Below, piece after piece: positions 1-64,000 of a DNA stretch of 64,000 nucleotides. The notes under the pieces are model-generated. The model ran no database searches, was not told the origin of the DNA, and was given only the letters and a program-made list of their open reading frames with translations. This stretch comes from Acidimicrobiia bacterium (GTDB lineage: Bacteria > Actinomycetota > Acidimicrobiia > IMCC26256 > PALSA-555). Position 1 is the first letter of the stretch. Every line of letters begins with the position of its first letter. The stretch is from positions 425 through 64,424 of the forward strand of contig DASZJD010000096.1 of the NCBI GenBank assembly GCA_035948415.1, given 5' to 3'. The position numbers were made by a program, and so were the translations under genes.

Positions 1-407
1 TCGACGCCAGCCTGCGCTTCTACCGCGACGGGCTCGGGCTCGAGGTCCTCATGGACGAGCGTTTCGACGGCGACTGGCCCGCCCTCTTCAGTGCCCGCAC
101 GCGCGTGCTGCACTCGGTGTTTCTGGGCGAGCCCTCCGCACCGAACGCAGGGATCGTCGAGCTCGTCGAGTTCGACGGCGGCGTCGACGATCGATCCGAG
201 CCGGACCGGCCGGCCCGCGGCTTCTTCCTGCTGTCGTTCTTCGTCGACCTCGACGCCACGCTCAGCCGGCTCGCGCGTCTCGGCCTCGGCGGCCGCCCGC
301 GGCGCATCGAGCAGCCGGGCGGGCACGGGACGGTCGGCATGGCGACCGTCCACGACCCCGATCTGGTGCGGGTGGAGCTGATCGAGTCCGGCCCAACCCG
401 GATCTAG
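1..407 (+). CDS. VOC/glyoxalase-family protein (5' end outside window)
   Basis: The frame of tracked ORF 51..407 stays open back to nt 3 (DASLRFYRDGLGLEVLMDE...), so the gene begins upstream of the window. VOC-like pattern (..GIVELVEF.., ..ATVHDPDLVRVELIE). Confidence 0.6.
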   Translation, partial: DASLRFYRDGLGLEVLMDERFDGDWPALFSARTRVLHSVFLGEPSAPNAGIVELVEFDGGVDDRSEPDRPARGFFLLSFFVDLDATLSRLARLGLGGRPRRIEQPGGHGTVGMATVHDPDLVRVELIESGPTRI

Positions 408-418
408 CCTCGGCGGCC

Positions 419-1204
419 GTGCTCCACCCCGAGGTGTCGACCGACGACGCCCGCGCCATGCACCGCGTCGACGGCCGGGTCATCATCGTGACGGGCTCGG
501 GTCAGGGTGTCGGTCGGGGCATGGCCCATCACCTGGCGAAGGCCGGCGCGACGGTCGTAGTCGCCGACTACCAGCAGGAGAAGGGCCGACGAACCCGCGA
601 CGAGCTGACGGCGCTCGGTGCCCACGCGATCGACGTCGACGTCGACATCCGTGATGCCGCGTCCGTCGACGCCCTGGTGGCGCGGGTCGTCGCCGAGCTC
701 GGGCGGGTCGACGGCATCATCAACAACGCGCAGACCTTCCGCCCGAATGCCCCGATGGCCGAGGTCGACGCCGACGACGTCGACGTCTTCTACCGCTCCG
801 GGGTCCTCGGCACGCTTCGGGCGATGCAGGCGGTCTACCCCCACATGCGGGCCGCCGGCTGGGGCCGCATCGTGAACTTCGCGTCGTCGATGGGGCGCGT
901 GGGCGGCGAGGGCTTCGGTGCCTACAACGCGTCGAAGGAGGCCATCCGGGCCCTCACTCGGACGGCGGCCCGCGAGTGGGGTCGGGACGGCATCGTGGTG
1001 AACGCCATCGCCCCGGCCGCGGCCCCGCCCCGGGCCGTCGGCTCGCCGCACTACGAGGCGTTCATGGAGGCGTGCCCGATGGGCCGCAACGGGGACCCCG
1101 AGCTCGACATCGCGCCGGTGGCCTTGTTCCTCTGCTCGGACGCCTGCCGCTACCTGACCGGCCAGACCTTCATGGTCGACGGCGGCACCTACCTCTGGTC
1201 GTAG
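419..1204 (+). CDS. SDR-family oxidoreductase
   Basis: 261-aa ORF with Rossmann motif IIVTGSGQGVGRG and catalytic YNASK (Y-x3-K). Start is uncertain (GTG 419 or ATG 458). Confidence 0.85.
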   Translation: MLHPEVSTDDARAMHRVDGRVIIVTGSGQGVGRGMAHHLAKAGATVVVADYQQEKGRRTRDELTALGAHAIDVDVDIRDAASVDALVARVVAELGRVDGIINNAQTFRPNAPMAEVDADDVDVFYRSGVLGTLRAMQAVYPHMRAAGWGRIVNFASSMGRVGGEGFGAYNASKEAIRALTRTAAREWGRDGIVVNAIAPAAAPPRAVGSPHYEAFMEACPMGRNGDPELDIAPVALFLCSDACRYLTGQTFMVDGGTYLWS

Positions 1205-1788
1205 TGGCGACACCGGCACGAGGTCGCGACGCCGACTGGCGCAACCCGTGGCCGGTGCAGGGGGTGCGTCGTGGCGATCCCGAGCCGTCGCCGGGCGTGA
1301 CGACGCTCCACGTCGACGGTTTCGCGGTCGCGTTCGACGTCGAGCCGCTCGAGGCCGACCGCGACGAGTACCAGGACCACCTCAACAACACGGCCGTCGT
1401 CCGCATGTTCAACGAGCTGCGGATCGCATTCGTCGCGGCGCGGTTCGCTCCCCGCTGGCCCCGCTACGTCCGCCGCGAGGGCCTCACCGTGGTCGTGCGC
1501 GAGCTGCACGTGCTCTACGAGAGCGAGGGTTGGATGCAGGAGCGCTACGTCGGCGCCACCCGGGTCGCCCAGCGCCGGGACAAGGCCGCCGTCGTCGAGC
1601 AGCGCCTCGTCGAGGCCGTCACGGCCCGGCCCCTGGCCCGGGCGTGGGTGCTCCAGCTGCTCGTGGGAGCCGACGGGCGGGTGACGGGCTGGCCCGACTT
1701 CTTCTGGGACGTGGTGATGGACGTGCAAGGCGCGCCGGTGCACACCGTCCCGGACCCGACCCGCCCTCGCTGGGGGCCGCCGCCTTGA
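1204..1788 (+). CDS. hotdog-fold (4HBT-like) thioesterase family protein
   Basis: In-frame GTG at 1204 overlaps the SDR stop (TAGTG). The upstream part of tracked ORF 976..1788 overlaps the SDR out of frame and is discarded. Signature DEYQDHLNNTAVVRMFNELR resembles acyl-CoA thioesterase hotdog proteins. Confidence 0.5.
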   Translation: MATPARGRDADWRNPWPVQGVRRGDPEPSPGVTTLHVDGFAVAFDVEPLEADRDEYQDHLNNTAVVRMFNELRIAFVAARFAPRWPRYVRREGLTVVVRELHVLYESEGWMQERYVGATRVAQRRDKAAVVEQRLVEAVTARPLARAWVLQLLVGADGRVTGWPDFFWDVVMDVQGAPVHTVPDPTRPRWGPPP

Positions 1789-1824
1789 TCGACGAGACGC
1801 CGACGGGTTGAGCGGCGCGGGCGG

Positions 1825-2634
1825 TCAGGCCTCGAGCGTGTCGAGCAGGTCGCCGAGCCAGCTGATGGCGCGCCTCGACGCGTCGGCGTAACCCTCCTCG
1901 TCGATCCGCGGGCCGATGAGCTCGAGGTCGAACACGCCCCGGTAGCCGGCCGCGAGCAGCTGCCCGACGATCCGGTCGAGCGGGATGTCCCCGTCGCCGG
2001 GGACGAGCCGGTTCGGGGTCGACAGGGTGCCGATGGCGTAGTCGCTGACTTGGACGATCCTGAACTCGGCGACGCCGTCGCGGATCGTGGCGCCAAGGCC
2101 CCGCTCGGCCCAGCAGGCGTTCAGCTCGGCGCAAACGCCGATCCCCAGCCGGCGGGCCAGGTCCAGCGCGTCACGAAGGGTGTGCACGAAGCCGATGTCC
2201 ACCCGCAGCGAGTTCGTGTGCTCGAGACCGACGGGGATCTGCCGGGCGCGCGCGTCGTCGAGCAGCGGGCCGAGCGCGGCCGCCAGCGCCTCGGCGGCGT
2301 CCTCCCACGACAGCGACCCCGCGGGTCCGGTGGTGAGGATCAGGCACTCCGCCCGCACTGCCTCGGCGGCGTCGAGCGCGCGACGCACCCGGTCCCGCTG
2401 GCGACCCCATTGGGACCGGTCGCTGAGGACGAACGGGCCGACGCCGATCAGGTTGGTGACGCGCAGCCCGGCGTCCAGCAGCCGGCGTGCCCCGGCCTCG
2501 ATCCCGGCCACCTCGAGCTTCGCGAGCGAGGCGCCGACCGCCGTGATGCCGGCGGTCTCGTAGAAGGCGAGGTCGTCGTCAAGGCTCCACGAGAACGTGG
2601 AGATGGCGCTGAGCGAGACGCGCGGGTGCATCAC
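1825..2634 (-). CDS. sugar phosphate isomerase/epimerase (xylose-isomerase-like TIM barrel) family protein
   Basis: 269-aa ORF. General pattern of the AP-endonuclease-2/xylose-isomerase-like TIM barrel family (..GITAVG.., ..LILTTGP.., ..GLEHTN.., ..FDLELIG..). Confidence 0.65.
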   Translation of the reverse strand: MMHPRVSLSAISTFSWSLDDDLAFYETAGITAVGASLAKLEVAGIEAGARRLLDAGLRVTNLIGVGPFVLSDRSQWGRQRDRVRRALDAAEAVRAECLILTTGPAGSLSWEDAAEALAAALGPLLDDARARQIPVGLEHTNSLRVDIGFVHTLRDALDLARRLGIGVCAELNACWAERGLGATIRDGVAEFRIVQVSDYAIGTLSTPNRLVPGDGDIPLDRIVGQLLAAGYRGVFDLELIGPRIDEEGYADASRRAISWLGDLLDTLEA

Positions 2635-2731
2635 GCGGCGACGAGGCGGGCGATCGGGCCGCGCGCGGCGAGGTGAGACCGACGCTCGTGGTGCGCCCGC
2701 CCGTGTGGGCGCCCCGGGTCGGCGTGGGTGC

Positions 2732-3502
2732 TCATCCGAGCGAAGCCGCCCGGGCGATGCTGCTCCCGCCGTCGAGCTGGAGGTTGATCCCGGTCAGCAG
2801 CTCCGATTCTCGGCTGGCCAGGTAGACCGCGGCCCAGGCGACATCACGCGCCTCGCCGAGCCGGGTGAGGTGCATCGCCTCGAGCCGTCGCCGCCGCTCC
2901 GGCGCCAGCTGCGCGTCCCGACGCTCGTTGATCACGTAGCCGGGGCTGATCGTGTTGCACCGGATGCCCTGGCGTGCGTACTCGACGGCGAGCGACCGGG
3001 TCAGGGCGTTCAGGCCGCCCTTGCTGGCGGCGTAGGCGGCGAGCCCCGGGCTCGGCCGCTCGGCCTGCCGCGACGAGACGTTCACGATCGAGCCGTGGCC
3101 GGCGCCGACCAGGTGGGGGATCGCCGCCCGGCACAGCCACATCGGCGCGGTGAGGTTGACGCGCAGCGCGTACTCCCAGTACTTGGTGTCGAGGTCGCCG
3201 ACGCTCGCGTCGTGGCCGTCGGGGCTCGCCACCGCGTTGTTGACGAGCACCGTCAGGTGGTCCCAGCGCGCCGCGGCGGCGGTCACGAGGTGTCGGCACG
3301 CGTCCTCAGTGCCGAGGTCCGCGGCGACGAACACCGCCTCGCCGCCACCGCCCACGATCTCGTCGACGACCGCGCCGCCCCGGCCGGCGTCTCGGCCGTG
3401 GACGCAGACCCGTGCGCCCTGCCCCCCGAACTCGAGCGCGATCGCCTTCCCGATCCCGGCGGTGGAGCCGGTGACGAGGGCGGTCTCCCCAGCGAGGCGC
3501 AC
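2732..3502 (-). CDS. SDR-family oxidoreductase
   Basis: 256 aa; ALVTGSTAGIGKA Rossmann motif, NNAV, YAASKGG catalytic motif. Confidence 0.85.
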   Translation of the reverse strand: MRLAGETALVTGSTAGIGKAIALEFGGQGARVCVHGRDAGRGGAVVDEIVGGGGEAVFVAADLGTEDACRHLVTAAAARWDHLTVLVNNAVASPDGHDASVGDLDTKYWEYALRVNLTAPMWLCRAAIPHLVGAGHGSIVNVSSRQAERPSPGLAAYAASKGGLNALTRSLAVEYARQGIRCNTISPGYVINERRDAQLAPERRRRLEAMHLTRLGEARDVAWAAVYLASRESELLTGINLQLDGGSSIARAASLG

Positions 3503-3579
3503 GCGGGAACCCTAAGGGAGGGCCGCGGGAGGGCGCGGGGGACCGACGGCGGTCCGGTCGAGCACGGCACTATGGGTTC

Positions 3580-4461
3580 GTGCGCACGGTCAGCGACTCG
3601 AGGGCCCGGCGTGCGCTGTGGATCGCGCTCGGCGCCAACGCCGGGCTGCTCGCGGCGGAGCTCCTCGGCGGGTTCGCCTTCGCGTCCTTGGCCCTGCTGG
3701 CGGACGCCGCCCACCTCGCGACCGACGTAGTCGGGCTCGCGGTGGCGCTCGTGGCGCAGACCCTCGTGACGCGACCGGCGTCGGACCGCCGGACCTTCGG
3801 GCTCCGTCGGGCCGAGGCACTCGGAGCCCAGGCCAACGCGCTCCTGGTGCTCGGCGCGGCGGTCTGGATCGCGGTGGAGGCGGTCGGTCGCCTCGGCACG
3901 GGCCACGAGGTCGACGGGGCGGGCGTCGTCGCGGTGGCGGCGGTGGCGTTGGCGCTGAACGGCGTCAGCGCGGCCGTCCTCGCCGGGGTCGCGGGTCGGC
4001 GGCTCAACCTGCGCGCCGCGCTCGTGCACTTGCTCGCCGACGTGGGCAGCTCGTTCGCGGTCCTCATCGCCGGCGTCGGGGTCTTGGTCTTCGCCGCCGA
4101 CTGGCTGGACCCGGTGGCGTCACTGGCCATCGCGGCGCTCGTCGTCTGGTCGATCTGGGGGCTCCTGCGCGATACGACGAACGTGCTCCTCGAGGCGGCC
4201 CCGCGTGACTTGGTCGTCGGCGATGTCGAGCACGCTCTGGCTGCCGCGCCCGGCGTCGAGGCGGTGCACCACCTCCACGTGTGGGAAGTCGCGTCCGACT
4301 TGCCGGCGCTGTCGGCGCACGTGGTGCTGAGCGGCGCGCCGACCCTGCACGACGCCCAGGCGCGGGGCGACGAGCTGAAGACGATGCTTGCCGGTCGCTT
4401 CGGGATCGCGCACGCCACGCTCGAGCTCGAGTGTCACGAGTGCGACACTCCGGACCACTGA
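3580..4461 (+). CDS. cation diffusion facilitator (CzcD/ZitB-like) metal efflux transporter
   Basis: 293 aa with GTG start. Six hydrophobic helices carry the CDF metal-site motifs LLADAAHLATD and HLLADV. C-terminal cytoplasmic domain with a His/Cys-rich end (ECHECDTPDH). Confidence 0.85.
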   Translation: MRTVSDSRARRALWIALGANAGLLAAELLGGFAFASLALLADAAHLATDVVGLAVALVAQTLVTRPASDRRTFGLRRAEALGAQANALLVLGAAVWIAVEAVGRLGTGHEVDGAGVVAVAAVALALNGVSAAVLAGVAGRRLNLRAALVHLLADVGSSFAVLIAGVGVLVFAADWLDPVASLAIAALVVWSIWGLLRDTTNVLLEAAPRDLVVGDVEHALAAAPGVEAVHHLHVWEVASDLPALSAHVVLSGAPTLHDAQARGDELKTMLAGRFGIAHATLELECHECDTPDH

Positions 4462-4467
4462 CGGCTG

Positions 4468-5532
4468 TCAGGCCGAGGTGGCGCCGGCGCGTTGGGGCGC
4501 GCGCGCCGGTCGTCGCGTCCGCGCCGGCGCGGGTCGAAGCCGGAGCCCACCGACGACGGCGATCCCCGACCCGAGGCCGATGACGGCTGCGACCTCGAGT
4601 CGAGCCCAGGCGTGCGGCAGCGTCGTCGGGAGCTGGGACCGATAGAGCTCGGTGACGTCGGCCAGGCCGCCGGCGAGGGCGAGGAACAGGCCCGCGAGCA
4701 GCAGCAAGGGGGCCGCGGCGTGGACCCCCCGTCGGACGACCCACAACAGCGCGATCGAAGCCACGGCGACGCCGCCGACGGCGTACGCGCTGGCAGCCAG
4801 CTTCGTCGTCCCACCGACCGTGGTCCCGAACCACGAGCCCAACACGTGCGCGGCCTCGCCCGCGATCATCACGGCGAGGCTGGCCGCGACGGCAGGGCGC
4901 GCGGCGCGGCTATGGGCGGCGGCGACGACGACTCCGGCGAGGGCGAGGGCGAGGGCCAACCACCCCCACGGAGCGGGTCCCGGAATCCACTCGACGTCAC
5001 CGTGCACGGCTATTCGCGTTCCAGCGCTGACCAGGGTCACGGTCCAGCGCTGGACGAGGTGCCGCGACGCCCGATCTCGCTGCACCTGCGGCGGGTCGCC
5101 GCTCCCGAGCCAGTGCGCGCGGTGGTCGTGCCACCGCACGACGAGTCCGCCGCCGATCCGCCGCCACTGCGGCGGCGCGTGCGGGTCGGCCGAACGAGGC
5201 ACGGGCACGTTGCCCGTGCGGTTCCGGTTCAGGTACGCCGCGGGCGAGCGACCGTTCTCGAAGACGCCGCCCGGCCCGACACGCAGGTACGGCTCGTCGT
5301 CGTAACCGAGGACGGTGACGTCACGACCGGTGTGGTTGTCGAGCTCGAGCTTGTTGCCGAGGTCGCGGGCGCGGACCTGCAGGCCCGGGGTGCGAGGCAC
5401 CACGGCGAGCACGCGTGTCGCGAAGTTGCTGGGCTGGATACCCGCGACCCCGTGGGCGTCAGCGGGGTCGGCCGACACGACCACCGTCGCCATCCCGAGC
5501 ACCAGCGCGAGGAGCGCGTGGCGCAGCCGCAT
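4468..5532 (-). CDS. exported His-rich domain fused to a multi-pass membrane domain, function unknown
   Basis: ATG at 5532 overlaps the sigma-factor stop (TGATG). Signal peptide MRLRHALLALVLGMATVVVSADPADA is followed by HG..; WHDHRAHW motif (5110-5133); several hydrophobic helices in the C-terminal half. The first 96 codons of tracked ORF 4468..5820 run out of frame through the sigma gene and are rejected. Confidence 0.6.
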   Translation of the reverse strand: MRLRHALLALVLGMATVVVSADPADAHGVAGIQPSNFATRVLAVVPRTPGLQVRARDLGNKLELDNHTGRDVTVLGYDDEPYLRVGPGGVFENGRSPAAYLNRNRTGNVPVPRSADPHAPPQWRRIGGGLVVRWHDHRAHWLGSGDPPQVQRDRASRHLVQRWTVTLVSAGTRIAVHGDVEWIPGPAPWGWLALALALAGVVVAAAHSRAARPAVAASLAVMIAGEAAHVLGSWFGTTVGGTTKLAASAYAVGGVAVASIALLWVVRRGVHAAAPLLLLAGLFLALAGGLADVTELYRSQLPTTLPHAWARLEVAAVIGLGSGIAVVGGLRLRPAPARTRRPARAPQRAGATSA

Positions 5533-6095
5533 CAGCTCGCCGCGGCGTCGCGCAGCTGTGCGATCAGGTCGGCTCGGGCTCGGGCCACCCGGGACCGGAT
5601 CGTGCCCACGGGCACCGCGCAGGCCGCGGCGGCGTCGTCGTAGGAGAAGCCGAGCAGCTGCGTGAGCACGAACGCCTCCCGGCGGCTGCTCTCGAGCGTT
5701 GCGACCAGGGTGCGCAGCGCGTGGGCTGACGCCGGGTCGGGTGGCTCGGCGGTCGGGCCGTCGACGAGCCGGCCGGCGAGGCGGGTTCGCCGGCTCCTCC
5801 GCCGCATCGCGTCCACGCACGCGCGTCTGGCGATGGCGAGCAGCCAGGTGCGCGCCGACGCGTCGCGGCGGAACGCGGGGAGCGCCCGCCAGGCCCGGAC
5901 GTAGACGTCCTGGGTGACGTCGTCGGCCTCGTCGACGCCGACCTGATGAGCGACGAACCGCCAGACCGCGGGCTGGCTCGTCTCCACGAAGGATCGCAAG
6001 GCAGCGCGGTCGCCGTCGCGGGCGGCGAGGAGCAGAACCGTCAGCTCGTCCACCGCCACGACCCTACCGACGGGCCCCGCACGCAGCGACGTCAC
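5532..6095 (-). CDS. ECF-type RNA polymerase sigma factor
   Basis: 187 aa with GTG start. Region 2 (DDVTQDVYVRAWRALPAFR) and region 4 HTH (SYDDAAAACAVPVGTIRSRVARAR). Confidence 0.85.
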   Translation of the reverse strand: MTSLRAGPVGRVVAVDELTVLLLAARDGDRAALRSFVETSQPAVWRFVAHQVGVDEADDVTQDVYVRAWRALPAFRRDASARTWLLAIARRACVDAMRRRSRRTRLAGRLVDGPTAEPPDPASAHALRTLVATLESSRREAFVLTQLLGFSYDDAAAACAVPVGTIRSRVARARADLIAQLRDAAAS

Positions 6096-6114
6096 CCGCT
6101 CGTCGGCGGCGCGG

Positions 6115-6549
6115 TCACGCGCAGCGGCGACAGAGCCCGACGAGGTCGATGCGATGGGTCTGGGTCCGGAACCCGGTGGCCGCGTTGACCTGCTCGACGG
6201 CGCGGCGCATCGACTGCTCGAGTCGAGCGTTCGCCGGGACGTCCTCGATCATGCCGCACGACGAGCAGATGAGGTGATGGTGGTGTCCGACCAGGTCCTC
6301 AGCGAGCTCGAACCGAGCGAACTCGTCGTTGGTCACGATGCGATGGACCACCCCGGCCTGCTCGAGGATCACGAGGTTTCGGTACACGCTGCTCTGCGCC
6401 AGCCCCGGCCAGGTGTCGAGCACTTCGGGAATCGTGACGGGTCGTGGCGACGCGACGAGCACCTCCACGATCGCCTCGCGGTTCGGTGTGAGGCGCTGGT
6501 GCACCCGCCGAAGTCGCGAGCTCACCATCTCGCGAAGGTCGTCGGTCAC
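6115..6549 (-). CDS. Fur-family metal-responsive transcriptional regulator
   Basis: 144 aa. Winged-helix N-domain (..SVYRNLVILEQAGVV..), HHHHLICSSCG and LCRRC (two CxxC pairs). Lies 19 nt upstream of the sigma gene on the same strand. Confidence 0.85.
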   Translation of the reverse strand: MTDDLREMVSSRLRRVHQRLTPNREAIVEVLVASPRPVTIPEVLDTWPGLAQSSVYRNLVILEQAGVVHRIVTNDEFARFELAEDLVGHHHHLICSSCGMIEDVPANARLEQSMRRAVEQVNAATGFRTQTHRIDLVGLCRRCA

Positions 6550-6557
6550 GGCGCGGA

Positions 6558-7343
6558 GTGTACCGTCGACGTTCGATGAACCCGACGGAGTCGTTCACGC
6601 GTGTTGTGCGGCGACCGGAGACGGAGATCGCGCTCGACGAGGCGGCTCTGCTCATCGCGGCGCATGACCACGACCTCGACCTCGAAGGCGAGCTCTCGCG
6701 GCTGGACCGACTGGCGGACGCCGCAGGTGACGACGTCGAGCCGCTGGCTCGGTTCCTGTTCGTCGAGCAGGGCTTCGTCGGCAACGAGCTCGACTACGGC
6801 GACCCGCACAACTCGTACCTCGACTCGGTGCTCCGGCGACGGGTCGGCCTGCCGATCACCCTCAGCGTGCTGCTGCTCGAGATCGGTCGGCGTCGGGGCG
6901 TCGCGCTGCACGGGGTCGGCATGCCGGGCCACTTCCTCGTCGGCACCGACGACGGGCGCTTCGTCGATCCGTTTCACGGAGGCGCGCTCCTCGACGAGGC
7001 GGGATGCCGAGCGCAGTACGAGCGCCTGCGCCCGGGCGCGCCGTGGCATCCCTCGTACCTCGAGCCGGTCGGCCGCCGGGCGATCCTCGTCCGAATCCTG
7101 GCCAACCTCGTTCACACCCTCGTCGAGCGGTCGCCGGCAGACGCCGCGTGGGCCTTGCGCCTCCGGCTGGCCGTGCCCGGGGTGGCGCCCGGCGAACGAC
7201 GGGACGCGGCGGCGTTGCTCGGCACCCTCGGTCGCTTCCGGGAGGCGGCCTCCGCGCTCGACGAGCTCGCCGACGAGCTCGACGACGCGAGCGCGACAAG
7301 GGCCCGAGAGGACGCGGCCCGGCTGCGGGCCCGAGCCAACTGA
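6558..7343 (+). CDS. SirB1/transglutaminase-like (UPF0162) family protein
   Basis: Motif GFVGNELDYGDPHNSYLDSVLRRRVGLPITLSVLLLEIGRRRGV..GMPGHFLV is typical of the family. Start is GTG 6558 or ATG 6576. Confidence 0.6.
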   Translation: MYRRRSMNPTESFTRVVRRPETEIALDEAALLIAAHDHDLDLEGELSRLDRLADAAGDDVEPLARFLFVEQGFVGNELDYGDPHNSYLDSVLRRRVGLPITLSVLLLEIGRRRGVALHGVGMPGHFLVGTDDGRFVDPFHGGALLDEAGCRAQYERLRPGAPWHPSYLEPVGRRAILVRILANLVHTLVERSPADAAWALRLRLAVPGVAPGERRDAAALLGTLGRFREAASALDELADELDDASATRAREDAARLRARAN

Positions 7344-7368
7344 GCGGGCCGCCGCTACCGTGCCGCTG

Positions 7369-7983
7369 ATGAGCCCGGAGCTCCCGATGTTCCCGCTCGG
7401 GACCGTGCTCTTCCCGCACGCCGTGCTGCCCCTGCACGTCTTCGAGGCGCGCTACCGAACGATGACCGAGCGCTGCCTCGCCGACGACGCCACCTTCGGT
7501 GTGGTGCTGATCGAACGGGGCAGCGAGGTCGGCGGCAACGACCTCCGGTTCGACGTCGGGACCGTCGCCCGAATCGTGCAGGCGCACCGTCTCGACGACG
7601 GCCGCTGGGTGCTGATGACCGCCGGCGAGCACCGGCTGCGGGTGCAGCGGTGGCTCCCCGACGACCCCTATCCGCGCGCCGAGGTGACACCGCTGCCCGA
7701 TCGGGCCGCTGGCGGAGCGGCGCCCGACCTTCCGGCCGTCGCCCGCGACCTCCAGCGCGTGCTCGCACTGCGCGCCGAGCTGGGCGAGCCGGTGCCGACC
7801 GTCGAGGTCGCGCTCCCCGCCGATCCCGTGCGCGCGTCGTTCGAGGCCTGCGCCCTGGCCGGACTCGGCCCGCTCGACGCGCAGCGCCTCCTCGAGCTCG
7901 ACGACGCCACCACCAGGCTCGCTGAGCTCCGGTCCCTGCTCCTCGAGCAAGTCGCCGCCCTCGAGTTCCGGCTCAGCCGCTGA
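7369..7983 (+). CDS. LON N-terminal (substrate-binding) domain protein
   Basis: LPMFPLGTVLFPHAVLPLHVFEARYR signature. This is only the last ~205 codons of tracked ORF 6601..7983; the upstream part overlaps the previous gene out of frame. Alternative GTG start at 7360. Confidence 0.75.
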   Translation: MSPELPMFPLGTVLFPHAVLPLHVFEARYRTMTERCLADDATFGVVLIERGSEVGGNDLRFDVGTVARIVQAHRLDDGRWVLMTAGEHRLRVQRWLPDDPYPRAEVTPLPDRAAGGAAPDLPAVARDLQRVLALRAELGEPVPTVEVALPADPVRASFEACALAGLGPLDAQRLLELDDATTRLAELRSLLLEQVAALEFRLSR

Positions 7984-8140
7984 CCCGTTCGCCCTACGCT
8001 CGGGAGGTGCAAAGCAACGAGCCCGCCGAGCCCACCGACGACGACCGCGACTTCGCCGCGCTGGAGGAGGCCGAGCAGGAGCTCGCCGAGCTCGAACGGG
8101 AGTTGGGGCGCATCGACGGTGACGGCGAGCCTCCTGACGC

Positions 8141-8425
8141 GTGAGCGAGCCCCGCGGTGTCGTTCGGGTCCGGTTCTTCGCCGCTGCCCGCGAAGCCGCC
8201 GGCACCGCCGAGCTCGTGGTGGACCCGCAGCCACTGGGCGCCCTGCTCGACGCGCTTCGACACGACCTCGGCCGCGGCTTCTCGGGCGTGCTCGACACCG
8301 CACGCGTCTGGGTGAACGGCGATGACCCGAGCCGCGGCGACGACACGCCGCTGACCCCCGGCGACGAGGTCGCCGTCCTCCCTCCGGTGAGCGGCGGGTC
8401 CGTGTGCGCGAGGGCGCGCCGCTAG
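8141..8425 (+). CDS. MoaD/ThiS-family sulfur-carrier-like protein with C-terminal extension
   Basis: 94 aa with GTG start. Beta-grasp-like sequence ending in the canonical ..[13 protein letters not shown], followed by 8 extra residues (SVCARARR). Confidence 0.65.
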
Positions 8426-9042
8426 TCGCCGAGTGCCAAGTCGATCGTCCGCGCCTTGCCAAAGCGCGTCGACACGTCGAACCAGTCGACGAGGTGCCAG
8501 AACGCGTCGACCCACTCGCCCTTGCGGTTCTCGTACTGGAGGTAGAAGGCGTGCTCCCACATGTCGAGGACGAGCAGGGGCGGGCCACCCTGGCCCACGT
8601 TGCCCTGGTGGTCGTAGACCTGCTCGATGATCAGGCGCTTCCCGACCGGCTCCCATGACAGCGCCGCCCACCCCGAACCCTGCACGTTGTTCGCGGCCTC
8701 GGAGAACTGGGCCCGGAACTGGTCGAAGGACCCCAGGTGCTCGTCGATGGCGGCGGCGAGCTCTCCGGTGGGCTTGCCCCCGCCGTCGGGGCTCATGTTC
8801 TTCCAGAACAGCGAGTGCAGGATGTGTCCGGACAGGTGGAAGGCCAGGTTCTTCTCGAGCTGGTTGATCGATCCGAAGTCGCCGGTCGCGCGCGCCTCCT
8901 GAAGCCGTTCCAGCACCTTGTTCGCCCCGTCGACGTAGGCCTTGTGATGCTTGTCGTGGTGCAGCTCCAAGATGCGTCCCGCCAGGTGCGGCTCGAGCGC
9001 CTTGTAGTCGTACGGGAGTTCAGGCAGGGTGTAGAAGACCAT
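8422..9042 (-). CDS. sodA: Fe/Mn superoxide dismutase
   Basis: 206 aa; [18 protein letters not shown] and [11 protein letters not shown] metal-ligand motifs. Confidence 0.95.
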
Positions 9043-9143
9043 GTCGGCTCCTTTCGATGAGGTCGACGGTAGCGGGACCGAGCCGTCGAGCGGCCAGCGG
9101 GGACCGCGCCAGGCGAAGCGCTGCAGGCGGTACCCTCGCCGCG

Positions 9144-9662
9144 GTGAGTGAGCCGCATCGACGCCGCCTCGACGTCATGCTCGACGAGGATTACCTCGAC
9201 GGCCTCGACGCCAGACCGCTTGACGAGGTGCGGGCCATGCACGAGGAGTGCCTCGAGGTCGAGACCGAGGTCTCGTACGTGCGTCGCCTGGCTCAGGCGC
9301 GCATCGACATCGTGTCGGCCGAGCTGGATCGTCGATCGGCGGGCCGGTCGGTCGGAGACCTCGTCGCGATGCTGCCCCAGATCCTGGCCGACGAGGCGCC
9401 GCGATCCGACCCGGCGCACAGCCGGCTGCCGCGGCATCTGGCCCCGTCGATGTCGATCCCGTGGCGGCGCGGCCTCGAGGAGCTCATCACCGACTCGACG
9501 CTGGTGAACCTCCCGACGATCAGCGACGACGAACTGCGGGACACTCTCGAGCAGCTCGGCATTCTGGAGCGAGAGATGTCAGGGCGTCGACGAGCCCTGC
9601 ACGGTGTCATCGACCGTATCGAGGCTGACCTCGCGGCGCGACACCGGCTCGACCACGTGTGA
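9144..9662 (+). CDS. RsiG-like anti-sigma factor (c-di-GMP-binding helical hairpin family)
   Basis: Contains [16 protein letters not shown] (E-x3-S-x2-R-x3-Q-x3-D, nt 9261-9308) and [16 protein letters not shown] (same spacing, Q replaced by H, nt 9567-9614). GTG 9144 is preferred over the tracked start at 9057, which would leave only 14 bp to the divergent sodA. Confidence 0.6.
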
Positions 9663-9663
9663 C

Positions 9664-10056
9664 GTGGCCGACGCGATTGAGCAACGCCTGCGCGAGCTCG
9701 GCACCTTCATCCGCGACCGGCGGCGCGACGCCCGGCTGTCCTTGCGGCGGCTGAGCGAGCTCGCCGGCGTCTCGAACCCGTACCTCAGCCAGATCGAGCG
9801 CGGCCTGCGCAAGCCCAGTGCGGACGTCCTCCAGCAGGTCGCCCGCGCGCTCGAGGTCTCCGCCGAGACGCTGTACGTGCGGGCCGGGATCCTCGACCCT
9901 CGTGACGGCGAGCCGAATCTCGAACATGAGATCCTGCGCGACTCGTCGCTCACCGAACGCCAGAAGCAAGCCCTGCTCGAGGTCTACCGATCGTTCCAGG
10001 GCGACCCCGAGCGTCGGCCGGCGTCCGACGCCGAGCCCGGGGACCGGGGGTCGTGA
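9664..10056 (+). CDS. XRE-family helix-turn-helix transcriptional regulator
   Basis: HTH LSLRRLSELAGVSNPYLSQIERGLRKPS. In-frame GTG at 9664 lies 2 nt after the upstream stop; the tracked start at 9604 would overlap the upstream gene. Confidence 0.8.
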   Translation: MADAIEQRLRELGTFIRDRRRDARLSLRRLSELAGVSNPYLSQIERGLRKPSADVLQQVARALEVSAETLYVRAGILDPRDGEPNLEHEILRDSSLTERQKQALLEVYRSFQGDPERRPASDAEPGDRGS

Positions 10057-10084
10057 CGACCGCGTCTGTAGGATCGGCCGCGCC

Positions 10085-11314
10085 ATGAGCGTCCCCCGCG
10101 TCGCGATGCTGAGCGTGCACACGTCGCCCCTGGCCCAGCCCGGCGCGGGTGACGGCGGCGGCATGAACGTCTACGTGCGCTCGCTCGGTGAGGCTCTGGT
10201 CCGGGCTGGCGTCGGCTGCGACATCCTCACCCGCGCCGAGCACCCCGCCCAGCGTCCGATCGTCGAGCTCGAGCCGGGACTGCGCGTCGTGCACCTGGAC
10301 GCCGGGCCCCGAGCCCCGGTGCCCAAGCACGCGCTGCCGGAGCTCCTCGACGCCCTCGTGGACGCCGCGCGCGACCACCTGCAGTGTGGACGGTCGTGCT
10401 ACGAGGCCTTGCACGCCAACTACTGGATCTCGGGCGCAGTCGGGCATCGGCTCAAGCACGAGCTCGACCTGCCGCTCGCGGCCACGTTCCACACCCTCGC
10501 CCGCGCCAAGGCGGACGCCGGGATCGTGGACGACCCGGCCGAGCGCGCCGCGGTGGAGGCGGAGGTACTGCGATGCGCGGACGCGGTGCTCGTGGCGACC
10601 GCGGACGAGGGCGCCGGTCTGTGCGCGGAGGCCGACGTCGAGCCGGAGCGGGTCGAGGTCGTTGCCCCCGGCGTCGACCACGCGCTCTTCTCGCCCGGCG
10701 AGCCGAGCGTGGCCCGCCGTCGCCTGGGCCTGCGGACGGACCGTCCGATGCTGCTCTTCGTCGGCCGCATCCAGCCGCTGAAGGGGGTCGACGTCGCCGT
10801 CCGCACCCTGGCCGCGATCGGCGACGCCACGACGGAGCTGGTCGTCGTGGGTGGCCCTAGCGGCACCAACGGTCCCAGCGAGGTGGCGCGCCTGCACGCG
10901 CTGGCCGACGAGCTCGGCGTCGCCCGCCGCATCCGGTGGGTCCGTCCGGTTCCGCACCAGCGGCTGGCCGACTGGTACCGGGCCGCCGACGTGTGCCTGG
11001 TGCCCTCGCGGACCGAATCGTTCGGCCTGGTCGCGCTCGAGGCCGCCGCGTGCGGAACGCCGGTCGTCGCGGCCGACGTCGGCGGCCTGCGCACCCTCGT
11101 CGACGACGGTCGCACCGGCTTCCTGGTCGGCGGACGGGAGCCGGACCAGTACGCCGCTCCGGTCCAGCGGCTCCTCGACGATGACGGCCTGGCGGCCGAG
11201 ATGGGCACGAGCGCGGCGGCGCGCGCCGCCCGCTACACGTGGAGCATCGCGGCGGCGCGGCTGCGGCGCCTCTACTCGGACCTCGCCGCCCGCGCCCTCG
11301 TCCGCTGCTCGTGA
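10085..11314 (+). CDS. mshA: D-inositol-3-phosphate glycosyltransferase (mycothiol biosynthesis)
   Basis: RVAMLSVHTSPLAQPGAGDGGGMNVYV N-terminus; GT4 C-terminal region SRTESFGLVALEAAACGTPVVA. ATG at 10085 lies within tracked ORF 9818..11314. Confidence 0.9.
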   Translation: MSVPRVAMLSVHTSPLAQPGAGDGGGMNVYVRSLGEALVRAGVGCDILTRAEHPAQRPIVELEPGLRVVHLDAGPRAPVPKHALPELLDALVDAARDHLQCGRSCYEALHANYWISGAVGHRLKHELDLPLAATFHTLARAKADAGIVDDPAERAAVEAEVLRCADAVLVATADEGAGLCAEADVEPERVEVVAPGVDHALFSPGEPSVARRRLGLRTDRPMLLFVGRIQPLKGVDVAVRTLAAIGDATTELVVVGGPSGTNGPSEVARLHALADELGVARRIRWVRPVPHQRLADWYRAADVCLVPSRTESFGLVALEAAACGTPVVAADVGGLRTLVDDGRTGFLVGGREPDQYAAPVQRLLDDDGLAAEMGTSAAARAARYTWSIAAARLRRLYSDLAARALVRCS

Positions 11315-11760
11315 CGGAGGTCGCGGCCCTCGAGGCTCGCGAGCGGGCCGCCCACGAGCTCGTGGCCGATCACCTCGAGGGCGAGGTCGCGGGCCAGCCG
11401 TTCGTGCAGACCGTCGAGTACGACCCGGAGATCCCGCGCTGGTACGTCCGCTTCGGCTGCGAGGGCCGCGACGCCACGACGATCTACTTCGACCTGCGCC
11501 AGCGGACGCTGCGCTACGAGGTGTACTTCCTGCCCGACCCGCCGCGGAACCAGCTCGACCTCTACCGGTTCCTGTTGCAGCGCAACCACCGGCTCTACGG
11601 CGCGCGCTTCTCGATCGGCCCCGATGGAGACCTCTACCTCACCGGCCGGATCGCGCTCGAGCACCTCGACCGGGCCGAGCTCGACCGGGTGATCGGTGTG
11701 CTCTACGAGATCGTCGAGACGTGGTTTCAGCCCGCGGTGCGTCTCGCGTTCCGCGCCTGA
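11311..11760 (+). CDS. YbjN-domain protein
   Basis: GTG 11311 overlaps the mshA stop (GTGA). The sequence (..RWYVRFGCEGRDATTIYFDLRQRTLRYEVYF..) resembles the YbjN-like proteins that follow mshA in actinobacteria. Confidence 0.55.
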   Translation: MTEVAALEARERAAHELVADHLEGEVAGQPFVQTVEYDPEIPRWYVRFGCEGRDATTIYFDLRQRTLRYEVYFLPDPPRNQLDLYRFLLQRNHRLYGARFSIGPDGDLYLTGRIALEHLDRAELDRVIGVLYEIVETWFQPAVRLAFRA

Positions 11761-11849
11761 GCGCGGACGCGGGCGAGCCCGAGGAACGATCGGGTCCCTC
11801 CGCACTTCCCCGAACGGAGTGGCCTTCCTGCACCTCGGGCTCACCGCCA

Positions 11850-11869
11850 CCGGCACCCGTCGGTGCCGG
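11850..11869 (+). terminator. GC-rich hairpin downstream of the YbjN-like gene (possible terminator)
   Basis: Perfect 8-bp stem CCGGCACC/GGTGCCGG with a 4-nt loop, 90 nt after the stop at 11760. No U tract follows. Confidence 0.2.
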
Positions 11870-11956
11870 GACCGCGGACTGTCGCGCCGGCGGAGCCGCT
11901 GCACAAGGCCCAATCTCTGCGTCGTCCCGGTCGCCGCCATCCCGTAACTTGCTGAC

Positions 11957-12766
11957 ATGGTGCGACTGGCGGTCCTCGGGGGTGGCCGCATGGGTGAGGC
12001 ACTCGTCGCCGGCCTGCGCGAGGCCGGCTGGGAGGCGGACGAGGTCGCGGTCGCCGAGGTCGAACCCGACCGCCGCCGGGTCCTCGAGGAGCGCTTCCCC
12101 GGGGTCCGGGTCGTGCCGAGCCCGGCGTGGGCGGTCGCCGACGCCGAGGTGGTCGTGGTGGCGGTGAAGCCCGCCGACGTCGCCGCCGCGCTCGAGGCCA
12201 CCGCCGAGGCGCTGCCCGCGGACGCGCTCATCCTGTCGCTCGCGGCCGGCGTGCCGCTGGCCGAGCTCGAGCGCGCCGCGCCCGACCACCCGGTCGTGCG
12301 GGCGATGCCGAACACCGCCGCCCTCGTCGGACGCGGCGCGGCGGCCGTCGCCGCCGGCCGCCACGCCGACGTCAGCCACCTCGAGGCCGCCGAGCGAATC
12401 CTCGGGGCCGTCGGCACCGTCGTCCGGCTGCCCGAGCACCATCTCGACGCGGTCACCGCGCTCTCGGGCTCGGGGCCGGCGTACGTGTTCCTCGTCGCCG
12501 AATCGCTCGTCGAGGCGGGGGTCCTCGCGGGCCTGCCGCGCGACGTCGCCGAGGACCTGGTCCGCCAGACGCTGCTCGGCGCGGCGACGCTCCTCGCCGG
12601 CGGTGAGCCGCCGGAGGCGCTGCGCGCCGCGGTGACCTCCCCTGGCGGCACGACTGCGGCCGGTCTCCAGGTCCTGGAGCGACGAGGGGTGCGCAGCGCG
12701 TTCCTCGACGCGGTGCTCGCGGCCACCGAGCGGTCGCGCCAGCTCGGTGAGACGAACCGGCCGTGA
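11957..12766 (+). CDS. proC: pyrroline-5-carboxylate reductase
   Basis: LAVLGGGRMGEAL NADP motif, VRAMPNTAALVG, SGSGPAYVF, VTSPGGTTAAG. Confidence 0.9.
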   Translation: MVRLAVLGGGRMGEALVAGLREAGWEADEVAVAEVEPDRRRVLEERFPGVRVVPSPAWAVADAEVVVVAVKPADVAAALEATAEALPADALILSLAAGVPLAELERAAPDHPVVRAMPNTAALVGRGAAAVAAGRHADVSHLEAAERILGAVGTVVRLPEHHLDAVTALSGSGPAYVFLVAESLVEAGVLAGLPRDVAEDLVRQTLLGAATLLAGGEPPEALRAAVTSPGGTTAAGLQVLERRGVRSAFLDAVLAATERSRQLGETNRP

Positions 12767-13665
12767 CGCGCCGACCGCGCCGGGACCTCCCACCCCGGCT
12801 CACGGAGCGGTCGAACCCGGCCCGCCCTGCGCTCACGCGATCACCGGCGCCGACGGCGGCGCGCCGCCTCGTCCGGGCCGGGGTGTGTGGGCGGCATCCG
12901 CGCCTCGGTCACGGCGAGGTGCTGGCAGCGGCGCGGCGGCTGGCCGACACCGAGTCCGCGCGCGGGACGTCGCCGGTCACGCTCGACGAGGTCGTCGCCG
13001 CCGTCGCCGCCGCCGCCGGCCCTCAAGGTGAGCGGCACGGCGAGATCGATCCGGCTCGGACGCTCGCCGCCGCGGCCCGGGCCGGTCAGGAGGTCGCGGC
13101 CGTGGCCCGAGCCGGCGGGCGGATCGCCCTCGCGACCGCGGCGCCCCCCTCGCTCCTCAGCCTCTACGCCGCGCTGGCGCGGGCGGCGCGGGCGGCCGGG
13201 GGGGTCGTCGCCGACCCTGGGGCCGCCGGGCCGTACGCGTCGGGACGACTCCTCTGGTGGCTGGACGGCGTCGCGGTCGCCACCGACGGCCGGGCGCTCG
13301 TCGAGGAGTCGCGGCCCGAGGCGGCTGACGAGTGGCTCTTCTCGGCCGGCCGGCCCGCGATCGCCGTCGCCGACGGCGTGTTCGCGGTCGGGGCGATCGC
13401 GGCGGGCGTGCCCACGGTGGCGTTCGCAGACCTCGACGCTCCCGCCCCCGCACTGGCGGCGCAGCAAGGTCGGCCGGTCGTCGTCGTCCCGCTGGCGCTG
13501 CGTCGACCGCCCGCGGCGTACGGGCCCGTCACCGCCGCCGTGCTCGAGACCGTGAGGGGCGCCGGCCCCGTGGTCCACGACCGCGACGCCACACGGCAGC
13601 CGCCACACTTGGCAACAGAGACCCCGGGGACGTACGCTGGCCCCCCGAGCGGGGGAGAGGGGTGA
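12763..13665 (+). CDS. Ala-rich conserved hypothetical protein
   Basis: GTG 12763 overlaps the proC stop (GTGA). The first ~50 codons are Arg/Pro-rich and may be non-coding (alternative GTG 12919). No family recognised. Confidence 0.4.
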   Translation: MTRRPRRDLPPRLTERSNPARPALTRSPAPTAARRLVRAGVCGRHPRLGHGEVLAAARRLADTESARGTSPVTLDEVVAAVAAAAGPQGERHGEIDPARTLAAAARAGQEVAAVARAGGRIALATAAPPSLLSLYAALARAARAAGGVVADPGAAGPYASGRLLWWLDGVAVATDGRALVEESRPEAADEWLFSAGRPAIAVADGVFAVGAIAAGVPTVAFADLDAPAPALAAQQGRPVVVVPLALRRPPAAYGPVTAAVLETVRGAGPVVHDRDATRQPPHLATETPGTYAGPPSGGEG

Positions 13666-13667
13666 GC

Positions 13668-13871
13668 GTGGCGGACTCGGCGGACTCGTTTGCTAAAGCG
13701 CGCTTTCTGACGGTCCAGGAGGTGGCGGACCTCATGCGGGTCTCGTCGATGACCGTGTACCGGCTGATCAAGGCGGGCGACCTGCCCGCGGTCCGGGTGG
13801 GGCGCTCGTTCCGGGTGCGTGACGTCGACGTCGACACGTACCTCTCGTCCCGCTACACGCAGGCGGGATAG
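13668..13871 (+). CDS. small excisionase/MerR-like helix-turn-helix DNA-binding protein
   Basis: 67 aa; LTVQEVADLMRVSSMTVYRLIKAGDLPAVRVGRSFRV. GTG lies 2 nt after the upstream stop. Its position after proC matches the conserved actinobacterial arrangement. Confidence 0.75.
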   Translation: MADSADSFAKARFLTVQEVADLMRVSSMTVYRLIKAGDLPAVRVGRSFRVRDVDVDTYLSSRYTQAG

Positions 13872-13895
13872 CTGGGGCCAGGGGGCGAGAGGCCG

Positions 13896-14723
13896 GTGAG
13901 CAGGCCGGTCGCCTTCCTCTCCGACTACGGCCTCGTCGACGAGTTCGTCGGCGTGTGCAAGGGCGTGATGCTCGGCCTCGCCGCCGGCCTCGACGTCATC
14001 GACCTCACGCACCAGGTGCCCGCCCACGACGTCCGCGCCGGGGCCCTCGCCCTGGTGCGGGCGGTCCAGTACCTCCCCGACGGCTGCGTCGTGCTGGCGG
14101 TGGTCGACCCCGGCGTTGGCACCGAGCGCCGGCTCGTCGGGGTCGAGTGCGACCGAGCCGTCTTCGTCGGCCCGGACAACGGCCTGCTGGCCCCGGCCGT
14201 CGCCATGCTCGGCGGGGCGCGCCGGGTCGTGCACCTCACCAACACGGAGCACCAGCTGCCTGCTCCCGGGCCGACCTTCGCCGGCCGGGACGTCATGGCC
14301 CCCGCCGCCGCCCACCTCGCCGCCGGCGGCACGCTCGAGGACCTCGGCGAGCCGGTGGACCCGGCGACCCTGGTGCCCGGCGTCGTCGGCCTGCCCCGCG
14401 TCCTGCCTGGCGGCGCCGTCGAGGCCGACGTCTGGTGGGTGGACCGCTTCGGGAACTGCCAGCTCAACGTCGGCCCCGACGAGTTGGAGGCGGCCGGGGC
14501 CGAGCCCGGCGGGACCCTCGAGGTGCGGGTCGGAGGCCGGGCCAAAGCCGCCCGCTGGGTCCACACCTACGCCGCCGCTCGCCCGTCCGAGCTCGTCCTC
14601 CTCGTCGACTCGTACGGCCTCGCCGCCCTCGCCCTGGACCGTCGCTCGGCCGCCGCCGAGTACGACCTTCAGCCGGGCTCGACGGTGATCCTCGTCCCCC
14701 CTGGCGCTACCGTGCCGCCGTGA
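13896..14723 (+). CDS. SAM hydrolase / SAM-dependent halogenase (DUF62) family protein
   Basis: FLSDYGLVDEFVGVCKGV, VVDPGVGT and VGPDNGLL motifs. Confidence 0.8.
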   Translation: MSRPVAFLSDYGLVDEFVGVCKGVMLGLAAGLDVIDLTHQVPAHDVRAGALALVRAVQYLPDGCVVLAVVDPGVGTERRLVGVECDRAVFVGPDNGLLAPAVAMLGGARRVVHLTNTEHQLPAPGPTFAGRDVMAPAAAHLAAGGTLEDLGEPVDPATLVPGVVGLPRVLPGGAVEADVWWVDRFGNCQLNVGPDELEAAGAEPGGTLEVRVGGRAKAARWVHTYAAARPSELVLLVDSYGLAALALDRRSAAAEYDLQPGSTVILVPPGATVPP

Positions 14724-15060
14724 GGCCGGGCACCACGATCGCCATCGCCGCCCTCCTCGTCCTCATCTTCGCCGCCGCTTTCGCGCAGTTCGTCCTCCGG
14801 CTCAGCCCGTAGTCGCCGCCCCCCCATTCCACTCTCAGTGACGAAAATGCTCAAGCCGATCACGCAGAGCGACGATGCTGGGGACGGTTCCGGCACGCGG
14901 GCGTGGGGAGCGTGACGCCACGAAAAAGTGGCGATCACTGGCCTCCCAGCCCGCCCCAAGACCCACGCCCGCGGCTGGAGCCACCTCCTCCTCTCCGAGG
15001 CGCTGACCCCTCTCCGCGGCACTCACCGGCCGGACGGCGCCACCCCCTTACCATCCCCCC

Positions 15061-16527
15061 GTGAACCTCGCCGCCGCCCTCCAGCACGGGGGGCTCGGCC
15101 GGCCCGACGCGGTCGCGCTGATCGGCGGGCGCGGCGCCACGACGTTCGGGGCCCTCGCCGAGTCGTCGGCCCGCCTGGCCGCCGCCCTGGCCGACGACGG
15201 GGTGCGGCCCGGCGACCGGGTCGCGCTCGTCAGCCCCAACAACGAGGCGTTCGTGACCGGATACCTCGCCGCCCTCCACGCCGGCGCCACGTGCGTGCCG
15301 CTGAACCCGATGGCGCCGCCCGCCGAGCTCGAGCGCGACCTCGCCGCGGTCGAGCCCCGGCTCACCCTCGCGGCCGGGTCGGTGGCGCCGCTCGTCACCG
15401 CCGCGGGGCAGCGGCTGCGGACCGTCGACCTGGACGCCCTGCCCGACACCGCCGCTCCGCTCGCCGAACGGTCGGCCGCTGACATCGCGGTGCTGCTCTT
15501 CACGTCCGGGACCGCGGGACGGCCGAAGGCGGCGATGCTGACCCACGGGAACCTCGCCGCCAACATCGCCCAGGTCCTCGACCACCCCGGCCTGGCGGTC
15601 GGGCCGTCCGACGTCGCTCTCGGTGCGCTGCCGTTCTTCCATGTCTTCGGGCTCAACGTCGTCCTCGGCGTGGCGCTCGCGGCCGGCGCCAGCACCGTGC
15701 TCGTCGACCGGTTCCAGCCCCGTCCCGCCGCCCGGCTCGTCGAGCGCCACGCCGTGACCGTGCTGGCGGGGGTCCCGACGATGTTCGGCGACTGGCTCGA
15801 CGTCGACGCCGACGACGCGACCGAAGAGACGTTCCGGTCGGTCCGCCTGGCGGTGTCGGGAGCCGCGGCGCTGCCCGCCGAGGTCGAGGCCGGGTTCAGC
15901 GCCCGCTTCGGCCTCGTCCTCCACCAGGGCTATGGGCTCACGGAGGCGTCGCCGATCGTGGCCACGACGGCGCTGGAGCCCGCCCCGCCCCGCCCCGGGT
16001 CCATCGGTCGCCCGCTGCCGGGCGTCGACGTCCGCCTCGCCGACCTCGACGGCGCCGACGTCCTCACCGGCGACCCCGGCGAGATCTGGGTCCGGGGCCC
16101 GAACGTCTTCCCCGGCTACTGGCGGGACCCGGAGGCGACGCGCCTGGTGCTCGGGGACGACGGGTGGCTCCGCACCGGGGACGTGGCCGTGCTCGACGAG
16201 CACGGCGACCTTCGGCTGGTCGACCGCCGCAAGGACCTCGTCATCGTGTCCGGCTTCAACGTCTACCCCGTCGAGGTGGAAGACGTCCTCCGGACCCATC
16301 CGGACGTGCGCGACGCCGCCGTCGCCGCCGCCCCGAACCCGCGCACGGGCGAGGCCGTCGTCGCCTTCGTCGTGCCCGAGCCCGGGCACACGCCCGACCC
16401 CGCCGCGCTCATCGCGCACTGCGCCCGGTCGCTCGCCCGCTACAAGTGCCCGACGCGCGTCGAGGTGCTCGACGAGCTGCCCCGCGACGCCGCCGGCAAG
16501 CTCCTGCGCCGAGCCCTCCCGGTCTGA
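15061..16527 (+). CDS. AMP-dependent acyl-CoA synthetase/ligase (FadD-like)
   Basis: 488 aa with GTG start; LLFTSGTAGRPKAAMLTHGN AMP-binding motif, GYGLTE, C-terminal AAGKLLRR. Confidence 0.85.
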   Translation: MNLAAALQHGGLGRPDAVALIGGRGATTFGALAESSARLAAALADDGVRPGDRVALVSPNNEAFVTGYLAALHAGATCVPLNPMAPPAELERDLAAVEPRLTLAAGSVAPLVTAAGQRLRTVDLDALPDTAAPLAERSAADIAVLLFTSGTAGRPKAAMLTHGNLAANIAQVLDHPGLAVGPSDVALGALPFFHVFGLNVVLGVALAAGASTVLVDRFQPRPAARLVERHAVTVLAGVPTMFGDWLDVDADDATEETFRSVRLAVSGAAALPAEVEAGFSARFGLVLHQGYGLTEASPIVATTALEPAPPRPGSIGRPLPGVDVRLADLDGADVLTGDPGEIWVRGPNVFPGYWRDPEATRLVLGDDGWLRTGDVAVLDEHGDLRLVDRRKDLVIVSGFNVYPVEVEDVLRTHPDVRDAAVAAAPNPRTGEAVVAFVVPEPGHTPDPAALIAHCARSLARYKCPTRVEVLDELPRDAAGKLLRRALPV

Positions 16528-16585
16528 GGCTCGCGGCGCGGGGACGGTCGCCCTCGCCGCGGCCCACGAGGCGGCGCCGAGGGGC

Positions 16586-17284
16586 TCACGGCGACGCGGT
16601 CGACGGCGTCCGGCGGCGTCGCCCGGCCACCCGGAAGCCGGCGTAGACGACCACGATGCCGGCGGCGAGGGTCGCGGCGAAGGCCTCGTCGTGGCCGAGG
16701 AAGCCCTGGACCAGGCCGCCGCTCGACAGGACGAGGGTGCCGGCGGCGATGAGCCCGTTGGCGACGGCGCGGCGTGCGTTGCCGGGCTGGGTCCGATCCC
16801 GGGCGAACCGGACGGCCGACAGGACGGCGCCGACGAGGATGACCGTGGCCCCGATCCCGCTGCCGACCGCGGCCAGCGCCCGGGGGAAGGCGCCGAAGGT
16901 CCGGCTGGCCACGGGGATGCGGGTGCCCGCCACCGCGCGCATGGGGGCACTCGCGATCACGCCCGCGGCGAGGCCGGAGAAGAACACGACGAACCACTGG
17001 GCCCGGCGGCCCGCCCGGGGCCCGAGCAGGAGGTCGACGGTCCCGAGCGCCAGCCACGGCACGTCCAGCACCGCGCCGAGCAGGAAGAAGACCCGGTAGG
17101 TGCCGCGGTCCCAGCCGTTCGAGGTCCCGAGGGCCAGGGCGGCGGCCGCCAGGGCGAAGAGCGCCAGGGCCACGGTCCAGTCCCACAGCTCGCGCCGCCG
17201 CCGCTGCTGGGTGGCAGCCGCCAGCGTCGACTCGGCGAACAGGGAGGCGACGGCGGTGGCCACGAACGCCAACCCCGTCACCAT
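16586..17284 (-). CDS. integral membrane protein, unknown function
   Basis: ATG at 17284 within tracked ORF 16586..18034; 232 aa with about six hydrophobic segments. The rest of the tracked ORF is antisense to rex. Confidence 0.5.
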   Translation of the reverse strand: MVTGLAFVATAVASLFAESTLAAATQQRRRRELWDWTVALALFALAAAALALGTSNGWDRGTYRVFFLLGAVLDVPWLALGTVDLLLGPRAGRRAQWFVVFFSGLAAGVIASAPMRAVAGTRIPVASRTFGAFPRALAAVGSGIGATVILVGAVLSAVRFARDRTQPGNARRAVANGLIAAGTLVLSSGGLVQGFLGHDEAFAATLAAGIVVVYAGFRVAGRRRRTPSTASP

Positions 17285-17323
17285 CTCGGTGGCGAGCGTA
17301 GGCGCCCCGCCTCGACCTCGCGC

Positions 17324-17341
17324 TTGTGACCGCGTGCACAA
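17324..17341. promoter_or_regulatory. Rex operator (ROP)-like palindrome
   Basis: TTGTGACCGCGTGCACAA matches 12 of 14 specified positions of TTGTGAA-N4-TTCACAA. It sits inside a perfect 9-bp inverted repeat GCGCTTGTG-N8-CACAAGCGC (17320-17345), in the 69-bp divergent region directly upstream of rex. Confidence 0.6.
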
Positions 17342-17353
17342 GCGCGGGATAGG

Positions 17354-18067
17354 GTGGCCGGAGCCCGGACCGCGCCGGCACGACCACTCGCGCCGAGCCG
17401 AGAGGAGCCCGACATCGGAGTTCGGCCGATCCCCGAGGCCACCGTGGCCCGGCTCCCCCTCTACTACCGAGCCCTGCTCCAGGTCGCCGACCAGGCGATC
17501 GGCACCGTCTCGTCGGAGCAGCTCGCCGAGCTGGCGGGCGTGAACGCGGCCAAGGTGCGCAAGGACCTCTCCCACCTCGGCTCCTACGGGACCCGCGGGG
17601 TGGGCTACGACGTCGACCAGCTCGTGCGCGAGGTGTCCCGGGAGCTCGGCCTCACCCACGACTGGCCGGTGGCCATCCTCGGGCTCGGGAACCTCGGCCG
17701 GGCCCTCGCCAACTACCGGGGGTTCAGCGCCCGTGGCTTCCGGGTCGTGGCCCTGGTCGACGCCGACCCGGCGAAGGTCGGGGAGCCGGTCGGCGGCCTG
17801 CCGATCGAGCCGGTCGAGGCCCTCGGCCGCATCGTCACCGAGCGACACGTCGCCATCGGCGTCATCGCCACCCCCGCCGCCTCGGCCCAAGCCGTCGCCG
17901 ACCGTCTGGTGGCCGCCGGCGTGCGGGCGATCCTGAACTTCGCCCCGACGGTCGTGGTCGTCCCCCCTGAGGTGTCGCTGCGGAAGGTCGACCTGGCCAC
18001 CGAGCTGCAGATCCTGTCCTTCTACCAGCAGCACGGACGGCGCGCCCGGGACGGCGCCGGCGTGTGA
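17354..18067 (+). CDS. rex: redox-sensing transcriptional repressor Rex
   Basis: IPEATVARLPLYYRAL winged helix and ILGLGNLGRAL Rossmann motif. The start is ambiguous (GTG 17354, or in-frame ATC 17414 preceded by GAGAGGAG). Confidence 0.9.
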   Translation: MAGARTAPARPLAPSREEPDIGVRPIPEATVARLPLYYRALLQVADQAIGTVSSEQLAELAGVNAAKVRKDLSHLGSYGTRGVGYDVDQLVREVSRELGLTHDWPVAILGLGNLGRALANYRGFSARGFRVVALVDADPAKVGEPVGGLPIEPVEALGRIVTERHVAIGVIATPAASAQAVADRLVAAGVRAILNFAPTVVVVPPEVSLRKVDLATELQILSFYQQHGRRARDGAGV

Positions 18068-18077
18068 CCATGGGCCG

Positions 18078-18725
18078 GTGGGACGGCCCGGACTCCTCGG
18101 CTACCCGGCCAGCCTCCTCCTCGCGGGGCGGCGCTGCGTCGTCGTCGGCGCGGGCCGGGTCGCGGCCCGCAAGATCGACGGGCTCCTCGAGGCCGGCGCC
18201 GCCGTGCACGTGGTCGCGCCCGACCTCGGGCCCGAGGTGCTGGCGTGGCGGGACGCGGGGCGGGTGACCGTCGACGAGCGGGCCTTCCAGCCCGCCGACC
18301 TCGACGAGGCATGGCTGGCGACGGCGGCGACCCCCGACCCGGCCGTGAACGCGGCCGTCTACGAGGCCGGCGAGGCCCGGCGGGTCTTCGTGAACGCCGC
18401 CGACGACCCCGCCCACTGCTCGCTCACGCTGATGTCGGTGGTGCGGCGGGGCGACCTCGTCGTCACCATCGGCACCGGGGGCCGCAGCCCGGCCCTCGCC
18501 ACCTACCTGAAGGAACACGTGGCCACCGAGATGGGGCCCGAGTGGGAGGTGCTGCTCGAGCTGCTCAGCGAGGAGCGCGAGCGCCTCCGCGCCGCCGGCA
18601 CGTCGACCGAGACCGTCGATTGGCGACGGGCCATCGATTCCGGCATGCTCGACCTCATCCGCACCGGGCGCGTGGCCCAAGCGAAGGAGCTGCTCCGGGC
18701 GTGTCTCTCGTCGTCGTCGGACTGA
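18078..18725 (+). CDS. precorrin-2 dehydrogenase / sirohydrochlorin ferrochelatase-like (SirC/CysG N-domain) protein
   Basis: 215 aa; CVVVGAGRVAARK NAD-binding motif, typical siroheme-synthase N-domain layout. Confidence 0.75.
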   Translation: MGRPGLLGYPASLLLAGRRCVVVGAGRVAARKIDGLLEAGAAVHVVAPDLGPEVLAWRDAGRVTVDERAFQPADLDEAWLATAATPDPAVNAAVYEAGEARRVFVNAADDPAHCSLTLMSVVRRGDLVVTIGTGGRSPALATYLKEHVATEMGPEWEVLLELLSEERERLRAAGTSTETVDWRRAIDSGMLDLIRTGRVAQAKELLRACLSSSSD

Positions 18726-19966
18726 ACCATCGCACCGCGGCGGTCGACCTCCTCGAGCGGATGACCGTCGCCGCCCCGGGCCTCCCGAAGGCGCTCCACA
18801 CCCTGGCCGGGCGGGAGCACCTCGCCGAGGTGGTCCTGCTCTCCACGTGCAACCGCACCGAGGTGTACGCCCGCTCCACCCGGTTCCACGCGGGCGTCGA
18901 CGACGCCCGGCACTTCCTCGCCGAGCTCGCCGGCCTCGATCCCGACGACCTCGCCGAGAGCCTGTACACGTACCACGACGACGCCGCGGTGGCGCACCTC
19001 TTCGGCGTCGCCGCCGGGCTGGACTCCATGATCATCGGCGAGGCCGAGATCCTGGGCCAGGTCCGCGAGGCCTGGCGGACCGCCGAGCGGGAGGGCACCG
19101 CCGGGCCGCTGCTGTCCCGCACCTTCCGGCACGCGGTCCACGTCGGCAAGCGGGCCCGGCACGAGACCGGCATCGGCCGGCACGCCGTGTCCGTCTCGTC
19201 GGCGGCGGTCGCCTTGGCCGCCGATCGGCTCGGGTCGCTGTCCGGGCGGCGGGTGCTGGTCCTCGGGGCCGGCGACGTCGCCGTGGGCATGGCGGTGGCC
19301 CTCGCCGGCGCCGGCGTGGGCGAGATCGTCGTCGCCAACCGCTCCCGGACCCGGGCCCGTGAGCTGGCCCGCCGCGTGGACGGCCGGGCCATCTCGCTCG
19401 ACGAGGTCCCCGACGCCCTCGTGGACGCCGACGTCCTCCTCGCGTCGACGAGCGCGCCGGGCACGCTCATCGAGCGCGGCGACATGGAGACGGTCATGGA
19501 TCGGCGTGGGGACCGGGCTCTGCTCGTCGTCGACGTCGCCGTTCCCCGTGACGTCGACGCCGGCGTCGGCCAGGTGTTCGGGATCACCCTCCTCGACATC
19601 GAGGCGCTCCGCGCCTTCGGCGAGCAGTCCCTCGAGCAGCGGCGCGCCGAGGTGGGCAAGGTCCGAGTCATCATCACCGACGAGCTCGACCGGTTCCGTG
19701 TCGAACGCTCGGCGCGGGAGGTCGCGCCGATCGTCGCCGCCCTCCACGCCCGGGGGGACGCCATCCGCGCCGCGGAGCTCGAGCGCCGCGCCGCGCGGCT
19801 CGCCGAGCTGGACCCCGCCGCCCGAGCCGTCGTCGAGCAGGTGACCCGGGCCGTCGTGAACAAGCTCCTCCACGAGCCGACCGTCCGCGTCAAGGACGCC
19901 GCCGGCTCGGCCGCTGGCGAGCTCCTCGCCGACGCGCTCGCCGACCTGTTCGCGCTCGACGAGTGA
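18701..19966 (+). CDS. hemA: glutamyl-tRNA reductase
   Basis: VVGLNHRTAAVDLLE, LSTCNRTEVY (active-site Cys), VLGAGDVAVG. GTG 18701 overlaps the upstream gene by 25 nt. Confidence 0.9.
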   Translation: MSLVVVGLNHRTAAVDLLERMTVAAPGLPKALHTLAGREHLAEVVLLSTCNRTEVYARSTRFHAGVDDARHFLAELAGLDPDDLAESLYTYHDDAAVAHLFGVAAGLDSMIIGEAEILGQVREAWRTAEREGTAGPLLSRTFRHAVHVGKRARHETGIGRHAVSVSSAAVALAADRLGSLSGRRVLVLGAGDVAVGMAVALAGAGVGEIVVANRSRTRARELARRVDGRAISLDEVPDALVDADVLLASTSAPGTLIERGDMETVMDRRGDRALLVVDVAVPRDVDAGVGQVFGITLLDIEALRAFGEQSLEQRRAEVGKVRVIITDELDRFRVERSAREVAPIVAALHARGDAIRAAELERRAARLAELDPAARAVVEQVTRAVVNKLLHEPTVRVKDAAGSAAGELLADALADLFALDE

Positions 19967-20850
19967 CCCGGCCGCTGCGGGTGGCGACCCGCGGCAGCGC
20001 GCTTGCCCGCTGGCAGGCCGAACGGGTCCTGGCCCGGCTGGACCGTCCGGGGGAGCTCGTGATCGTGACGACCGCCGGCGACCGTCGGGCCGGCGTGCCG
20101 ATCCGCGAGCTCGGCGGGCGCGGGGCCTTCACGAAGGAGATCCAGGACGCGGTCGTCGCCGGGCGCGCCGACGTCGCGGTGCACTCGGCGAAGGACCTGC
20201 CGTCCATCACCCCGCCGGGCCTCGTCCTGGCGTGTGTCCCGGAGCGGGCCGACCCCCGCGACGCGCTCGTCGGCGGCTCGCTCGACGCCCTGCCGACCGG
20301 CGCCCGGGTGGCGACCGGGTCGGTGCGGCGGCGCGCCCAGCTCGCGCACGCTCGCCCGGACCTCACGTTCGCGGAGCTGCGCGGCAACGTCCCGACGCGC
20401 GTCGCCCGGGCCGCCGACCACGACGCGGTGGTAATCGCGCTCGCGGCTCTCGAGCGGCTCGGCCTCGTCGACGCGCGGGTGCACCCGCTCGACCCGACCG
20501 TGGTCCTGCCCCAGGTGGCCCAAGGCGCGCTCGCGGCCGAGTGCCGGGCCGACGACGAGGACACCCGCGCCCTGCTCGCCGCGGTCGAGGATCGCGCGGC
20601 GCGCCGCGCCGTCGACGCCGAGCGGGCCTTCCTCGCCGAGCTCGGCGGCGGGTGCGACGTGCCCGCGGGTGCCCTGGCCGTCGCGGACGACGCTGGGGTG
20701 ACGCTCACGGCGATGCTGGCGTCGCTCGACGGGCGAATCCTCCTGCGGGCCACCGCCGCCGACGCCGACCCGGCGCGCGCCGGGCGGGACGCGGCCCGGC
20801 GGCTCCTGGACCGCCACGGCGGGCGCATGCTCCTCGAGGACGTGGCGTGA
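19963..20850 (+). CDS. hemC: hydroxymethylbilane synthase (porphobilinogen deaminase)
   Basis: LRVATRGSALARWQAE N-terminus; GTGA overlap with hemA. Confidence 0.9.
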   Translation: MTRPLRVATRGSALARWQAERVLARLDRPGELVIVTTAGDRRAGVPIRELGGRGAFTKEIQDAVVAGRADVAVHSAKDLPSITPPGLVLACVPERADPRDALVGGSLDALPTGARVATGSVRRRAQLAHARPDLTFAELRGNVPTRVARAADHDAVVIALAALERLGLVDARVHPLDPTVVLPQVAQGALAAECRADDEDTRALLAAVEDRAARRAVDAERAFLAELGGGCDVPAGALAVADDAGVTLTAMLASLDGRILLRATAADADPARAGRDAARRLLDRHGGRMLLEDVA

Positions 20851-20860
20851 CCCGCGAGCC

Positions 20861-22312
20861 GTGACCGTCTACCTCGTCGGGGCCGGTCCCGGCGACCCCG
20901 GGCTCTTGACCCGACGGGGCGCCGAGGTGCTGGCCCGCGCCGACGTCGTCGTCTACGACCGGCTGGCCGCCGACGCGCTCCTCGAGCTGGCGCCCGCGTC
21001 TGCGGTGCGCATCTCGGTCGGGAAGGCGCCGGGGGCGGCCGAGGCCACCCAGGACGAGATCAACGCGCTGCTCGTCGAGCACGGCCGCGCCGGTCGCGAG
21101 GTGGTGCGGCTCAAGGGTGGCGACCCGTTCGTGTTCGGACGCGGCGGCGAGGAGGCCGAGGCGCTCGCGGCGGCGGCGATCCCGTTCGAGGTCGTGCCGG
21201 GTGTCACCAGCGCGATCGCCGCGCCCGCATACGCCGGCATCCCGGTCACGCACCGTGGCGTCGCCACGCACGTCACCGTGGTCACCGGTCACGAGGACCC
21301 GGCCAAGGGACGCGTCGACGTCGACTGGGAGCAGCTCGCCCGCGTCGGCGGGACCATCGTGGTGCTGATGGGCGCGGCGCGCATCGGCGGCATCGTCGAC
21401 CGGCTCCGCGCCGGCGGCCTCCCCGACGACACGCCGGTCGCGGCGGTGCAGCACGGCACTCGCCCCGACCAGGTCACCCGACGAGCCACCCTCGGCTCGA
21501 TCTCGGCCCTCCGGGTCGAGCCGCCGGCCGCGATCGTCATCGGCGCCGCCGCCGCCCTCGACCTGGCCTGGTTCGAGCGGCGACCGCTGTTCGGCCGCAC
21601 CGTCGTGGTGACCCGAGCCCGCGAGCAGGCCAGCGGCCTGCGGGCCCGCCTTGAGACGCTCGGGGCCCGGGTCGAGGAGCTGCCCGCCATCGTGGTCGAG
21701 CCGCTGCCGGTCACCCTCCCCGACCTGACGCGGTACGCCTGGCTCGTCCTCACCTCCGCCAACGGGGTCGCGACCCTCTTCGACGAGGGACTGACGCCGA
21801 CGGGCCGGGACGCCCGGTCCCTCGCCGGCCTGCGCGTGGCCGTGATCGGGCCCGGCACGGCCGCCGCCTTGGCCGCCCGGGGTGTGCACGCCGACCTGAT
21901 CCCGGACCGCTTCGTCGCCGACGCGCTCGTCGACGCCTTCCCACCCGGGGCCGGCGAGGCGGTGCTCGTGGCCCGGGCCGAGCAGGCGCGCGACGTGCTC
22001 GTCGACGGGCTCGAGGCTCGGGGCTACGCGGTCGACGTCCTCCCCCTCTACCGCACCCGACCGGTGCCATCCGACCCGGCGGTCCTGGCGCGGGTCCGGG
22101 CCGGCGCCGTCGACGCGGTGACGTTCACGTCCTCCTCGACGGTCACGAACTTCTGCGACGCCGTCGGGCCGCTCGACCCGCAGCCCCTCGTCGTGTCGAT
22201 CGGGCCGGTGACCTCGGAGACGGCCCGCGCCCGCGGGCTGCGCGTCGACGCCGAGGCGACCGAGCACACCATCGACGGGCTGGTGGCGGCCCTCCTCGAG
22301 GTGCTGGCCTGA
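20861..22312 (+). CDS. cobA/hemD: uroporphyrinogen-III C-methyltransferase / uroporphyrinogen-III synthase fusion
   Basis: N-terminal VYLVGAGPGDPGLLT and VRLKGGDPFVFGRGGEE (SUMT). The C-terminal ~230 aa are HemD-like. Confidence 0.85.
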   Translation: MTVYLVGAGPGDPGLLTRRGAEVLARADVVVYDRLAADALLELAPASAVRISVGKAPGAAEATQDEINALLVEHGRAGREVVRLKGGDPFVFGRGGEEAEALAAAAIPFEVVPGVTSAIAAPAYAGIPVTHRGVATHVTVVTGHEDPAKGRVDVDWEQLARVGGTIVVLMGAARIGGIVDRLRAGGLPDDTPVAAVQHGTRPDQVTRRATLGSISALRVEPPAAIVIGAAAALDLAWFERRPLFGRTVVVTRAREQASGLRARLETLGARVEELPAIVVEPLPVTLPDLTRYAWLVLTSANGVATLFDEGLTPTGRDARSLAGLRVAVIGPGTAAALAARGVHADLIPDRFVADALVDAFPPGAGEAVLVARAEQARDVLVDGLEARGYAVDVLPLYRTRPVPSDPAVLARVRAGAVDAVTFTSSSTVTNFCDAVGPLDPQPLVVSIGPVTSETARARGLRVDAEATEHTIDGLVAALLEVLA

Positions 22313-22359
22313 CGCCCGGGCCGAGGGGCGGCGCCGGGGTGGCGCCCTACCATCGCGGC

Positions 22360-23337
22360 ATGGCGTTCCCCGAGCAGCGGCCTCGACGGCTGCGGCGCAC
22401 CCCGGCGCTGCGACGCCTCGTGGCCGAGACCCGCGTCGAGGTCGACGACCTCATCGCGCCGCTCTTCGTGAAGGAGGAGCTCCGGGAGCCGGAGCCGGTC
22501 CCCTCCATGCCCGGCGTGGTCCAGCACAGCCTCGAGAGCCTCACGAAGGAGGCCCGCGCCCTCACCGACCTCGGCCTGCCGGCGGTCGTGCTCTTCGGCG
22601 TCCCGACGCGGAAGGACGCGCGGGGCTCCGGCGCCGACGACCCCGACGGGGTGGTGCCGGTCGCGCTCCGGGCCCTGCGGGACGAGGTGGGCGACGACCT
22701 GGTCCTGATCGCCGACACGTGCCTCGACGAGTACACCGACCACGGGCACTGCGGCCTCGTGGGCCCCGACGGGACCGTGGACAACGACGCCACCCTCGGG
22801 CGGTACGCCTCGGCGGCCGTCACCCAAGCCGCGGCCGGCGCCGACGTCGTCGCCCCCTCCGGGATGATGGACGGCCAGGTGGGCGCCATCCGCGGCGCGC
22901 TCGACGACGCCGGGCACGCCGACACCGCCATCCTCGCCTACGCGGCGAAGTACGCCTCGGCGCTCTACGGGCCCTTCCGCGACGCCGCCGAGTGCGCGCC
23001 CCGGTTCGGCGACCGTCGTTCCTACCAGCTCGACCCGCCGAACGGCCGGGAGGCCGTCGCCGAGACCCTCCTCGACGTCGCCGAGGGCGCCGACCTCGTG
23101 ATGGTCAAGCCCGCCCTGGCGTACCTCGACGTCGTCGCGCGCGTCCGCGCCGCCGTCGACCTCCCCGTCGGCGCCTACCACGTGAGCGGCGAGTACGCGA
23201 TGGTGGAGGCCGCGGCCGCCAACGGGTGGCTCGATGGCGACGCGGTGATGCGCGAGCACCTGACGGCGATCAAGCGCGCTGGGGCCACCTTCATCCTCAC
23301 CTACGCCGCGCGTCGCGTCGCCGAAGCCCGGCGGTGA
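22360..23337 (+). CDS. hemB: porphobilinogen synthase
   Basis: RPRRLRRTPALRRLV, PSGMMDGQV, VMVKPALAYLD (active-site Lys region). ATG 22360; alternative GTG 22339. Confidence 0.9.
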   Translation: MAFPEQRPRRLRRTPALRRLVAETRVEVDDLIAPLFVKEELREPEPVPSMPGVVQHSLESLTKEARALTDLGLPAVVLFGVPTRKDARGSGADDPDGVVPVALRALRDEVGDDLVLIADTCLDEYTDHGHCGLVGPDGTVDNDATLGRYASAAVTQAAAGADVVAPSGMMDGQVGAIRGALDDAGHADTAILAYAAKYASALYGPFRDAAECAPRFGDRRSYQLDPPNGREAVAETLLDVAEGADLVMVKPALAYLDVVARVRAAVDLPVGAYHVSGEYAMVEAAAANGWLDGDAVMREHLTAIKRAGATFILTYAARRVAEARR

Positions 23338-24608
23338 ACGAGGACCTCCAGGCCCGGGCCCGCCTCCGCATCCCCGGCGGCGTCAACTCCCCGGTGCGCT
23401 CGTTCGCGAGCGTGGGCGGCGACCCGTTCTTCGTCGCCCGCGGCGAGGGCGCGTACCTCGTGGACGTGGACGGCAACCGGTACCTCGACTACGTGCAGTC
23501 CTGGGGGGCCTCGATCCTCGGCCACGCCCACCCCGTCGTGGTGGAGGCGGTGCAGCGCGCCGCCGCCGCCGGCACCTCGTACGGGGCGCCGACGCCCGGG
23601 GAGGTCGAGCTCGCCGAGGCGGTCGCGACGCGCGTCCCGTCGGTCGAGCAGCTGCGGCTGGTGTCGTCGGGCACCGAGGCGGCGATGACCGCGGTCCGGC
23701 TGGCCCGGGGGGTCACCGACCGACCGAAGATCTTGAAGTTCGCCGGCTGCTACCACGGGCACGTCGACGCGCTCCTCGTCGACGCGGGCAGCGGGGTGGC
23801 GACGCTGGGACTGCCCGGCTCGGCCGGCGTGACCGCCGGCGCGGTCGGCGACACCCTCGTCGCCCCGTTCAACGACGAGGCCGCCGTCGACGCCGCCTTC
23901 GCAGCCCACGGCGACGACCTGGCGGCCGTGCTCGTCGAGCCCGTCGCCGCCAACATGGGTCTCGTCGCCCCGCACCCCGGGTTCCTGGCCGGGCTGCGGC
24001 GCCGCTGCGACGAGGCCGGCGCGCTGCTCGTCGCCGACGAGGTCATCACCGGCTTCCGGGTCGGACCGGCCGGCGCCCAGGCGCGGCTCGGCTTCACCCC
24101 CGACCTCACCCTGTTCGGCAAGGTGCTCGGCGGCGGGCTCCCGCTCGCCGCAGTCGGCGGACCGGCGGCGATCCTCGCCGGCCTGGCCCCCGACGGCCCC
24201 GTCTACCAGGCCGGCACGCTGGCCGGGAACCCGCTCGCCACCGCCGCCGGGCGGGCCGTGCTCGGGTGCCTGGACGCCGCCGCCTACGACGAGCTCGAGG
24301 GCCGCGCCCGCCGTCTCGCCGACGGGGTCGCGGACGCGATGGCCGCCGCGGGCGTGGCCGCCCAGGTGCCGAGGGCGTGGACGCTGTGCGGGCTGTTCTT
24401 CGCCGACGGGCCCGTCACCGACTACGCCGGCGCCCAGGCCGCGGACGCCAAGCGCTACGCCCGGTTCTTCCAGGCCATGCTGCGCCGCGGCGTCTTCCTG
24501 CCCCCGAGCCCCTTCGAGACCTGGTTCCCGAGCCTCGCCCACGAGGACGCCGACCTCGCGGTGACGGTCGAGGCCGCCGGCGAGGCCGCCGCCGAGGTCG
24601 CGGACTAG
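23334..24608 (+). CDS. hemL: glutamate-1-semialdehyde 2,1-aminomutase
   Basis: IPGGVNSPVRSF, DEVITGFRV, GKVLGGGLPLAAVGG. GTGA overlap with hemB. Confidence 0.9.
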   Translation: MNEDLQARARLRIPGGVNSPVRSFASVGGDPFFVARGEGAYLVDVDGNRYLDYVQSWGASILGHAHPVVVEAVQRAAAAGTSYGAPTPGEVELAEAVATRVPSVEQLRLVSSGTEAAMTAVRLARGVTDRPKILKFAGCYHGHVDALLVDAGSGVATLGLPGSAGVTAGAVGDTLVAPFNDEAAVDAAFAAHGDDLAAVLVEPVAANMGLVAPHPGFLAGLRRRCDEAGALLVADEVITGFRVGPAGAQARLGFTPDLTLFGKVLGGGLPLAAVGGPAAILAGLAPDGPVYQAGTLAGNPLATAAGRAVLGCLDAAAYDELEGRARRLADGVADAMAAAGVAAQVPRAWTLCGLFFADGPVTDYAGAQAADAKRYARFFQAMLRRGVFLPPSPFETWFPSLAHEDADLAVTVEAAGEAAAEVAD

Positions 24609-24850
24609 CCGCGGCGTTCCTGGTCCCGGGCCCGGCGCCGGACCCGGTCCATGAAGAAGAGCGCGAAGCCGATCGCGAACACCATGAGGGCGAAGGCGAT
24701 GAACGCCACCGCCCCCGACCCGTTGTCGCGGGAGCCGGCGTCGACGAGCTGCTGCGCGCCGGCCGGGACCGCCGAGCCCGCCAGGGCGGCCAGGGCGGCG
24801 AGGCCGCCGACGACGAGGCGTCGCATCGGTCGCATGGGCATCCTCCTCAT
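24605..24850 (-). CDS. small exported/membrane-anchored protein (last gene of the b6-type operon)
   Basis: ATG 24850 lies 4 nt after the upstream stop. The 81-aa product has a signal-like MRRMPMRPMRRLVVGGLAALAALAGSAVPAGA and one C-terminal TM helix (AVAFIAFALMVFAIGFALFF). No family recognised. Confidence 0.4.
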   Translation of the reverse strand: MRRMPMRPMRRLVVGGLAALAALAGSAVPAGAQQLVDAGSRDNGSGAVAFIAFALMVFAIGFALFFMDRVRRRARDQERRG

Positions 24851-24854
24851 GGGC

Positions 24855-25706
24855 TCACCGCGGAGCGCCGACGAGCGGCCGGGACTCACGCTCGGGAAGG
24901 GCGCTGGCGCGCTCGGCGGCGGCCTTGGTGGCGCGCTCGTCCTTCTCCCGCCAGTGGAGCGCGAGGAGGCCGAGGCCGAACAGGATCGACGAGCAGAGGA
25001 AGGCGACGAACGGCGGGATCCGCAGCGATCCGTAGTTGAACTTCAGGATCGCGAACCCGCTCTTCGTCGAGGTCGGGTCGCACACCGGCGTCGGGGGAGG
25101 GAGGCCGAACGGCAGGTTGTTCGGGAGCACGCCACAGAACTGCACCACCCCGTAGAGGGGCTGGTGGTTCAGCTGCCAGTCGAGGAGGCGCGGCTTGCTG
25201 CCGCCGACCTCGTAGTACTTCACCTCCTTGAAGTCGGTCACGGTCTGGAACCGGGCGAACTGATTCTGGTTCGGGGGCAGCGGGATGTTGGCGACGGGCT
25301 GGACGGTGACGAGCTTGGCGTCGACCGCGGCCTTGATCGTCGCCGCCACGGTGGTGCTCACGACCCGGCCGACTCGTGGCGCGTCGCGGACCTCGGGGGA
25401 CAGCGCAGGGTCGTTGAGGTTGTTCACCACCTTCTGCACCTGCCACGCCGGGATCGTGCCCCGCAGCGTGTTCAGCGGTGAGGTCGTGAGCATCCACAGG
25501 ACCGTGAGCAGCACCATGAACCCCATCAGGCCGGTGAACGCGACGAGGAATCCGAGCCGGGCGCCGAGGTTCGTCGCCAGCAGCACGTACACCGACCCGC
25601 AGAACAGCCCGATCGCGGCCACCACGACGAGGATCCCGATGATCGTCGGGTACCAGATGCCGCTCGGCGGCGGCTTGGTGATGGTCTGGGCGAGGAGTGT
25701 GAGCAC
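24855..25706 (-). CDS. membrane protein with large extracytoplasmic domain, unknown function
   Basis: 283 aa with GTG start 15 nt after the cytochrome c stop. Two N-terminal TM helices, a ~150-aa hydrophilic domain and one C-terminal TM helix. Confidence 0.55.
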   Translation of the reverse strand: MLTLLAQTITKPPPSGIWYPTIIGILVVVAAIGLFCGSVYVLLATNLGARLGFLVAFTGLMGFMVLLTVLWMLTTSPLNTLRGTIPAWQVQKVVNNLNDPALSPEVRDAPRVGRVVSTTVAATIKAAVDAKLVTVQPVANIPLPPNQNQFARFQTVTDFKEVKYYEVGGSKPRLLDWQLNHQPLYGVVQFCGVLPNNLPFGLPPPTPVCDPTSTKSGFAILKFNYGSLRIPPFVAFLCSSILFGLGLLALHWREKDERATKAAAERASALPERESRPLVGAPR

Positions 25707-25721
25707 CGGCGCTCCGCGGGC

Positions 25722-26951
25722 CTACAGGCTGCGCTCGTAGTCGACGATCTCGGCGATCTGCTGGGCGGTAAGCAGGGCGCCGAAGTGGGGCATCCGACCC
25801 GACGAGATGCCCCGGGTGCCGTACGGCTGGTTGGCGGGCACGCCGGCCGTCACCCACTGGACCTGCTGGGTGCGCCCGGTCTGGCCGGGGAACTGGATCA
25901 GGACCGACCCGCCGTTGAGGGGCGGGCCGAAGGCGCCGCTGCCCTGGGCCGCCGGCGCGGGCTGGCTGAGCTTCGTCGGGTCGTTGAAGGACCAGTTCTT
26001 GGTGTGGCAGCGGGCGCAGTTGACCCGGAAGAGGATCGCGCCCTCGCTGAGGCTCTGCACCTCGGCGTTGTTCCGCTGGGCCGCCTGCAGCTGCGCCTGC
26101 AGCTGCGAGACCTGGGCCTGGAAGCTGCTGATGGCCGCGGCCGGCGCGCCCTTGGTCTGGGCCTGCGCGAGCTGGGCCTGCGCCGCGCTCAGGCTCTGGC
26201 TGGTCGTGGTCACGAGGTCGGCCGCCTGCTGCTTGTAGGTCGCGACCGCGGTCGCCGACTCCTTCTGCGCCTGCGTCGGGGAGATCTGGATGCTGTTGAT
26301 GAAGTTCACGAGGTCCTCGATTCCCTGCTCACCGAGGACTCCCTTCCCGCTGGCGACCCCCCATGCGGGCATGGGGGTGCCGGGTCTCCCGTACGTGATG
26401 ATCTGGGTCACCTGATCTCGGGAGAACCGGAACAGCTCGGTGTTCAGCGCCGGCGCCTGCCACGACACCTGCTGCGGGAGGCACTGCGGCACGCTGGCGT
26501 TGCTCTGGTTCTGCGGCAGCTGGCAGAGGTCGGCCTCGGGCGGCAGCGTGAACGGCGCCTGCCCGCCCTCGCCGTGCACGCCGTGGCAGTTGGCGCAGAG
26601 CAGCGACGTCGTGGGGTCATAGAACGGGCTCTGCTGGTTCGCGAACAGCGTGGCGCCGCGGTGGACCGACTCCTTCAGGAACTCGTTGGACGCGGTCGCC
26701 TCCCGGTTGGGCTCGACGAGGAAGTACACGGGCAGCGCCACCGCGAGGACGACCGTGAAGAGGAGGGCCCAGCCGAGGACCCGCTCGAGCTTGCGGCCCT
26801 CGAGGTCCTCGTCGGGCAGGCCCGGGGCCAGGTTCAGCGGCGGGCGCGGCTCGGGGTTCCGACGCAGGCTGACGACGCGCCAGACGACGAAGCCGCCGAG
26901 GGCCAGGACGACGACGCCGTTCAGGACGGCGATCGCGGACTCGAAGCTCAC
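25722..26951 (-). CDS. membrane-anchored diheme cytochrome c
   Basis: 409 aa. Two CxxCH motifs (CANCH, CARCH) with distal Met contexts (GTPMPAW, GRMPHF). N-terminal two-helix anchor and a Q/A-rich linker between the heme domains. Confidence 0.8.
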   Translation of the reverse strand: MSFESAIAVLNGVVVLALGGFVVWRVVSLRRNPEPRPPLNLAPGLPDEDLEGRKLERVLGWALLFTVVLAVALPVYFLVEPNREATASNEFLKESVHRGATLFANQQSPFYDPTTSLLCANCHGVHGEGGQAPFTLPPEADLCQLPQNQSNASVPQCLPQQVSWQAPALNTELFRFSRDQVTQIITYGRPGTPMPAWGVASGKGVLGEQGIEDLVNFINSIQISPTQAQKESATAVATYKQQAADLVTTTSQSLSAAQAQLAQAQTKGAPAAAISSFQAQVSQLQAQLQAAQRNNAEVQSLSEGAILFRVNCARCHTKNWSFNDPTKLSQPAPAAQGSGAFGPPLNGGSVLIQFPGQTGRTQQVQWVTAGVPANQPYGTRGISSGRMPHFGALLTAQQIAEIVDYERSL

Positions 26952-27000
26952 CGCGCCTCGGTCCCCGCCTCGCCGGCGCCGGGCCCGGACGCCGCCGCCG

Positions 27001-27861
27001 TCACACGCACGGCGCGCCTTCCGCCGCCTGCCCGGTGGTGTCGGTGCCGATGGGCGGCCCCTGGATGATGGTGCCGGTGTCGACGACCATCGAGCCGCCC
27101 GACAGCGAGAACGGGAACCGGTCGAGCCCGCGCGGCGCCGGCCCGCCCCGCTTCTCGCCGACCCGGTTGTACTTCGAGCCGTGGCACGGGCACTCGAACC
27201 ACTGCGAGGTCAGGCACCACGGCACCCGGCACCCGAGGTGCACGCACCGCTGGTAGAGGGCGACGTAGCCGAGCTGCAGGCCGCTGAGGATGATGGGCGC
27301 GTAGATCTTCTTCGCCTTCGGGAGCGCGTCCTTCGGGTACGGGTTGATGTACACCTTCGCAGTGGCGTTGTAGTACGGCGTCTTCTTGGCGATGGCGGCG
27401 TCGATGTCCGACTTGTTCCCGATGTTGATCTTGCTGCCGAACCCACCCGCACTCGACGCTCCCGGCCAGAGGAACCCGAGCGCGGCGGCGCCGAAGCCGC
27501 TGACGGCCAGGAGCATGCCGGTCAGGATCCCGCGGTTGAAGAACTGACGACGAGTGATCCCCAGCTCCTCATCGTCGACCGGCTCGTAGCGGGTGACGCC
27601 CCGCTCGCCGGCGGGGACCGGGAGGCCGCCGCCGCTCTCGATGGCGCGTCGCGACTCGTCGGCGCGCTGGCGCGGGTCCTCGCCCGCCACCGGCTCGGCG
27701 CCCTCCGGGGCGCTCGGCGCCGCCTCCGGGGGCGGCTCGCTGGCGTCGGCCCGTCGCGTCTCGCGGCTGAGCCGGCCGGTGGCTCGCCGGCGGGCGGTGC
27801 CGACGACGAACAGCCCCGCCAGCCCGATGAGGACCAGGACGCCGACGATGATGACCGCCAC
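27001..27861 (-). CDS. Rieske [2Fe-2S] subunit
   Basis: CVHLGC and CPCHGS cluster boxes. Internal twin-arginine motif TRRQFFNRG before a second TM helix. GTG start 9 nt after the upstream stop. Confidence 0.85.
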   Translation of the reverse strand: MAVIIVGVLVLIGLAGLFVVGTARRRATGRLSRETRRADASEPPPEAAPSAPEGAEPVAGEDPRQRADESRRAIESGGGLPVPAGERGVTRYEPVDDEELGITRRQFFNRGILTGMLLAVSGFGAAALGFLWPGASSAGGFGSKINIGNKSDIDAAIAKKTPYYNATAKVYINPYPKDALPKAKKIYAPIILSGLQLGYVALYQRCVHLGCRVPWCLTSQWFECPCHGSKYNRVGEKRGGPAPRGLDRFPFSLSGGSMVVDTGTIIQGPPIGTDTTGQAAEGAPCV

Positions 27862-27870
27862 CGATGGCTC

Positions 27871-28713
27871 CTACAGCTCGAAGAACGTCCCGTTGTTCCA
27901 CGGGAAGACGAAGTTGAAGCCCTCGCCGCGGAAGAACGAGCCGATGATGACGAGCACGGCCCAGAGCATGACGAAGATCGTGAAGACCGCGATGGCGAAC
28001 TTCCGGTCCTTCGGGAAGTGCGAGGGGTTCTTGTCGACGTAGGGCGCGACCGCGAGCAGGCCGAGCCCGATCCCCGGGATCGTCACGCCCGCCACCATCG
28101 GGTGGAACATCGTGAGCAGCTCCTGGAGGCCCAGGAAGTACCACGGCGCCTTCGACGGGTTCGGCGTCTTGTTCGTGTCGGCGAGACCCAGCAGCGGAGC
28201 CTTGATGACGGCCGAGAAGATCGTGAGCGCGGCCATGACGATGAGGATCGACGCGAACTCGATGACCAGCAGGTGCGGCCACACGTGCACCTTGTCCTGG
28301 GCCTCGGCGCGCGTCTGCTGGATCGAGCCGGACTTGACGACGGTGAGCAGGCGCTGGGTGTGACCGCCGGGGCCGGTCGCGGTCGGGGCGGGCGGGGCGG
28401 CGACCGCCGTGGCCGCGCCCGCGCCGACGCCCGCCGCCGCGGGGGCGGCCTCGCCGGCGACGGTGGCCCGCCGCTTCTTCGACCGCTCGAGCAGGTGGGC
28501 CGGGATCTTGGCGCCGCCGGGCGTCTCGACGTCCTCGCCGCCGCCCTCGGCCCCCGCGCCGGCGTCCGCGGCCGGTGGGGCCTCGGCCGCGGGGGCTTCG
28601 GCGTCGGCCGCCTCCGCCGCCGGCGCCTCGTCCTCCTCGCCCGGCACCGGGAGCCCCAACGCCTTGCGGCGCTCGCGGGACCGCCGCAGCAGGTGTTCGG
28701 GAACCTCAGCCAC
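27871..28713 (-). CDS. cytochrome b C-terminal half / subunit IV (PetD-like) with ~140-aa N-terminal extension
   Basis: The C-terminal 140 aa have three TM helices and a Qo-loop motif KAPWYFLGLQELL (PEWY position). Strong SD GGAGGAGGAG upstream. Confidence 0.75.
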   Translation of the reverse strand: MAEVPEHLLRRSRERRKALGLPVPGEEDEAPAAEAADAEAPAAEAPPAADAGAGAEGGGEDVETPGGAKIPAHLLERSKKRRATVAGEAAPAAAGVGAGAATAVAAPPAPTATGPGGHTQRLLTVVKSGSIQQTRAEAQDKVHVWPHLLVIEFASILIVMAALTIFSAVIKAPLLGLADTNKTPNPSKAPWYFLGLQELLTMFHPMVAGVTIPGIGLGLLAVAPYVDKNPSHFPKDRKFAIAVFTIFVMLWAVLVIIGSFFRGEGFNFVFPWNNGTFFEL

Positions 28714-28728
28714 GCTCCTCCTCCGTGC

Positions 28729-29526
28729 CTACAGCGGACCCGAGAGGCCGCCGTCCTTGCGGACCCGCCAGAAGTGGACGGCCATGAAGATGACGATGAC
28801 GAACGGCAACAGCAGCACGTGCAGCACGTACCATCGCAGCAAGGTCTGGTCGCCGATCTGCTGCGACCCGAGCAGCACGTATTTGACGCTGCTCCCGAAC
28901 ACGGGCGTGTACCCCATCATGTTCGTGCCCACCGTCACCGCCCAGAGCGCCAGCTGGTCCCACGGGAGCAGGTAGCCGGTGAACGACAGGAGCAGCGTCA
29001 GCGTGAGCAGGATTACGCCGATCACCCAGTTGAACTCCCGGGGGGCCTTGTAGGCGCCGTGGTAGAAGACGCGGCACATGTGCAGGAACACGGTGAGCAC
29101 CATGAGGTGCGCCGCCCACCGGTGCATGTTCCGCACCAGCGACCCGAACGTGACCGCGGTCTCGAGTGTCCGGATGTCGTTCCAGGACGTCGCCGTGGTC
29201 GGCCGGTAGAAGAACATCAGGAAGATGCCGGTCACGGTCAGCAAGATGAAGAGGAAGAACGACATCCCGCCGAGACACAGCGTGTAGGACACCTTCACGG
29301 CGTGCCGCTTCACCTTCACGGGGTGCAGGTGGTACAGCACGTTGTTCATGATCACGTAGGACCGGTTCCGGGGGCTGTCCGTGTAGCCGCGCCGGTACAC
29401 GGAGCCGGGCCGGAAGATGGAGTTCCACGCCTGCGAGCCACGGAGCCGTTCGTCGACCTTGTCGAGCGCGGCCGCGACGCGCACCCGGCCCCGCCCGTTG
29501 CCGTCGCTGCCGTTGCCGTTGGGCAC
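28729..29526 (-). CDS. cytochrome b6-type subunit (cytochrome b N-terminal half)
   Basis: Helix B His pair H-x13-H (MHRWAAHLMVLTVFLH), helix D His pair H-x14-H (HVLLLPFVIVIFMAVH), TLCLGG Cys, PWDQ, and a b6-like C-terminal end ..RKDGGLSGPL. Confidence 0.9.
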   Translation of the reverse strand: MPNGNGSDGNGRGRVRVAAALDKVDERLRGSQAWNSIFRPGSVYRRGYTDSPRNRSYVIMNNVLYHLHPVKVKRHAVKVSYTLCLGGMSFFLFILLTVTGIFLMFFYRPTTATSWNDIRTLETAVTFGSLVRNMHRWAAHLMVLTVFLHMCRVFYHGAYKAPREFNWVIGVILLTLTLLLSFTGYLLPWDQLALWAVTVGTNMMGYTPVFGSSVKYVLLGSQQIGDQTLLRWYVLHVLLLPFVIVIFMAVHFWRVRKDGGLSGPL

Positions 29527-29566
29527 GAACCTGTCTCCTCGCTCGTCGGGGCGCCGGCCGGCGCCC

Positions 29567-29980
29567 CTAGAACCGCACCCCGTACGCGTACCCGTGCCGG
29601 TTCGTGCGGGTGTGCGTGTCGCCGACCGCCTCGTCGCCGCCGAGCTTCCCGAGGATGATCACGCCGGTCGGGCACCGGTCGACACACAGCGCGCAGCGCG
29701 TGCAGACGTCCTCGTCGACGATGAACGCCACGTGGTCGTGCGGGTCCTCGCCCGGCTGGTCAGTCCCGACGGCCTCGGCGATCGCGCCGACCGACACCAT
29801 GTGAATGCACTTCCACGGGCAGATGTCGACGCAGCCCTCGCACAGGATGCACTCGGCCTGGTCGATGTGGAGGAACTGCTTCGGCTTCACCGACTGGGTC
29901 AAGAAGGCCGGGTCCACCTCTTGGAGCTGGTAGTCGGTCACGAAGTCCGGCATGGGGGGATTGGCGTCGGTTCGGGCCAC
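29567..29980 (-). CDS. 2[4Fe-4S] dicluster ferredoxin-domain protein
   Basis: 137 aa with CILCEGCVDICP and CTRCALCVDRCP. No hydrophobic helix or signal peptide. Start is GTG 29980 or ATG 29953. Confidence 0.8.
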   Translation of the reverse strand: MARTDANPPMPDFVTDYQLQEVDPAFLTQSVKPKQFLHIDQAECILCEGCVDICPWKCIHMVSVGAIAEAVGTDQPGEDPHDHVAFIVDEDVCTRCALCVDRCPTGVIILGKLGGDEAVGDTHTRTNRHGYAYGVRF

Positions 29981-29982
29981 GG

Positions 29983-30657
29983 CTACCCCTTCACCCGCAG
30001 CGGCCGACCGAACCGCGACCGCCGAGCCGGTGCGCCCTCAACGGCGGCCGGGGCCTCCCGCACCTCGTGGCGGCGCTGCCACATCACCCACAGCTTCAGG
30101 TTGGCGCCGAGCAACGCGACGTAGATCACCGTCGTCACGACGTCCCGCAGCGCCGGGAAGTCGAGGTTGAAGGGCCAGTGCCAGGGGAGGAACAGCATCT
30201 GCTCGCTGCTCCTCCAGACGAACTTCGTCGTGTCGCCCCACTGCAGGTAGGCGTTGGCGTAGTTCAGCCACTCGCTCGGGACGATGGCGTAGCCGACCAC
30301 GAAGAGCCCGAACACGCCGACGGCGCCGGCGAACGCCTCGGCCCACGTCGCCGGCTCCTCGGGCCCGCGGCCCCGGCTGCTCGCCGCCATGAGGAGCCCG
30401 TGCCCGACCAGCGCGAGGGCGGTGGCCCAGACGACCAGCGTCTGCACGCTCGGGAGCACCCGCGCGCCCACGACGCCGACGACGAGGATGGCCGGGAAGG
30501 CGAGGTAGCCGACACGATCGGGGAACGGCCGCTTCAGGAGGGGGCGCTTCATCATCGTCACCACGAAGATCAGCCCCACGACGAGCGCCAGCGAGCCCCA
30601 GATCAGCCGGCCGGCGGGCCGGATCCACGGCAGCCAGTCGGGCATCAGGTTGGGCAT
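29983..30657 (-). CDS. integral membrane protein, unknown function (first gene of the b6-type operon)
   Basis: 224 aa with about five hydrophobic helices. Its stop is 2 nt before the ferredoxin start. SD-like GAGGAGGAG upstream. Confidence 0.55.
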   Translation of the reverse strand: MPNLMPDWLPWIRPAGRLIWGSLALVVGLIFVVTMMKRPLLKRPFPDRVGYLAFPAILVVGVVGARVLPSVQTLVVWATALALVGHGLLMAASSRGRGPEEPATWAEAFAGAVGVFGLFVVGYAIVPSEWLNYANAYLQWGDTTKFVWRSSEQMLFLPWHWPFNLDFPALRDVVTTVIYVALLGANLKLWVMWQRRHEVREAPAAVEGAPARRSRFGRPLRVKG

Positions 30658-30777
30658 GCCGCCGGTGCTCCTCCTCGTCGGGCCGTCGGGCCCTGGAGAG
30701 CCAGGCCCTCAAGAACCCTTGTCCCGTCGGCGTTCCTACCACGCTAACTGCGGAACCGGCATATCGGGACGCAGCCG

Positions 30778-32064
30778 GTGGTCGGTCCGGCCGACGGCGA
30801 TGGCACGATGTCCGCGATGGGCCCGAGCGACCGCTTCGACGTGCTCGTGGTGGGCGCCGGGCCGTCGGGCGCCGCCGCGGGGGCCTGGCTCGCCGACGCC
30901 GGCCACCGGGTCCTCATCGTCGAGCGCAAGGCGTTCCCTCGCGAGAAGACCTGCGGCGACGGGCTGACCCCCCGCGCCGTCCGCCAGCTCGAGGACCTCG
31001 GCCTCGCCGACGAGCTCGCCCCCCATCTCCGGGTCGAGGGCCTGCGGTCGATCGCCCACGGTGTCACCCTCGAGCTCCGATGGCCCGAGCACCCCGACTT
31101 CCCCGACTACGGGTACGTGATCCGTCGGCGCGACCTCGACACCCTGGTCGCGGACCGGGCGGTGAAGGCCGGGGCCACGCTCCGGACCGGGACCGAGGCG
31201 GTCGAGCCCACGACCGACGGCGGGCTCGTGACCGGCGCCGTGCTGCGCGGAGACGGGGGCACCGAGGCGGTGAGGGCCCGCTACGTGGTCGTCGCCGACG
31301 GCGCCAACTCGCGGTTCGGTCGGGCGCTGGGTACGACGCGCGACCGCAGCTACCCGCTCGGGATGGCGGTGCGCGGATACTTCCAGAGCCCGTACCACGA
31401 CGAGCCGTGGATCGAGAGCCACCTGGACCTCCAGGACCGCCACGGCCACCATCTCCCGGGCTACGGCTGGGTCTTCCCGCTCGGCGACGGGACGGTGAAC
31501 GTCGGCGTCGGGCTGCTCTCGACGTTCGCGGGGTGGAAGGACGTCAACACGACCTCGCTCATGTCGGCGTTCTGCGAGACCGCGCCGGCCCGGTGGCGGA
31601 TCGGCCCCGACACCGCGTGTGGCGCGCCGACCGGCGGCAAGCTCCCGACCGGGCTCTCGGTGTTCCCGAAGGTCGGTCCGACCTGGTGCACGGTCGGGGA
31701 CGCCGCAGGTTCGGTGAACCCGTTCAACGGCGAGGGCATCTCCGTCGCCTACGAGACCGGCCGATTCGCCGCCGAGGCGCTCGACGAGGCGCTGCGCACC
31801 GGCGACGGCCTCGCCCTCCGGCGCTACCCCGAGCGCCTCGAGGCCGAGTACGGGCTGTACTTCAAGGTCGCGCGCTCGTTCGTCCGGGCCATCGGCAACC
31901 CGGCCGTCATGCGCGAGCTGACCCGGGTCGGCTTCCTGTCCCGCTCGCTCATGGAGTGGGTGCTGCGCATCATGGCCAACCTGCTGCGGCCCGACGAGCT
32001 CGGCCCGGCGGAGGCCGCGTACCGGATCGTCGAGCGCCTCGTCGCGATCGGTCCGGAGCCCTAA
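30778..32064 (+). CDS. geranylgeranyl reductase-family FAD oxidoreductase (menaquinone side-chain reductase-like)
   Basis: [18 protein letters not shown] motif, [26 protein letters not shown]. Start is GTG 30778 or ATG 30808. Confidence 0.8.
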
Positions 32065-32186
32065 CCGACGCGCCCACGATGCCGTCGCCGTCGCGGCTGG
32101 TCGCCGACCAGCCGGCTTTCCTGCCCGCCAGAGACGTCCGATAGCCTGCGCGCGCCGGCGTCCCTCGGCCGACTTGGAGGGTCCGC

Positions 32187-32654
32187 GTGACGCAGTACCT
32201 GCCGATTTTGGCGATGGTCGTCTTGGTGCTGCTCTTCGTGAGCCTCTCGTTCGCGGTGTCGGGCCTGCTCGGCCCGCGCCGGCGGCCGACGTCGGCGAAG
32301 GAGGCGCCGTACGAGTGCGGGATCGTTCCCGAGTCCGAGCCCGCGGAGCGCTTCCCGGTCCGGTTCTACCTCGTCGCGATGGTGTTCATCGTCCTCGACG
32401 TCGAGATCATCTTCCTCTACCCGTTCACGACCGTCCTGAAGTCGCTCGGCGCCTACGGGCTCGTCGCGATGGGCGTCTTCCTGCTGGTGCTCCTCGTCCC
32501 GTTCGGGTACCTCCTGTCCACGGGCGCGGTGGAGTGGGGACCGGCCCGCCGCGGCGTCACGCGCGTCGCCCCGCGGCGGATCGTGAGGGTCCGCGGCAGG
32601 CCGGGTCGCCACGGGCTGGACCCCAGCCGGACGTCGGGCGAGGAAGCCGCCTGA
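32187..32654 (+). CDS. nuoA: NADH-quinone oxidoreductase subunit A
   Basis: GTG lies 6 nt after GGAGG. Motifs PYECG and [13 protein letters not shown]. 155 aa with a ~35-aa basic C-terminal tail. Confidence 0.9.
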
Positions 32655-32656
32655 CG

Positions 32657-33226
32657 ATGGGGCTCGAGCAGATTCCTCACAACTTCCTCACCGGGCGCCT
32701 CGAGGACCTCGTGCGATGGGCGCGACAGCGGTCGATGTTCCCAGCCACGTTCGGGCTGGCCTGCTGCGCGATCGAGCTGATGGCCGTCGGCGGCGCCCAC
32801 TACGACTTGGCGCGCTTCGGCATGGAGATCTTCCGGGCCAGCCCGCGTCAGGCCGACCTCATGATCGTCGCCGGGCGGGTGAGCCAGAAGATGGCTCCGG
32901 TGCTCCGGCAGGTCTACGACCAGATGGTCGACCCGAAGTGGGTGATCTCGATGGGCGTCTGCGCCAGCACCGGCGGCATGTTCAACAACTACGCGCTGGT
33001 GCAGGGCGTTGACCAGATCGTCCCCGTCGACGTGTACGTGCCGGGGTGCCCGCCCGGTCCCGAGACCCTGTTCCACGGCATCCTGACCCTCCACCAGCAG
33101 GTCCGGACCGGCGAGCTGCTGCGGCGGCGGCAGGCGACCGGCGCCGGCGCCGGCCTCCAGGTCGGGCAGCGGGACGGGATCCCCTCCCACGTCCAGCCGA
33201 TCCCGGTGCGCCGGAAGTCGGCCTGA
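32657..33226 (+). CDS. nuoB: NADH-quinone oxidoreductase subunit B
   Basis: [18 protein letters not shown] and VPGCPP (cluster N2 ligands). ATG 32657 within tracked ORF 32174..33226. Confidence 0.9.
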
Positions 33227-33244
33227 CCGACGCAAGCGCAGGCG

Positions 33245-33793
33245 ATGGCCACCGAGCACGAGCAGGGCGCGACGCCCCCGGGCGACACCGTCGACGAGGT
33301 CGCGGCGGCCGTCGCGGCGCGCTTCCCGGGCAGCGTGGTGTGGGTGTCGCACGGCCAGCCGGTCGTCTACGTCGACCGGCCCGCCTGGCGCGGCGTGGCG
33401 GTGTTTCTGCGGGACGACGAGCGGTTCACGCAGTGCCTGGACGTCACCGCGGTCGACCACCTGGTCGACGAGGAGCGGGTCGCCGTCCCCGGCGTCACCG
33501 TGGAGCGGTTCGAGGTCGTCGCCAACTTCCTGTCGCACCCGCGCAACCGCCGCCTCCGGGCCATCTGCGAGGTGCCGGAGGGGGACGCCTCGGTCGCCAG
33601 CCTGAGCGGCCTCTATCCCGGCGTGAACTTCGCTGAGCGCGAGGTGTTCGACCTGTTCGGCATCGTGTTCGAGGGCCATCCCGACCTCACCCGGATCCTG
33701 ATGCCGGACGACTGGGTCGGGTACCCGCTGCGCAAGGACGACGCCCCGGCTCGGATCCCGGTCGAGTTCAAGGGCGATCCGGCCCCGCGATGA
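33245..33793 (+). CDS. nuoC: NADH-quinone oxidoreductase subunit C
   Basis: [37 protein letters not shown]. Confidence 0.9.
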
Positions 33794-35079
33794 GCGAGCC
33801 GATTCAGGTTCCGGCGGTCGAAGAGGCGCGGCTCGAACGGCAGACCGACGAGGGCGACCAGCAGCTGTCGCCGGCGCGGGGCGAGGTGATCGCCGGCGGC
33901 GTGTGGCCCGAGGGCGACGACACCATGATCATCAACATGGGGCCGCAGCACCCGTCGACCCACGGGGTGCTGCGCATCATGTTGGAGCTCGACGGCGAGA
34001 CCATCGTGCGCTCCAAGCCGGTGATCGGGTACCTCCACACGGGGATGGAGAAGACCGGCGAGGAGCTCACCTACGTGCAGGGCGGCACGAACGTCACGCG
34101 GATGGACTATCTGTCCCCGTTATCGAACGAGCTCGTCTACTCGATGGCGGTCGAGCGCCTGCTCGACCTCGAGGTCCCGCCGCGGGCGGTGTGGATGCGC
34201 ATGCTGCTCGTCGAGCTGAACCGGGTGGCCTCCCACCTGCTCTTCCAGGCGACGAACGGGCTCGATCTCGCGGCCACGTCGATGATGATCTACGGGTGGC
34301 GGGAGCGGGAGCTGACCCTGCGCTTCCTCGAGGCCGTGACCGGTCTGCGGATGAACAACAACTTCATCCGGCCGGGCGGCGTGGCCGCCGACCTCCCGGA
34401 CGGCTGGCGGGCCGACCTCGACCAGCTCTGCACCACGGTCGAGCGGGGCGTCCGTGACTACGTCGACCTCCTGGCCGAGAACCCGATCTGGCTCGAGCGC
34501 CTGGTCGGCGTCGGGACCATCTCGACCGCCGACGCCATCGCGCTCGGGCTCACCGGCCCGATCCTGCGGGCGACCGGCTTCGCGTGGGATCTACGCAAGG
34601 CCCAGCCCTACCTCGCGTACGACGACGTCGACTTCGACGTCGTGTGCGGGGAGCGGGGGGACTGCTACGACCGGTACCACGTCCGGCTCCACGAGATCCT
34701 CGAATCGGTGAAGATCGTCCGGCAGTGCGCCGATCGCATGCCCGCCGGCGACTACCGGGTCCAAGACCGCAAGGTGACGCCACCGCCGCGCGCTCGCATC
34801 GACGAGTCGATGGAAGCCCTCATCCACCACTTCAAGCTGTTCACGGAGGGGTTCCGGGTGCCTCCGGGCGAGACGTACGTCGCCATCGAATCGCCGCGTG
34901 GCGAGATCGGCTGCTATCTCGTGTCCGACGGGACCGGCAAGCCGGTTCGCCTCCACATCCGTGGCCCCTCCCTCTACAACCTGCAGGGCATCAGCTCGAT
35001 GGCCAGCGGTGCCTTGATCGCCGACGCCGTGGCCATCGTGTCCAGCGTCGACCCGATCCTCGGCGAGGCGGACCGCTGA
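33790..35079 (+). CDS. nuoD: NADH-quinone oxidoreductase subunit D
   Basis: [25 protein letters not shown]-terminal end ..[13 protein letters not shown] overlap with nuoC. Confidence 0.95.
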
Positions 35080-35579
35080 TGGCGTTGACGGACGCGGACC
35101 GGCGGCGCGCCCGAGAGCTGATCGAGCGGTACCCGTCGCCGAAGTCCGCCCTGCTGCCCCTGCTGCACCTCGCGCAGGACCGCGACGGCTGGGTGGCCCC
35201 TGAGTCCATGGAGGAGCTGGCGGCGATCCTCGGGCTCTCCCCGGCCCAGGTGCTCGGCGTGTGCTCCTTCTACTCGATGCTGAAGCGCGAGCCGGTGGGG
35301 CGACTTGTGGTCTCGGTGTGCACGAACGTCTCGTGCATGGTCAACGGCGGCTCCGAGCTCTTCACCCAGCTCCACGACCGGTTCGCGGCCAACCCGGACG
35401 TGACCGTCGAGGAGGTCGAGTGCATCGCCCACTGCGACCACGCCCCGGCCTACCAGGTCAACTACGACTTCCACGGGCCCGCCGACGCTGACGCGGCCGC
35501 CGACGTCATCGAGCGGTACGAGCGCGGCGAGCTCGCGGCCCGCACGATCTCGGGGACCTCGCCCGCGGAGGTGCCGTGA
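35079..35579 (+). CDS. nuoE: NADH-quinone oxidoreductase subunit E
   Basis: [2Fe-2S] ligands CTNVSC ... ECIAHC. ATG overlaps the nuoD stop. Confidence 0.9.
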   Translation: MALTDADRRRARELIERYPSPKSALLPLLHLAQDRDGWVAPESMEELAAILGLSPAQVLGVCSFYSMLKREPVGRLVVSVCTNVSCMVNGGSELFTQLHDRFAANPDVTVEEVECIAHCDHAPAYQVNYDFHGPADADAAADVIERYERGELAARTISGTSPAEVP

Positions 35580-36913
35580 TGGCGGACCCGTCCCACGAGA
35601 CCCTCGTCGTCACCGAGTTCCTCCGGGCCCGAACCGACGACTCGTGGACGATGGAGGCCGCGCGCACCCACAACCGCGCCTACCAGACGGTCGAGCAGGC
35701 CTTCGCGATGGGACCCGAGGCCATCACCGCCGCCGTCACCGACTCGGTGCTGCGCGGCAAGGGCGGCGCCGGGTTCGGAACCGGGCAGAAGTGGTCGTTC
35801 CTGCCGAAGGCCGCGTTCCCGCGCTACCTCTGCGTGAACGCCGACGAGGGCGAGCCCTGCACGTTCAAGGACCACATGCTGATCGAGCGTGACCCCCACC
35901 AGCTCCTCGAGGGCATCATCATCTCGTCCTACGCCATCCAGACCGACCTCGCCTTCGTCTACGTGCGCGGCGAGTTCGCGCTGGGCGCCGAGCGCCTCGG
36001 CCAGGCCATCCGCGACGCGTACGCGCAGGGTTTCCTCGGGGCCAACATCCTCGGATCGGGGTACCGCCTCGACGTCGTCTTGCACCGAGGCGCGGGCTGC
36101 TACATCGCCGGTGACGAGACCGGCCTGCTCTCCAGCCTCGAAGGCGAACGCGCCATGCCGCGCATCAAGCCACCCTTCCCCGCCGCCCAGGGCGTCTACG
36201 CGGCCCCGACGATCGTCAACAACGTCGAGACCATCTCGACCGTCCCCCACATCATCCGGCGCGGCGCGCAGTGGTACAACGCGATGGGCGCGAACCGGTC
36301 GACGGGGACGCGGATCTTCTCGGTGTCGGGCCACGTCCAGCGGCCGGGCAACTACGAGGTCGAGCTCGTCAAGACCAGCTTTCGCGACCTGATCGAGGGC
36401 CTCGCCGGCGGCGTGCGCGGCGGGCGGGAGCTCAAGTTCTTCGTGCCCGGCGGCGCGTCGTCACCCTGGTTGCTCCCCGAGCACCTCGACGCCCCGCTCG
36501 ACATGGACTACGTGCAGGGCGAGCTCCGGTCGATGCTCGGCTCCGGCGCGGTGATGGTCTTCGACGAGACGACCGACCCGATCCTGGTCGCGTGGCGGCT
36601 GGCCAGGTTCTTCGCCCACGAGTCCTGCGGTAAGTGCACCCCGTGCCGAGAGGGATCGGCCTGGATCGAGAAGGTGCTCTACCGAATGGCCCACGGCCAG
36701 GGTCGACCCGACGACCTCGACCTCCTGCTGTCGTTCGGCAACAACATCGTGCCGGGGCTCAACGCCCCGTTCGCCCAGACGACGATCTGCGCCCTCGGCC
36801 CGAGCACGATGAGCCCGGTCGTGAGCCTCGACCGGTGGTTCCGCGACGAGATCCTCGAGCGGATGCACCGCGACGAGCAGCGTCGCCGCGCCATGGAGGT
36901 CGTGCCGGCGTGA
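35576..36913 (+). CDS. nuoF: NADH-quinone oxidoreductase subunit F
   Basis: GKGGAGFGTGQKW (FMN site) and ESCGKCTPCREG (cluster N3). Confidence 0.95.
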   Translation: MMADPSHETLVVTEFLRARTDDSWTMEAARTHNRAYQTVEQAFAMGPEAITAAVTDSVLRGKGGAGFGTGQKWSFLPKAAFPRYLCVNADEGEPCTFKDHMLIERDPHQLLEGIIISSYAIQTDLAFVYVRGEFALGAERLGQAIRDAYAQGFLGANILGSGYRLDVVLHRGAGCYIAGDETGLLSSLEGERAMPRIKPPFPAAQGVYAAPTIVNNVETISTVPHIIRRGAQWYNAMGANRSTGTRIFSVSGHVQRPGNYEVELVKTSFRDLIEGLAGGVRGGRELKFFVPGGASSPWLLPEHLDAPLDMDYVQGELRSMLGSGAVMVFDETTDPILVAWRLARFFAHESCGKCTPCREGSAWIEKVLYRMAHGQGRPDDLDLLLSFGNNIVPGLNAPFAQTTICALGPSTMSPVVSLDRWFRDEILERMHRDEQRRRAMEVVPA

Positions 36914-39591
36914 CCCTCGACGCGGTCCCGATGTCGCAGTGGCCGTCGCTCCACCGCTACACGATCCCGGTCCAGCCGGGCCCGGACACGGTCACGGTCA
37001 CGATCGACGGTCGCCCCGTCCCGGCGCGCCACGGCGAGCTGCTCATCCGGGCGGCGCAGGACCACGGCGTCTACATCCCGCGCTTCTGCTGGCACGAGCG
37101 CTTGAAGCCAGTCGGCATGTGCCGGATGTGCCTCGTCGAGGTCGAGGGGATGCGAGGGCTGCAGATCTCCTGCGCCACCCCCGTCGCCGACGGCATGGTG
37201 GTCCACACCGCGAGCGACGCAGTGAAGACGGCCCAGGACGGCGTGCTCGAGTTCCTGCTCATCAACCATCCCCTCGACTGCCCGGTCTGCGACCGGGGGG
37301 GTGAGTGCCCGCTCCAGGACCAGACCCTGGCCTTCGGGCCCGGGGAGTCGCGCTTCATCGAGGAGAAGCGACACTTCGCGAAGCCGATCCCGATCAGCGA
37401 GCTCGTCCTCCTCGACCGGGAGCGCTGCATCCAGTGCGGCCGCTGCACCCGATTCGCGGCCGAGGTCGCCGGCGACCCCCTGATCGACTTCGGGGGGCGA
37501 AGCGGCGACACCGAGGTGATCATCTACCCCGGCGAGCCCTTCCACTCCTACTTCTCGGGCAACACGGTCCAGATCTGCCCGGTCGGTGCGCTGACGGCGC
37601 GCCCGTACCGCTTCCGCGCCCGTCCGTGGGACCTCGACGCGACGGAGACGACCTGCACCGCGTGCGCGGTCGGCTGCCGCGGCTCGCTCGAGTCGACCAC
37701 GAACCGCCTCGTCCGGCTCCTCGGGGTCGATTCCGAGCCGGTGAACCAAGGCTGGTTGTGCGACAAGGGGCGGTACGGCCTCGACTGGGTGCACAGCGAC
37801 GCCCGAGTCCGAGCGCCGCTCGTCCGCCAGGCCGGGGAGCTGGTCGAGGCGACCTGGCCCCGGGCGCTCGAGCGCGCCGCCGACGCGCTGCGCCACACCG
37901 TCGACGCTGGCAGCCCCGACGAGATCGCGGTGCTCGGCGGCGGCCGTGGGACCAACGAGGACGCGTACGCGTGGGCCCGCCTCGCCAAGGGCGTGCTCGG
38001 CACCGACCACGTCGATGCCCAGCTCGGCGACGGCCTCCCGGCCGACGTCGTGCTCGGCATGCCGCGCGCCACGATCGCCGACCTCGACCGCGCCCGGGCG
38101 ATTGTGCTCCTCGCCCCGGACCTGAAGGAAGAGCTCCCCGTCCTCTACCTCCGAGTGCGGCGCGCCGCCGCCGACCTCGGGGTGCCGGTCGTGGACGTGG
38201 CCGCCCACGACCACGGGCTGACGCCGTACGCGACCGCCGTGTTCCGCCACGTCCCCGGCGAGTCGGCCGACGCCGCCGCCGCGGTGGGCAAGGCCCTGGC
38301 CGGGAAGGGGAAGTCCGACGCCGCGCGTGCGGTCGCAGCCGCGACCGCCGACCGGGACGGCCCGGTCGTGGTCGTGCTCGGGCGGGCGTCGGTCGCCGAG
38401 CAGGCGGGCGCCGCCGTGCACGCCGCGGCCGTGCTCGCCGAGGGGCCCGACACCCGGTTCCTGTCGGCCCTCGGGCGAGGCAACGTGCACGGGGCGCTCG
38501 ACCTCGGGCTCGCACCCGGGTTCCTCCCCGGGCGGGTGACGCTCGACGCCGGCCGGGCCCACCTCACGCGAGCGTGGGGCCGAGTCCCCGACCGCGTCGG
38601 CCGGGACGCCGAGGGCATCCTGCGGGCCGCGGCCGACGGGCAGATCCGCACCCTCGTGCTCCTCGGCTCCGACCTGCTGGCCGACTTTCCCGACCGCACC
38701 CTGGCCCGCCAGGCCCTGGACCGCGTCGAGACGATCATCGCGGTGTCGGCGTTCCTGAACGCGTCGGCCCACCTCGCCACCGTCGTGCTCCCGCCCACGC
38801 TCTGGGGGGAGCAGGCGGGGAGCACCACGAACCTCGAGGGGCGCGTGCTCCGGCTCGGCCGCCGGGTGACCGCCGACGGGTCCCCGCTCGAGTCGTGGCG
38901 CATCCCGATCGAGCTGGCGGCGCGCCTCGGCGTGGACTTCGACCTCGAGACCGTCGACGAGGTCCAGGACGAGATCGCCCGGGTGGCGCCCGCCTTCGCC
39001 GGCGTCGACGCCGACTTGCTGCGGCGCGCCCGGGACGGCGTCGTGCTGCCGCTCGCCGATCACGTCGCCGAGCTCGCGTTCGGCGTCGGCGCCCCCGGCG
39101 GGCGGCCCTCCTGGGAGCCGATCCCCCCGACTCCCGAGGCGCCGGGCGCGCCGCCGGAGGCCGACAGGGCGGCGGCCGACGCCGCGACGGACCTCGACGT
39201 GCCGACTCCCGCCGTCGCGCTGCACCGGTGGGAGCGCCGCGGGGAGCCGCCGACCCCGACCCCCGTCGACGCGTACGCTCTGCGCCTCGTGGCCGCGCAC
39301 ACGATGTACGGCGCCGACGACATCGTGGCGGCCACGCCCGCCCTCGCGCCGCTGATGCGCTCGGCCGAGCTCGGGCTCAGCGCCCGGGACCGCGACCGCC
39401 TCGGCGTGCACGACGGCGAGCGGGTGCGCGTGACCGCAGCCCGGGGATCCGTCGAGCTGGCGGTCCGGACCGACGCCCGCGTCACGCCCGGGACGGCGTT
39501 CCTCCCCACCAACGTCGCCGGCCCGGGTGCCGCCGACCTCATCGACGTCGACGCCCCCGTCACCGACCTGCGCGTGCAGACGATCTCGTGA
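36910..39591 (+). CDS. nuoG: NADH-quinone oxidoreductase subunit G
   Basis: CRMCLVEVEG, CPVCDRGGECPLQD, CIQCGRCTRF, CPVGALT, plus a molybdopterin-oxidoreductase-like C-terminal part. GTG 36910 overlaps the nuoF stop (alternative ATG 36931). Confidence 0.9.
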   Translation: MTLDAVPMSQWPSLHRYTIPVQPGPDTVTVTIDGRPVPARHGELLIRAAQDHGVYIPRFCWHERLKPVGMCRMCLVEVEGMRGLQISCATPVADGMVVHTASDAVKTAQDGVLEFLLINHPLDCPVCDRGGECPLQDQTLAFGPGESRFIEEKRHFAKPIPISELVLLDRERCIQCGRCTRFAAEVAGDPLIDFGGRSGDTEVIIYPGEPFHSYFSGNTVQICPVGALTARPYRFRARPWDLDATETTCTACAVGCRGSLESTTNRLVRLLGVDSEPVNQGWLCDKGRYGLDWVHSDARVRAPLVRQAGELVEATWPRALERAADALRHTVDAGSPDEIAVLGGGRGTNEDAYAWARLAKGVLGTDHVDAQLGDGLPADVVLGMPRATIADLDRARAIVLLAPDLKEELPVLYLRVRRAAADLGVPVVDVAAHDHGLTPYATAVFRHVPGESADAAAAVGKALAGKGKSDAARAVAAATADRDGPVVVVLGRASVAEQAGAAVHAAAVLAEGPDTRFLSALGRGNVHGALDLGLAPGFLPGRVTLDAGRAHLTRAWGRVPDRVGRDAEGILRAAADGQIRTLVLLGSDLLADFPDRTLARQALDRVETIIAVSAFLNASAHLATVVLPPTLWGEQAGSTTNLEGRVLRLGRRVTADGSPLESWRIPIELAARLGVDFDLETVDEVQDEIARVAPAFAGVDADLLRRARDGVVLPLADHVAELAFGVGAPGGRPSWEPIPPTPEAPGAPPEADRAAADAATDLDVPTPAVALHRWERRGEPPTPTPVDAYALRLVAAHTMYGADDIVAATPALAPLMRSAELGLSARDRDRLGVHDGERVRVTAARGSVELAVRTDARVTPGTAFLPTNVAGPGAADLIDVDAPVTDLRVQTIS

Positions 39592-40790
39592 ACCCGTTCT
39601 CGGGCGGGGACCCGCTCTTCAACCACGGCGTCGACCTCACCGTCGTGGTCATCCTGGTGGTGAAGACCTTCGTGGTCTTCGGGCTGGTGCTGGTCTCGGT
39701 CCTCATCTACATCTGGTTCTTGCGGAAGGTCATCGCCGACATGCAGAACCGGGTCGGGCCGAACCAGGCCGGCCCGTTCGGGGTGCTCCAGACCCTCGCC
39801 GACGGGGTCAAGCTCTTCTTCAAGGAGCGCACGACCCCGACGACGGCCGACCGCCCCGTCTACCTCCTGGCGCCGTTCGTGTCGGCGCTGGCCGCGTTCC
39901 TGGCCTTCGCCATCGTGCCCTTCGGCGGCGTGGCGCGACTCGGGAGCCACACCACGTTCCTCCAGCTGGCCGACCCTCCCGTCGGTGTGCTGTGGCTGCT
40001 GGCCATGTCGGGCCTCGGCGTGTACGGCGTCATGCTGGCCGGCTGGTCGTCGGGGTCGAAGTACCCGCTGCTGGGGTCGGTGCGCGCCTCGGCCCAGCTG
40101 CTGAGCTACGAGGCCGCCGTCGGCCTCTCCGTCGTCGGCGTCCTCGTCCACACCAACACCCTCTCGACCCGAGGAATCGTCCTGCAGCAGGCCTGGGGGA
40201 AGTGGGACTCGTTCGTGAGCCAGTGGCTCTGGCTCCCAGCGATCGGCGCCCTCGTCATCTTCCTGATCTCGGCCACGGCCGAGACCAACCACCCTCCGTT
40301 CGACTTCTCGGAGGCCGAGGAGGAGCTCGCCGGCGGCTACCACCTCGAGTACTCGGGGATCCGGTTCGCGATCTTCTACCTGGCCGAGTTCATGAACGTG
40401 ATCACGATGTCGGCGATCGCGGTGACGCTCTTCTTCGGCGGGCCGTCAGGCCCGAGGCTGGGTTTCCTCGACCAGCGCGGCTGGGTGAACGTGTGGATCG
40501 TTCCGGTCTTCTGGTTCCTGCTGAAGCTCTGGGCCGTGCTGTTCGGCACCGTCTGGATCCGGGCGTCGCTGCCGCGGCTCCGGTACGACCTGCTCATGGA
40601 CCTCGGCTGGAAGGTCCTCATCGAGGCCGCGTTCCTGTGGGCGATGGTCACCGGAGTGATCGTCGTGGCTCGCGACCGAGGCTGGAACCTGTGGATCGTG
40701 ACCCCGGTCGCGGCCACGGCGGCGCTCCTCGTGTACGGCTTCCTCATGGCGTGCGTGCCCCGCGCCGGCGAGCTCGAGGAGATCCGCTGA
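39588..40790 (+). CDS. nuoH: NADH-quinone oxidoreductase subunit H
   Basis: ADMQNRVGPN, EAEEELAGGYHLEYSG. This is only the last ~400 codons of tracked ORF 37305..40790. Confidence 0.9.
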   Translation: MNPFSGGDPLFNHGVDLTVVVILVVKTFVVFGLVLVSVLIYIWFLRKVIADMQNRVGPNQAGPFGVLQTLADGVKLFFKERTTPTTADRPVYLLAPFVSALAAFLAFAIVPFGGVARLGSHTTFLQLADPPVGVLWLLAMSGLGVYGVMLAGWSSGSKYPLLGSVRASAQLLSYEAAVGLSVVGVLVHTNTLSTRGIVLQQAWGKWDSFVSQWLWLPAIGALVIFLISATAETNHPPFDFSEAEEELAGGYHLEYSGIRFAIFYLAEFMNVITMSAIAVTLFFGGPSGPRLGFLDQRGWVNVWIVPVFWFLLKLWAVLFGTVWIRASLPRLRYDLLMDLGWKVLIEAAFLWAMVTGVIVVARDRGWNLWIVTPVAATAALLVYGFLMACVPRAGELEEIR

Positions 40791-41419
40791 TGGGCCGGCT
40801 CTCCGGCTTTCGCGTCACCTTGAGCCAGATGTTCAAGCCTCGGGTCACCGAGAACTACCCGGAGGAGAAGCGGCCGAAGCCGCCGCGCTTCCACGGCCGC
40901 CACGTCCTGAACCGCTACGAGGACGGGATGGAGAAGTGCATCGGCTGCGAGCTGTGCGCCGGCGTGTGCCCGGCCCGCTGCATCTACGTCCGCGGCGCCG
41001 ACAACCCGCCCGACGCACCCGTCTCCCCGGGGGAGCGGTACGGCTTCGTGTACGAGATCAACTACCTGCGGTGCATCCACTGCGACCTCTGCGTCGAGGC
41101 GTGCCCGACGGAGGCCATCACCGAGACGAGCCTGTTCGAGTTCTCGTTCCCGCGCCGCCAGGACGCGATCTACACCCGCGACGAGCTGCTCGTCGGCGAC
41201 GACGGCCGGGCCCGCCGGCAGCCCTGGGAGCTCTGGCTGGGTGGCGAGGACGACGACACGAGCGCGTGGATGCGGGCCACCTCGCCGTCGGGCAACGCGA
41301 TGTACGAAGGCCGGGTGGCCTGGTCGGGCGAGCTCGGCTTCGGCGTGCGTGAGCCGGAACGGGGCCAGCTCGAGGATGCGCCGGCACTGCCCGCGGGCGA
41401 GCTCGGTCCCGAGTCGTGA
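40790..41419 (+). CDS. nuoI: NADH-quinone oxidoreductase subunit I
   Basis: [12 protein letters not shown] and [12 protein letters not shown]. Long C-terminal tail. Confidence 0.9.
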
Positions 41420-41970
41420 CCGTCGCGCTCTTCTTCATCTTCGCCGGTCTCACCCTCGCCGGCGCGGTCGGGGTCGTGCTCGGTCGGAACCCGGTCCACT
41501 GCGCGCTGTTCCTCGTGCTCACGCTCGTCAGCGTGGCCGTGCTGTTCCTCATCCAGGACGCGCAGCTCGTCGCCGCGGTGCAGATCATCGTCTACGCCGG
41601 CGCGATCGTCGTGCTGTTCCTGTTCGTGATCATGCTGCTCGGTGTCGATCGCCCGGAGCGGCTCGAGGAGCCGCTCCGCCTCCAGCGCCCGGTCGCGCTC
41701 GGGCTGGGCGCCCTCGTCCTGGCCGAGGTGCTGTTCCTCGCCGGGCACCGGTGGGCGACCGGCGCCAAGACCGCCCGCGGCGTCGGGATCACCGGCGGGG
41801 CCTTCGGGAGCAACATCGAGCGGGTTGCCCGCGTCCTCTTCACGACCTTCTTGTGGCCGTTCCAGATCACCGCGGTGCTGCTCGTGATCGCCGTCGTCGG
41901 CAGCGTGGTCCTCGCCCGCCGGAGCGGGGAGCGGCCGGACCGGGAGCCGGCCGAGGGCGGCCCGCAGTGA
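41416..41970 (+). CDS. nuoJ: NADH-quinone oxidoreductase subunit J
   Basis: [40 protein letters not shown] overlap. Confidence 0.9.
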
Positions 41971-42284
41971 TCGCGGCGCTCACGATCACGCCGGCCTACT
42001 ACCTGGTTCTCGGCGCGGTGCTCTTCACGGTCGGCGCGGTCGGGCTCCTGCTCCGCCGGAACATCATCGTGATGTTCATGTGCATCGAGCTGATGCTCAA
42101 CGCCGTGAACCTGACCTTCGTGGCGTTCGCCAAGGCTCTGAACGACGTCGGAGGGCAGGTCCTCGTCTTCTTCACGCTCGTGGTCGCGGCCGCGGAGGTC
42201 GCGGTCGGCCTGGCGATCATCGTGGCGATCTTCCGCCGCCGCCGGGCCGCGACGGCCGACGACCTCCGGATCCTCGAGGGCTGA
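41967..42284 (+). CDS. nuoK: NADH-quinone oxidoreductase subunit K
   Basis: [30 protein letters not shown] overlap. Confidence 0.9.
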
Positions 42285-42308
42285 GCGCATGGGCGCCGGG
42301 GGGCTGGG

Positions 42309-44348
42309 GTGAGCGCGCGCGACGTGCTCGGGCTGGCCGGCATCGTTCCGCTGCTGCCGCTCGTCGGCGCCGCGGTGCTGATGCTGTGCGGCCGACGGCT
42401 CGGCCGCCCGGCGGCCGGGTGGCTGGCGACGGCGCTCGTCGGCGCCTCCTTCGCGTGGTCGGGCGCGCTGCTCGCGGCGCTGCTGAGCGTGCCGCCCGAG
42501 GCGCGCAGCCGCACCAGCGTCGTGTTCACGTGGCTCGCCGCCGACCAGCTCCACGTCCACATCGGGTTCCTGGCCGACCCGCTCTCGGTGACGTGGTGCC
42601 TGCTGGTCACCGGGGTGGGCTCGCTCATCCACCTCTATGCGATCGGCTACCTGCGCGACGACCCGAACTTCGGCCGGTTCTTCGCCTACTTCAACCTGTT
42701 CGTCGGCTCGATGCTGCTCCTCGTGCTCGCCGACAACTACCTCCTGACCTTCCTCGGCTGGGAGGGGGTCGGGCTGTGCTCGTACCTGCTGATCTCGTTC
42801 TGGTTCGAGCGGCACGCCGCCGCCCTCGGCGGGAAGAAGGCGTTCGTCTACAACCGCGTCGGCGACTTCGGGTTCATGCTGGCGATGTTCCTGCTCATCG
42901 CCCAGTTCGGCACCCTCGACTACGGCGCCACCGGCCACGCCGCCGCCCACGCGTCGGGCGGCGTCACGACCGCGGTGGCGCTCCTCCTGTTCCTCGGCTG
43001 CGTCGGCAAGAGCGCCCAGCTCCCGCTGTTCCCGTGGCTCACCGACGCGATGGAGGGCCCGACGCCGGTCTCGGCGCTCATCCACGCCGCCACGATGGTC
43101 ACCGCCGGCGTCTTCCTCGTCTGTCGCGCCCATCCGTTCTTCGACGCCAGCCCCGACGCGCAGACCGTGGTCCTGTGGATCGGCGGCGCCACCGCGCTGC
43201 TGGCCGGGACCATCGCCGTGCTGCAGCCCGACATCAAGCGGGTGCTCGCGTACTCGACGATCAGCCAGCTCGGGTTCATGTTCCTGGCCCTCGGCGCGGG
43301 CGCCTATACCGCCGCCATCTTCCTCGTCGTCGCGCACGCCTTCTACAAGGGCTGCCTCTTCCTCGGGGCCGGCTCGGTGATCCACGGCAACGCCGAGAAC
43401 CAGGACCTGCGGACGATGGGCGGGCTCCGCCGGTTCCTGCCGATCACCGCCGCCGGCATGGTCGTCGCCTGGCTGGCGATCGCCGGGGTCCCGCCGTTCG
43501 CCGGGTTCTGGGCGAAGGACGCCGTCCTCGAGGGCGCCTTCCTCCGCCACGACTACGGCGCCTGGGTCGTCGGCGTGCTGGCGGCGGTCATGACCGGCCT
43601 CTACATGACCCGGCTCATCGTGCTGACCTTCTTCGGCAACGAGCGCTTCCGTGACACCGGCGTGCCGGCGCCGGCGAGCGGCGGGTCCGACGACGACGTC
43701 GAGGCCGAGCTCGGCTACGACCCCGACTACGCCCCCACCGTCGTGTTCGGCGAGCCGCCCCGCCCGCCGCGCCTCCACGGCCACGACCCGCACGAGAGCC
43801 CGTGGACGATGGCGCTCCCAATCACGGTGCTCGCCCTCCTCTCCCTCGTGGGTGGCCTCCTGAACATCCCGCTGCGGGGGCTGACCTGGCTCGACACCTG
43901 GCTGGCGCCGGTGTTCCGCGGGGTGCACCAGCCCGCGCCGTCGTCGTTCGGCGGAGCCGCCGCGCTCACCGCCGCCGCGTTCGGGTTCGGCGCGGCCGGG
44001 ATCCTGGCCGCGTACCTCGCCTACCGACGGGGGCTGCCAAGCCCGGCCGACGATCCGCTGCAGGACCGGCTCGGCCCCGCCGCCGACGTGCTCGGCCACG
44101 GCTACTACTACGACGACACCATCTCGCTCGCCACCGACGGGCCCGTTCGCGCCACGGCCGAGTTCCTCGACCGCGACATCGACCACGGCGTCTTCGACGG
44201 GGCCGTGAACGGCACCGCCCGAGTAGTCCGAGAGACCGCCGACGGGCTCCGGCACGTCCAGGACGGGTTCGTCCGCCGCTACGCGGTCGGGATCGCGCTG
44301 GGCACGGCCGCGCTCCTCCTCTTCTTTCTCGCCTACGCGGGTCGCTGA
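42309..44348 (+). CDS. nuoL: NADH-quinone oxidoreductase subunit L
   Basis: 679 aa, antiporter-like; WEGVGLCSYLLISFW, GKSAQLPLFPWLTDAMEGPTPVSALIHAATMV. Confidence 0.9.
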   Translation: MSARDVLGLAGIVPLLPLVGAAVLMLCGRRLGRPAAGWLATALVGASFAWSGALLAALLSVPPEARSRTSVVFTWLAADQLHVHIGFLADPLSVTWCLLVTGVGSLIHLYAIGYLRDDPNFGRFFAYFNLFVGSMLLLVLADNYLLTFLGWEGVGLCSYLLISFWFERHAAALGGKKAFVYNRVGDFGFMLAMFLLIAQFGTLDYGATGHAAAHASGGVTTAVALLLFLGCVGKSAQLPLFPWLTDAMEGPTPVSALIHAATMVTAGVFLVCRAHPFFDASPDAQTVVLWIGGATALLAGTIAVLQPDIKRVLAYSTISQLGFMFLALGAGAYTAAIFLVVAHAFYKGCLFLGAGSVIHGNAENQDLRTMGGLRRFLPITAAGMVVAWLAIAGVPPFAGFWAKDAVLEGAFLRHDYGAWVVGVLAAVMTGLYMTRLIVLTFFGNERFRDTGVPAPASGGSDDDVEAELGYDPDYAPTVVFGEPPRPPRLHGHDPHESPWTMALPITVLALLSLVGGLLNIPLRGLTWLDTWLAPVFRGVHQPAPSSFGGAAALTAAAFGFGAAGILAAYLAYRRGLPSPADDPLQDRLGPAADVLGHGYYYDDTISLATDGPVRATAEFLDRDIDHGVFDGAVNGTARVVRETADGLRHVQDGFVRRYAVGIALGTAALLLFFLAYAGR

Positions 44349-45934
44349 TGGACTTCCCGATCCTCACCGCCATCATCGCCACGCCGCTGATCGGAGCGGT
44401 CGTCGTCCTGCTGGTGCCGTCGCGACGACCGGAGCTCGTGCACGCGGCGGGGTACGCGTTCACGGTCGCAACGCTCGGCCTGACCTGCTGGCTCCTGGCC
44501 AACTTCGCCACCAAGCAGGTCTTCTTCCAGTTCGTCGAGAACCGTCCGTGGTTCCCGGGACTCGGGTCCCGCTACATCGTCGGCGTCGACGGGATCAGCC
44601 TCTTCATGGTTCTGGCCACCGCGCTGCTCATCCCCGTCGGGCTGCTGGCCTCGCAGCGCTACCCGTCGGCGCGGCCGAAGGCGTACACGGCGTGGTTCCT
44701 CCTGCTCGAGTTCTCGCTCCTCGGGATCTTCCTGTCCCTCGACCTGATCATGTTCTTCGTGTTCTGGGAGATCCTGCTGGTCCCGATGTACTTCCTGATC
44801 TCGGGGTGGGGTCACGAAAATCGGCAGTACGCGGCGCTGAAGTTCTTTCTCTTCACCGCCGCCGGGTCGGCACTCCTGCTCGCCTGCACGCTGATCCTCG
44901 GGTTCCTCCACCAGGCCAGCACCGGGGTCCTGACCTTCGACTACCGGGTCCTCGCGGCCTGGTCGTGGCACGGGCTGTCGTCGACCACCGAGACGCTCCT
45001 GTTCCTCGGTTTCATGGCCGCGTTCGCGATCAAGGTGCCGCTCATCCCCGTGCACACCTGGCTCCCGGACGCGCACACCGAGGCGCCCACCGCCGGCTCG
45101 GTGGTCCTGGCCGGCGTCATCATCAAGATGGGCGCGTACGGGTTTCTCCGCTTCTCGTTCGAGCTGTTCCCGCACGCATCGGTCGACCTGGCGCCGGTCC
45201 TGCTGGTCCTGGGCGTCACGGGCATCCTGTACGGGGCGATCGTCGCCGCGATGCAGAAGAACCTCAAGCGGATCATCGCCTACTCGTCGATCGCCCACAT
45301 GGGCTTCGTCATCGTCGGGATCTTCTCCCTCACGGTGCTGGGGCTCGACGGCGCGGTGTTCACGATGCTCAGCCATCCCTTGACCACCGGTGCGCTGTTC
45401 CTCCTCGTCGGCATGCTCTACGAGCGTCGCCACACCTACGAGATCTCGGACTACGGCGGCGTGTGGCGTCCAGCGCCGATCCTCACCGCGCTCTTCCTCT
45501 TCGCGATGTTCGCCGGGATCGGGCTCCCCGGCTTCTCGGGGTTCATCGGCGAGTTCCTGTCCCTGGCCGGGACGTTCGTGTCGCGCCGGCCCTGGGCGAT
45601 CGCCGGCGCCGTCGGCGTGATCCTCGCCGCCGTCTACATGCTGTGGGCCTTCCAGCGCGCGTTCATGGGCAAGCCGTCGGAGACGACGATGCGACTGCCC
45701 GACGTCGGGCTCCGCGAGGTGTGCGTCGTCGCGCCGCTCCTCGCGGTGAGCCTCTTCCTTGGCCTGTACCCGCGGGCCGCCATCGATCGCATCGAGCCGT
45801 CCATCAAGCGCAGCATCGTGAACCTCGAGCTCAAGACCAACTTCCGCGAGAAGCGGCCGACGGGGTACGCCAAGACGGCGTTGCCCCCGGGCGTCACGAG
45901 CGACGAATCGATCCGCCTCGGTCTGCGGCGATGA
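44348..45934 (+). CDS. nuoM: NADH-quinone oxidoreductase subunit M
   Basis: FFVFWEILLVPMYFLI, VHTWLPDAHTEAPTAGSV. The ATG overlaps the nuoL stop. Confidence 0.9.
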   Translation: MDFPILTAIIATPLIGAVVVLLVPSRRPELVHAAGYAFTVATLGLTCWLLANFATKQVFFQFVENRPWFPGLGSRYIVGVDGISLFMVLATALLIPVGLLASQRYPSARPKAYTAWFLLLEFSLLGIFLSLDLIMFFVFWEILLVPMYFLISGWGHENRQYAALKFFLFTAAGSALLLACTLILGFLHQASTGVLTFDYRVLAAWSWHGLSSTTETLLFLGFMAAFAIKVPLIPVHTWLPDAHTEAPTAGSVVLAGVIIKMGAYGFLRFSFELFPHASVDLAPVLLVLGVTGILYGAIVAAMQKNLKRIIAYSSIAHMGFVIVGIFSLTVLGLDGAVFTMLSHPLTTGALFLLVGMLYERRHTYEISDYGGVWRPAPILTALFLFAMFAGIGLPGFSGFIGEFLSLAGTFVSRRPWAIAGAVGVILAAVYMLWAFQRAFMGKPSETTMRLPDVGLREVCVVAPLLAVSLFLGLYPRAAIDRIEPSIKRSIVNLELKTNFREKRPTGYAKTALPPGVTSDESIRLGLRR

Positions 45935-47418
45935 GACCACCGATCCTGCACCCGACCGTCAACTGGCTGGCGGTGTCGCCCGAGATCGCGCTCGGTGCCG
46001 CCGGCGTGGTCATCGTGATGCTGCGCGGCGTCCTGCGGCGACGCGCCCTCACCACGCCGCTCTGCGTGATCGTCGCGATCTCCGGGACCGTGGCCGCCGG
46101 CGCCGTGGAGTACCGGCTCTGGCACCTGCTCCGGCACCACCACGCCATCACGACCGTCGCCGGGATGGTGCGGGTCGACCTCTTCGGCGTGTTCCTCGGC
46201 GTGGTCGTCCTCGCCGCCACCATCCTGGCGATCCTGCTGTCGGTGGCATACCTGGGCCGTGAGGGCCTCGAGGCACCCGAGTACCTGGCGCTCATCCTGC
46301 TCTCCGCCGCCGGGATGCTGGCGATGACCACGGCCAACGACCTCATCGTCGTGTTCCTCGCGCTCGAGGTCCTCTCGATCCCGCTCTACGTGCTCGCCGC
46401 CTTCGACCGTCGACGGCTGAGCTCCCAGGAAGCCGGGATGAAGTACTTCGTGCTCGGGTCGTTCTCGTCGGCGATCTTCCTCTACGGCGTCGCGCTCACG
46501 TACGGCGCGACGGGCACGACGTCGCTGACCGGGATCGCCAGCTTCCTGTCTCGCAACACGCTGCTCGACCAGGGCACCCTCCTGGCGGGGATCGCCCTGC
46601 TCCTCGTCGGGCTCGGTTTCAAGGTCGCGGCCGTCCCCTTCCACATGTGGACACCCGACGTGTACCAGGGCGCGCCGACGCCGGTGACGTCCTTCATGTC
46701 GGCGGCGACGAAGGCCGCCGGCTTCGCCGCGTTGCTGCGCGTCTTCGGCGTCGCCTTCCCGCTCTACCGGAGCGACTGGCGCCCCGCGGCCTGGGCCCTC
46801 GCGGTGCTGTCCCTCGTCGTCGGCAGCGTCGCCGCCGTGATCCAGACCGACGTGAAGCGCATCCTGGCCTACTCCTCGATCGCGCACGCCGGGTACGTGC
46901 TCATCGGCTTCCAGACCGGCACGTCGCGGGGCCGGGAGGCGTCGCTGCTCTACCTGTTCGTCTACGCCTTCATGACCGTCGGCGCCTTCGCCGTCATCAC
47001 CGTGGCCGCCCGCCGCGGCGACGACCACCACTCGCTCGACGACTACCGAGGCTTGGCGCTCGACCGGCCCGTCGTCGGGGGGCTCCTGATCTTCTTCGTG
47101 CTCGCCCAGGCCGGCGTGCCGTTCACCGGCGGCTTCATCGCCAAGCTCGAGGTGTTCAGCGCCGCCGCCCAGGCCAACCAGTACGGGCTGCTCGTGATCG
47201 GGGTCCTGGCCGCGGTGGTCGCCGCCTTCTTCTACCTCCGCATCGCGTTCACCCTGCTCACTCCCGGGCCCGAGCCGGCGAGCTCGAGCGCCGGGCTCCG
47301 TCGCGTCGACGTGTGGAGCGGGGCCGTGCTCCTCGCCTGCGCCGCGCTCGTGCTCGTCGTCGGTGTCCTCCCCGGGGCGTTCGTGCACTGGGCGCGCGAC
47401 GCGACGTTCCTCCTCTGA
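45931..47418 (+). CDS. nuoN: NADH-quinone oxidoreductase subunit N
   Basis: [36 protein letters not shown] overlap. Confidence 0.9.
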
Positions 47419-47479
47419 CCGCCGACCGGTCCGGCTCGACGCCGCCGACCGTAGGCTGACCCGGGCGATCGGAGGCCGA

Positions 47480-49102
47480 TTGACCAGCATCGCCGACAGC
47501 GCCGAGTGGCGGGCCCTGGCCCGCAACCACGAGCAGCTGCGCGACGTCCACCTCCGCCAGCTGTTCGCCGACGACCCGAGCCGTGGCGAGACGATGGCGC
47601 TGGAGCTCGACGACCTGTACCTCGACTACTCGAAGAACCGGCTCACGCCCGAGACGATGACGCTGCTCGCGGCCCTGGCTCGGCGGGCCGGCGTGGAGCA
47701 GCTTCGGGACGCCATGTTCGCGGGCGAGCCGATCAACGTCACCGAGCGGCGGTCGGTGCTGCACATCGCGCTGCGGGCGCCGAGGGGCGAGCAGATCTTC
47801 GTCGACGGCGTCGACGTCGTCCCGGCAGTCCACCGCGTGCTCGACCGCATGGCCGCGTTCGCCGACCAGGTCCGCGCCGGGACCTGGACCGGCCACACCG
47901 GCCGCCGGATCCGCAACGTCGTCAACGTGGGCATCGGCGGCAGCGACCTGGGGCCCCGCATGGCGTACGAGGCGCTCCGGGACTTCAGCGACCGCTCGCT
48001 CAGGTTCCGATTCGTGTCGAACGTCGACGACACCGACTTCTTCGAGGCCACCCGAGAGCTGGACCCAGAGGAGACGCTGTTCGTCATCTCGTCGAAGACC
48101 TTCACCACCCTCGAGACCATGACGAACGCGCGCACGGCCCGCGAGTGGGCCCTGGCGAGCCTCGGCGACCCGGCCGCCGTCGCGAGGCACTTCGTGGCCG
48201 TGTCCACGAACCGGGCCGAGGTGGCCAAGTTCGGGATCGACCCCGCCAACATGTTCGAGTTCTGGGACTGGGTCGGCGGCCGCTACTCCTACGACTCGGC
48301 CATCGGGCTGTCGCTGATGGTCGCGGTCGGCCCGGCCGCCTTCCGCGACATGCTCGACGGGCTCCACCGCATCGACGAGCACTTCCGCACCGCACCGATC
48401 GAGCGGAACCTCCCGATGACCCTCGGGCTGATCGGGATCTGGTACGACAACCTCTTCGGGGCCGAGACCGTCGCGATCCTCCCGTACGACCAGTACCTGT
48501 CACGGCTGCCCGACTACCTCCAGCAGCTCGACATGGAGAGCGACGGCAAGTCCGTGCAACGCGACGGGCAGCCGGTCGAGTGGCAGACCGGGCCGATCCT
48601 CTGGGGCCAGCCGGGCACGAACGGTCAGCACGCGTACTACCAGCTCATCCACCAAGGCACGAAGCTCATCCCGTGCGACTTCATCGGCTTCTGCCGTCCT
48701 CGTCACCACCTCGGCGACCACCACCGGCTCTTGATGGCCAACCTGTTCGCGCAGCCGCAGGCGCTCGCGTTCGGGAAGACGGCCGAGGAAGTCCGCGCCG
48801 AGGGCGTCCCGCCGTACCAGGTCCCGCACCGGACCTTCGCCGGCAACCACCCCACGAACACGATCCTCGTCACCGAGCTGACCCCGAACACGCTCGGGCA
48901 GCTCATCGCGCTGTACGAGCACAAGGTGTTCGCCCAGGGCGCGATCTGGAACATCAACTCCTTCGACCAGTGGGGCGTGGAGCTGGGGAAGGAGCTCGCG
49001 CGCGCGATCGTGCCGGACCTGGACGCCGAAGCCAGCACGACGTTGCACCACGACTCGTCGACGAACGAGCTGATCCGCCGCTACCGAGGTCGGCTCCGGT
49101 GA
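47480..49102 (+). CDS. pgi: glucose-6-phosphate isomerase
   Basis: TTG lies 4 nt after GGAGG. Motifs [32 protein letters not shown]. Confidence 0.9.
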
Positions 49103-49668
49103 GCGGGACCGCGCCGCAGCTGTGGCTCATCCGTCACGGCGTGACCGAGTGGAGCGAGACCGGGCGCCACACAGGCCGCACCGACGTTCCGCTGCTGCCG
49201 CGGGGCGAGGAGCAGGCGCGTGCGCTCATGCCGCGCCTCTGCGACCACGACTTCGCGCTCGTGCTCACCAGCCCGCGGCAGCGAGCGCGCGTCACGGCCC
49301 GCCTCGCCGGCTACCCGAACGCCGAGGTCGACGACGACCTGCGCGAGTGGGACTACGGCGAGTACGAGGGTCGGACCACGGCCGAGATCCGCGAGACCAT
49401 CCCGGGCTGGACGATCTGGACCGGCGAGGCACCGGGCGGCGAGACGGTCGCCCAGGTCCAGGCCCGAGTGCAGCGGGTCATCCGCCGCTGCGAGGACGGG
49501 GACGGCGACGCGCTCCTCTTCGCCCACGCCCACGTCCTCCGGGTGCTCACCGCGGTGTTCCTCGGCTTCGGGCCCCGGGCCGGTGCGCAGTTCGCGCTCG
49601 GGACCGCGACCGTCAACGTGCTCGGCCACGAGCGCGAGTACCGGGCCCTGCGGGCCTGGAACGCCTGA
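49099..49668 (+). CDS. histidine phosphatase (phosphoglycerate-mutase-like) family protein
   Basis: [12 protein letters not shown] (RHG motif), second catalytic His in [12 protein letters not shown] overlap with pgi. Confidence 0.8.
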
Positions 49669-50541
49669 TCAGCCCCGCCGCCACCACCGCCGACGGGCCC
49701 GCCGGCCGCCACCAGCGTCGTAGTCGTCGAGGGCTTGGAGGGCGAGCTTGTGGGCCTCGCGGATCAGCGCCTCGCCACCCGAGTAGTCGAAGAACTCGCG
49801 GTCGTCGGGAGGCGCGGGAAGCACCACGACGTCGACGTCGGCCGGCACCCACCGCAGCTCGAGCTCGAAGCGCTGGTCCCGGGAGATGGCGAAGGCGCGA
49901 ATGGCCACGTCCAGCGGAGAGCGGATGGGGCGGTCGGCGATCGGGTCCGACACGTCGAGCACGAAGATCCGATTCACCGGTCCCGCCAGCGCGTGTGAGA
50001 TCGGCACCAGGTTCACGACGGCGCCGTCCACGAGCCGGTGCCCGTTCAGCTGCACCGGCGGGAAGACGCCGGGGATCGCCGCGCTCGCCAGCAGCGCCGG
50101 CGCGACCGGGCCGGCCACGACGACGATCTCGTCCCCGGTGTCGAGATCGGTCGTGACGACGCGGAGCGGCACCTCGAAGTCGGCGAACTCCCGTGCCGGC
50201 TCGGTCGCTCGCGTGACCAACTGGAGCAGCCCGTCGTTCGGGGTCAGGTGGTCGTCGCGGCGCAGCACGTTCCAGGCTCGCTGCAGCGTCCCGCCCGGGA
50301 AGATCTGCTCGCCGGTCAGCCCCAGCCAGATCTGCTCGAGCCCGTCCACGACCTCCGGGGTCGGAGCCCGAGCGATCGCCGCCGCGTTCAGCGCCCCCGC
50401 CGAGGTCCCGATCAGGACGTCGGGCGTGATGCCGCGTTCGAGCAGCGCGCGCAGCATGCCGACCTGGGCCACACCTTGGTTGGCGCCGCCCGACAGGACG
50501 AAGGCGGTCACCGGACCACCTTGGCTTCGCGCTCGTCGCAT
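49669..50541 (-). CDS. patatin-like phospholipase
   Basis: VLSGGANQG (oxyanion hole), GTSAGALNA (G-x-S-x-G), LVDGAVVN (catalytic Asp). ATG 50541 within tracked ORF 49669..50592. Confidence 0.8.
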   Translation of the reverse strand: MRRARSQGGPVTAFVLSGGANQGVAQVGMLRALLERGITPDVLIGTSAGALNAAAIARAPTPEVVDGLEQIWLGLTGEQIFPGGTLQRAWNVLRRDDHLTPNDGLLQLVTRATEPAREFADFEVPLRVVTTDLDTGDEIVVVAGPVAPALLASAAIPGVFPPVQLNGHRLVDGAVVNLVPISHALAGPVNRIFVLDVSDPIADRPIRSPLDVAIRAFAISRDQRFELELRWVPADVDVVVLPAPPDDREFFDYSGGEALIREAHKLALQALDDYDAGGGRRARRRWWRRG

Positions 50542-50672
50542 CTGGCCTCCAGGTCGACTCCCTGCATCGTCGCGCGGCGACGCTCGCGCCACGTTGGTTC
50601 AGGGAATGCCGATGCCCGCTGATAGCCTCCGGCTCCGGTGAAGTCCCGGGGGATCGAGAGGGCCGGTTCGCA

Positions 50673-51035
50673 GTGACCGAGTTCTACCGCCAGTATCTCG
50701 CCGTCGCTGTGCTCATCGGGGCCGCCGGCCTGATGTTCGGGGCCATGCTCGGCGTGGGCCGGCTCCTGCGGCCGACGCGACCCCAGCCGGAGAAGTTCAT
50801 CACCTACGAGGCCGGCTCGGACCCCGTGGGCGGGTGGGGCCAATCGAACGTCCGCTACTACGTCTACGCGCTCCTCTTCGTCATCTTCGACGTCGAGGCG
50901 GTGTTCGTGTTCCCCTGGGCGGTCGACCTGAAGACGCTCGACACCTTCGGGCTCATCGAGATGACGATCTTCATCGTGGTCCTGACCCTCGGGCTCGTCT
51001 ACGCCTGGCGCAAGGGGGTGCTCCGATGGGCCTGA
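50673..51035 (+). CDS. nuoA2: NADH-quinone oxidoreductase subunit A, second copy
   Basis: 120 aa with GTG start; [21 protein letters not shown]. Confidence 0.9.
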
Positions 51036-51541
51036 TGGACCGCGGCCACCTGCCGAAGCCCCTGACGTGGCTCCTGAACTACAGCCGCAAGTACTCGCTC
51101 TGGATGTTCCAATGGGGTCTGGCCTGCTGCGCCATCGAGATGGGCGCGGCGCTCGCCAGCCCGCGGTACGACGTGATGCGCCTCGGGGTCATTCCCTTCC
51201 CGGCCAGCCCTCGTCAGGCCGACCTGGTCGTCATCTCCGGCACCGTCACCGACAAGATGTCGCCGTCGATCAAGCGGCTCTACGAGCAGATCCCCGACCC
51301 GAAGTACGTCATCTCCATGGGCTCGTGCGCCAACTGCGGGGGCCCGTACTGGGACTCGTATTCGGTGACGAAGGGCGTCGACCAGGTGATCCCGGTCGAC
51401 GTGTACGTGCCCGGCTGCCCGCCGCGGCCCGAGGCCCTGCTCCAGGGGATTGTGCTGCTCCAGGAGCGGATCCAGCTCGAGGGCGTCGGCAACGACGAGC
51501 TCGAGAAGCGTTGGCGTGGGGAGCCGATCGTCGTTGGCTGA
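51026..51541 (+). CDS. nuoB2: NADH-quinone oxidoreductase subunit B, second copy
   Basis: [31 protein letters not shown]. Start is ATG 51026 or ATG 51035 (the latter overlaps the nuoA2 stop). Confidence 0.9.
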
Positions 51542-52226
51542 GGAGGCTGCCACCGAGGCGACCGAGGAGCCGGCGGCCCCCGACCCCGACCACGAGACGA
51601 TGCTCGACGCGCTGCGAGCCGGGCTCGGTGCGGACGCGATCGTGGATCACGCCGCGGTGTTCGGGGACCTCGTCGTGCGGGTGGCGCCGAGCGCCTGGAG
51701 CGAGGCGGCCGCGGTCGCTCAGGGTGACCTCGGCTGCGACTACCTCTCGTTCATCGCCGGGATCGACTGGGAGCCGGCGCCGAGGGAGGGTGACGAGGCC
51801 GGTGGCGACACGTCGGCGCCGGTGCAGCCGACCGAGCGGACCTACGGCGCCGCCGGCTCGGCCGGGCGGCTCCAGGTGTTCGCGCACGTCGAGTCGACGA
51901 CCGGGCCGCGTGGCCTCACCCTGAAGACCGACGTCGACGAGGCCGCGCCGTCCGTGGCCTCCTGGGTGCCGGTCTACCCCGGCGCGGACTGGCACGAGCG
52001 CGAGTGCTGGGAGATGTTCGGCGTCGTCTTCGAGGGGCACCCCTCGCTCCGGCACCTCTACCTCCCGAGCGAGTTCGAGGGTCACCCGCTGCGCAAGGAC
52101 TTCCCCCTGCTGGCCCGGGTCGTCAAGCCCTGGCCCGGGCTCGTCGACGTCGAGGCCATGCCCGGGGAGGGCGAGCCCACGGCGGTCGACGCCGGTGCCG
52201 CGCCCGAGGGCGAGGGCGCGTCGTGA
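51534..52226 (+). CDS. nuoC2: NADH-quinone oxidoreductase subunit C, second copy
   Basis: [36 protein letters not shown]. Acidic N-terminus, an internal ~35-aa insertion and an acidic tail. Start is uncertain (TTG 51534 or GTG 51516). Confidence 0.8.
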
Positions 52227-53407
52227 GCACCACCGGGACGCCGCCAGTCTCGGGCCTCGCGGTCGAGCGGTCCTCGCTGCGCCACCTCGCCGACGCCCAG
52301 GTCAACGTCGAGCTCGACACCGGCGACATGATCCTGAACCTCGGGCCCCAGCACCCGGCGACGCACGGCACGCTGCGCATCGTGGTCCGGCTCGACGGCG
52401 AGCGGGTCGTGAGCGCAGACCCGGTGATCGGCTACATGCACCGTGGCTACGAGAAGCTCACCGAGTTCCGGACCTATCCGCAGATCACGACGCTCATCAA
52501 CCGCATCGACTGGCTCTCCAGCTTCGCCAACGAGGTCCCCTTCATGGCCGCGGCCGAGGCCTTGATGGGCGTCGAGGCGCCGGCCCGGGCCGTCTACATC
52601 CGGACCGTCCTCACCGAGCTGTCGCGGATCGCCACGTTCCTGCTCTTCCTGGGCGAGATGGGGCTCCAGGTCGGCGCGCTCACCCCCGCCTTCTACGGCT
52701 TCCGGGACCGTGAGTACGTGCTGAACCTCATCGAGGCCGCCACCGGGGGGCGGTTCCACCCCAACTTCAACCGCATCGGCGGGCTGAAGGACGACCTGCC
52801 GTGGGGGTGGATCGCCGAGTGCCGCTCGACGATGAAGGTCGTCCTCGATGCCTGCGACGACTTCGAGGACCTCGTGCTGAAGAACGAGATCTTCGGGGCT
52901 CGCACCAAGGGCATCGGCATCATCCCGCCGACGGTCGGGGCCGGCTACGGCGTCTCGGGGTCGAACCTGCGGGCCTCGGGCGTGGACTGGGACCTGCGGC
53001 GAGACCGCTCCTACCTCGCGTACCCGGAGCTCGACTTCCAGGTGTGGACCCACCCCGACGGCGACTCGTACTCGCGCTACTGGGTCCGGCTCCAGGAGAC
53101 GCGCGAGGCCGCACGGATGGTGCTGCAGTGCCTCGACCAGATGCCGAGCGGCCCGGTCATGGCGAAGGTGCCGCGCATCATCAAGGTGCCGGAGGGCGAG
53201 ATCTGGGTGGAGACCGAGAACCCGCTCGGTCAGATGGGCTACTACGTGATCTCGAAGGGGGCCACGGGTCCGTTCCGGGTCAAGATCCGGTCGGCATCGT
53301 TCAGCAACGTCTCGATCCTGCCCTGGCTGCTGCGGGGCGTCTACGTGCCGGACGTCATCACGATCCTGGCGTCCCTCTACTTCATCCTCGGCGACATCGA
53401 CCGATGA
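52223..53407 (+). CDS. nuoD2: NADH-quinone oxidoreductase subunit D, second copy
   Basis: [25 protein letters not shown]-terminal end ..[13 protein letters not shown] overlap. Confidence 0.95.
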
Positions 53408-54441
53408 GCACGCTCCCGACGCTGGCGCTCAACATCGGGTGGGGCTCGACGCTGGCCATCAAGACCGTCGTCATCCTCGCCGTCATCCCCCTTGGCGCTC
53501 TGATCCTCGGGTACGTCTTCCTCCTGAAGATGATGAGCCACATGCAGAGTCGCCTGGGGCCGATGGACCCCGGAGGCTTCCACGGCTGGTACCAGCTCGT
53601 CGGCGACGGCCTGAAGTTCCTCCAGAAGGAGGACGTCATGCCGGCCCAGTCCGACCGGCGGGTCTTCGCCGCCGCGCCGGCGGTGGTGGTGATGTCGACG
53701 TTCCTCGTGTTCCTCGTCATCCCGATGGGCCCCGACCTCGTCGTGAAGGATCTCGACGTCGGCGTCTTCTACGCCCTCGCCGTGTCGAGCCTCTCGGTCG
53801 TCGGGGTCCTCATGGCGGGATGGGCGAGCGCGAACAAGTACGCGCTCCTCGGCGCCCTGCGGGCTGCGGCCCAGCTCATCGCCTACGAGCTGCCGTTGCT
53901 CCTGGCCGTCGTGGGCGTCGTCATCCAGGCCGGCACGATGAGCCTCCAAGGAATCGTCCTGGCCCAGCAACGCGGCTCGATCTTCGGGTGGGGAGGTCTC
54001 GGCGAGCCCTTCGTTCTCACCCAGCTCATCGGGTTCGCGCTGTTCCTCGTCGCGTCGCAGGCCGAGCTCACCCAGACGCCCTTCGACATGCCGGTCGCCG
54101 AGAGCGAGCTCGTCGCCGGCTACATGGTCGAGTACACGGGCTTTCGATTCCTGTTCTTCTTCATCGGCGAGTTCGGCACCGCGTTCGCGTTCGCCGCGAT
54201 CGCGGCCACGCTCTTCCTGGGCGGCTGGGCGATCCCGGGCGTCAGCGGCGACTGGGCGAACATCCTCGGCCCGGCGGTGCTCTTCGCCAAGCTCATGGCC
54301 GTCGCGTTCCTGATGTTCTGGGTCCGGTTCACCTACCCCCGGCTTCGCGAGGATCAGCTGCAGGCGGTGGCGTGGAAGTACCTGATCCCGCTCGGGCTTG
54401 CCAACATTCTCCTGACCGGTGTCTTCAAGGTGGCGTTCTGA
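53404..54441 (+). CDS. nuoH2: NADH-quinone oxidoreductase subunit H, second copy
   Basis: [29 protein letters not shown] overlap with nuoD2. No nuoE/F/G lies between D2 and H2. Confidence 0.9.
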
Positions 54442-54935
54442 TGCCGGCGAAGCTGCCCCGCCCGAAGGTCCCGGGTCTCATCGGTGGGCTCGGCGTCACG
54501 CTGAAGACCATGCTGCGACCGGCGGTGACGGTCCAGTACCCGCACGAGAAGGAGTCGCCGGCGCCCCGAGCCCGAGGCGTCATCGCGCTGAAGGAGGAGA
54601 ACTGCACGGTCTGCATGCTCTGTGCTCGGCAGTGTCCCGACTGGTGCATCTACATCGAGGGACACAAGGAGCAGCGGCCGCCGCGCCGTGAGGGAGGGCG
54701 GCCTCGCTCGGTGAGCGTGCTCGACCGCTTCGACATCGACTATGCCCTCTGCATGTACTGCGGGATCTGCGTCGAGGTGTGCCCGTTCGACGCGCTGTTC
54801 TGGAGCCCCGAGTACGAGTACTCGGAGTTCCAGATCTCGCGTCTGCTCCACGACAAGGTCAAGCTGGGCGAGTGGATGGAGACCGTGCCGGAGCCCGAGC
54901 CGCTCGAGGTGGGCGCCGAATCGGGGAAGCGCTAG
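54441..54935 (+). CDS. nuoI2: NADH-quinone oxidoreductase subunit I, second copy
   Basis: [12 protein letters not shown] and [12 protein letters not shown]. Confidence 0.9.
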
Positions 54936-54941
54936 GCGCAC

Positions 54942-55448
54942 ATGTGGGAGCAGCAGGTCGCCTTCTGGATCCTCGCAGTGGCGATCGCCGCGGCGGGGTT
55001 CGGAGTCGTCCGGTCCCGGAACATCGTCCACGCCGCGCTGTTCCTCGTCGTCGTCCTGGCCGGTGCCGCCGCGCTCTACATCCTGCTCGCGGCCGAGTTC
55101 GTGGCCTGGGTCCAGGTCCTGATCTACATCGGCGCGGTCGTGATCCTGTTCCTGTTCGGCATCATGCTCACCCGCGCGCCGATGGGGATGGCCGGGTCCC
55201 GCCTCGACAACGACCAGCGCTGGGGCGCGGTGGTGGTGTCCCTCTTCGTGCTGGGCGTGCTGGTGACCCTCCTCGTCGACGCCTTCGGAGGCAAGCAGAT
55301 CCACTTCAGCAGCAGGCTCGTCGCGCTGGGCCGGACCGCCACGGTGGGCAAGGACATCTTCCGCGTCTACGTGGTGCCGTTCGAGGTCGTCTCGATGCTC
55401 CTGCTGGCCGCGCTCGTCGGGGCCGTCGTCCTCGCCCGGAAGGACTGA
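54942..55448 (+). CDS. nuoJ2: NADH-quinone oxidoreductase subunit J, second copy
   Basis: [35 protein letters not shown]. Confidence 0.9.
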
Positions 55449-55449
55449 G

Positions 55450-55749
55450 GTGGCGCTCAACGAGTTCCTCATCCTCAGCGCGGTGTTGTTCTGCACCGGC
55501 ATCTACGGTGTCCTCGCCCGCCGGAACGGGGTGCTGGTCCTGATGAGCGTCGAGCTGATGCTGAACGCCGTCAACATCAACCTCGTGGCGTTCGCGGCGT
55601 TCACGAAGAACGTGAGCGGGCAGATCTTCGCGCTGTTCGTGATCACGATCGCCGCCGCCGAGGTTGGGGTCGGCCTGGCCATCGTGTTGCTCATCTACCG
55701 GAACCTGCATAGCCCCGACCTCGACGAGATCGATCAGCTGAAGGGCTGA
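55450..55749 (+). CDS. nuoK2: NADH-quinone oxidoreductase subunit K, second copy
   Basis: [26 protein letters not shown]. Confidence 0.9.
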
Positions 55750-55756
55750 CCGCACC

Positions 55757-57814
55757 GTGCTTCAGAACGCCTGGCTCGTCCCGTCGCTGCCCGCGGCCTC
55801 GTTCCTCGCCATCCTGCTGTTCGGCAAGCGGGCGGGGAGGCAGGCGGCCTGGTGGGGGATCGGCGCCGTCGGGGCGTCGTTCGTCGCCGCCTGCGTCGCC
55901 GCCGGCCAGTGGATCCAGCGGGTCGACGACGCCACCGGGCGGAGCCAGGGCCTCGCCGCCTTCGCCAAGGGCCTCCCGACCGGTGGGGCGCACACCGTGG
56001 TGAGGCCCGTCACCGAGTCGGTCACCTGGTGGCAGAACGGCGGCGTGAAGTTCGGAGTCGGGACGTACGTGGACGGTCTGACGGTCCTGATGCTCGTGGT
56101 CGTCACGCTTATCTCGTTGCTCGTCCAGATCTACTCGACCGCCTACATGCGCGGCGACCGCCGCTACACCTGGTACTTCGCCGCGCTGTCGCTCTTCACC
56201 GCGTCGATGCTGACGCTGGTCGTGGCCGAGAACACGGTCGAGCTGCTCGTGGGCTGGGAGCTGGTCGGCCTGTGTTCCTTCATGCTGATCGGGCATTGGT
56301 GGGAGGAGCCCGAGAACAGCCGAGCCGCCATCAAGGCCTTCCTCACCACCCGGACCGGCGACATCGGGCTGATGATCGGGATCATCGTCCTGTTCTTCGC
56401 GGTCGGGTCGTTCGGCGTCGGCGCCACCAACCTGTACGCGAGCGGCAGCCATGCGCACCACGACCTGCTCCTCGCCGCCGCCGTGTGCCTGATGGTCGCC
56501 ATCATCGGCAAGAGCGGCCAGTTCCCGCTCCACACCTGGCTCCCCGACGCGATGGCCGGACCGACGCCGGTCTCTGCGCTCATCCACGCCGCCACCATGG
56601 TCGTGGCCGGCGTCTTCCTCGGCGCCCGCCTCTACCCCGTTCTGTTCAACGGGTTCTCGATCGCCCACGGCGGCGTGAACTTCATGGCGCTGATCGGCGG
56701 GGTGACGATCCTCGTCGGCGCGGTGCTGGCCTTCGTGCAGCACGACATCAAGAAGGTGCTGGCGTACTCCACCATCAGTCAGCTCGGGTACATGGTGCTG
56801 GCGCTCGGCGTGGGGGCGTGGACCGCGGCGATCTTCCACCTCTTCACGCACGCCTTCTTCAAGGCGCTCCTCTTCCTCGGCGCCGGCTCGGTGAGCCACT
56901 CCGCCGGCCATTCGTTCGACATGCGGGAGATGGGCGGGCTCCGGAAGCCGATGCCGATCACGTTCTGGACCTTTGTGATCGGGTCCCTCGCACTGGCCGG
57001 GATCTTCCCGCTCGCCGGGTTCTGGTCGAAGGACGAGATCCTGGTGAACGCCGGCGCCAACGGCTACACCGCCTTCCTCGTCCTCGGCTTGATCGGCGCC
57101 TTCCTCACCGCCGCGTACATGACCCGGGCCGTCTACCTGACCTTCTTCGGCGAGTTCCGGGGCCACGGGCAACCACACGAGTCGGAGCGGGCGATCACCA
57201 CCCCGCTCGTCGTCCTCGGCGCGCTGTCGGTCGGCGCAGGCCTCGTCAACGCCGCTCCGCTGGGCCTCGAGAAGATCAAGGACTGGGTCGAGCCCACCTT
57301 CGCCTTCCCGAGCATCGGCCACGCCGCCTTCGACTACCCGAAGGCGGTCCTCTCGGTCGGGATCGCGCTGGTGGCGATCGGGGTCGCGGCGTACTACTGG
57401 TTCCGGCGCGACGACCTCCCGGCGCTGAGCGGCCTGACCGAGCGCAGCGTGCTGGCGCGCCGGGGCTACACGCTGCTCGTGAACAAGCTCTACCTCGACG
57501 ACCTGTACGAGAAGGTGATCATCGCGGGGATCCGAGGTCCCGTGGCGCGGATCGCGTACTGGATCGACCAGAACGTGATCGACGGCGTCGTGAACGGCCT
57601 CGGCCGCGGTGCCGTCGTCGTCGCCCGCTACACGTACGCCGTCGTGGACCAGCGGCTCGTCGACGGTGCCGTGAACGAGCTGGCGCACGAGGCCGGGGCC
57701 GCGGGCGGCGAGCTGAGCCGCGTCCAGTCCGGGCGCCTCCAACGGTACGCGCTGCTGCTCTTCGCCGGTGTGGGCGTGCTGAGCCTCGCCCTGCTCTTGA
57801 CGAACACGATCTGA
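55757..57814 (+). CDS. nuoL2: NADH-quinone oxidoreductase subunit L, second copy
   Basis: 685 aa; WELVGLCSFMLIGHWW, GKSGQFPLHTWLPDAMAGPTPVSALIHAATMV. Confidence 0.9.
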   Translation: MLQNAWLVPSLPAASFLAILLFGKRAGRQAAWWGIGAVGASFVAACVAAGQWIQRVDDATGRSQGLAAFAKGLPTGGAHTVVRPVTESVTWWQNGGVKFGVGTYVDGLTVLMLVVVTLISLLVQIYSTAYMRGDRRYTWYFAALSLFTASMLTLVVAENTVELLVGWELVGLCSFMLIGHWWEEPENSRAAIKAFLTTRTGDIGLMIGIIVLFFAVGSFGVGATNLYASGSHAHHDLLLAAAVCLMVAIIGKSGQFPLHTWLPDAMAGPTPVSALIHAATMVVAGVFLGARLYPVLFNGFSIAHGGVNFMALIGGVTILVGAVLAFVQHDIKKVLAYSTISQLGYMVLALGVGAWTAAIFHLFTHAFFKALLFLGAGSVSHSAGHSFDMREMGGLRKPMPITFWTFVIGSLALAGIFPLAGFWSKDEILVNAGANGYTAFLVLGLIGAFLTAAYMTRAVYLTFFGEFRGHGQPHESERAITTPLVVLGALSVGAGLVNAAPLGLEKIKDWVEPTFAFPSIGHAAFDYPKAVLSVGIALVAIGVAAYYWFRRDDLPALSGLTERSVLARRGYTLLVNKLYLDDLYEKVIIAGIRGPVARIAYWIDQNVIDGVVNGLGRGAVVVARYTYAVVDQRLVDGAVNELAHEAGAAGGELSRVQSGRLQRYALLLFAGVGVLSLALLLTNTI

Positions 57815-57833
57815 AGCGAGGTAACGACAAGCG

Positions 57834-59378
57834 ATGCACTGGTTCGACGACTCAGCGCTGACCCTGGCGGCGTTCATCCCGCTGGCGGGGTTGGCGGCGG
57901 TGCTGCTCATCCCCACCGCGCGGGAGCGGGCGATCAAGGTCACCGCCCTGGTGGCGTCGGTCGCGACCGCGCTCGTCGGAGTCGGCATCCTCGCCGACTT
58001 CGACTACGGCCACGCCGGGCGCCTCCAGTTCATCATCGACAAGCCGTGGATCTCGGTGATCAAAGCGCGGTACCACATGGGCGTCGACGGGATCGGGCTC
58101 CCGCTCCTGATCCTCTCGATGGTCATGGTGGTTGCCTGCGTCGTGTACTCGTGGAACCACTTCCCGGAGCCGCACAGCCCGAAGGCGTTCCTGGCCCTCA
58201 TCCTCCTCCTCGAGGTCGGGATGAACGGGACCTTCATGGCCCAGGATCTCATCCTCTTCTTCGTCTTCTTCGAGCTCGTCCTGCTGCCGATGTTCTTCAT
58301 GATCGGGGTCTGGGGTGGCGCGAACCGGCAGTACGCGGCGATCAAGTTCTTCCTCTTCACCCTGTTCGGGTCGGCGCTGATGCTCGTGAGCTTCCTGGCG
58401 ATCTTCTTCCTGTCGAAGAACCAGACCTTCCAGATGCCCGAGCTCTCGCACCTCGGCGGTGCCGGCATCGCCCACGGCACCCAGGTGCTCGTGTTCGGCG
58501 GTCTCTTCCTGGGATTCGCGATCAAGGTGCCGATGTTCCCCTTCCACACCTGGCTGCCCGACGCCCACACCGAGGCCCCGACGGTCGGATCGGTGCTGCT
58601 GGCGGCGATCCTGCTGAAGCTCGGCACCTACGGATTCATCCGCATCGCGTTGCCGATCCTGCCGAGCGCGGCCCGGACCTGGGCCCCGTGGCTCGGCCTG
58701 CTGGCGGTGATCGGGATCATCTACGGCGCGCTGTGCTGCCTGGCCCAGCGGGACATGAAACGCCTGATCGCCTTCTCGTCGGTGGCCCACATGGGCTTCG
58801 TCATGCTCGGCATCGCGACCCTGACGAGCTTCGGGCTGAACGCGGCGGTGTTCGGCATGGTCGCCCACGGGCTCATCACGGGCATGCTCTTCTTCGTCGC
58901 CGGCTCGGTCCAGGAGCGCTACGAGACCCGAGAGATGAGCCGGCTCGGCGGGCTGCTCACCCAGGCCCCCCGGCTGGGGTGGATCCTCGGGTTCTGCGCC
59001 ATGGCGTCGCTCGGGCTTCCCGGCCTCGCCGGGTTCTGGGGCGAGTTCCCGTCGATCCTGTCGTCGTACAACCCCGCCCGCCTGGCCCAGGGCCTCCTGA
59101 ACGGCGACCACCTCGTCACCTTCCGCGTGTTCATGGTCGTCGCCGCTGTCGGCACCGTGCTCGCGGCCGGCTACCTCCTCTGGATGTACCAGCGGGTCGC
59201 CTTCGGCTCGGCCAGCGCCGAGTTCCGGACCGCCCACATCCACGACGTCCACGTCCCGGAGTGGGTGGCCTGGACGCCGCTGCTCCTCCTGATCACCGCG
59301 CTCGGCGTCTACCCGAACCTCGTGTTCCACATGAGCAACGGCGCGGTCACGAACGTCAGCCGAGTCTTCGGTGGGTGA
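57834..59378 (+). CDS. nuoM2: NADH-quinone oxidoreductase subunit M, second copy
   Basis: FFVFFELVLLPMFFMI, FHTWLPDAHTEAPTVGSV. Confidence 0.9.
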   Translation: MHWFDDSALTLAAFIPLAGLAAVLLIPTARERAIKVTALVASVATALVGVGILADFDYGHAGRLQFIIDKPWISVIKARYHMGVDGIGLPLLILSMVMVVACVVYSWNHFPEPHSPKAFLALILLLEVGMNGTFMAQDLILFFVFFELVLLPMFFMIGVWGGANRQYAAIKFFLFTLFGSALMLVSFLAIFFLSKNQTFQMPELSHLGGAGIAHGTQVLVFGGLFLGFAIKVPMFPFHTWLPDAHTEAPTVGSVLLAAILLKLGTYGFIRIALPILPSAARTWAPWLGLLAVIGIIYGALCCLAQRDMKRLIAFSSVAHMGFVMLGIATLTSFGLNAAVFGMVAHGLITGMLFFVAGSVQERYETREMSRLGGLLTQAPRLGWILGFCAMASLGLPGLAGFWGEFPSILSSYNPARLAQGLLNGDHLVTFRVFMVVAAVGTVLAAGYLLWMYQRVAFGSASAEFRTAHIHDVHVPEWVAWTPLLLLITALGVYPNLVFHMSNGAVTNVSRVFGG

Positions 59379-59381
59379 CCC

Positions 59382-60839
59382 GTGAACCCGCACGTCGACT
59401 TCCACGCCCTCGCGCCCGAGATCGTCCTCACCGCGACGATCATCGTCGTGCTCGTCGTCGACCTCTTCACCGACGATCCCAAGCTCCCGGCCCAGATCTC
59501 AAGCTTCGGGATCCTCGGCTCGCTCATCCCGGTGCTCACGCTCGCCGTCGACGGCGGGACCCGCTCGCTGTTCGGCGGCGCGTTCGTGGTGGACGCGTAC
59601 TCGCTCGTCCTCACGGGGTTCTTCCTCGTGGCCGGGTACGTCACGCTGCTCGTCTCCTTCGACTACATCGGCGAGGGCGACTACTACCAAGGGGAGTACT
59701 ACGTCCTCCTGCTGACCTCGGTGCTCGGCATGGTCGCCATCACGTCAGCCCGAGACCTCGTGTCGCTCTTCGTCGCGCTCGAGACCCTCACGATCCCGAC
59801 CTTCGTCCTCGCCGCGTGGCGGAAGCACGACACCAGGTCCAACGAGGCCGGCATCAAGTACTTCCTGATCGGCGTGCTGTCCTCGGCCGTCATGCTCTAC
59901 GGCATGTCGATCATCTTCGGGCTCGCGAACTCGACCGTCCTCATCGACATCCACCGCTATGCGAGCGGCAGCACGCCAACCCTCTTCGCGGTCGCGGTCT
60001 TCCTCACGCTGGTTGGGTTCGCCTTCAAGGTGAGCGCCGTCCCCTTCCACTTCTGGGCCCCGGACACCTACGAGGGCGCGCCGACACCCGTGACCGCGTT
60101 CCTGTCCGTCGCCTCGAAGGCCGGAGGGTTCGTGGCCCTGCTGACCATCGTGCGGTTCGGGTTCTTCCCGTCCGGCGACTCGTGGCAGCCGGCGTTGTGG
60201 GTGCTCGCGGCGGCGTCGATGACGCTCGGGAACCTCGCCGCGCTGCGGCAGACGAACGTGGTCCGCATGCTCGCCTACTCCTCGGTGGCGCAGGGCGGGT
60301 TCATCCTCGTGCCCCTCGCGGTCGCCGGCGACGTCCACGGCAACAGCGCCTGGCAAGCCGTCATCATCTACATCCTCATCTACGGCGCCATGAACTTGGG
60401 CGCCTTCGCGGCCGTGATCGCCGCCGCCCGCCGCACCCGATCGGCGGAGATCCCGAGCTACGCCGGGCTCGGCCGCACCAGCCCCGCCGTCGCGGTCATG
60501 TTCACGCTGTTCCTGTTCTCGCTGGCCGGCGTGCCACCGCTCGCGGGCTGGTTCGCCAAGTTCGTGATGTTCCGCGCCGTGTTCGACGCCAACACCACCG
60601 CCGCCGTGGTGCTCGGCGTCATTGCGGCCGTCAACTCCGTGATCGCGTTCTTCTACTACGCGGGCGTCGCACGCCGGTTCTGGTTCGAGGAGCCCTCCGA
60701 CGGTGTCGCCCCGGCCACGGCCCGCGTGCCCGTCGGGCTGGGCGCGGCCATGGCCCTCATGACGGCCGTGATCCTCGTCGTCGGCGTGTATCCCCAGTTC
60801 TTCGCCCGCCTCGGTGAGCTTGCGTTCCAGCGGGGATGA
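59382..60839 (+). CDS. nuoN2: NADH-quinone oxidoreductase subunit N, second copy
   Basis: FVALETLTIPTFVL, PFHFWAPDTYEGAPTPVT. Confidence 0.9.
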   Translation: MNPHVDFHALAPEIVLTATIIVVLVVDLFTDDPKLPAQISSFGILGSLIPVLTLAVDGGTRSLFGGAFVVDAYSLVLTGFFLVAGYVTLLVSFDYIGEGDYYQGEYYVLLLTSVLGMVAITSARDLVSLFVALETLTIPTFVLAAWRKHDTRSNEAGIKYFLIGVLSSAVMLYGMSIIFGLANSTVLIDIHRYASGSTPTLFAVAVFLTLVGFAFKVSAVPFHFWAPDTYEGAPTPVTAFLSVASKAGGFVALLTIVRFGFFPSGDSWQPALWVLAAASMTLGNLAALRQTNVVRMLAYSSVAQGGFILVPLAVAGDVHGNSAWQAVIIYILIYGAMNLGAFAAVIAAARRTRSAEIPSYAGLGRTSPAVAVMFTLFLFSLAGVPPLAGWFAKFVMFRAVFDANTTAAVVLGVIAAVNSVIAFFYYAGVARRFWFEEPSDGVAPATARVPVGLGAAMALMTAVILVVGVYPQFFARLGELAFQRG

Positions 60840-62038
60840 CCCGCCTCGGCCCGGTCCGAGGTCCTCGTAGCGGCGCCGTGTCCGAGGTCGGCCCCGCCCC
60901 GCAGCTGCGCGAGCGCATCCGCCGAGCCGGGCCGATCCCGTTCGCCGACTTCCAGGCCGCCGCCCTCGACGCCTTCTTCGCCCACCGCGGCGCTGGCCGC
61001 GCCGGCCGCGACTTCGTGACCAGCCCGGAGGTCGGGCCGCTCTTCGGCGCGCTCGTGGCGCGGGCGCTCGACGAGACCTGGGTGCGGCTGGGCCAGCCCG
61101 ATCCCTTCGTGTTCGTCGACGCCGGCGGCGGCCGGGGCCGGCTGGTGGCCGACGTCCTGCGGGCCGAGCCGGCGTGCGCGCCGGCGCTGCGGGCCGTGCT
61201 CGTCGAGCGGTCCGCCACCCTGCGGGCCGACGCCCGCGCCCTCCTCGCGCTCGAGCCCCCGGCGGTCGCGCTCGGTGCGTTCGCGGCCACGACGCGCGAC
61301 GAGCCGCCCGAGCCGGTGGCCGGCACCGGGCCCGTGGTCACTGTCCTCGACGACCTGCCCGACCTCCCACTGACCGGGGTCGTCGTCGCGAACGAGCTCC
61401 TCGACAACCTGCCCGTGCGCGTCGTCGAGCGGGGCCCCGGCACCTGGCGGGAGGTGCGCGTCGGGCTCGCCGACGGCGCCTTCATGGAGGTGCTCGTCGA
61501 CGCCTCGGCCGAGCTCGGTGTTGCGGCCGACGAGCTGACCGCGGGCGTCACGCCGCGCCCGGGGGAGCGCGTGCCGGTCCCGGTCGGAGCGGCGGGCTGG
61601 CTCGAGCGCAGCGCGACGACGCTTCGGCGCGGCGAGCTCTGGGTCGTCGACTACGCCGACGACACCGCCGGCCTGCTGGCCCGTGGGCCCCACGGGCCGT
61701 CCGGGTGGCTGCGCACGTACCGGGGCCACGGGCGCGGCAGCGACCCGCTCGACGCGCCGGGCGCGCAGGACATCACCACCGACGTCCCGCTCGGGTGGCT
61801 GCGGCGCGCCGCCCTCCGAGCCGGCTACGCGGTGGCCCTCGACACGAGGCAGACGGAGTGGCTCCGCAGCCTCGGCATCGATGCGCTCGTCGACGAGGGC
61901 CGGCGCCGCTGGGACGCTCGGGCCCACCTCGGGGACCTCGAGGCCGTCGCCGGGCGCAGCCGGTCCGTGGAGGCGAGCGCGCTCACCGATCCCTCCGGCC
62001 TCGGTGGACACCGAGTCGTCGTCCTCGCCCGCACCTGA
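60836..62038 (+). CDS. MidA/NDUFAF7-like (DUF185) SAM-dependent methyltransferase
   Basis: ATG overlaps the nuoN2 stop (ATGA). Motifs [22 protein letters not shown] and [12 protein letters not shown] (SAM GxGxG) are typical of the family. Confidence 0.7.
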
Positions 62039-62117
62039 CCCGTCGACGACCTCGCACAGCCGCGCTGGCCCGGAGCGCGTCGCGTTAGCCTCGCCGCGCA
62101 CACCGAGGGGGACGCGC

Positions 62118-64000
62118 ATGCCGGAGACGATCGAGTCGCTGCTCGCCGAGGGCCGGACGTTTCGACCCCCGGCCGAGTTCAAGCGCGACGCGCTCGTGAC
62201 CGGCGTCGAGATCTACGAGGAGGCCGACCGCGACCTCGAGGGCTTCTGGGCTCGACAGGCGGCCGAGCTGCTCGACTGGTCCGAGGAGTGGCACACGATC
62301 CTGGAGTGGGACCTGCCGTTCGCGAAGTGGTTCGTGGGCGGGAAGCTGAACGCGACCCACAACTGCCTCGACCGCCACGTCGCCGCCGGCCACGGCGGGC
62401 AGGTCGCCTATCACTGGGAGGGCGAGCCGGGCGACACGCGCACGATCACGTACTCGGAGCTGCTCGAGGAGGTCTGCCGCCTCGCCAACGCGCTGCGCGA
62501 GCTCGGGGTGCGGAAGGGGGACCGCGTCAACATCTACCTGGGCATGGTTCCCGAGCTGCCCGTCTCCTTGCTCGCCTGCGCCCGGATCGGCGCGCCCCAC
62601 TCGGTCGTGTTCGGGGGCTTCTCCTCCGACTCCCTCCGCGACCGCATCAACGACGCCGAGGCCAAGGTCCTGATCACCGGCGACGGCGCCTGGCGGCGCG
62701 GCAGCGTCGTCCCCCTCAAGGAGACCGCGGACGTCGCCCTGGCCGACTGCCCGACGATCGAGCGGGTGCTCGTGCTCCGCCGCACCGGCCAGGACGGCGT
62801 CGCCATGCGCGACGGGCGCGACGTCTGGTGGGACGACGTGGTCCCCCGCCAGTCGTCGACCTGCCCGGCCGAGGTCATGGACGCCGAGGACCTCCTCTAT
62901 CTCCTGTACACGAGCGGGACGACGGCCAAGCCCAAGGGGATCATGCACACGACGGGCGGGTACCTGACCCAGGTCGCGTTCACCCACCGCTACGTGTTCG
63001 ACCTGAAGCCCGAGACCGACGTGTACTGGTGCGCGGCCGACGTCGGCTGGGTGACCGGCCACTCGTACATCGTGTACGGACCGCTCGCGAACCGGGCCAC
63101 CAGCGTCCTCTACGAGGGCACGCCCGACTTCCCCGACAAGGACCGGCTCTGGCGGATCGTCGAGCGCTACCGCGTGACGACCCTCTACACGGCGCCGACG
63201 GCCATCCGCACGTTCATGAAGTGGGGTCCCGAGTTCCCGGGACGGCGCGACCTGTCGTCGCTGCGCCTGCTCGGCACCGTCGGGGAGCCGATCAACCCCG
63301 AGGCCTGGGTCTGGTACTGGCAGCACATCGGCGGGGGGCGATGCCCGGTCGTCGACACGTGGTGGCAGACGGAGACGGGCGCCATCATGATCAGCCCGCT
63401 GCCCGGCGCGACCACGCTCAAGCCCGGCAGCGCCACGTTCCCCCTCCCGGGCATCGGCGCCGACGTGGTGAACGACGCCGGCGCGGCGGTTCCGATCCCC
63501 GGCGGCGGCTACCTCGCGCTCACCCGGCCGTGGCCGGCGATGCTACGGGGCATCTGGGGCGACCCGCAGCGGTACCGCGACACCTACTGGTCGCGCTTCG
63601 AAGGCCGGTACTTCGCCGGCGACGGCGCCAAGCGCGACGAGGACGGCTACTTCTGGTTGCTCGGGCGGGTCGACGACGTGATGCTGGTCTCCGGCCACAA
63701 CATCTCCACCGCCGAGGTGGAGCACGCCCTGGTCGGCCACCCCGCGGTGGCCGAGGCCGCCGTCGTCGGGCGGGCCGACGCCACGACGGGCCAGGCGATC
63801 GCCGCGTTCGTCACCTTGCGCTCCGGCACCGAGCCGAGCGACGAGCTCGTCGAGGCGCTGCGGGCCCACGTCGCGCACACCATCGGCCCCATCGCCCGAC
63901 CCCAGTCGATCCTGTTCACCGAGGACCTGCCGAAGACCCGCTCGGGCAAGATCATGCGGCGGCTGCTCCGCAACGTCAGTGAGGACGAGGCCCTCGGCGA
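62118..64000 (+). CDS. acs: acetyl-CoA synthetase (3' end outside window)
   Basis: My own translation from ATG 62118 reads [67 protein letters not shown]. The frame is open to nt 64000, so it is absent from the ORF track. Tracked ORF 62288..63982 is a different, spurious frame. Confidence 0.9.

Follow-up and report, generated by a model that had tools for sequence, protein, structure and literature searches.

A conserved split-cytochrome b gene block with a linked ferredoxin is the probable respiratory complex III of Acidimicrobiia

The minus strand of a 64-kb stretch of DNA from an Acidimicrobiia metagenome-assembled genome (MAG), the whole of which was analysed and is termed here the window, carries at positions 24605-30657 a Rieske/cytochrome b gene block that also encodes a ferredoxin and membrane proteins belonging to no family. 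This raises the question of which respiratory enzyme the block encodes, and whether the additional products are part of it. The open reading frames (ORFs) comprise eight genes, termed g1 to g8, that run in one direction in the order membrane protein, 2[4Fe-4S] ferredoxin, cytochrome b6, subunit IV, Rieske protein, dihaem cytochrome c, membrane protein and small membrane peptide. They are given below with a diagnostic codon and the adjacent gene.

29983..30657, minus strand: g1, membrane protein of 224 aa with five predicted transmembrane (TM) helices, family-less
29567..29980, minus strand: g2, cytoplasmic 2[4Fe-4S] ferredoxin-like protein of 137 aa, Fer4 families
28729..29526, minus strand: g3, cytochrome b6 of 265 aa, Pfam Cytochrome_B (E 1e-47)
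29275..29277, minus strand: codon of g3 Cys84 (CLGG motif), which may bind haem ci covalently
27871..28713, minus strand: g4, subunit IV of 280 aa with three TM helices, Pfam Cytochrom_B_C
27001..27861, minus strand: g5, Rieske protein of 286 aa, Pfam Rieske
25722..26951, minus strand: g6, dihaem cytochrome c of 409 aa, Cytochrom_C and Cytochrome_CBB3 families
24855..25706, minus strand: g7, family-less membrane protein (283 aa) whose extracytoplasmic domain sits between an N-terminal TM hairpin and a C-terminal TM helix
24605..24850 (ATG start) or 24605..24889 (GTG start), minus strand: g8, small peptide, a signal peptide plus a ~45-aa single-TM peptide
30778..32064, plus strand: MenJ-like neighbour, a geranylgeranyl-reductase-family FAD protein divergent from the block, with nuoA-N next

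The gaps that separate g1 to g7 measure 2, 40, 15, 9, 49 and 15 nt, in that order, while g8 follows g7 after 4 nt when read from the ATG at 24850 or overlaps it by 35 nt when read from the GTG at 24889. All ORFs of the initial annotation, which had described eight co-directional genes with gaps of 2-49 nt, were present, and third-codon-position G+C is 0.92-0.97 in all eight. The window also holds hemB, hemL and nuo genes. The MenJ-like product scores 238 bits on TIGR02032, above the cut-off, and matches Pfam FAD_binding_3; its best match is the menaquinone reductase MenJ model, at 325 bits and under the cut-off of 700.

Related loci reveal that the block is highly conserved. All 73 informative loci, defined as related loci with at least five of the seven genes, keep g1 to g7 colinear, which sets the block far beyond chance. 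A relative of the b6 gene occurs in at least 596 species genomes, the best 80 being 77-91% identical. The block is thus the normal form in Acidimicrobiia and no oddity of one genome, so that its earlier presentation as a non-canonical peculiarity was overstated. The same seven-gene order was found in four distant Actinomycetota blocks, with ferredoxins 38-44% and b6 proteins 66-72% identical; two of these show a 4-nt overlap between g1 and the ferredoxin gene. Beside the distant blocks lie genes for cytochrome c maturation, by either ResBC or CcmA-H, and oxidase genes (COX1, FixO or COX2, with CtaA and CtaB). The ferredoxin, with a median identity of 72% over its 77 loci, is surpassed by b6 alone; the corresponding medians are 64% for subunit IV, 49% for the Rieske protein and ~32% for the poorly conserved g1 and g7. 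Three of the four extra genes, g1, g2 and g7, are co-inherited with the core throughout the class and beyond. The fourth, g8, is confined to the 10 closest loci. The extra products, up to four of which were previously proposed as subunits, are putative subunits of the complex.

The g3 product aligns end to end with solved b6 chains (E 5e-48), terminates in RKDGGLSGPL and carries the haem ligands H135/H149 (H-x13-H, 135-149) and H236/H251 (H-x14-H, 236-251), which bears out the split cytochrome b recognised previously. NCBIfam scores are 308 bits for ExtP, 214 for cytochrome b6 and 121 for actinobacterial QcrB. Cys84, in the motif TLCLGG, falls on Cys35 of b6 in 6rqf, 2zt9 and 1q90, as the initial annotation had anticipated by eye; it is invariant in 81 orthologues and retained as T[LF]CLGG in the four distant blocks, suggesting that haem ci would be covalently attached at this position. 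The second Gly of CxGG is likewise invariant. A conserved n-side N-terminal extension of ~50 aa contains invariant H66, H68 and H75. Subunit IV displays the Qo motif APWY (28138-28149), also present in all four distant blocks, and an n-side N-terminal extension of 140 aa with PxHLLxRSxxRR repeats at 28666-28701 and 28468-28503, the repeat being found in 67 of 73 orthologues. Its invariant Glu152-Phe153 pair adjoins the position of PetD Phe40 in an alignment to spinach PetD.

The Rieske protein comprises an N-terminal TM helix, a cytoplasmic loop, the Tat motif TRRQFF (27538-27555) and a second TM helix, followed by CVHLGC (27229-27246) and CPCHGSKY (27169-27192). All motifs noted initially were found, and the protein is predicted to be Tat-dependent. 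Its best solved matches are Kuenenia Kuste4569 and Kustd1480 (9rk4, 9rk3), followed by PetC, and it has the box II sequence CPCHGSKY in common with Kuste4569. The Rieske potentials of Kuste4569 and Kustd1480 are +303 and +335 mV, respectively (PMC12954380). The g5 centre is predicted to be high-potential as well, solely from two residues and similarity. The g6 product is anchored by an N-terminal TM hairpin and carries the haem motifs CANCH (26583-26597) and CARCH (26004-26018), connected by a Gln/Ala-rich linker.

Comparison with known complexes places this core in a family already recognised. The catalogue of Kao and Hunte (2014; PMC4122944) lists split cytochrome b with CxGG and the APWY Qo motif for Acidimicrobidae and Rubrobacteridae, and thus the core is not new; the APWY clade (PMC4122944, PMC5600118, PMC3509893) includes the split cytochrome b of Ilumatobacter coccineum. 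The block belongs with this clade, with which it shares the split b6 and subunit IV, CxGG, APWY and the class of organism, and the clade is equated here with Dibrova subfamily G and Baymann groups A1/A2. According to the authors of the 2014 catalogue, no member had been characterised by that date (PMC4122944). The clade papers, as far as available, treat cytochrome b and its Qo motif only, with no mention of a linked ferredoxin or two orphan membrane proteins; the literature searched contained neither a description of this linkage nor an experimental characterisation of the gene block.

The cyanobacterial and chloroplast b6f complex resembles the block in its b6 chain, aligned end to end with Cys35 kept, its subunit IV and its PetC-like Rieske protein. 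In contrast, the block has no cytochrome f or PetG/L/M/N homologues, APWY replaces PEWY, long n-side extensions are present on b6 and subunit IV, and both proteins fall under the NCBIfam cut-offs (214 vs 325 bits for b6, 16 vs 127 for subunit IV). With the QcrCAB complexes of Mycobacterium and Corynebacterium the block shares the phylum, a dihaem cytochrome c, an internal Tat signal in the Rieske protein and, probably, electron delivery to a haem-copper oxidase with no soluble cytochrome c in between. It differs by its split cytochrome b with the haem-ci Cys, by two rather than three TM helices in the Rieske protein and by the N-terminal anchoring of the dihaem c. Scores for QcrB, QcrA and QcrC (121, 17 and 27 bits) are far under the cut-offs of 500, 275 and 200, confirming the earlier assignment to a b6c-type complex distinct from QcrCAB. 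The Bacillus and Heliobacterium b6c complexes (QcrABC and PetCBD) also contain a menaquinol-oxidising split cytochrome b with haem ci and a Glu beside the haem-ci face of subunit IV, where the alignment leaves an ambiguity of one residue. Bacillus has subunit IV and cytochrome c fused into one protein, while the c-type protein of the block is separate and dihaem, and no ferredoxin gene is described for the operons of either organism.

The ferredoxin-like g2 has two CxxCxxCxxxCP cluster motifs (29816-29851 and 29669-29704) and no predicted TM segment. Its 35-aa N-terminal extension and its C-terminal tail are conserved, both being nearly invariant. Outside its own family, the best single-domain relatives come from GltD-like NAD(P) oxidoreductases, ~600-aa proteins with Fer4_20 and Pyr_redox_2, whose C-terminal dicluster domains have in common with g2 a long inter-cluster insert (38 residues vs 40) and the pattern DEDxCxRCALCVxRCP. 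One of the two such relatives examined lies in an operon with b6, subunit IV (APWY), the oxidoreductase and a multihaem cytochrome c (locus L095); the other has no cytochrome b gene adjacent. A ferredoxin homologue without adjacent b6 genes, of 116 aa and 42% identity, was found beside MenJ-like and nuoA-C genes, indicating that relatives can occur apart from the complex; it lacks the N-terminal extension common to all operon-linked copies.

The anammox complexes Kuste4569-4574 and Kustd1480-1485 of Kuenenia, which include an n-side NAD(P) oxidoreductase (PMC12954380), have b6 with haem cN, subunit IV and an n-side iron-sulfur module that, judged from the single anammox-type operon at L095, is homologous to g2. 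In the Kuenenia complexes an n-side iron-sulfur chain has been modelled beneath b6 (PMC12954380). The module of the block is a free-standing protein of 137 aa without Fer4_20, FAD or NAD(P) parts, the c partner is dihaem rather than multihaem or HAO-like, and subunit IV has three predicted TM helices instead of five. The block's host also differs, Acidimicrobiia being a mainly aerobic class. The anammox complexes with their n-side iron-sulfur flavoprotein, the closest analogue, had been missed in an earlier reading.

The remaining products, g1, g7 and g8, match nothing in Pfam or NCBIfam. In g1 a basic C-terminal tail, RRSRFGRPLR, is conserved and residues 39-98 constitute an insertion relative to most orthologues. 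In 74 loci the gene precedes that of the ferredoxin (median identity 32%), and 120 of the 120 homologues listed carry uninformative names (hypothetical, unnamed or one of three generic labels). The AlphaFold model of g1 (pLDDT 82) gave no Foldseek match in the PDB at E<0.1, and g7 (pLDDT 75.5) no PDB match by Foldseek or profile. In 65 loci, and also in the distant blocks, g7 comes after the cytochrome c gene; Cys191 and Cys209 are invariant in the extracytoplasmic domain of its product. The lineage-specific g8, whose third-position G+C is 0.96, displays the motif AQQLVDAG...LAF...FFMDRVRR, shared by its orthologues in the 10 closest loci; the other related loci lack g8.

Taken together, the block is probably the respiratory complex III of Acidimicrobiia, a split-b (b6c) menaquinol:cytochrome c oxidoreductase with g2 as a cytoplasmic-side subunit. 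The quinone would be menaquinone, an assignment that draws on the class of the organism and on the sub-threshold MenJ match. Menaquinol would be oxidised at Qo, the first electron passing from the Rieske centre to the dihaem cytochrome c and on to a haem-copper oxidase, while the second would travel across the membrane by way of bL, bH and haem ci and reduce menaquinone at the Qi site, as in a Q cycle. The ferredoxin may dock on the conserved n-side extensions carried by b6 and subunit IV, possibly also on the g1 tail, bringing its two clusters close enough to bH and haem ci for electron tunnelling; it could represent a stand-alone version of the iron-sulfur docking domain of the anammox NAD(P) oxidoreductase, without the flavin and NAD(P) part.

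A simpler explanation would be that the core is an ordinary b6c complex III, and that the ferredoxin and membrane proteins are co-transcribed helpers, or the ferredoxin an unrelated housekeeping protein. Cofactor insertion, haem-ci attachment and assembly are the roles named for such helpers. The low identity of g1 and g7, which have no invariant His or Met of cofactor-ligand type save H181 in g7, fits this proposal, as does the occurrence of a ferredoxin homologue without adjacent b6 genes. To our knowledge, no haem-ci maturation system has been described for non-photosynthetic lineages, and a dedicated factor is therefore plausible. However, the ferredoxin is conserved above the Rieske protein and subunit IV, which is unusual for an assembly factor, the sole detached homologue examined lacks the N-terminal extension of the operon-linked copies, and g1 and g7 match none of Pfam's CCB families. 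In addition, the nearest outside relatives of g2 are domains of proteins modelled as docked in anammox operons (PMC12954380), rendering the proposal rather unlikely.

The resemblance to anammox complexes also permits an enzyme that is chiefly a bifurcating quinol:ferredoxin/cytochrome c oxidoreductase, of the kind proposed for those complexes, in which Qi would be idle and all low-potential electrons would exit through the 2[4Fe-4S] protein as low-potential reductant. The box II shared with Kuste4569 (+303 mV), the two Kuenenia proteins as best solved Rieske matches, the homology of g2 to the n-side iron-sulfur domain of anammox-type operons and a very low bL potential, argued on energetic grounds for anammox complexes (PMC12954380), are consistent with such a mechanism. 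Against it, invariance at the haem-ci Cys and the second Gly of CxGG, and in the subunit IV Glu-Phe pair close to the haem-ci face, fits a working Qi, the block contains no flavin or NAD(P) module, and the 64-kb window contains no other complex III. Genome papers describe cytochrome b of the block's type alone in the Acidimicrobiia-related order UBA5794, and 'Ca. Actinomarinales' without any complex III. Were the block the sole complex III, half of the respiratory electrons of an aerobic heterotroph would reach ferredoxin, requiring an unknown re-oxidation route, and bifurcation thus appears improbable. The b6 score on the ExtP equivalog model (308 bits, cut-off 290) and NCBI records that name orthologues in Actinomycetota MAGs ExtP might be read as pointing to an ExtOPQ-type module, serving selenite/tellurite reduction or electron transfer to the cell exterior, which is far less probable still. 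The closely related b6, the Rieske protein and subunit IV are common to the Geobacter system, yet subunit IV reaches only 58 bits on the ExtQ model (cut-off 150), and the neighbours are haem synthesis, MenJ-like, nuo and oxidase genes. Geobacter ExtOPQ, which belongs to an anaerobic metal reducer, has no ferredoxin and sits among multihaem cytochromes (4- to 12-haem), a rhodanese and a porin (PMC5877670); these partners are absent here, replaced by a dihaem c and a ferredoxin. The assignment is contradicted by gene content.

Within the preferred reading, a menaquinol-oxidising complex III with g2 on its cytoplasmic side, g2 is on balance expected to be an electronically coupled subunit. If so, an exit of electrons from the low-potential chain to its clusters is the leading possibility, though short of probable, and is favoured by the predicted high-potential Rieske centre; an entry of electrons from cytoplasmic low-potential donors, reducing menaquinone, is somewhat less to be expected, and purely structural or regulatory clusters are unlikely. 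Additional membrane subunits or factors for assembly are the likeliest roles of the g1, g7 and g8 products, the co-transcription and co-inheritance of g1, g2, g7 and g8 also fitting assembly factors. Through the ferredoxin and the two orphan membrane proteins the enzyme may be connected to the cytoplasm.

The gene block comprises eight minus-strand open reading frames at 24605-30657, termed g1 to g8, with intergenic gaps of 2, 40, 15, 9, 49 and 15 nt and, with the start of g8 at the ATG at 24850, a gap of 4 nt between g7 and g8. Third-codon-position G+C amounts to 0.92-0.97 in all eight genes, as expected of real genes in a window of 72% G+C. A scan of 24000-31500 for promoters and terminators returned no more than were found in shuffled sequence and is thus uninformative in DNA of this composition.

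Products of the minus-strand block at 24605-30657, with family match and median identity across loci (TM, transmembrane)
g1 (29983-30657): 5-TM membrane protein; no family; 32%
g2: 2[4Fe-4S] protein (ferredoxin), no TM segment; Fer4 families; 72%
g3: cytochrome b6; Cytochrome_B, E 1e-47; 82%
g4: subunit IV; Cytochrom_B_C; 64%
g5: Rieske protein; Pfam Rieske; 49%
g6: cytochrome c; two CxxCH motifs; 33%
g7: 3-TM membrane protein; no family; 32%
g8: signal peptide plus single-TM peptide; no family

The cytochrome b is split after helix D into a four-helix b6 and a three-helix subunit IV, adjacent genes matching Cytochrome_B and Cytochrom_B_C, and in the alignment the b6 C-terminus stops level with that of the solved chains. 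The initial annotation had described H-x13-H and H-x14-H spacings, a terminal RKDGGLSGPL and a haem-ci cysteine in b6, together with the motifs CVHLGC, CPCHGS and TRRQFF in the Rieske protein, and every detail that it listed checks out. The histidine pairs are H135/H149 and H236/H251, all in invariant columns, the RKDGGLSGPL terminus is aligned right up to the final residue of the solved b6 proteins, and the three Rieske motifs are all present, the second of them as CPCHGSKY. Cys84 (codon 29275-29277) falls on Cys35, the haem-ci ligand, of 6rqf, 2zt9 and 1q90, such that C84-L-G-G pairs with C35-L-G-G in the first two and with C35-I-G-G in 1q90; this candidate haem-ci CxGG motif does not vary among 81 sequences. 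Subunit IV, with three TM segments, displays an APWY Qo motif at residues 189-192; PSKAPWYFLGLQE is also found in the four distant blocks, Actinomycetota loci with the g1-g7 order. In the alignment with spinach PetD, Phe153 of subunit IV falls on Phe40 with the invariant Glu152 one residue earlier, an arrangement that is ambiguous for the haem-ci axial ligand. By sequence, no cofactor-binding motif of a b6-type Q-cycle enzyme is missing.

Both b-type subunits are extended at the N-terminus. The b6 extension, of ~50 residues, is invariant and contains H66, H68 and H75, while that of subunit IV contains a conserved segment before helix E. A basic motif, PxHLLxRSxxRR, occurs twice in the subunit IV extension, at 28666-28701 (residues 5-16) and 28468-28503 (residues 71-82). 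One or two copies are present in the cytoplasmic extension of 67 of the 73 subunit IV orthologues. The motif is all but missing from the other operon products, where the sole match, in one ferredoxin orthologue, is at chance level. Two TM segments were found in the Rieske protein; the dihaem cytochrome c has an N-terminal anchor. Among solved structures, the Rieske protein is best matched by Kuste4569 (9rk4) and Kustd1480 (9rk3) of the anammox bacterium Kuenenia, with PetC behind, and it has the same box II as Kuste4569, CPCHGSKY. A high potential of the Rieske centre is predicted from two residues and this one close relative.

Three known complexes were considered as the identity of the block. 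QcrCAB, the actinobacterial cytochrome bcc, is characterized by an unsplit QcrB, a three-TM QcrA and a C-terminally anchored dihaem QcrC, none of which is found here; instead there is a split cytochrome b, a Rieske protein with two TM segments and a dihaem c with its anchor at the N-terminus. The Qcr models score far below their cut-offs (NF050120, 121 vs 500; NF050121, 17 vs 275; NF050122, 27 vs 200), and no canonical qcrCAB is present in the window. Cytochrome b6f was likewise rejected, its models remaining under their cut-offs (PRK03735, 214 vs 325; TIGR01156, 16 vs 127; PetC, 62 vs 250) and cytochrome f being replaced by the dihaem c. The best NCBIfam model for b6 is ExtP of the Geobacter ExtOPQ operon (308 bits, compared with 214 for cytochrome b6 and 121 for QcrB), and orthologous b6 proteins in Actinomycetota metagenome-assembled genomes (contigs L082 and L083) are named "selenite/tellurite reduction operon b-type cytochrome ExtP" by NCBI because b6 passes the NF040969 cut-off of 290. 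The ExtQ model fails on subunit IV (58 vs a cut-off of 150). The Geobacter ext operon surrounds its Rieske, b6 and subunit IV genes with multihaem cytochromes, a porin and a rhodanese, and does so without a ferredoxin (PMC5877670); none of these Ext partners is encoded in the block. The ExtP name is an annotation artefact and a systematic misnomer.

The initial observation is confirmed, and its interpretation as a b6-type complex distinct from QcrCAB is supported in part; the core of the complex is already catalogued and hence not new. In Kao and Hunte (2014), five split cytochromes b are reported among 618 actinobacterial sequences, all from Rubrobacteridae and one Acidimicrobidae strain, Ilumatobacter coccineum, and are assigned to "APWY" or "PEWY-cyt c" clades; the APWY clade possesses the CxGG haem-ci motif and had no characterized member as of 2014 (PMC4122944). 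Subfamily G of Dibrova et al. (2017) is taxonomically mixed and consists mostly of short cytochromes b with CxGG (PMC5600118). The split, the cysteine and the unusual Qo motif were thus already on record, and the window adds a probable further member. Full-text literature searches and the accessible parts of the phylogeny papers revealed no mention of a linked ferredoxin, g1 or g7, and no biochemical work on the Acidimicrobiia enzyme. The core is probably a further member of a catalogued, uncharacterized clade, a placement with indirect support from the rank of ExtP, ahead of cytochrome b6 and QcrB, among the NCBIfam models for b6; the conserved ferredoxin and two orphan membrane proteins set the block apart as a variant of its own.

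Relatives of b6 are encoded by at least 596 genomes in a scan of one genome per species; the best 80 of these are 77-91% identical and nearly all from Acidimicrobiia, a complete Aquihabitans genome among them. A named strain with a complete genome, Aquihabitans sp. G128, encodes the block, so that material for purification may be obtainable. Several products of the window's block are identical to proteins encoded on a 67-kb contig from an Acidimicrobiia metagenome-assembled genome (locus tags VG869_13290-13320). In tblastn searches with the eight products, the g1-g7 order was the same in all 73 loci containing at least five of the genes, g8 being restricted to the 10 closest. The ferredoxin, with a median identity below that of b6 alone, is the second most constrained product of the operon. 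Its family is narrow, with 36 representatives at E <1e-30 in an exhaustive HMMER search, and contig context places all of the four diverged members examined (38-44% identity) in the same block, two of these being "Actinomycetota bacterium" in NCBI records. The order in these distant blocks is small membrane protein (115-154 residues, no Pfam match), ferredoxin, b6, subunit IV, Rieske protein, cytochrome c and a protein of 249-341 residues with no confident Pfam match. Their b6, with T[LF]CLGG, is 66-72% identical; APWY recurs in their subunit IV, and CPCHGSKY together with an RR motif in their Rieske protein. Around them lie haem-copper oxidase genes, CtaA, CtaB, hemL and hemB, as well as genes for cytochrome c maturation, which are ResBC in some blocks and CcmA-H in others. 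The unit of seven genes is therefore an old one that remained stable as the systems around it changed. More distant ferredoxin relatives (P0370, P0384, P0385 and P0352) gave no gene context, their contigs being too short or absent from the records.

Apparent g1-ferredoxin and ferredoxin-b6 fusions among cluster representatives were discarded: most contain frame-shifted stretches, and P0259, a candidate that reads through in frame, stops at a contig edge and is not evidence of fusion. In two Ilumatobacteraceae metagenome-assembled genomes, a b6 homologue (79% identical; L025, 8001-8777; L067, 8001-8768) has no other block gene within ~8 kb and no masked N runs, and may be a solitary paralogue.

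When its own family and multi-domain polyferredoxins are set aside, g2 is best matched by C-terminal dicluster domains (42-47% identity) of ~600-residue proteins with Fer4_20 and Pyr_redox_2 domains. One of these, P0373, has an inter-cluster insert of 40 residues compared with 38 in g2 (one sequence compared) and a second-cluster motif near DEDxCxRCALCVxRCP. On its low-G+C contig (L095), the gene order is b6 (59% identical), subunit IV with APWY, P0373 itself as the oxidoreductase, and three further c-type cytochrome genes, two of which encode large multihaem proteins; this locus is an anammox-type operon. A second protein of this kind has no adjoining cytochrome b gene. The anammox-type architecture of Fer4_20, FAD/NAD(P) domain and dicluster, seen in full in P0373, is not found in the block, which has the dicluster part alone as the free-standing g2. 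Dicluster homology and the P0373 operon thus make g2 look like the docking iron-sulfur module of anammox-type complexes freed from its flavin part, a likeness of working principle and not of membership. According to a 2025 study of Kuenenia, the parent complexes bear a cytoplasmic-side NAD(P) oxidoreductase, and in AlphaFold3 models four iron-sulfur clusters line up as a chain below the b6 dimer and an extra haem b is predicted, held by a His of the b6 N-terminal region; the Rieske potentials were measured at +303 and +335 mV, unusually high for menaquinol oxidation, and quinol bifurcation was argued to be able to push electrons out to NAD(P)+ (PMC12954380).

A 116-residue ferredoxin homologue, 42% identical and without the 35-residue N-terminal extension, is encoded on two further contigs (L089, 3278-3628; L090, 2165-2515). 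MenJ-like and nuoA-C genes are transcribed divergently from it, the arrangement also seen in the window, and in place of genes for b6, subunit IV and a Rieske protein it is followed by an ECF sigma/anti-sigma pair.

The AlphaFold models of g1 and g7 are usable (pLDDT 82 and 75.5, respectively). Neither Foldseek searches against the PDB (no match below E 0.3) nor profile searches of its sequences (no significant match) allow a fold to be assigned to either protein. A role as haem-ci maturation factor of the CCB type was considered for g1 and g7 and rejected, with no Pfam match. The C-terminal tail of g1 is conserved and basic. Relative to most orthologues (median 170 residues), g1 of this lineage contains an insertion of ~60 residues (39-98), by which it gains two predicted TM helices.

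If the enzyme resembles its solved homologues b6f and bc1, menaquinol would be oxidized at Qo, one electron passing by way of the Rieske centre and the dihaem c to an oxidase, and the other crossing bL, bH and haem ci and reducing menaquinone at Qi. Gene linkage, the constraint on g2 and its homology to the anammox module suggest that it sits on the n-side, where candidate docking surfaces are the b6 extension with H66, H68 and H75, the subunit IV extension with its pre-helix-E segment and PxHLLxRSxxRR repeats, and the basic tail of g1. Electrons could run in either direction. Their exit to the clusters would be favoured by the predicted high-potential Rieske centre. Their entry from low-potential donors is thermodynamically easier and mirrors the ferredoxin-to-haem-cn idea for b6f cited in PMC5600118. 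As no second complex III is found in the window, nor any sign of one in the literature searched on related lineages, the Q cycle is expected to be the main route and the clusters a side branch. In a tentative proposal that we consider rather unlikely, g2 would stay docked on the n-side for good and act as a wire to haems bH and ci. If true, this would be the simplest natural Rieske/b6 complex with a low-potential chain exchanging electrons with the cytoplasm. It would then either split quinol oxidation to provide ferredoxin-level reductant in an aerobe, or serve as the bound ferredoxin:quinone reductase that has long been postulated in cyclic electron flow around b6f. By analogy with the prediction for the anammox enzymes, the three b6 histidines may ligate an extra inter-monomer haem.

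Soil, fresh water, the sea and activated sludge all contain Acidimicrobiia in abundance. In a related order, UBA5794, a genome survey records the cytochrome b subunit only (PMC12008989), and in "Ca. Actinomarinales" complex III is reported missing (PMC7771536). Once the seven-gene block is described correctly, reconstructions of the respiratory chain would be put right for the whole class. The block also bears on the role of haem ci, on whether carriers at the ferredoxin level communicate with b6-type complexes on the n-side and on the anammox proposal of quinol-driven NAD(P)+ reduction, for which a complex with a minimal, genetically fixed two-cluster module would make a simple test object. 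The stake would be considerably greater should the ferredoxin prove wired to haem ci.

In the window, the block converges with a haem-synthesis run at 20861-24608 (fused uroporphyrinogen-III methyltransferase/synthase, hemB and hemL), the stop codons of hemL and g8 overlapping; beside the distant blocks, hemL (Aminotran_3) occurs at three and hemB (ALAD) at two of them. Two nuo clusters are present, at 32187-47000 and 51450-60839. The first is a full nuoA-N set with nuoF at 35576-36913, and the second is partial, comprising a nuoC-like gene (51450-52226), a nuoD-like gene (52004-53407) and nuoJ, K, L, M and N (54942-60839), with no E, F or G genes seen between the nuoD-like gene and nuoJ. A similar EFG-less nuo paralogue has been described in "Ca. 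Actinomarinales", where use of F420 was suggested (PMC7771536).

Follow-up and report, generated by a model that had tools for sequence, protein, structure and literature searches.

The locus examined here raises the question of what a methyltransferase gene is doing at the end of an operon for respiratory complex I. It lies in a window of 64,000 nt—the whole stretch of acidimicrobial DNA that was analyzed—which contains two nuo operons. One (nuo1) is the canonical operon of 14 genes; the other (nuo2) has 11 and is followed by a gene of the MidA/NDUFAF7 family. Our answer, which sequence comparison and analogy make probable, is that this gene is the last of the nuoA2–nuoN2 transcript and encodes a SAM-dependent MidA-type enzyme that methylates Arg74 of NuoD2 for assembly of Nuo2.

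All 11 genes of nuo2 lie on the forward strand, in the order nuoABCDHIJKLMN. The operon begins with nuoA2 (50673–51035; PF00507, E = 3.9e-35) and nuoB2 (51026–51541), the product of which shows 94% identity by tblastn to NuoB2 of the related locus L003 and contains the cluster N2 cysteines. Next comes nuoC2 (51534–52226; identified by PF00329 and tblastn), whose start is uncertain, either TTG at 51534 or GTG at 51516; the TTG start was taken by analogy with an 8-nt overlap in L003. The GTGA at the start of nuoD2 (52223–53407, 394 aa) overlaps the nuoC2 stop. The remaining genes, identified by tblastn against the L003 operon with 80–96% identity, are nuoH2 (53404–54441), nuoI2 (54441–54935), nuoJ2 (54942–55448), nuoK2 (55450–55749), nuoL2 (55757–57814), nuoM2 (57834–59378) and nuoN2 (59382–60839), the last two with Pfam and NCBIfam matches as well. 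There is no nuoE, nuoF or nuoG in nuo2; within the window these genes occur only in nuo1, the operon that also contains nuoD1 (33790–35079, forward strand; NCBIfam NuoD, 532 bits). A reading made earlier from the sequence alone (hereafter, the sequence-only reading) had described a second nuo operon devoid of EFG, and this description was borne out. Upstream, nuo2 is flanked by a divergent patatin-like gene and downstream by the methyltransferase gene. The next gene on the forward strand, acs (62118–64000), encodes an acetyl-CoA synthetase with ACAS_N, AMP-binding and AMP-binding_C domains and extends past the end of the window. We do not consider it part of the nuo2–methyltransferase unit.

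The methyltransferase gene (most probably 60878–62038, forward strand) encodes a protein of 386 aa predicted to be a SAM-dependent methyltransferase. It belongs to the MidA/NDUFAF7 family (PF02636, COG1565), formerly known as DUF185. The match to PF02636 (Methyltransf_28) has an E-value of 4.6e-37 and a score of 128.2 bits against a Pfam gathering threshold of 23.3, and covers profile positions 1–239 of 249; none of the NCBIfam models matched. Sequence searches of the PDB returned 4f3n, 1zkd and 5ztz, which are all three of the solved MidA-family proteins. The glycine-rich SAM-binding motif I is present, as are the family hallmarks DF[IV]T[SA]PE, ANE..D..P, DY and QD[IL]T (the last in the form QDITTDV), and these motifs align with their counterparts in the three structures. 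An AF2 model (pLDDT 90.3, pTM 0.89) shows the fold typical of MidA, in which domains specific to the family are added to a class I SAM-methyltransferase core. The best six Foldseek matches to this model were all of the MidA family (4g67, 4f3n, 5ztz, 5zu0, 1zkd; TM 0.72–0.80), and the methyltransferases that followed reached a TM of at most 0.51. By sequence and predicted fold, then, the product is a MidA/NDUFAF7-family methyltransferase, as the motifs had already indicated to the sequence-only reading. The 64,000 nt contain no second MidA paralogue.

Which residue might such an enzyme modify? Arg74 of NuoD2 is encoded by CGT (52442–52444) and lies in the motif GYMHRGYEK. Offsets of ungapped phmmer alignments (85 for 5o31_D, 121 for 6gcs_C and 65 for 8qby_D) place it in the same column as Arg85 of bovine mature NDUFS2 (in GLLHRGTEK), Yarrowia Arg121 and Paracoccus Nqo4 Arg65. 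The bovine reference sequence used for R85 is 100% identical to PDB 6q9b_S2/5o31_D. In NuoD1 the corresponding codon is ACG (34039–34041), and its site aligns with IGYLHTGIEK of M. smegmatis and IGYLHTGFEK of T. thermophilus, with threonine in all. Carroll et al. (2013, PMC3750175) noted that Arg85 stands in place of a threonine of the Thermus enzyme. Two earlier claims were upheld by these data. The codons confirm Arg in NuoD2 and Thr in NuoD1, and the assignment of Arg85 to the arginine of the LHRGxEK motif agrees both with the bovine, Yarrowia and Paracoccus alignments and with PMC3750175.

The arginine and its GYMHRGYEK motif are invariant in 64/64 NuoD2 sequences linked to a methyltransferase gene. 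In alignments, NuoD of mitochondria, of cyanobacteria and of E. coli also has Arg in this column, and Arg is the common, and probably the ancestral, state of the family. Because Arg is so common, and because it is unmodified in E. coli (PMC3750175), its presence is necessary for methylation without being diagnostic of it. At this position canonical Nuo1 is excluded as a substrate, since NuoD1 has Thr there. These comparisons support the view that, within the window, only NuoD2 could carry methylarginine at the Arg85 column. This Arg/Thr split between NuoD paralogues appears to be new.

We propose the following sequence of events. The midA-like gene would be expressed as the last cistron of the 11-gene nuoA2–N2 transcript, and its product would act as a SAM-dependent protein arginine methyltransferase of the MidA type. 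The likely substrate, to be dimethylated, is Arg74 of NuoD2, whose predicted place is the NuoD–NuoB interface, adjoining cluster N2. By analogy with NDUFAF7, free NuoD2 would be methylated before it docks on NuoB2, and the modification would stabilize the Q-module of Nuo2, the complex I without EFG.

The context of the gene across genomes bears on this proposal. The nuoN2 gene lies directly upstream of the methyltransferase gene in 66/70 genome loci and 41/44 metagenome loci, giving a total of 107 of the 114 assessable Acidimicrobiia-type loci (94%), and the linkage holds down to methyltransferase identities of 33–48%. In the seven exceptions, either other genes separate the two or no nuo gene is found upstream; the methyltransferase can therefore be expressed alone. 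In the window, the gene has the features expected of a nuo2 cistron: the same strand, a spacer of only 38 nt, no terminator-like site in between and a conserved adjacency. These data support a functional tie between the methyltransferase and the nuo2 operon, as judged from gene order.

A tie to Nuo2 need not mean methylation of Arg74. The protein might instead be a non-catalytic assembly chaperone, or might methylate another residue or subunit, and conserved linkage to nuoN2 implies a connection with Nuo2 while pointing to no particular residue. The methyltransferase has also diverged fast, as accessory factors frequently do, with a mean identity of 53% versus 80–88% for B2, D2, H2 and I2. Yet its SAM-binding and family motifs, QDIT included, do not vary among 30 relatives, an indication that catalysis has been retained. 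Moreover, the sole characterized substrate of the family is this same Arg (PMC3829151), which never varies among the linked NuoD2 sequences. We regard these other roles in Nuo2 as unlikely.

Another possibility is that the synteny is merely inherited and the enzyme acts on an unrelated substrate, connected for instance with the acs / HAD_PNKP / GNAT block. The linked loci all belong to a single class-level lineage, and shared descent could be a partial cause of the conserved order. The acs gene adjoins the methyltransferase gene in slightly more than half the cases (38/60 genome and 13/30 metagenome loci). The alphaproteobacterial loci covered here have midA behind lgt and lack nuo genes within 10 kb of it. 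This counts against a role in nuo2, for in alphaproteobacteria the modification is proven and yet midA is not linked to nuo. However, the nuoN2 junction is intact in 94% of the loci, whereas the acs junction is broken in about 43%, as selection for co-expression with nuo2 predicts. In one locus (P0185), nuoN2 and the methyltransferase gene remain together although the genes downstream are wholly different (HD, asd). The junction with acs is far less conserved, and we rejected a primary pairing with acs as the main link. In addition, the known function of the family lies in complex I. An absence of any functional link thus seems distinctly unlikely, and methylation of NuoD2 Arg74 remains the reading that we prefer.

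Several apparent gene fusions were set aside in this survey. In-frame NuoN2–methyltransferase 'fusions' in L051, L063 and L068 are artefacts of tblastn extension across a stop. Two further proteins that resemble fusions, P0165 (867 aa) and P0211 (487 aa), are frameshifted read-throughs in poor assemblies, joining NuoN2 to the methyltransferase and the methyltransferase to ACS, respectively. A protein search of a plasmid collection gave a single weak match, from Paenibacillus, with no useful context.

How translation of the methyltransferase gene begins is a separate issue. The longest open reading frame starts with an ATG at 60836 and runs to 62038 (400 aa, forward strand), and this ATG forms an ATGA (60836–60839) with the nuoN2 stop. 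The sequence-only reading took the gene to be a 12th cistron translationally coupled through this overlap. The ATG is in frame, the reading frame is open in this genome, a GTGA overlap occurs in one relative (L050), and spacers of 1–10 nt occur in several. Among relatives in general, nuoN2 and the methyltransferase gene lie from –4 to about 100 nt apart. But in close homologues the first residue is the counterpart of V15, encoded here by GTG at 60878. From the nuoN2 stop to this GTG is a spacer of 38 nt (60840–60877), read as 14 extra codons in the 400-aa model. In the nearest relatives the spacer is 37 or 40 nt, and since none of these differences from 38 is a multiple of 3, the equivalent of ATG 60836 falls out of frame there or is cut short by a TAG. 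In L001, L004, L005 and L006, an ATG arises only from a GGA glycine codon before the TGA, and its frame either does not match that of the gene or runs into a stop (TAG in L001). The 14 codons also have a non-coding-like composition, with 4/14 being non-GC3 against 95.3% GC3 across the gene (P = 0.003).

On these three grounds—homologue starts, frames of relatives and GC3—we rejected the ATGA-coupled 400-aa model, which we consider very unlikely to be real. The gene most likely starts at GTG 60878, a correction of the probable start that is of use for annotation. Translational coupling calls for a start that is used, conserved and overlapping the upstream stop, and no such start was found. The spacer contains no terminator-like or promoter-like site by pattern scan; the terminator scan gave 3 matches against 3.6 expected, none of them at the nuoN2–methyltransferase junction. 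Nor does the spacer form a significant hairpin or terminator fold (RNA fold, z = –1.6). Hence, of the earlier picture, the ATGA overlap and the 400-aa frame exist, and the coupling falls away. The broader claim that the enzyme is a maturation factor dedicated to the second complex is supported in part. What stands is a MidA homologue tied to nuo2 by conserved linkage, with the target Arg only in NuoD2; what does not is the coupling through ATGA.

A substrate of nucleic acid instead of protein is exceedingly improbable: Wolbachia MidA is reported to cause adenine and cytosine DNA methylation when expressed in E. coli (PMC12455994), but here there is no DNA-related context, the operon with which the gene is conserved encodes a respiratory complex, and the structural neighbours found by Foldseek are MidA proteins only.

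The preferred reading, methylation of NuoD2 Arg74 by the MidA-like enzyme, can be set beside several known systems. NDUFAF7/MidA, studied in human and Dictyostelium, is an assembly factor of mitochondrial complex I that symmetrically dimethylates NDUFS2 Arg85 (PMC3829151). The protein described here shares with it PF02636, the hallmark motifs and the fold (TM 0.72–0.76 to 5ztz/5zu0), and its predicted target Arg occupies the same NuoD/NDUFS2 column and is likewise followed by Gly (RG). Unlike NDUFAF7, to which it is only ~21–22% identical, it is bacterial (Actinomycetota, Acidimicrobiia) and known from sequence, and its gene resides in the operon of the presumed substrate complex, one of 11 subunits without the NADH module. 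Alphaproteobacterial MidA (R. palustris 1zkd) is also bacterial and accompanied by an HRG-type Arg in NuoD. In contrast to the situation here, those organisms have a single 14-subunit enzyme with no paralogues to discriminate, in addition to the lgt-linked position of midA. Symmetric dimethylation has been demonstrated for Paracoccus Nqo4 Arg65, whereas the equivalent Arg of E. coli NuoCD is unmodified (PMC3750175). The sequence-only reading had stated that no bacterial MidA homologue has a demonstrated substrate. This is roughly true, as a 2025 paper calls prokaryotic MidA function 'only inferred in silico' (PMC12455994), with the qualification that the Paracoccus modification itself has been demonstrated.

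Closest in gene order is Ca. Actinomarina, likewise of the Acidimicrobiia, for which the 2021 heliorhodopsin paper of Bulzu et al. (bioRxiv 10.1101/2021.02.01.429150) reported an '11-subunit nuo operon - NDUFAF7' beside a 14-subunit complex I and read the last gene as an assembly factor. That cluster comprises heliorhodopsin, the 11-subunit nuoABCDHIJKLMN, NDUFAF7, htpX and pspE. In both loci a PF02636 gene comes directly after the nuo operon for 11 subunits, and a 14-subunit complex I is encoded close by. They differ in their flanks, since ours has the divergent patatin-like gene upstream instead of heliorhodopsin/afu, and acs and HAD_PNKP downstream. The order nuo2–methyltransferase is thus already on record in related bacteria, and its novelty is modest; the paper makes no mention of the NuoD Arg/Thr difference or of the breadth of the linkage. 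The nuo2 gene set, nuoABCDHIJKLMN without nuoEFG, is also that of the 11-subunit 'ancestral' complex I, for example in Desulfitobacterium (Moparthi & Hagerhall 2011, as cited in PMC11238625). Here, however, there is a conserved 12th gene, and PMC11238625, which deals with Desulfitobacterium, mentions no methyltransferase.

What could this lineage add? Dimethyl-Arg beside cluster N2 may serve to tune the cluster or to lock the assembly, and PMC8042128 could not separate these effects. An enzyme encoded in one operon with its presumed target, in bacteria that also have a second complex I with a natural Thr, makes the lineage useful in this regard. It offers genetic evidence from outside Proteobacteria for the enzyme–substrate pair, and it allows a predicted methyl-Arg isoform to be compared with a naturally occurring Thr isoform. 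Overall, the data point to an isoform-specific maturation factor for the second complex I, although the value of the system is limited because the gene order had been mentioned before and cultured hosts are scarce. One could speculate further that MidA methylation of NuoD is no proteobacterial/mitochondrial invention but an old, operon-encoded trait that Actinomycetota have in their 11-subunit 'ancestral' complex I, with methyl-Arg versus Thr acting, in bacteria that possess two complex I isoforms, as an isoform mark that steers NuoD2 to NuoB2 and keeps the Q-modules unmixed. We think this unlikely as it stands. A further methyltransferase, the urf7 product of R. capsulatus (PMC9036352), was set aside; it is a different protein of 257 aa, described by in silico work only.

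The second complex I operon (nuo2) of the window, which has a G+C content of 72%, comprises eleven tightly packed genes on the plus strand: nuoA2 (50673-51035), nuoB2 (51026-51541), nuoC2 (about 51534-52226), nuoD2 (52223-53407), nuoH2 (53404-54441), nuoI2 (54441-54935), nuoJ2 (54942-55448), nuoK2 (55450-55749), nuoL2 (55757-57814), nuoM2 (57834-59378) and nuoN2 (59382-60839). Stop and start codons overlap at several junctions, and no nuoE, nuoF or nuoG lies in this operon. The canonical operon (nuo1; B to N genes at about 32699-47418) has all three (nuoE, 35076-35579; nuoF, 35576-36913; nuoG, 36910-39591). Since pgi and a patatin-like gene in divergent orientation separate the operons, nuo2 is a separate unit. 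All eleven genes lie 5' of a methyltransferase ORF (MT), which is followed, after an 80-nt gap, by an acetyl-CoA synthetase gene (acs) extending past the window end. The nearest relatives of window proteins come from MAGs named Acidimicrobiia or Actinomycetota. Also present are genes for a SAM hydroxide adenosyltransferase (PF01887/PF20257; 13896-14723, plus strand), a fused uroporphyrinogen methylase/HemD (20861-22312, plus), a dihaem cytochrome c (25722-26951, minus) and, directly 5' of nuo1, an FAD-dependent reductase (30778-32064, plus).

The MT ORF (60836-62038, plus strand) is present as the sequence-only reading described, with a 400-aa translation holding its three motifs, and its proposed membership in the MidA/NDUFAF7 family is secure. 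A Pfam search matched it to PF02636 (Methyltransf_28; MidA/NDUFAF7/DUF185 family) at 128 bits (cutoff 23.3), and PDB sequence matches were confined to the three family members with solved structures (4f3n from Burkholderia, 1zkd from R. palustris and 5ztz, the MidA of Dictyostelium). An AlphaFold2 model, with 30 relatives as input, had a mean pLDDT of 90.3; its top six Foldseek matches were the same MidA-family proteins (TM 0.72–0.80), with all other methyltransferases at ≤0.51. Throughout the MT clade, neither the glycine-rich SAM sequence VDAGGGRG nor the family motifs, QDIT among them, vary. We infer that MT is catalytically active. The MidA family and its role in complex I are already known; the function of prokaryotic MidA is still termed 'only inferred in silico' (PMC12455994).

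Bases 60836-60839 do read ATGA, the TGA being the nuoN2 stop. The translational coupling proposed from this overlap found no support. Close homologues, such as database protein P0002 (86% identity), begin at the residue equivalent to V15, encoded by GTG 60878. Between the nuoN2 TGA and this GTG lie 38 nt in the window, 37 nt in relatives' loci L001 and L005, and 40 nt in each of L003, L004 and L006. In those relatives, a GGA glycine codon before the TGA creates the same ATG, but out of frame, and in L001 that frame meets a TAG. GC3 is 95.3% for the gene, yet four of the 14 extra codons have A or T at the third position (binomial P = 0.003). Among 80 relatives, nuoN2–MT spacers vary between –4 and about 100 nt. 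The ATGA overlap is genuine yet probably meaningless, and the best annotation of MT is 60878-62038 (386 aa). Co-transcription with nuo2 is still plausible: MT lies on the nuo2 strand after a short spacer, with no terminator-like or promoter-like site at either of its junctions. In the closest relatives, a short GTAGCC/CTAGCC-like motif lies ∼10–14 nt 5' of the conserved GTG (window 60867-60872; equivalents in L001, L003, L004, L005 and L006), outside the reading frames of both nuoN2 and MT. It may reflect mere low divergence, or else be a ribosome-binding or promoter element.

The nuoN2–MT linkage is a conserved, lineage-specific feature. A scan limited to a single genome for each GTDB species yielded at least 558 relatives, of which the best 80 loci were taken; nuoN2 is directly 5' of MT at 66 of the 70 loci with sufficient upstream DNA, and acs directly 3' at 38 of 60. 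Among metagenome loci, sought with the most distant representatives (33–48% MT identity) as seeds, nuoN2 adjoins MT in 41/44 and acs in 13/30. A 3.3-Mb contig encoding a 42%-identical homologue keeps nuoB-N followed by MT, with unrelated genes downstream. Because the nuoN2–MT junction is kept far more often than MT–acs, gene order argues for selection for co-expression with nuo2; inherited synteny alone is countered by this asymmetry. Exceptional loci have 1–2.5 kb insertions, several with opposite-strand genes, or wholly different upstream genes. Insertions between nuoN2 and MT (L033, 4072-5301, minus; L075, 8958-9998, minus; L086, 7725-9978) contain a 409-aa ATPase-like ORF (judged by eye), an ORF resembling secreted esterases, and a prephenate dehydratase alongside a PemK toxin module. 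In genomes with such insertions, MT must have its own promoter. Apparent fusions of the NuoN2 C-terminus to MT, or of MT to ACS, in database proteins P0165 (867 aa) and P0211 (487 aa) appear to stem from frameshifts in assemblies of low quality.

MT diverges much faster than its neighbours: across L004-L083, mean identity to the L003 protein is 53%, versus 80–88% for NuoB2, NuoD2, NuoH2, NuoI2 and NuoK2 and 76% for ACS. In L001-L003 and many other loci, a recurring block 3' of MT comprises acs, YajQ, a HAD_PNKP phosphatase and a GNAT acetyltransferase, in some cases with HtpX (Peptidase_M48) as well; tuf, rpmG, secE, nusG and rplK come after it. Ca. Actinomarina likewise has htpX after NDUFAF7. 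Its 11-subunit nuoABCDHIJKLMN–NDUFAF7 (PF02636)–htpX–pspE cluster, with a 14-subunit complex I nearby, was already listed in a heliorhodopsin study, which termed NDUFAF7 an assembly accessory (Bulzu et al., bioRxiv 10.1101/2021.02.01.429150). In alphaproteobacteria, by contrast, midA comes after lgt, and the loci examined are free of nuo genes to a distance of 10 kb from midA. On Bradyrhizobiaceae-like contigs, lgt (PF01790) directly precedes the midA homologue (L088, 9585-10582; L089, 9443-11337), and a single database protein, P0305, has both domains.

The putative target residue was correctly assigned. NuoD2 codon 52442-52444 is CGT (Arg74), and NuoD1 codon 34039-34041 is ACG (Thr). Offsets from ungapped alignments of NuoD2 with complex I structures put the NuoD2 Arg in the column of bovine Arg85, Yarrowia Arg121 and Paracoccus Nqo4 Arg65, the numbers that the dimethylated arginine carries in the literature (PMC3750175, PMC8042128); dimethyl-Arg65 of Paracoccus Nqo4 is already known (PMC3750175). 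The mature bovine NDUFS2 sequence used for the numbering is identical to PDB 6q9b_S2 and 5o31_D, with Arg85 within GLLHRGTEK. Thr fills this column in Nqo4 of T. thermophilus and NuoD of M. smegmatis, as it does in NuoD1, and Carroll et al. state explicitly that the Thermus enzyme has Thr where bovine has Arg85 (PMC3750175). These offsets and that statement together establish the assignment. GYMHRGYEK occurs in 64/64 NuoD2 sequences recovered beside MT. Arg is the usual state of the column (mitochondria, cyanobacterial NdhH, E. coli), and the E. coli Arg is unmodified (PMC3750175). At the sequence level, the NuoD2 Arg is required by the methylation hypothesis and insufficient as proof of it; with Thr in this column, Nuo1 offers no Arg to modify.

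The most likely reading, which we regard as reasonably probable, has three steps. The nuo2 transcript would supply the MT enzyme, MT would symmetrically dimethylate Arg74 on free NuoD2, and this would promote docking of NuoD2 onto NuoB2, by analogy with NDUFAF7 acting for NDUFS2 and NDUFS7. What appears new is the breadth and strength of the nuoN2–MT linkage, its difference from alphaproteobacteria, the Arg/Thr split between NuoD2 and NuoD1, and the corrected MT start codon.

NuoB2 has Pro59 (51200-51202; FPASPRQ) where bovine PSST has hydroxylated Arg77 (FRASPRQ; peptide DRFGVVFRASPRQS, PMC3750175), and NuoB1 (around 32.9 kb) retains Arg (FRASPRQ). The isoforms are therefore reciprocal at two modified Q-site arginines, NuoD2 Arg with NuoB2 Pro versus NuoD1 Thr with NuoB1 Arg. 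The N2 cysteines are present in NuoB2.
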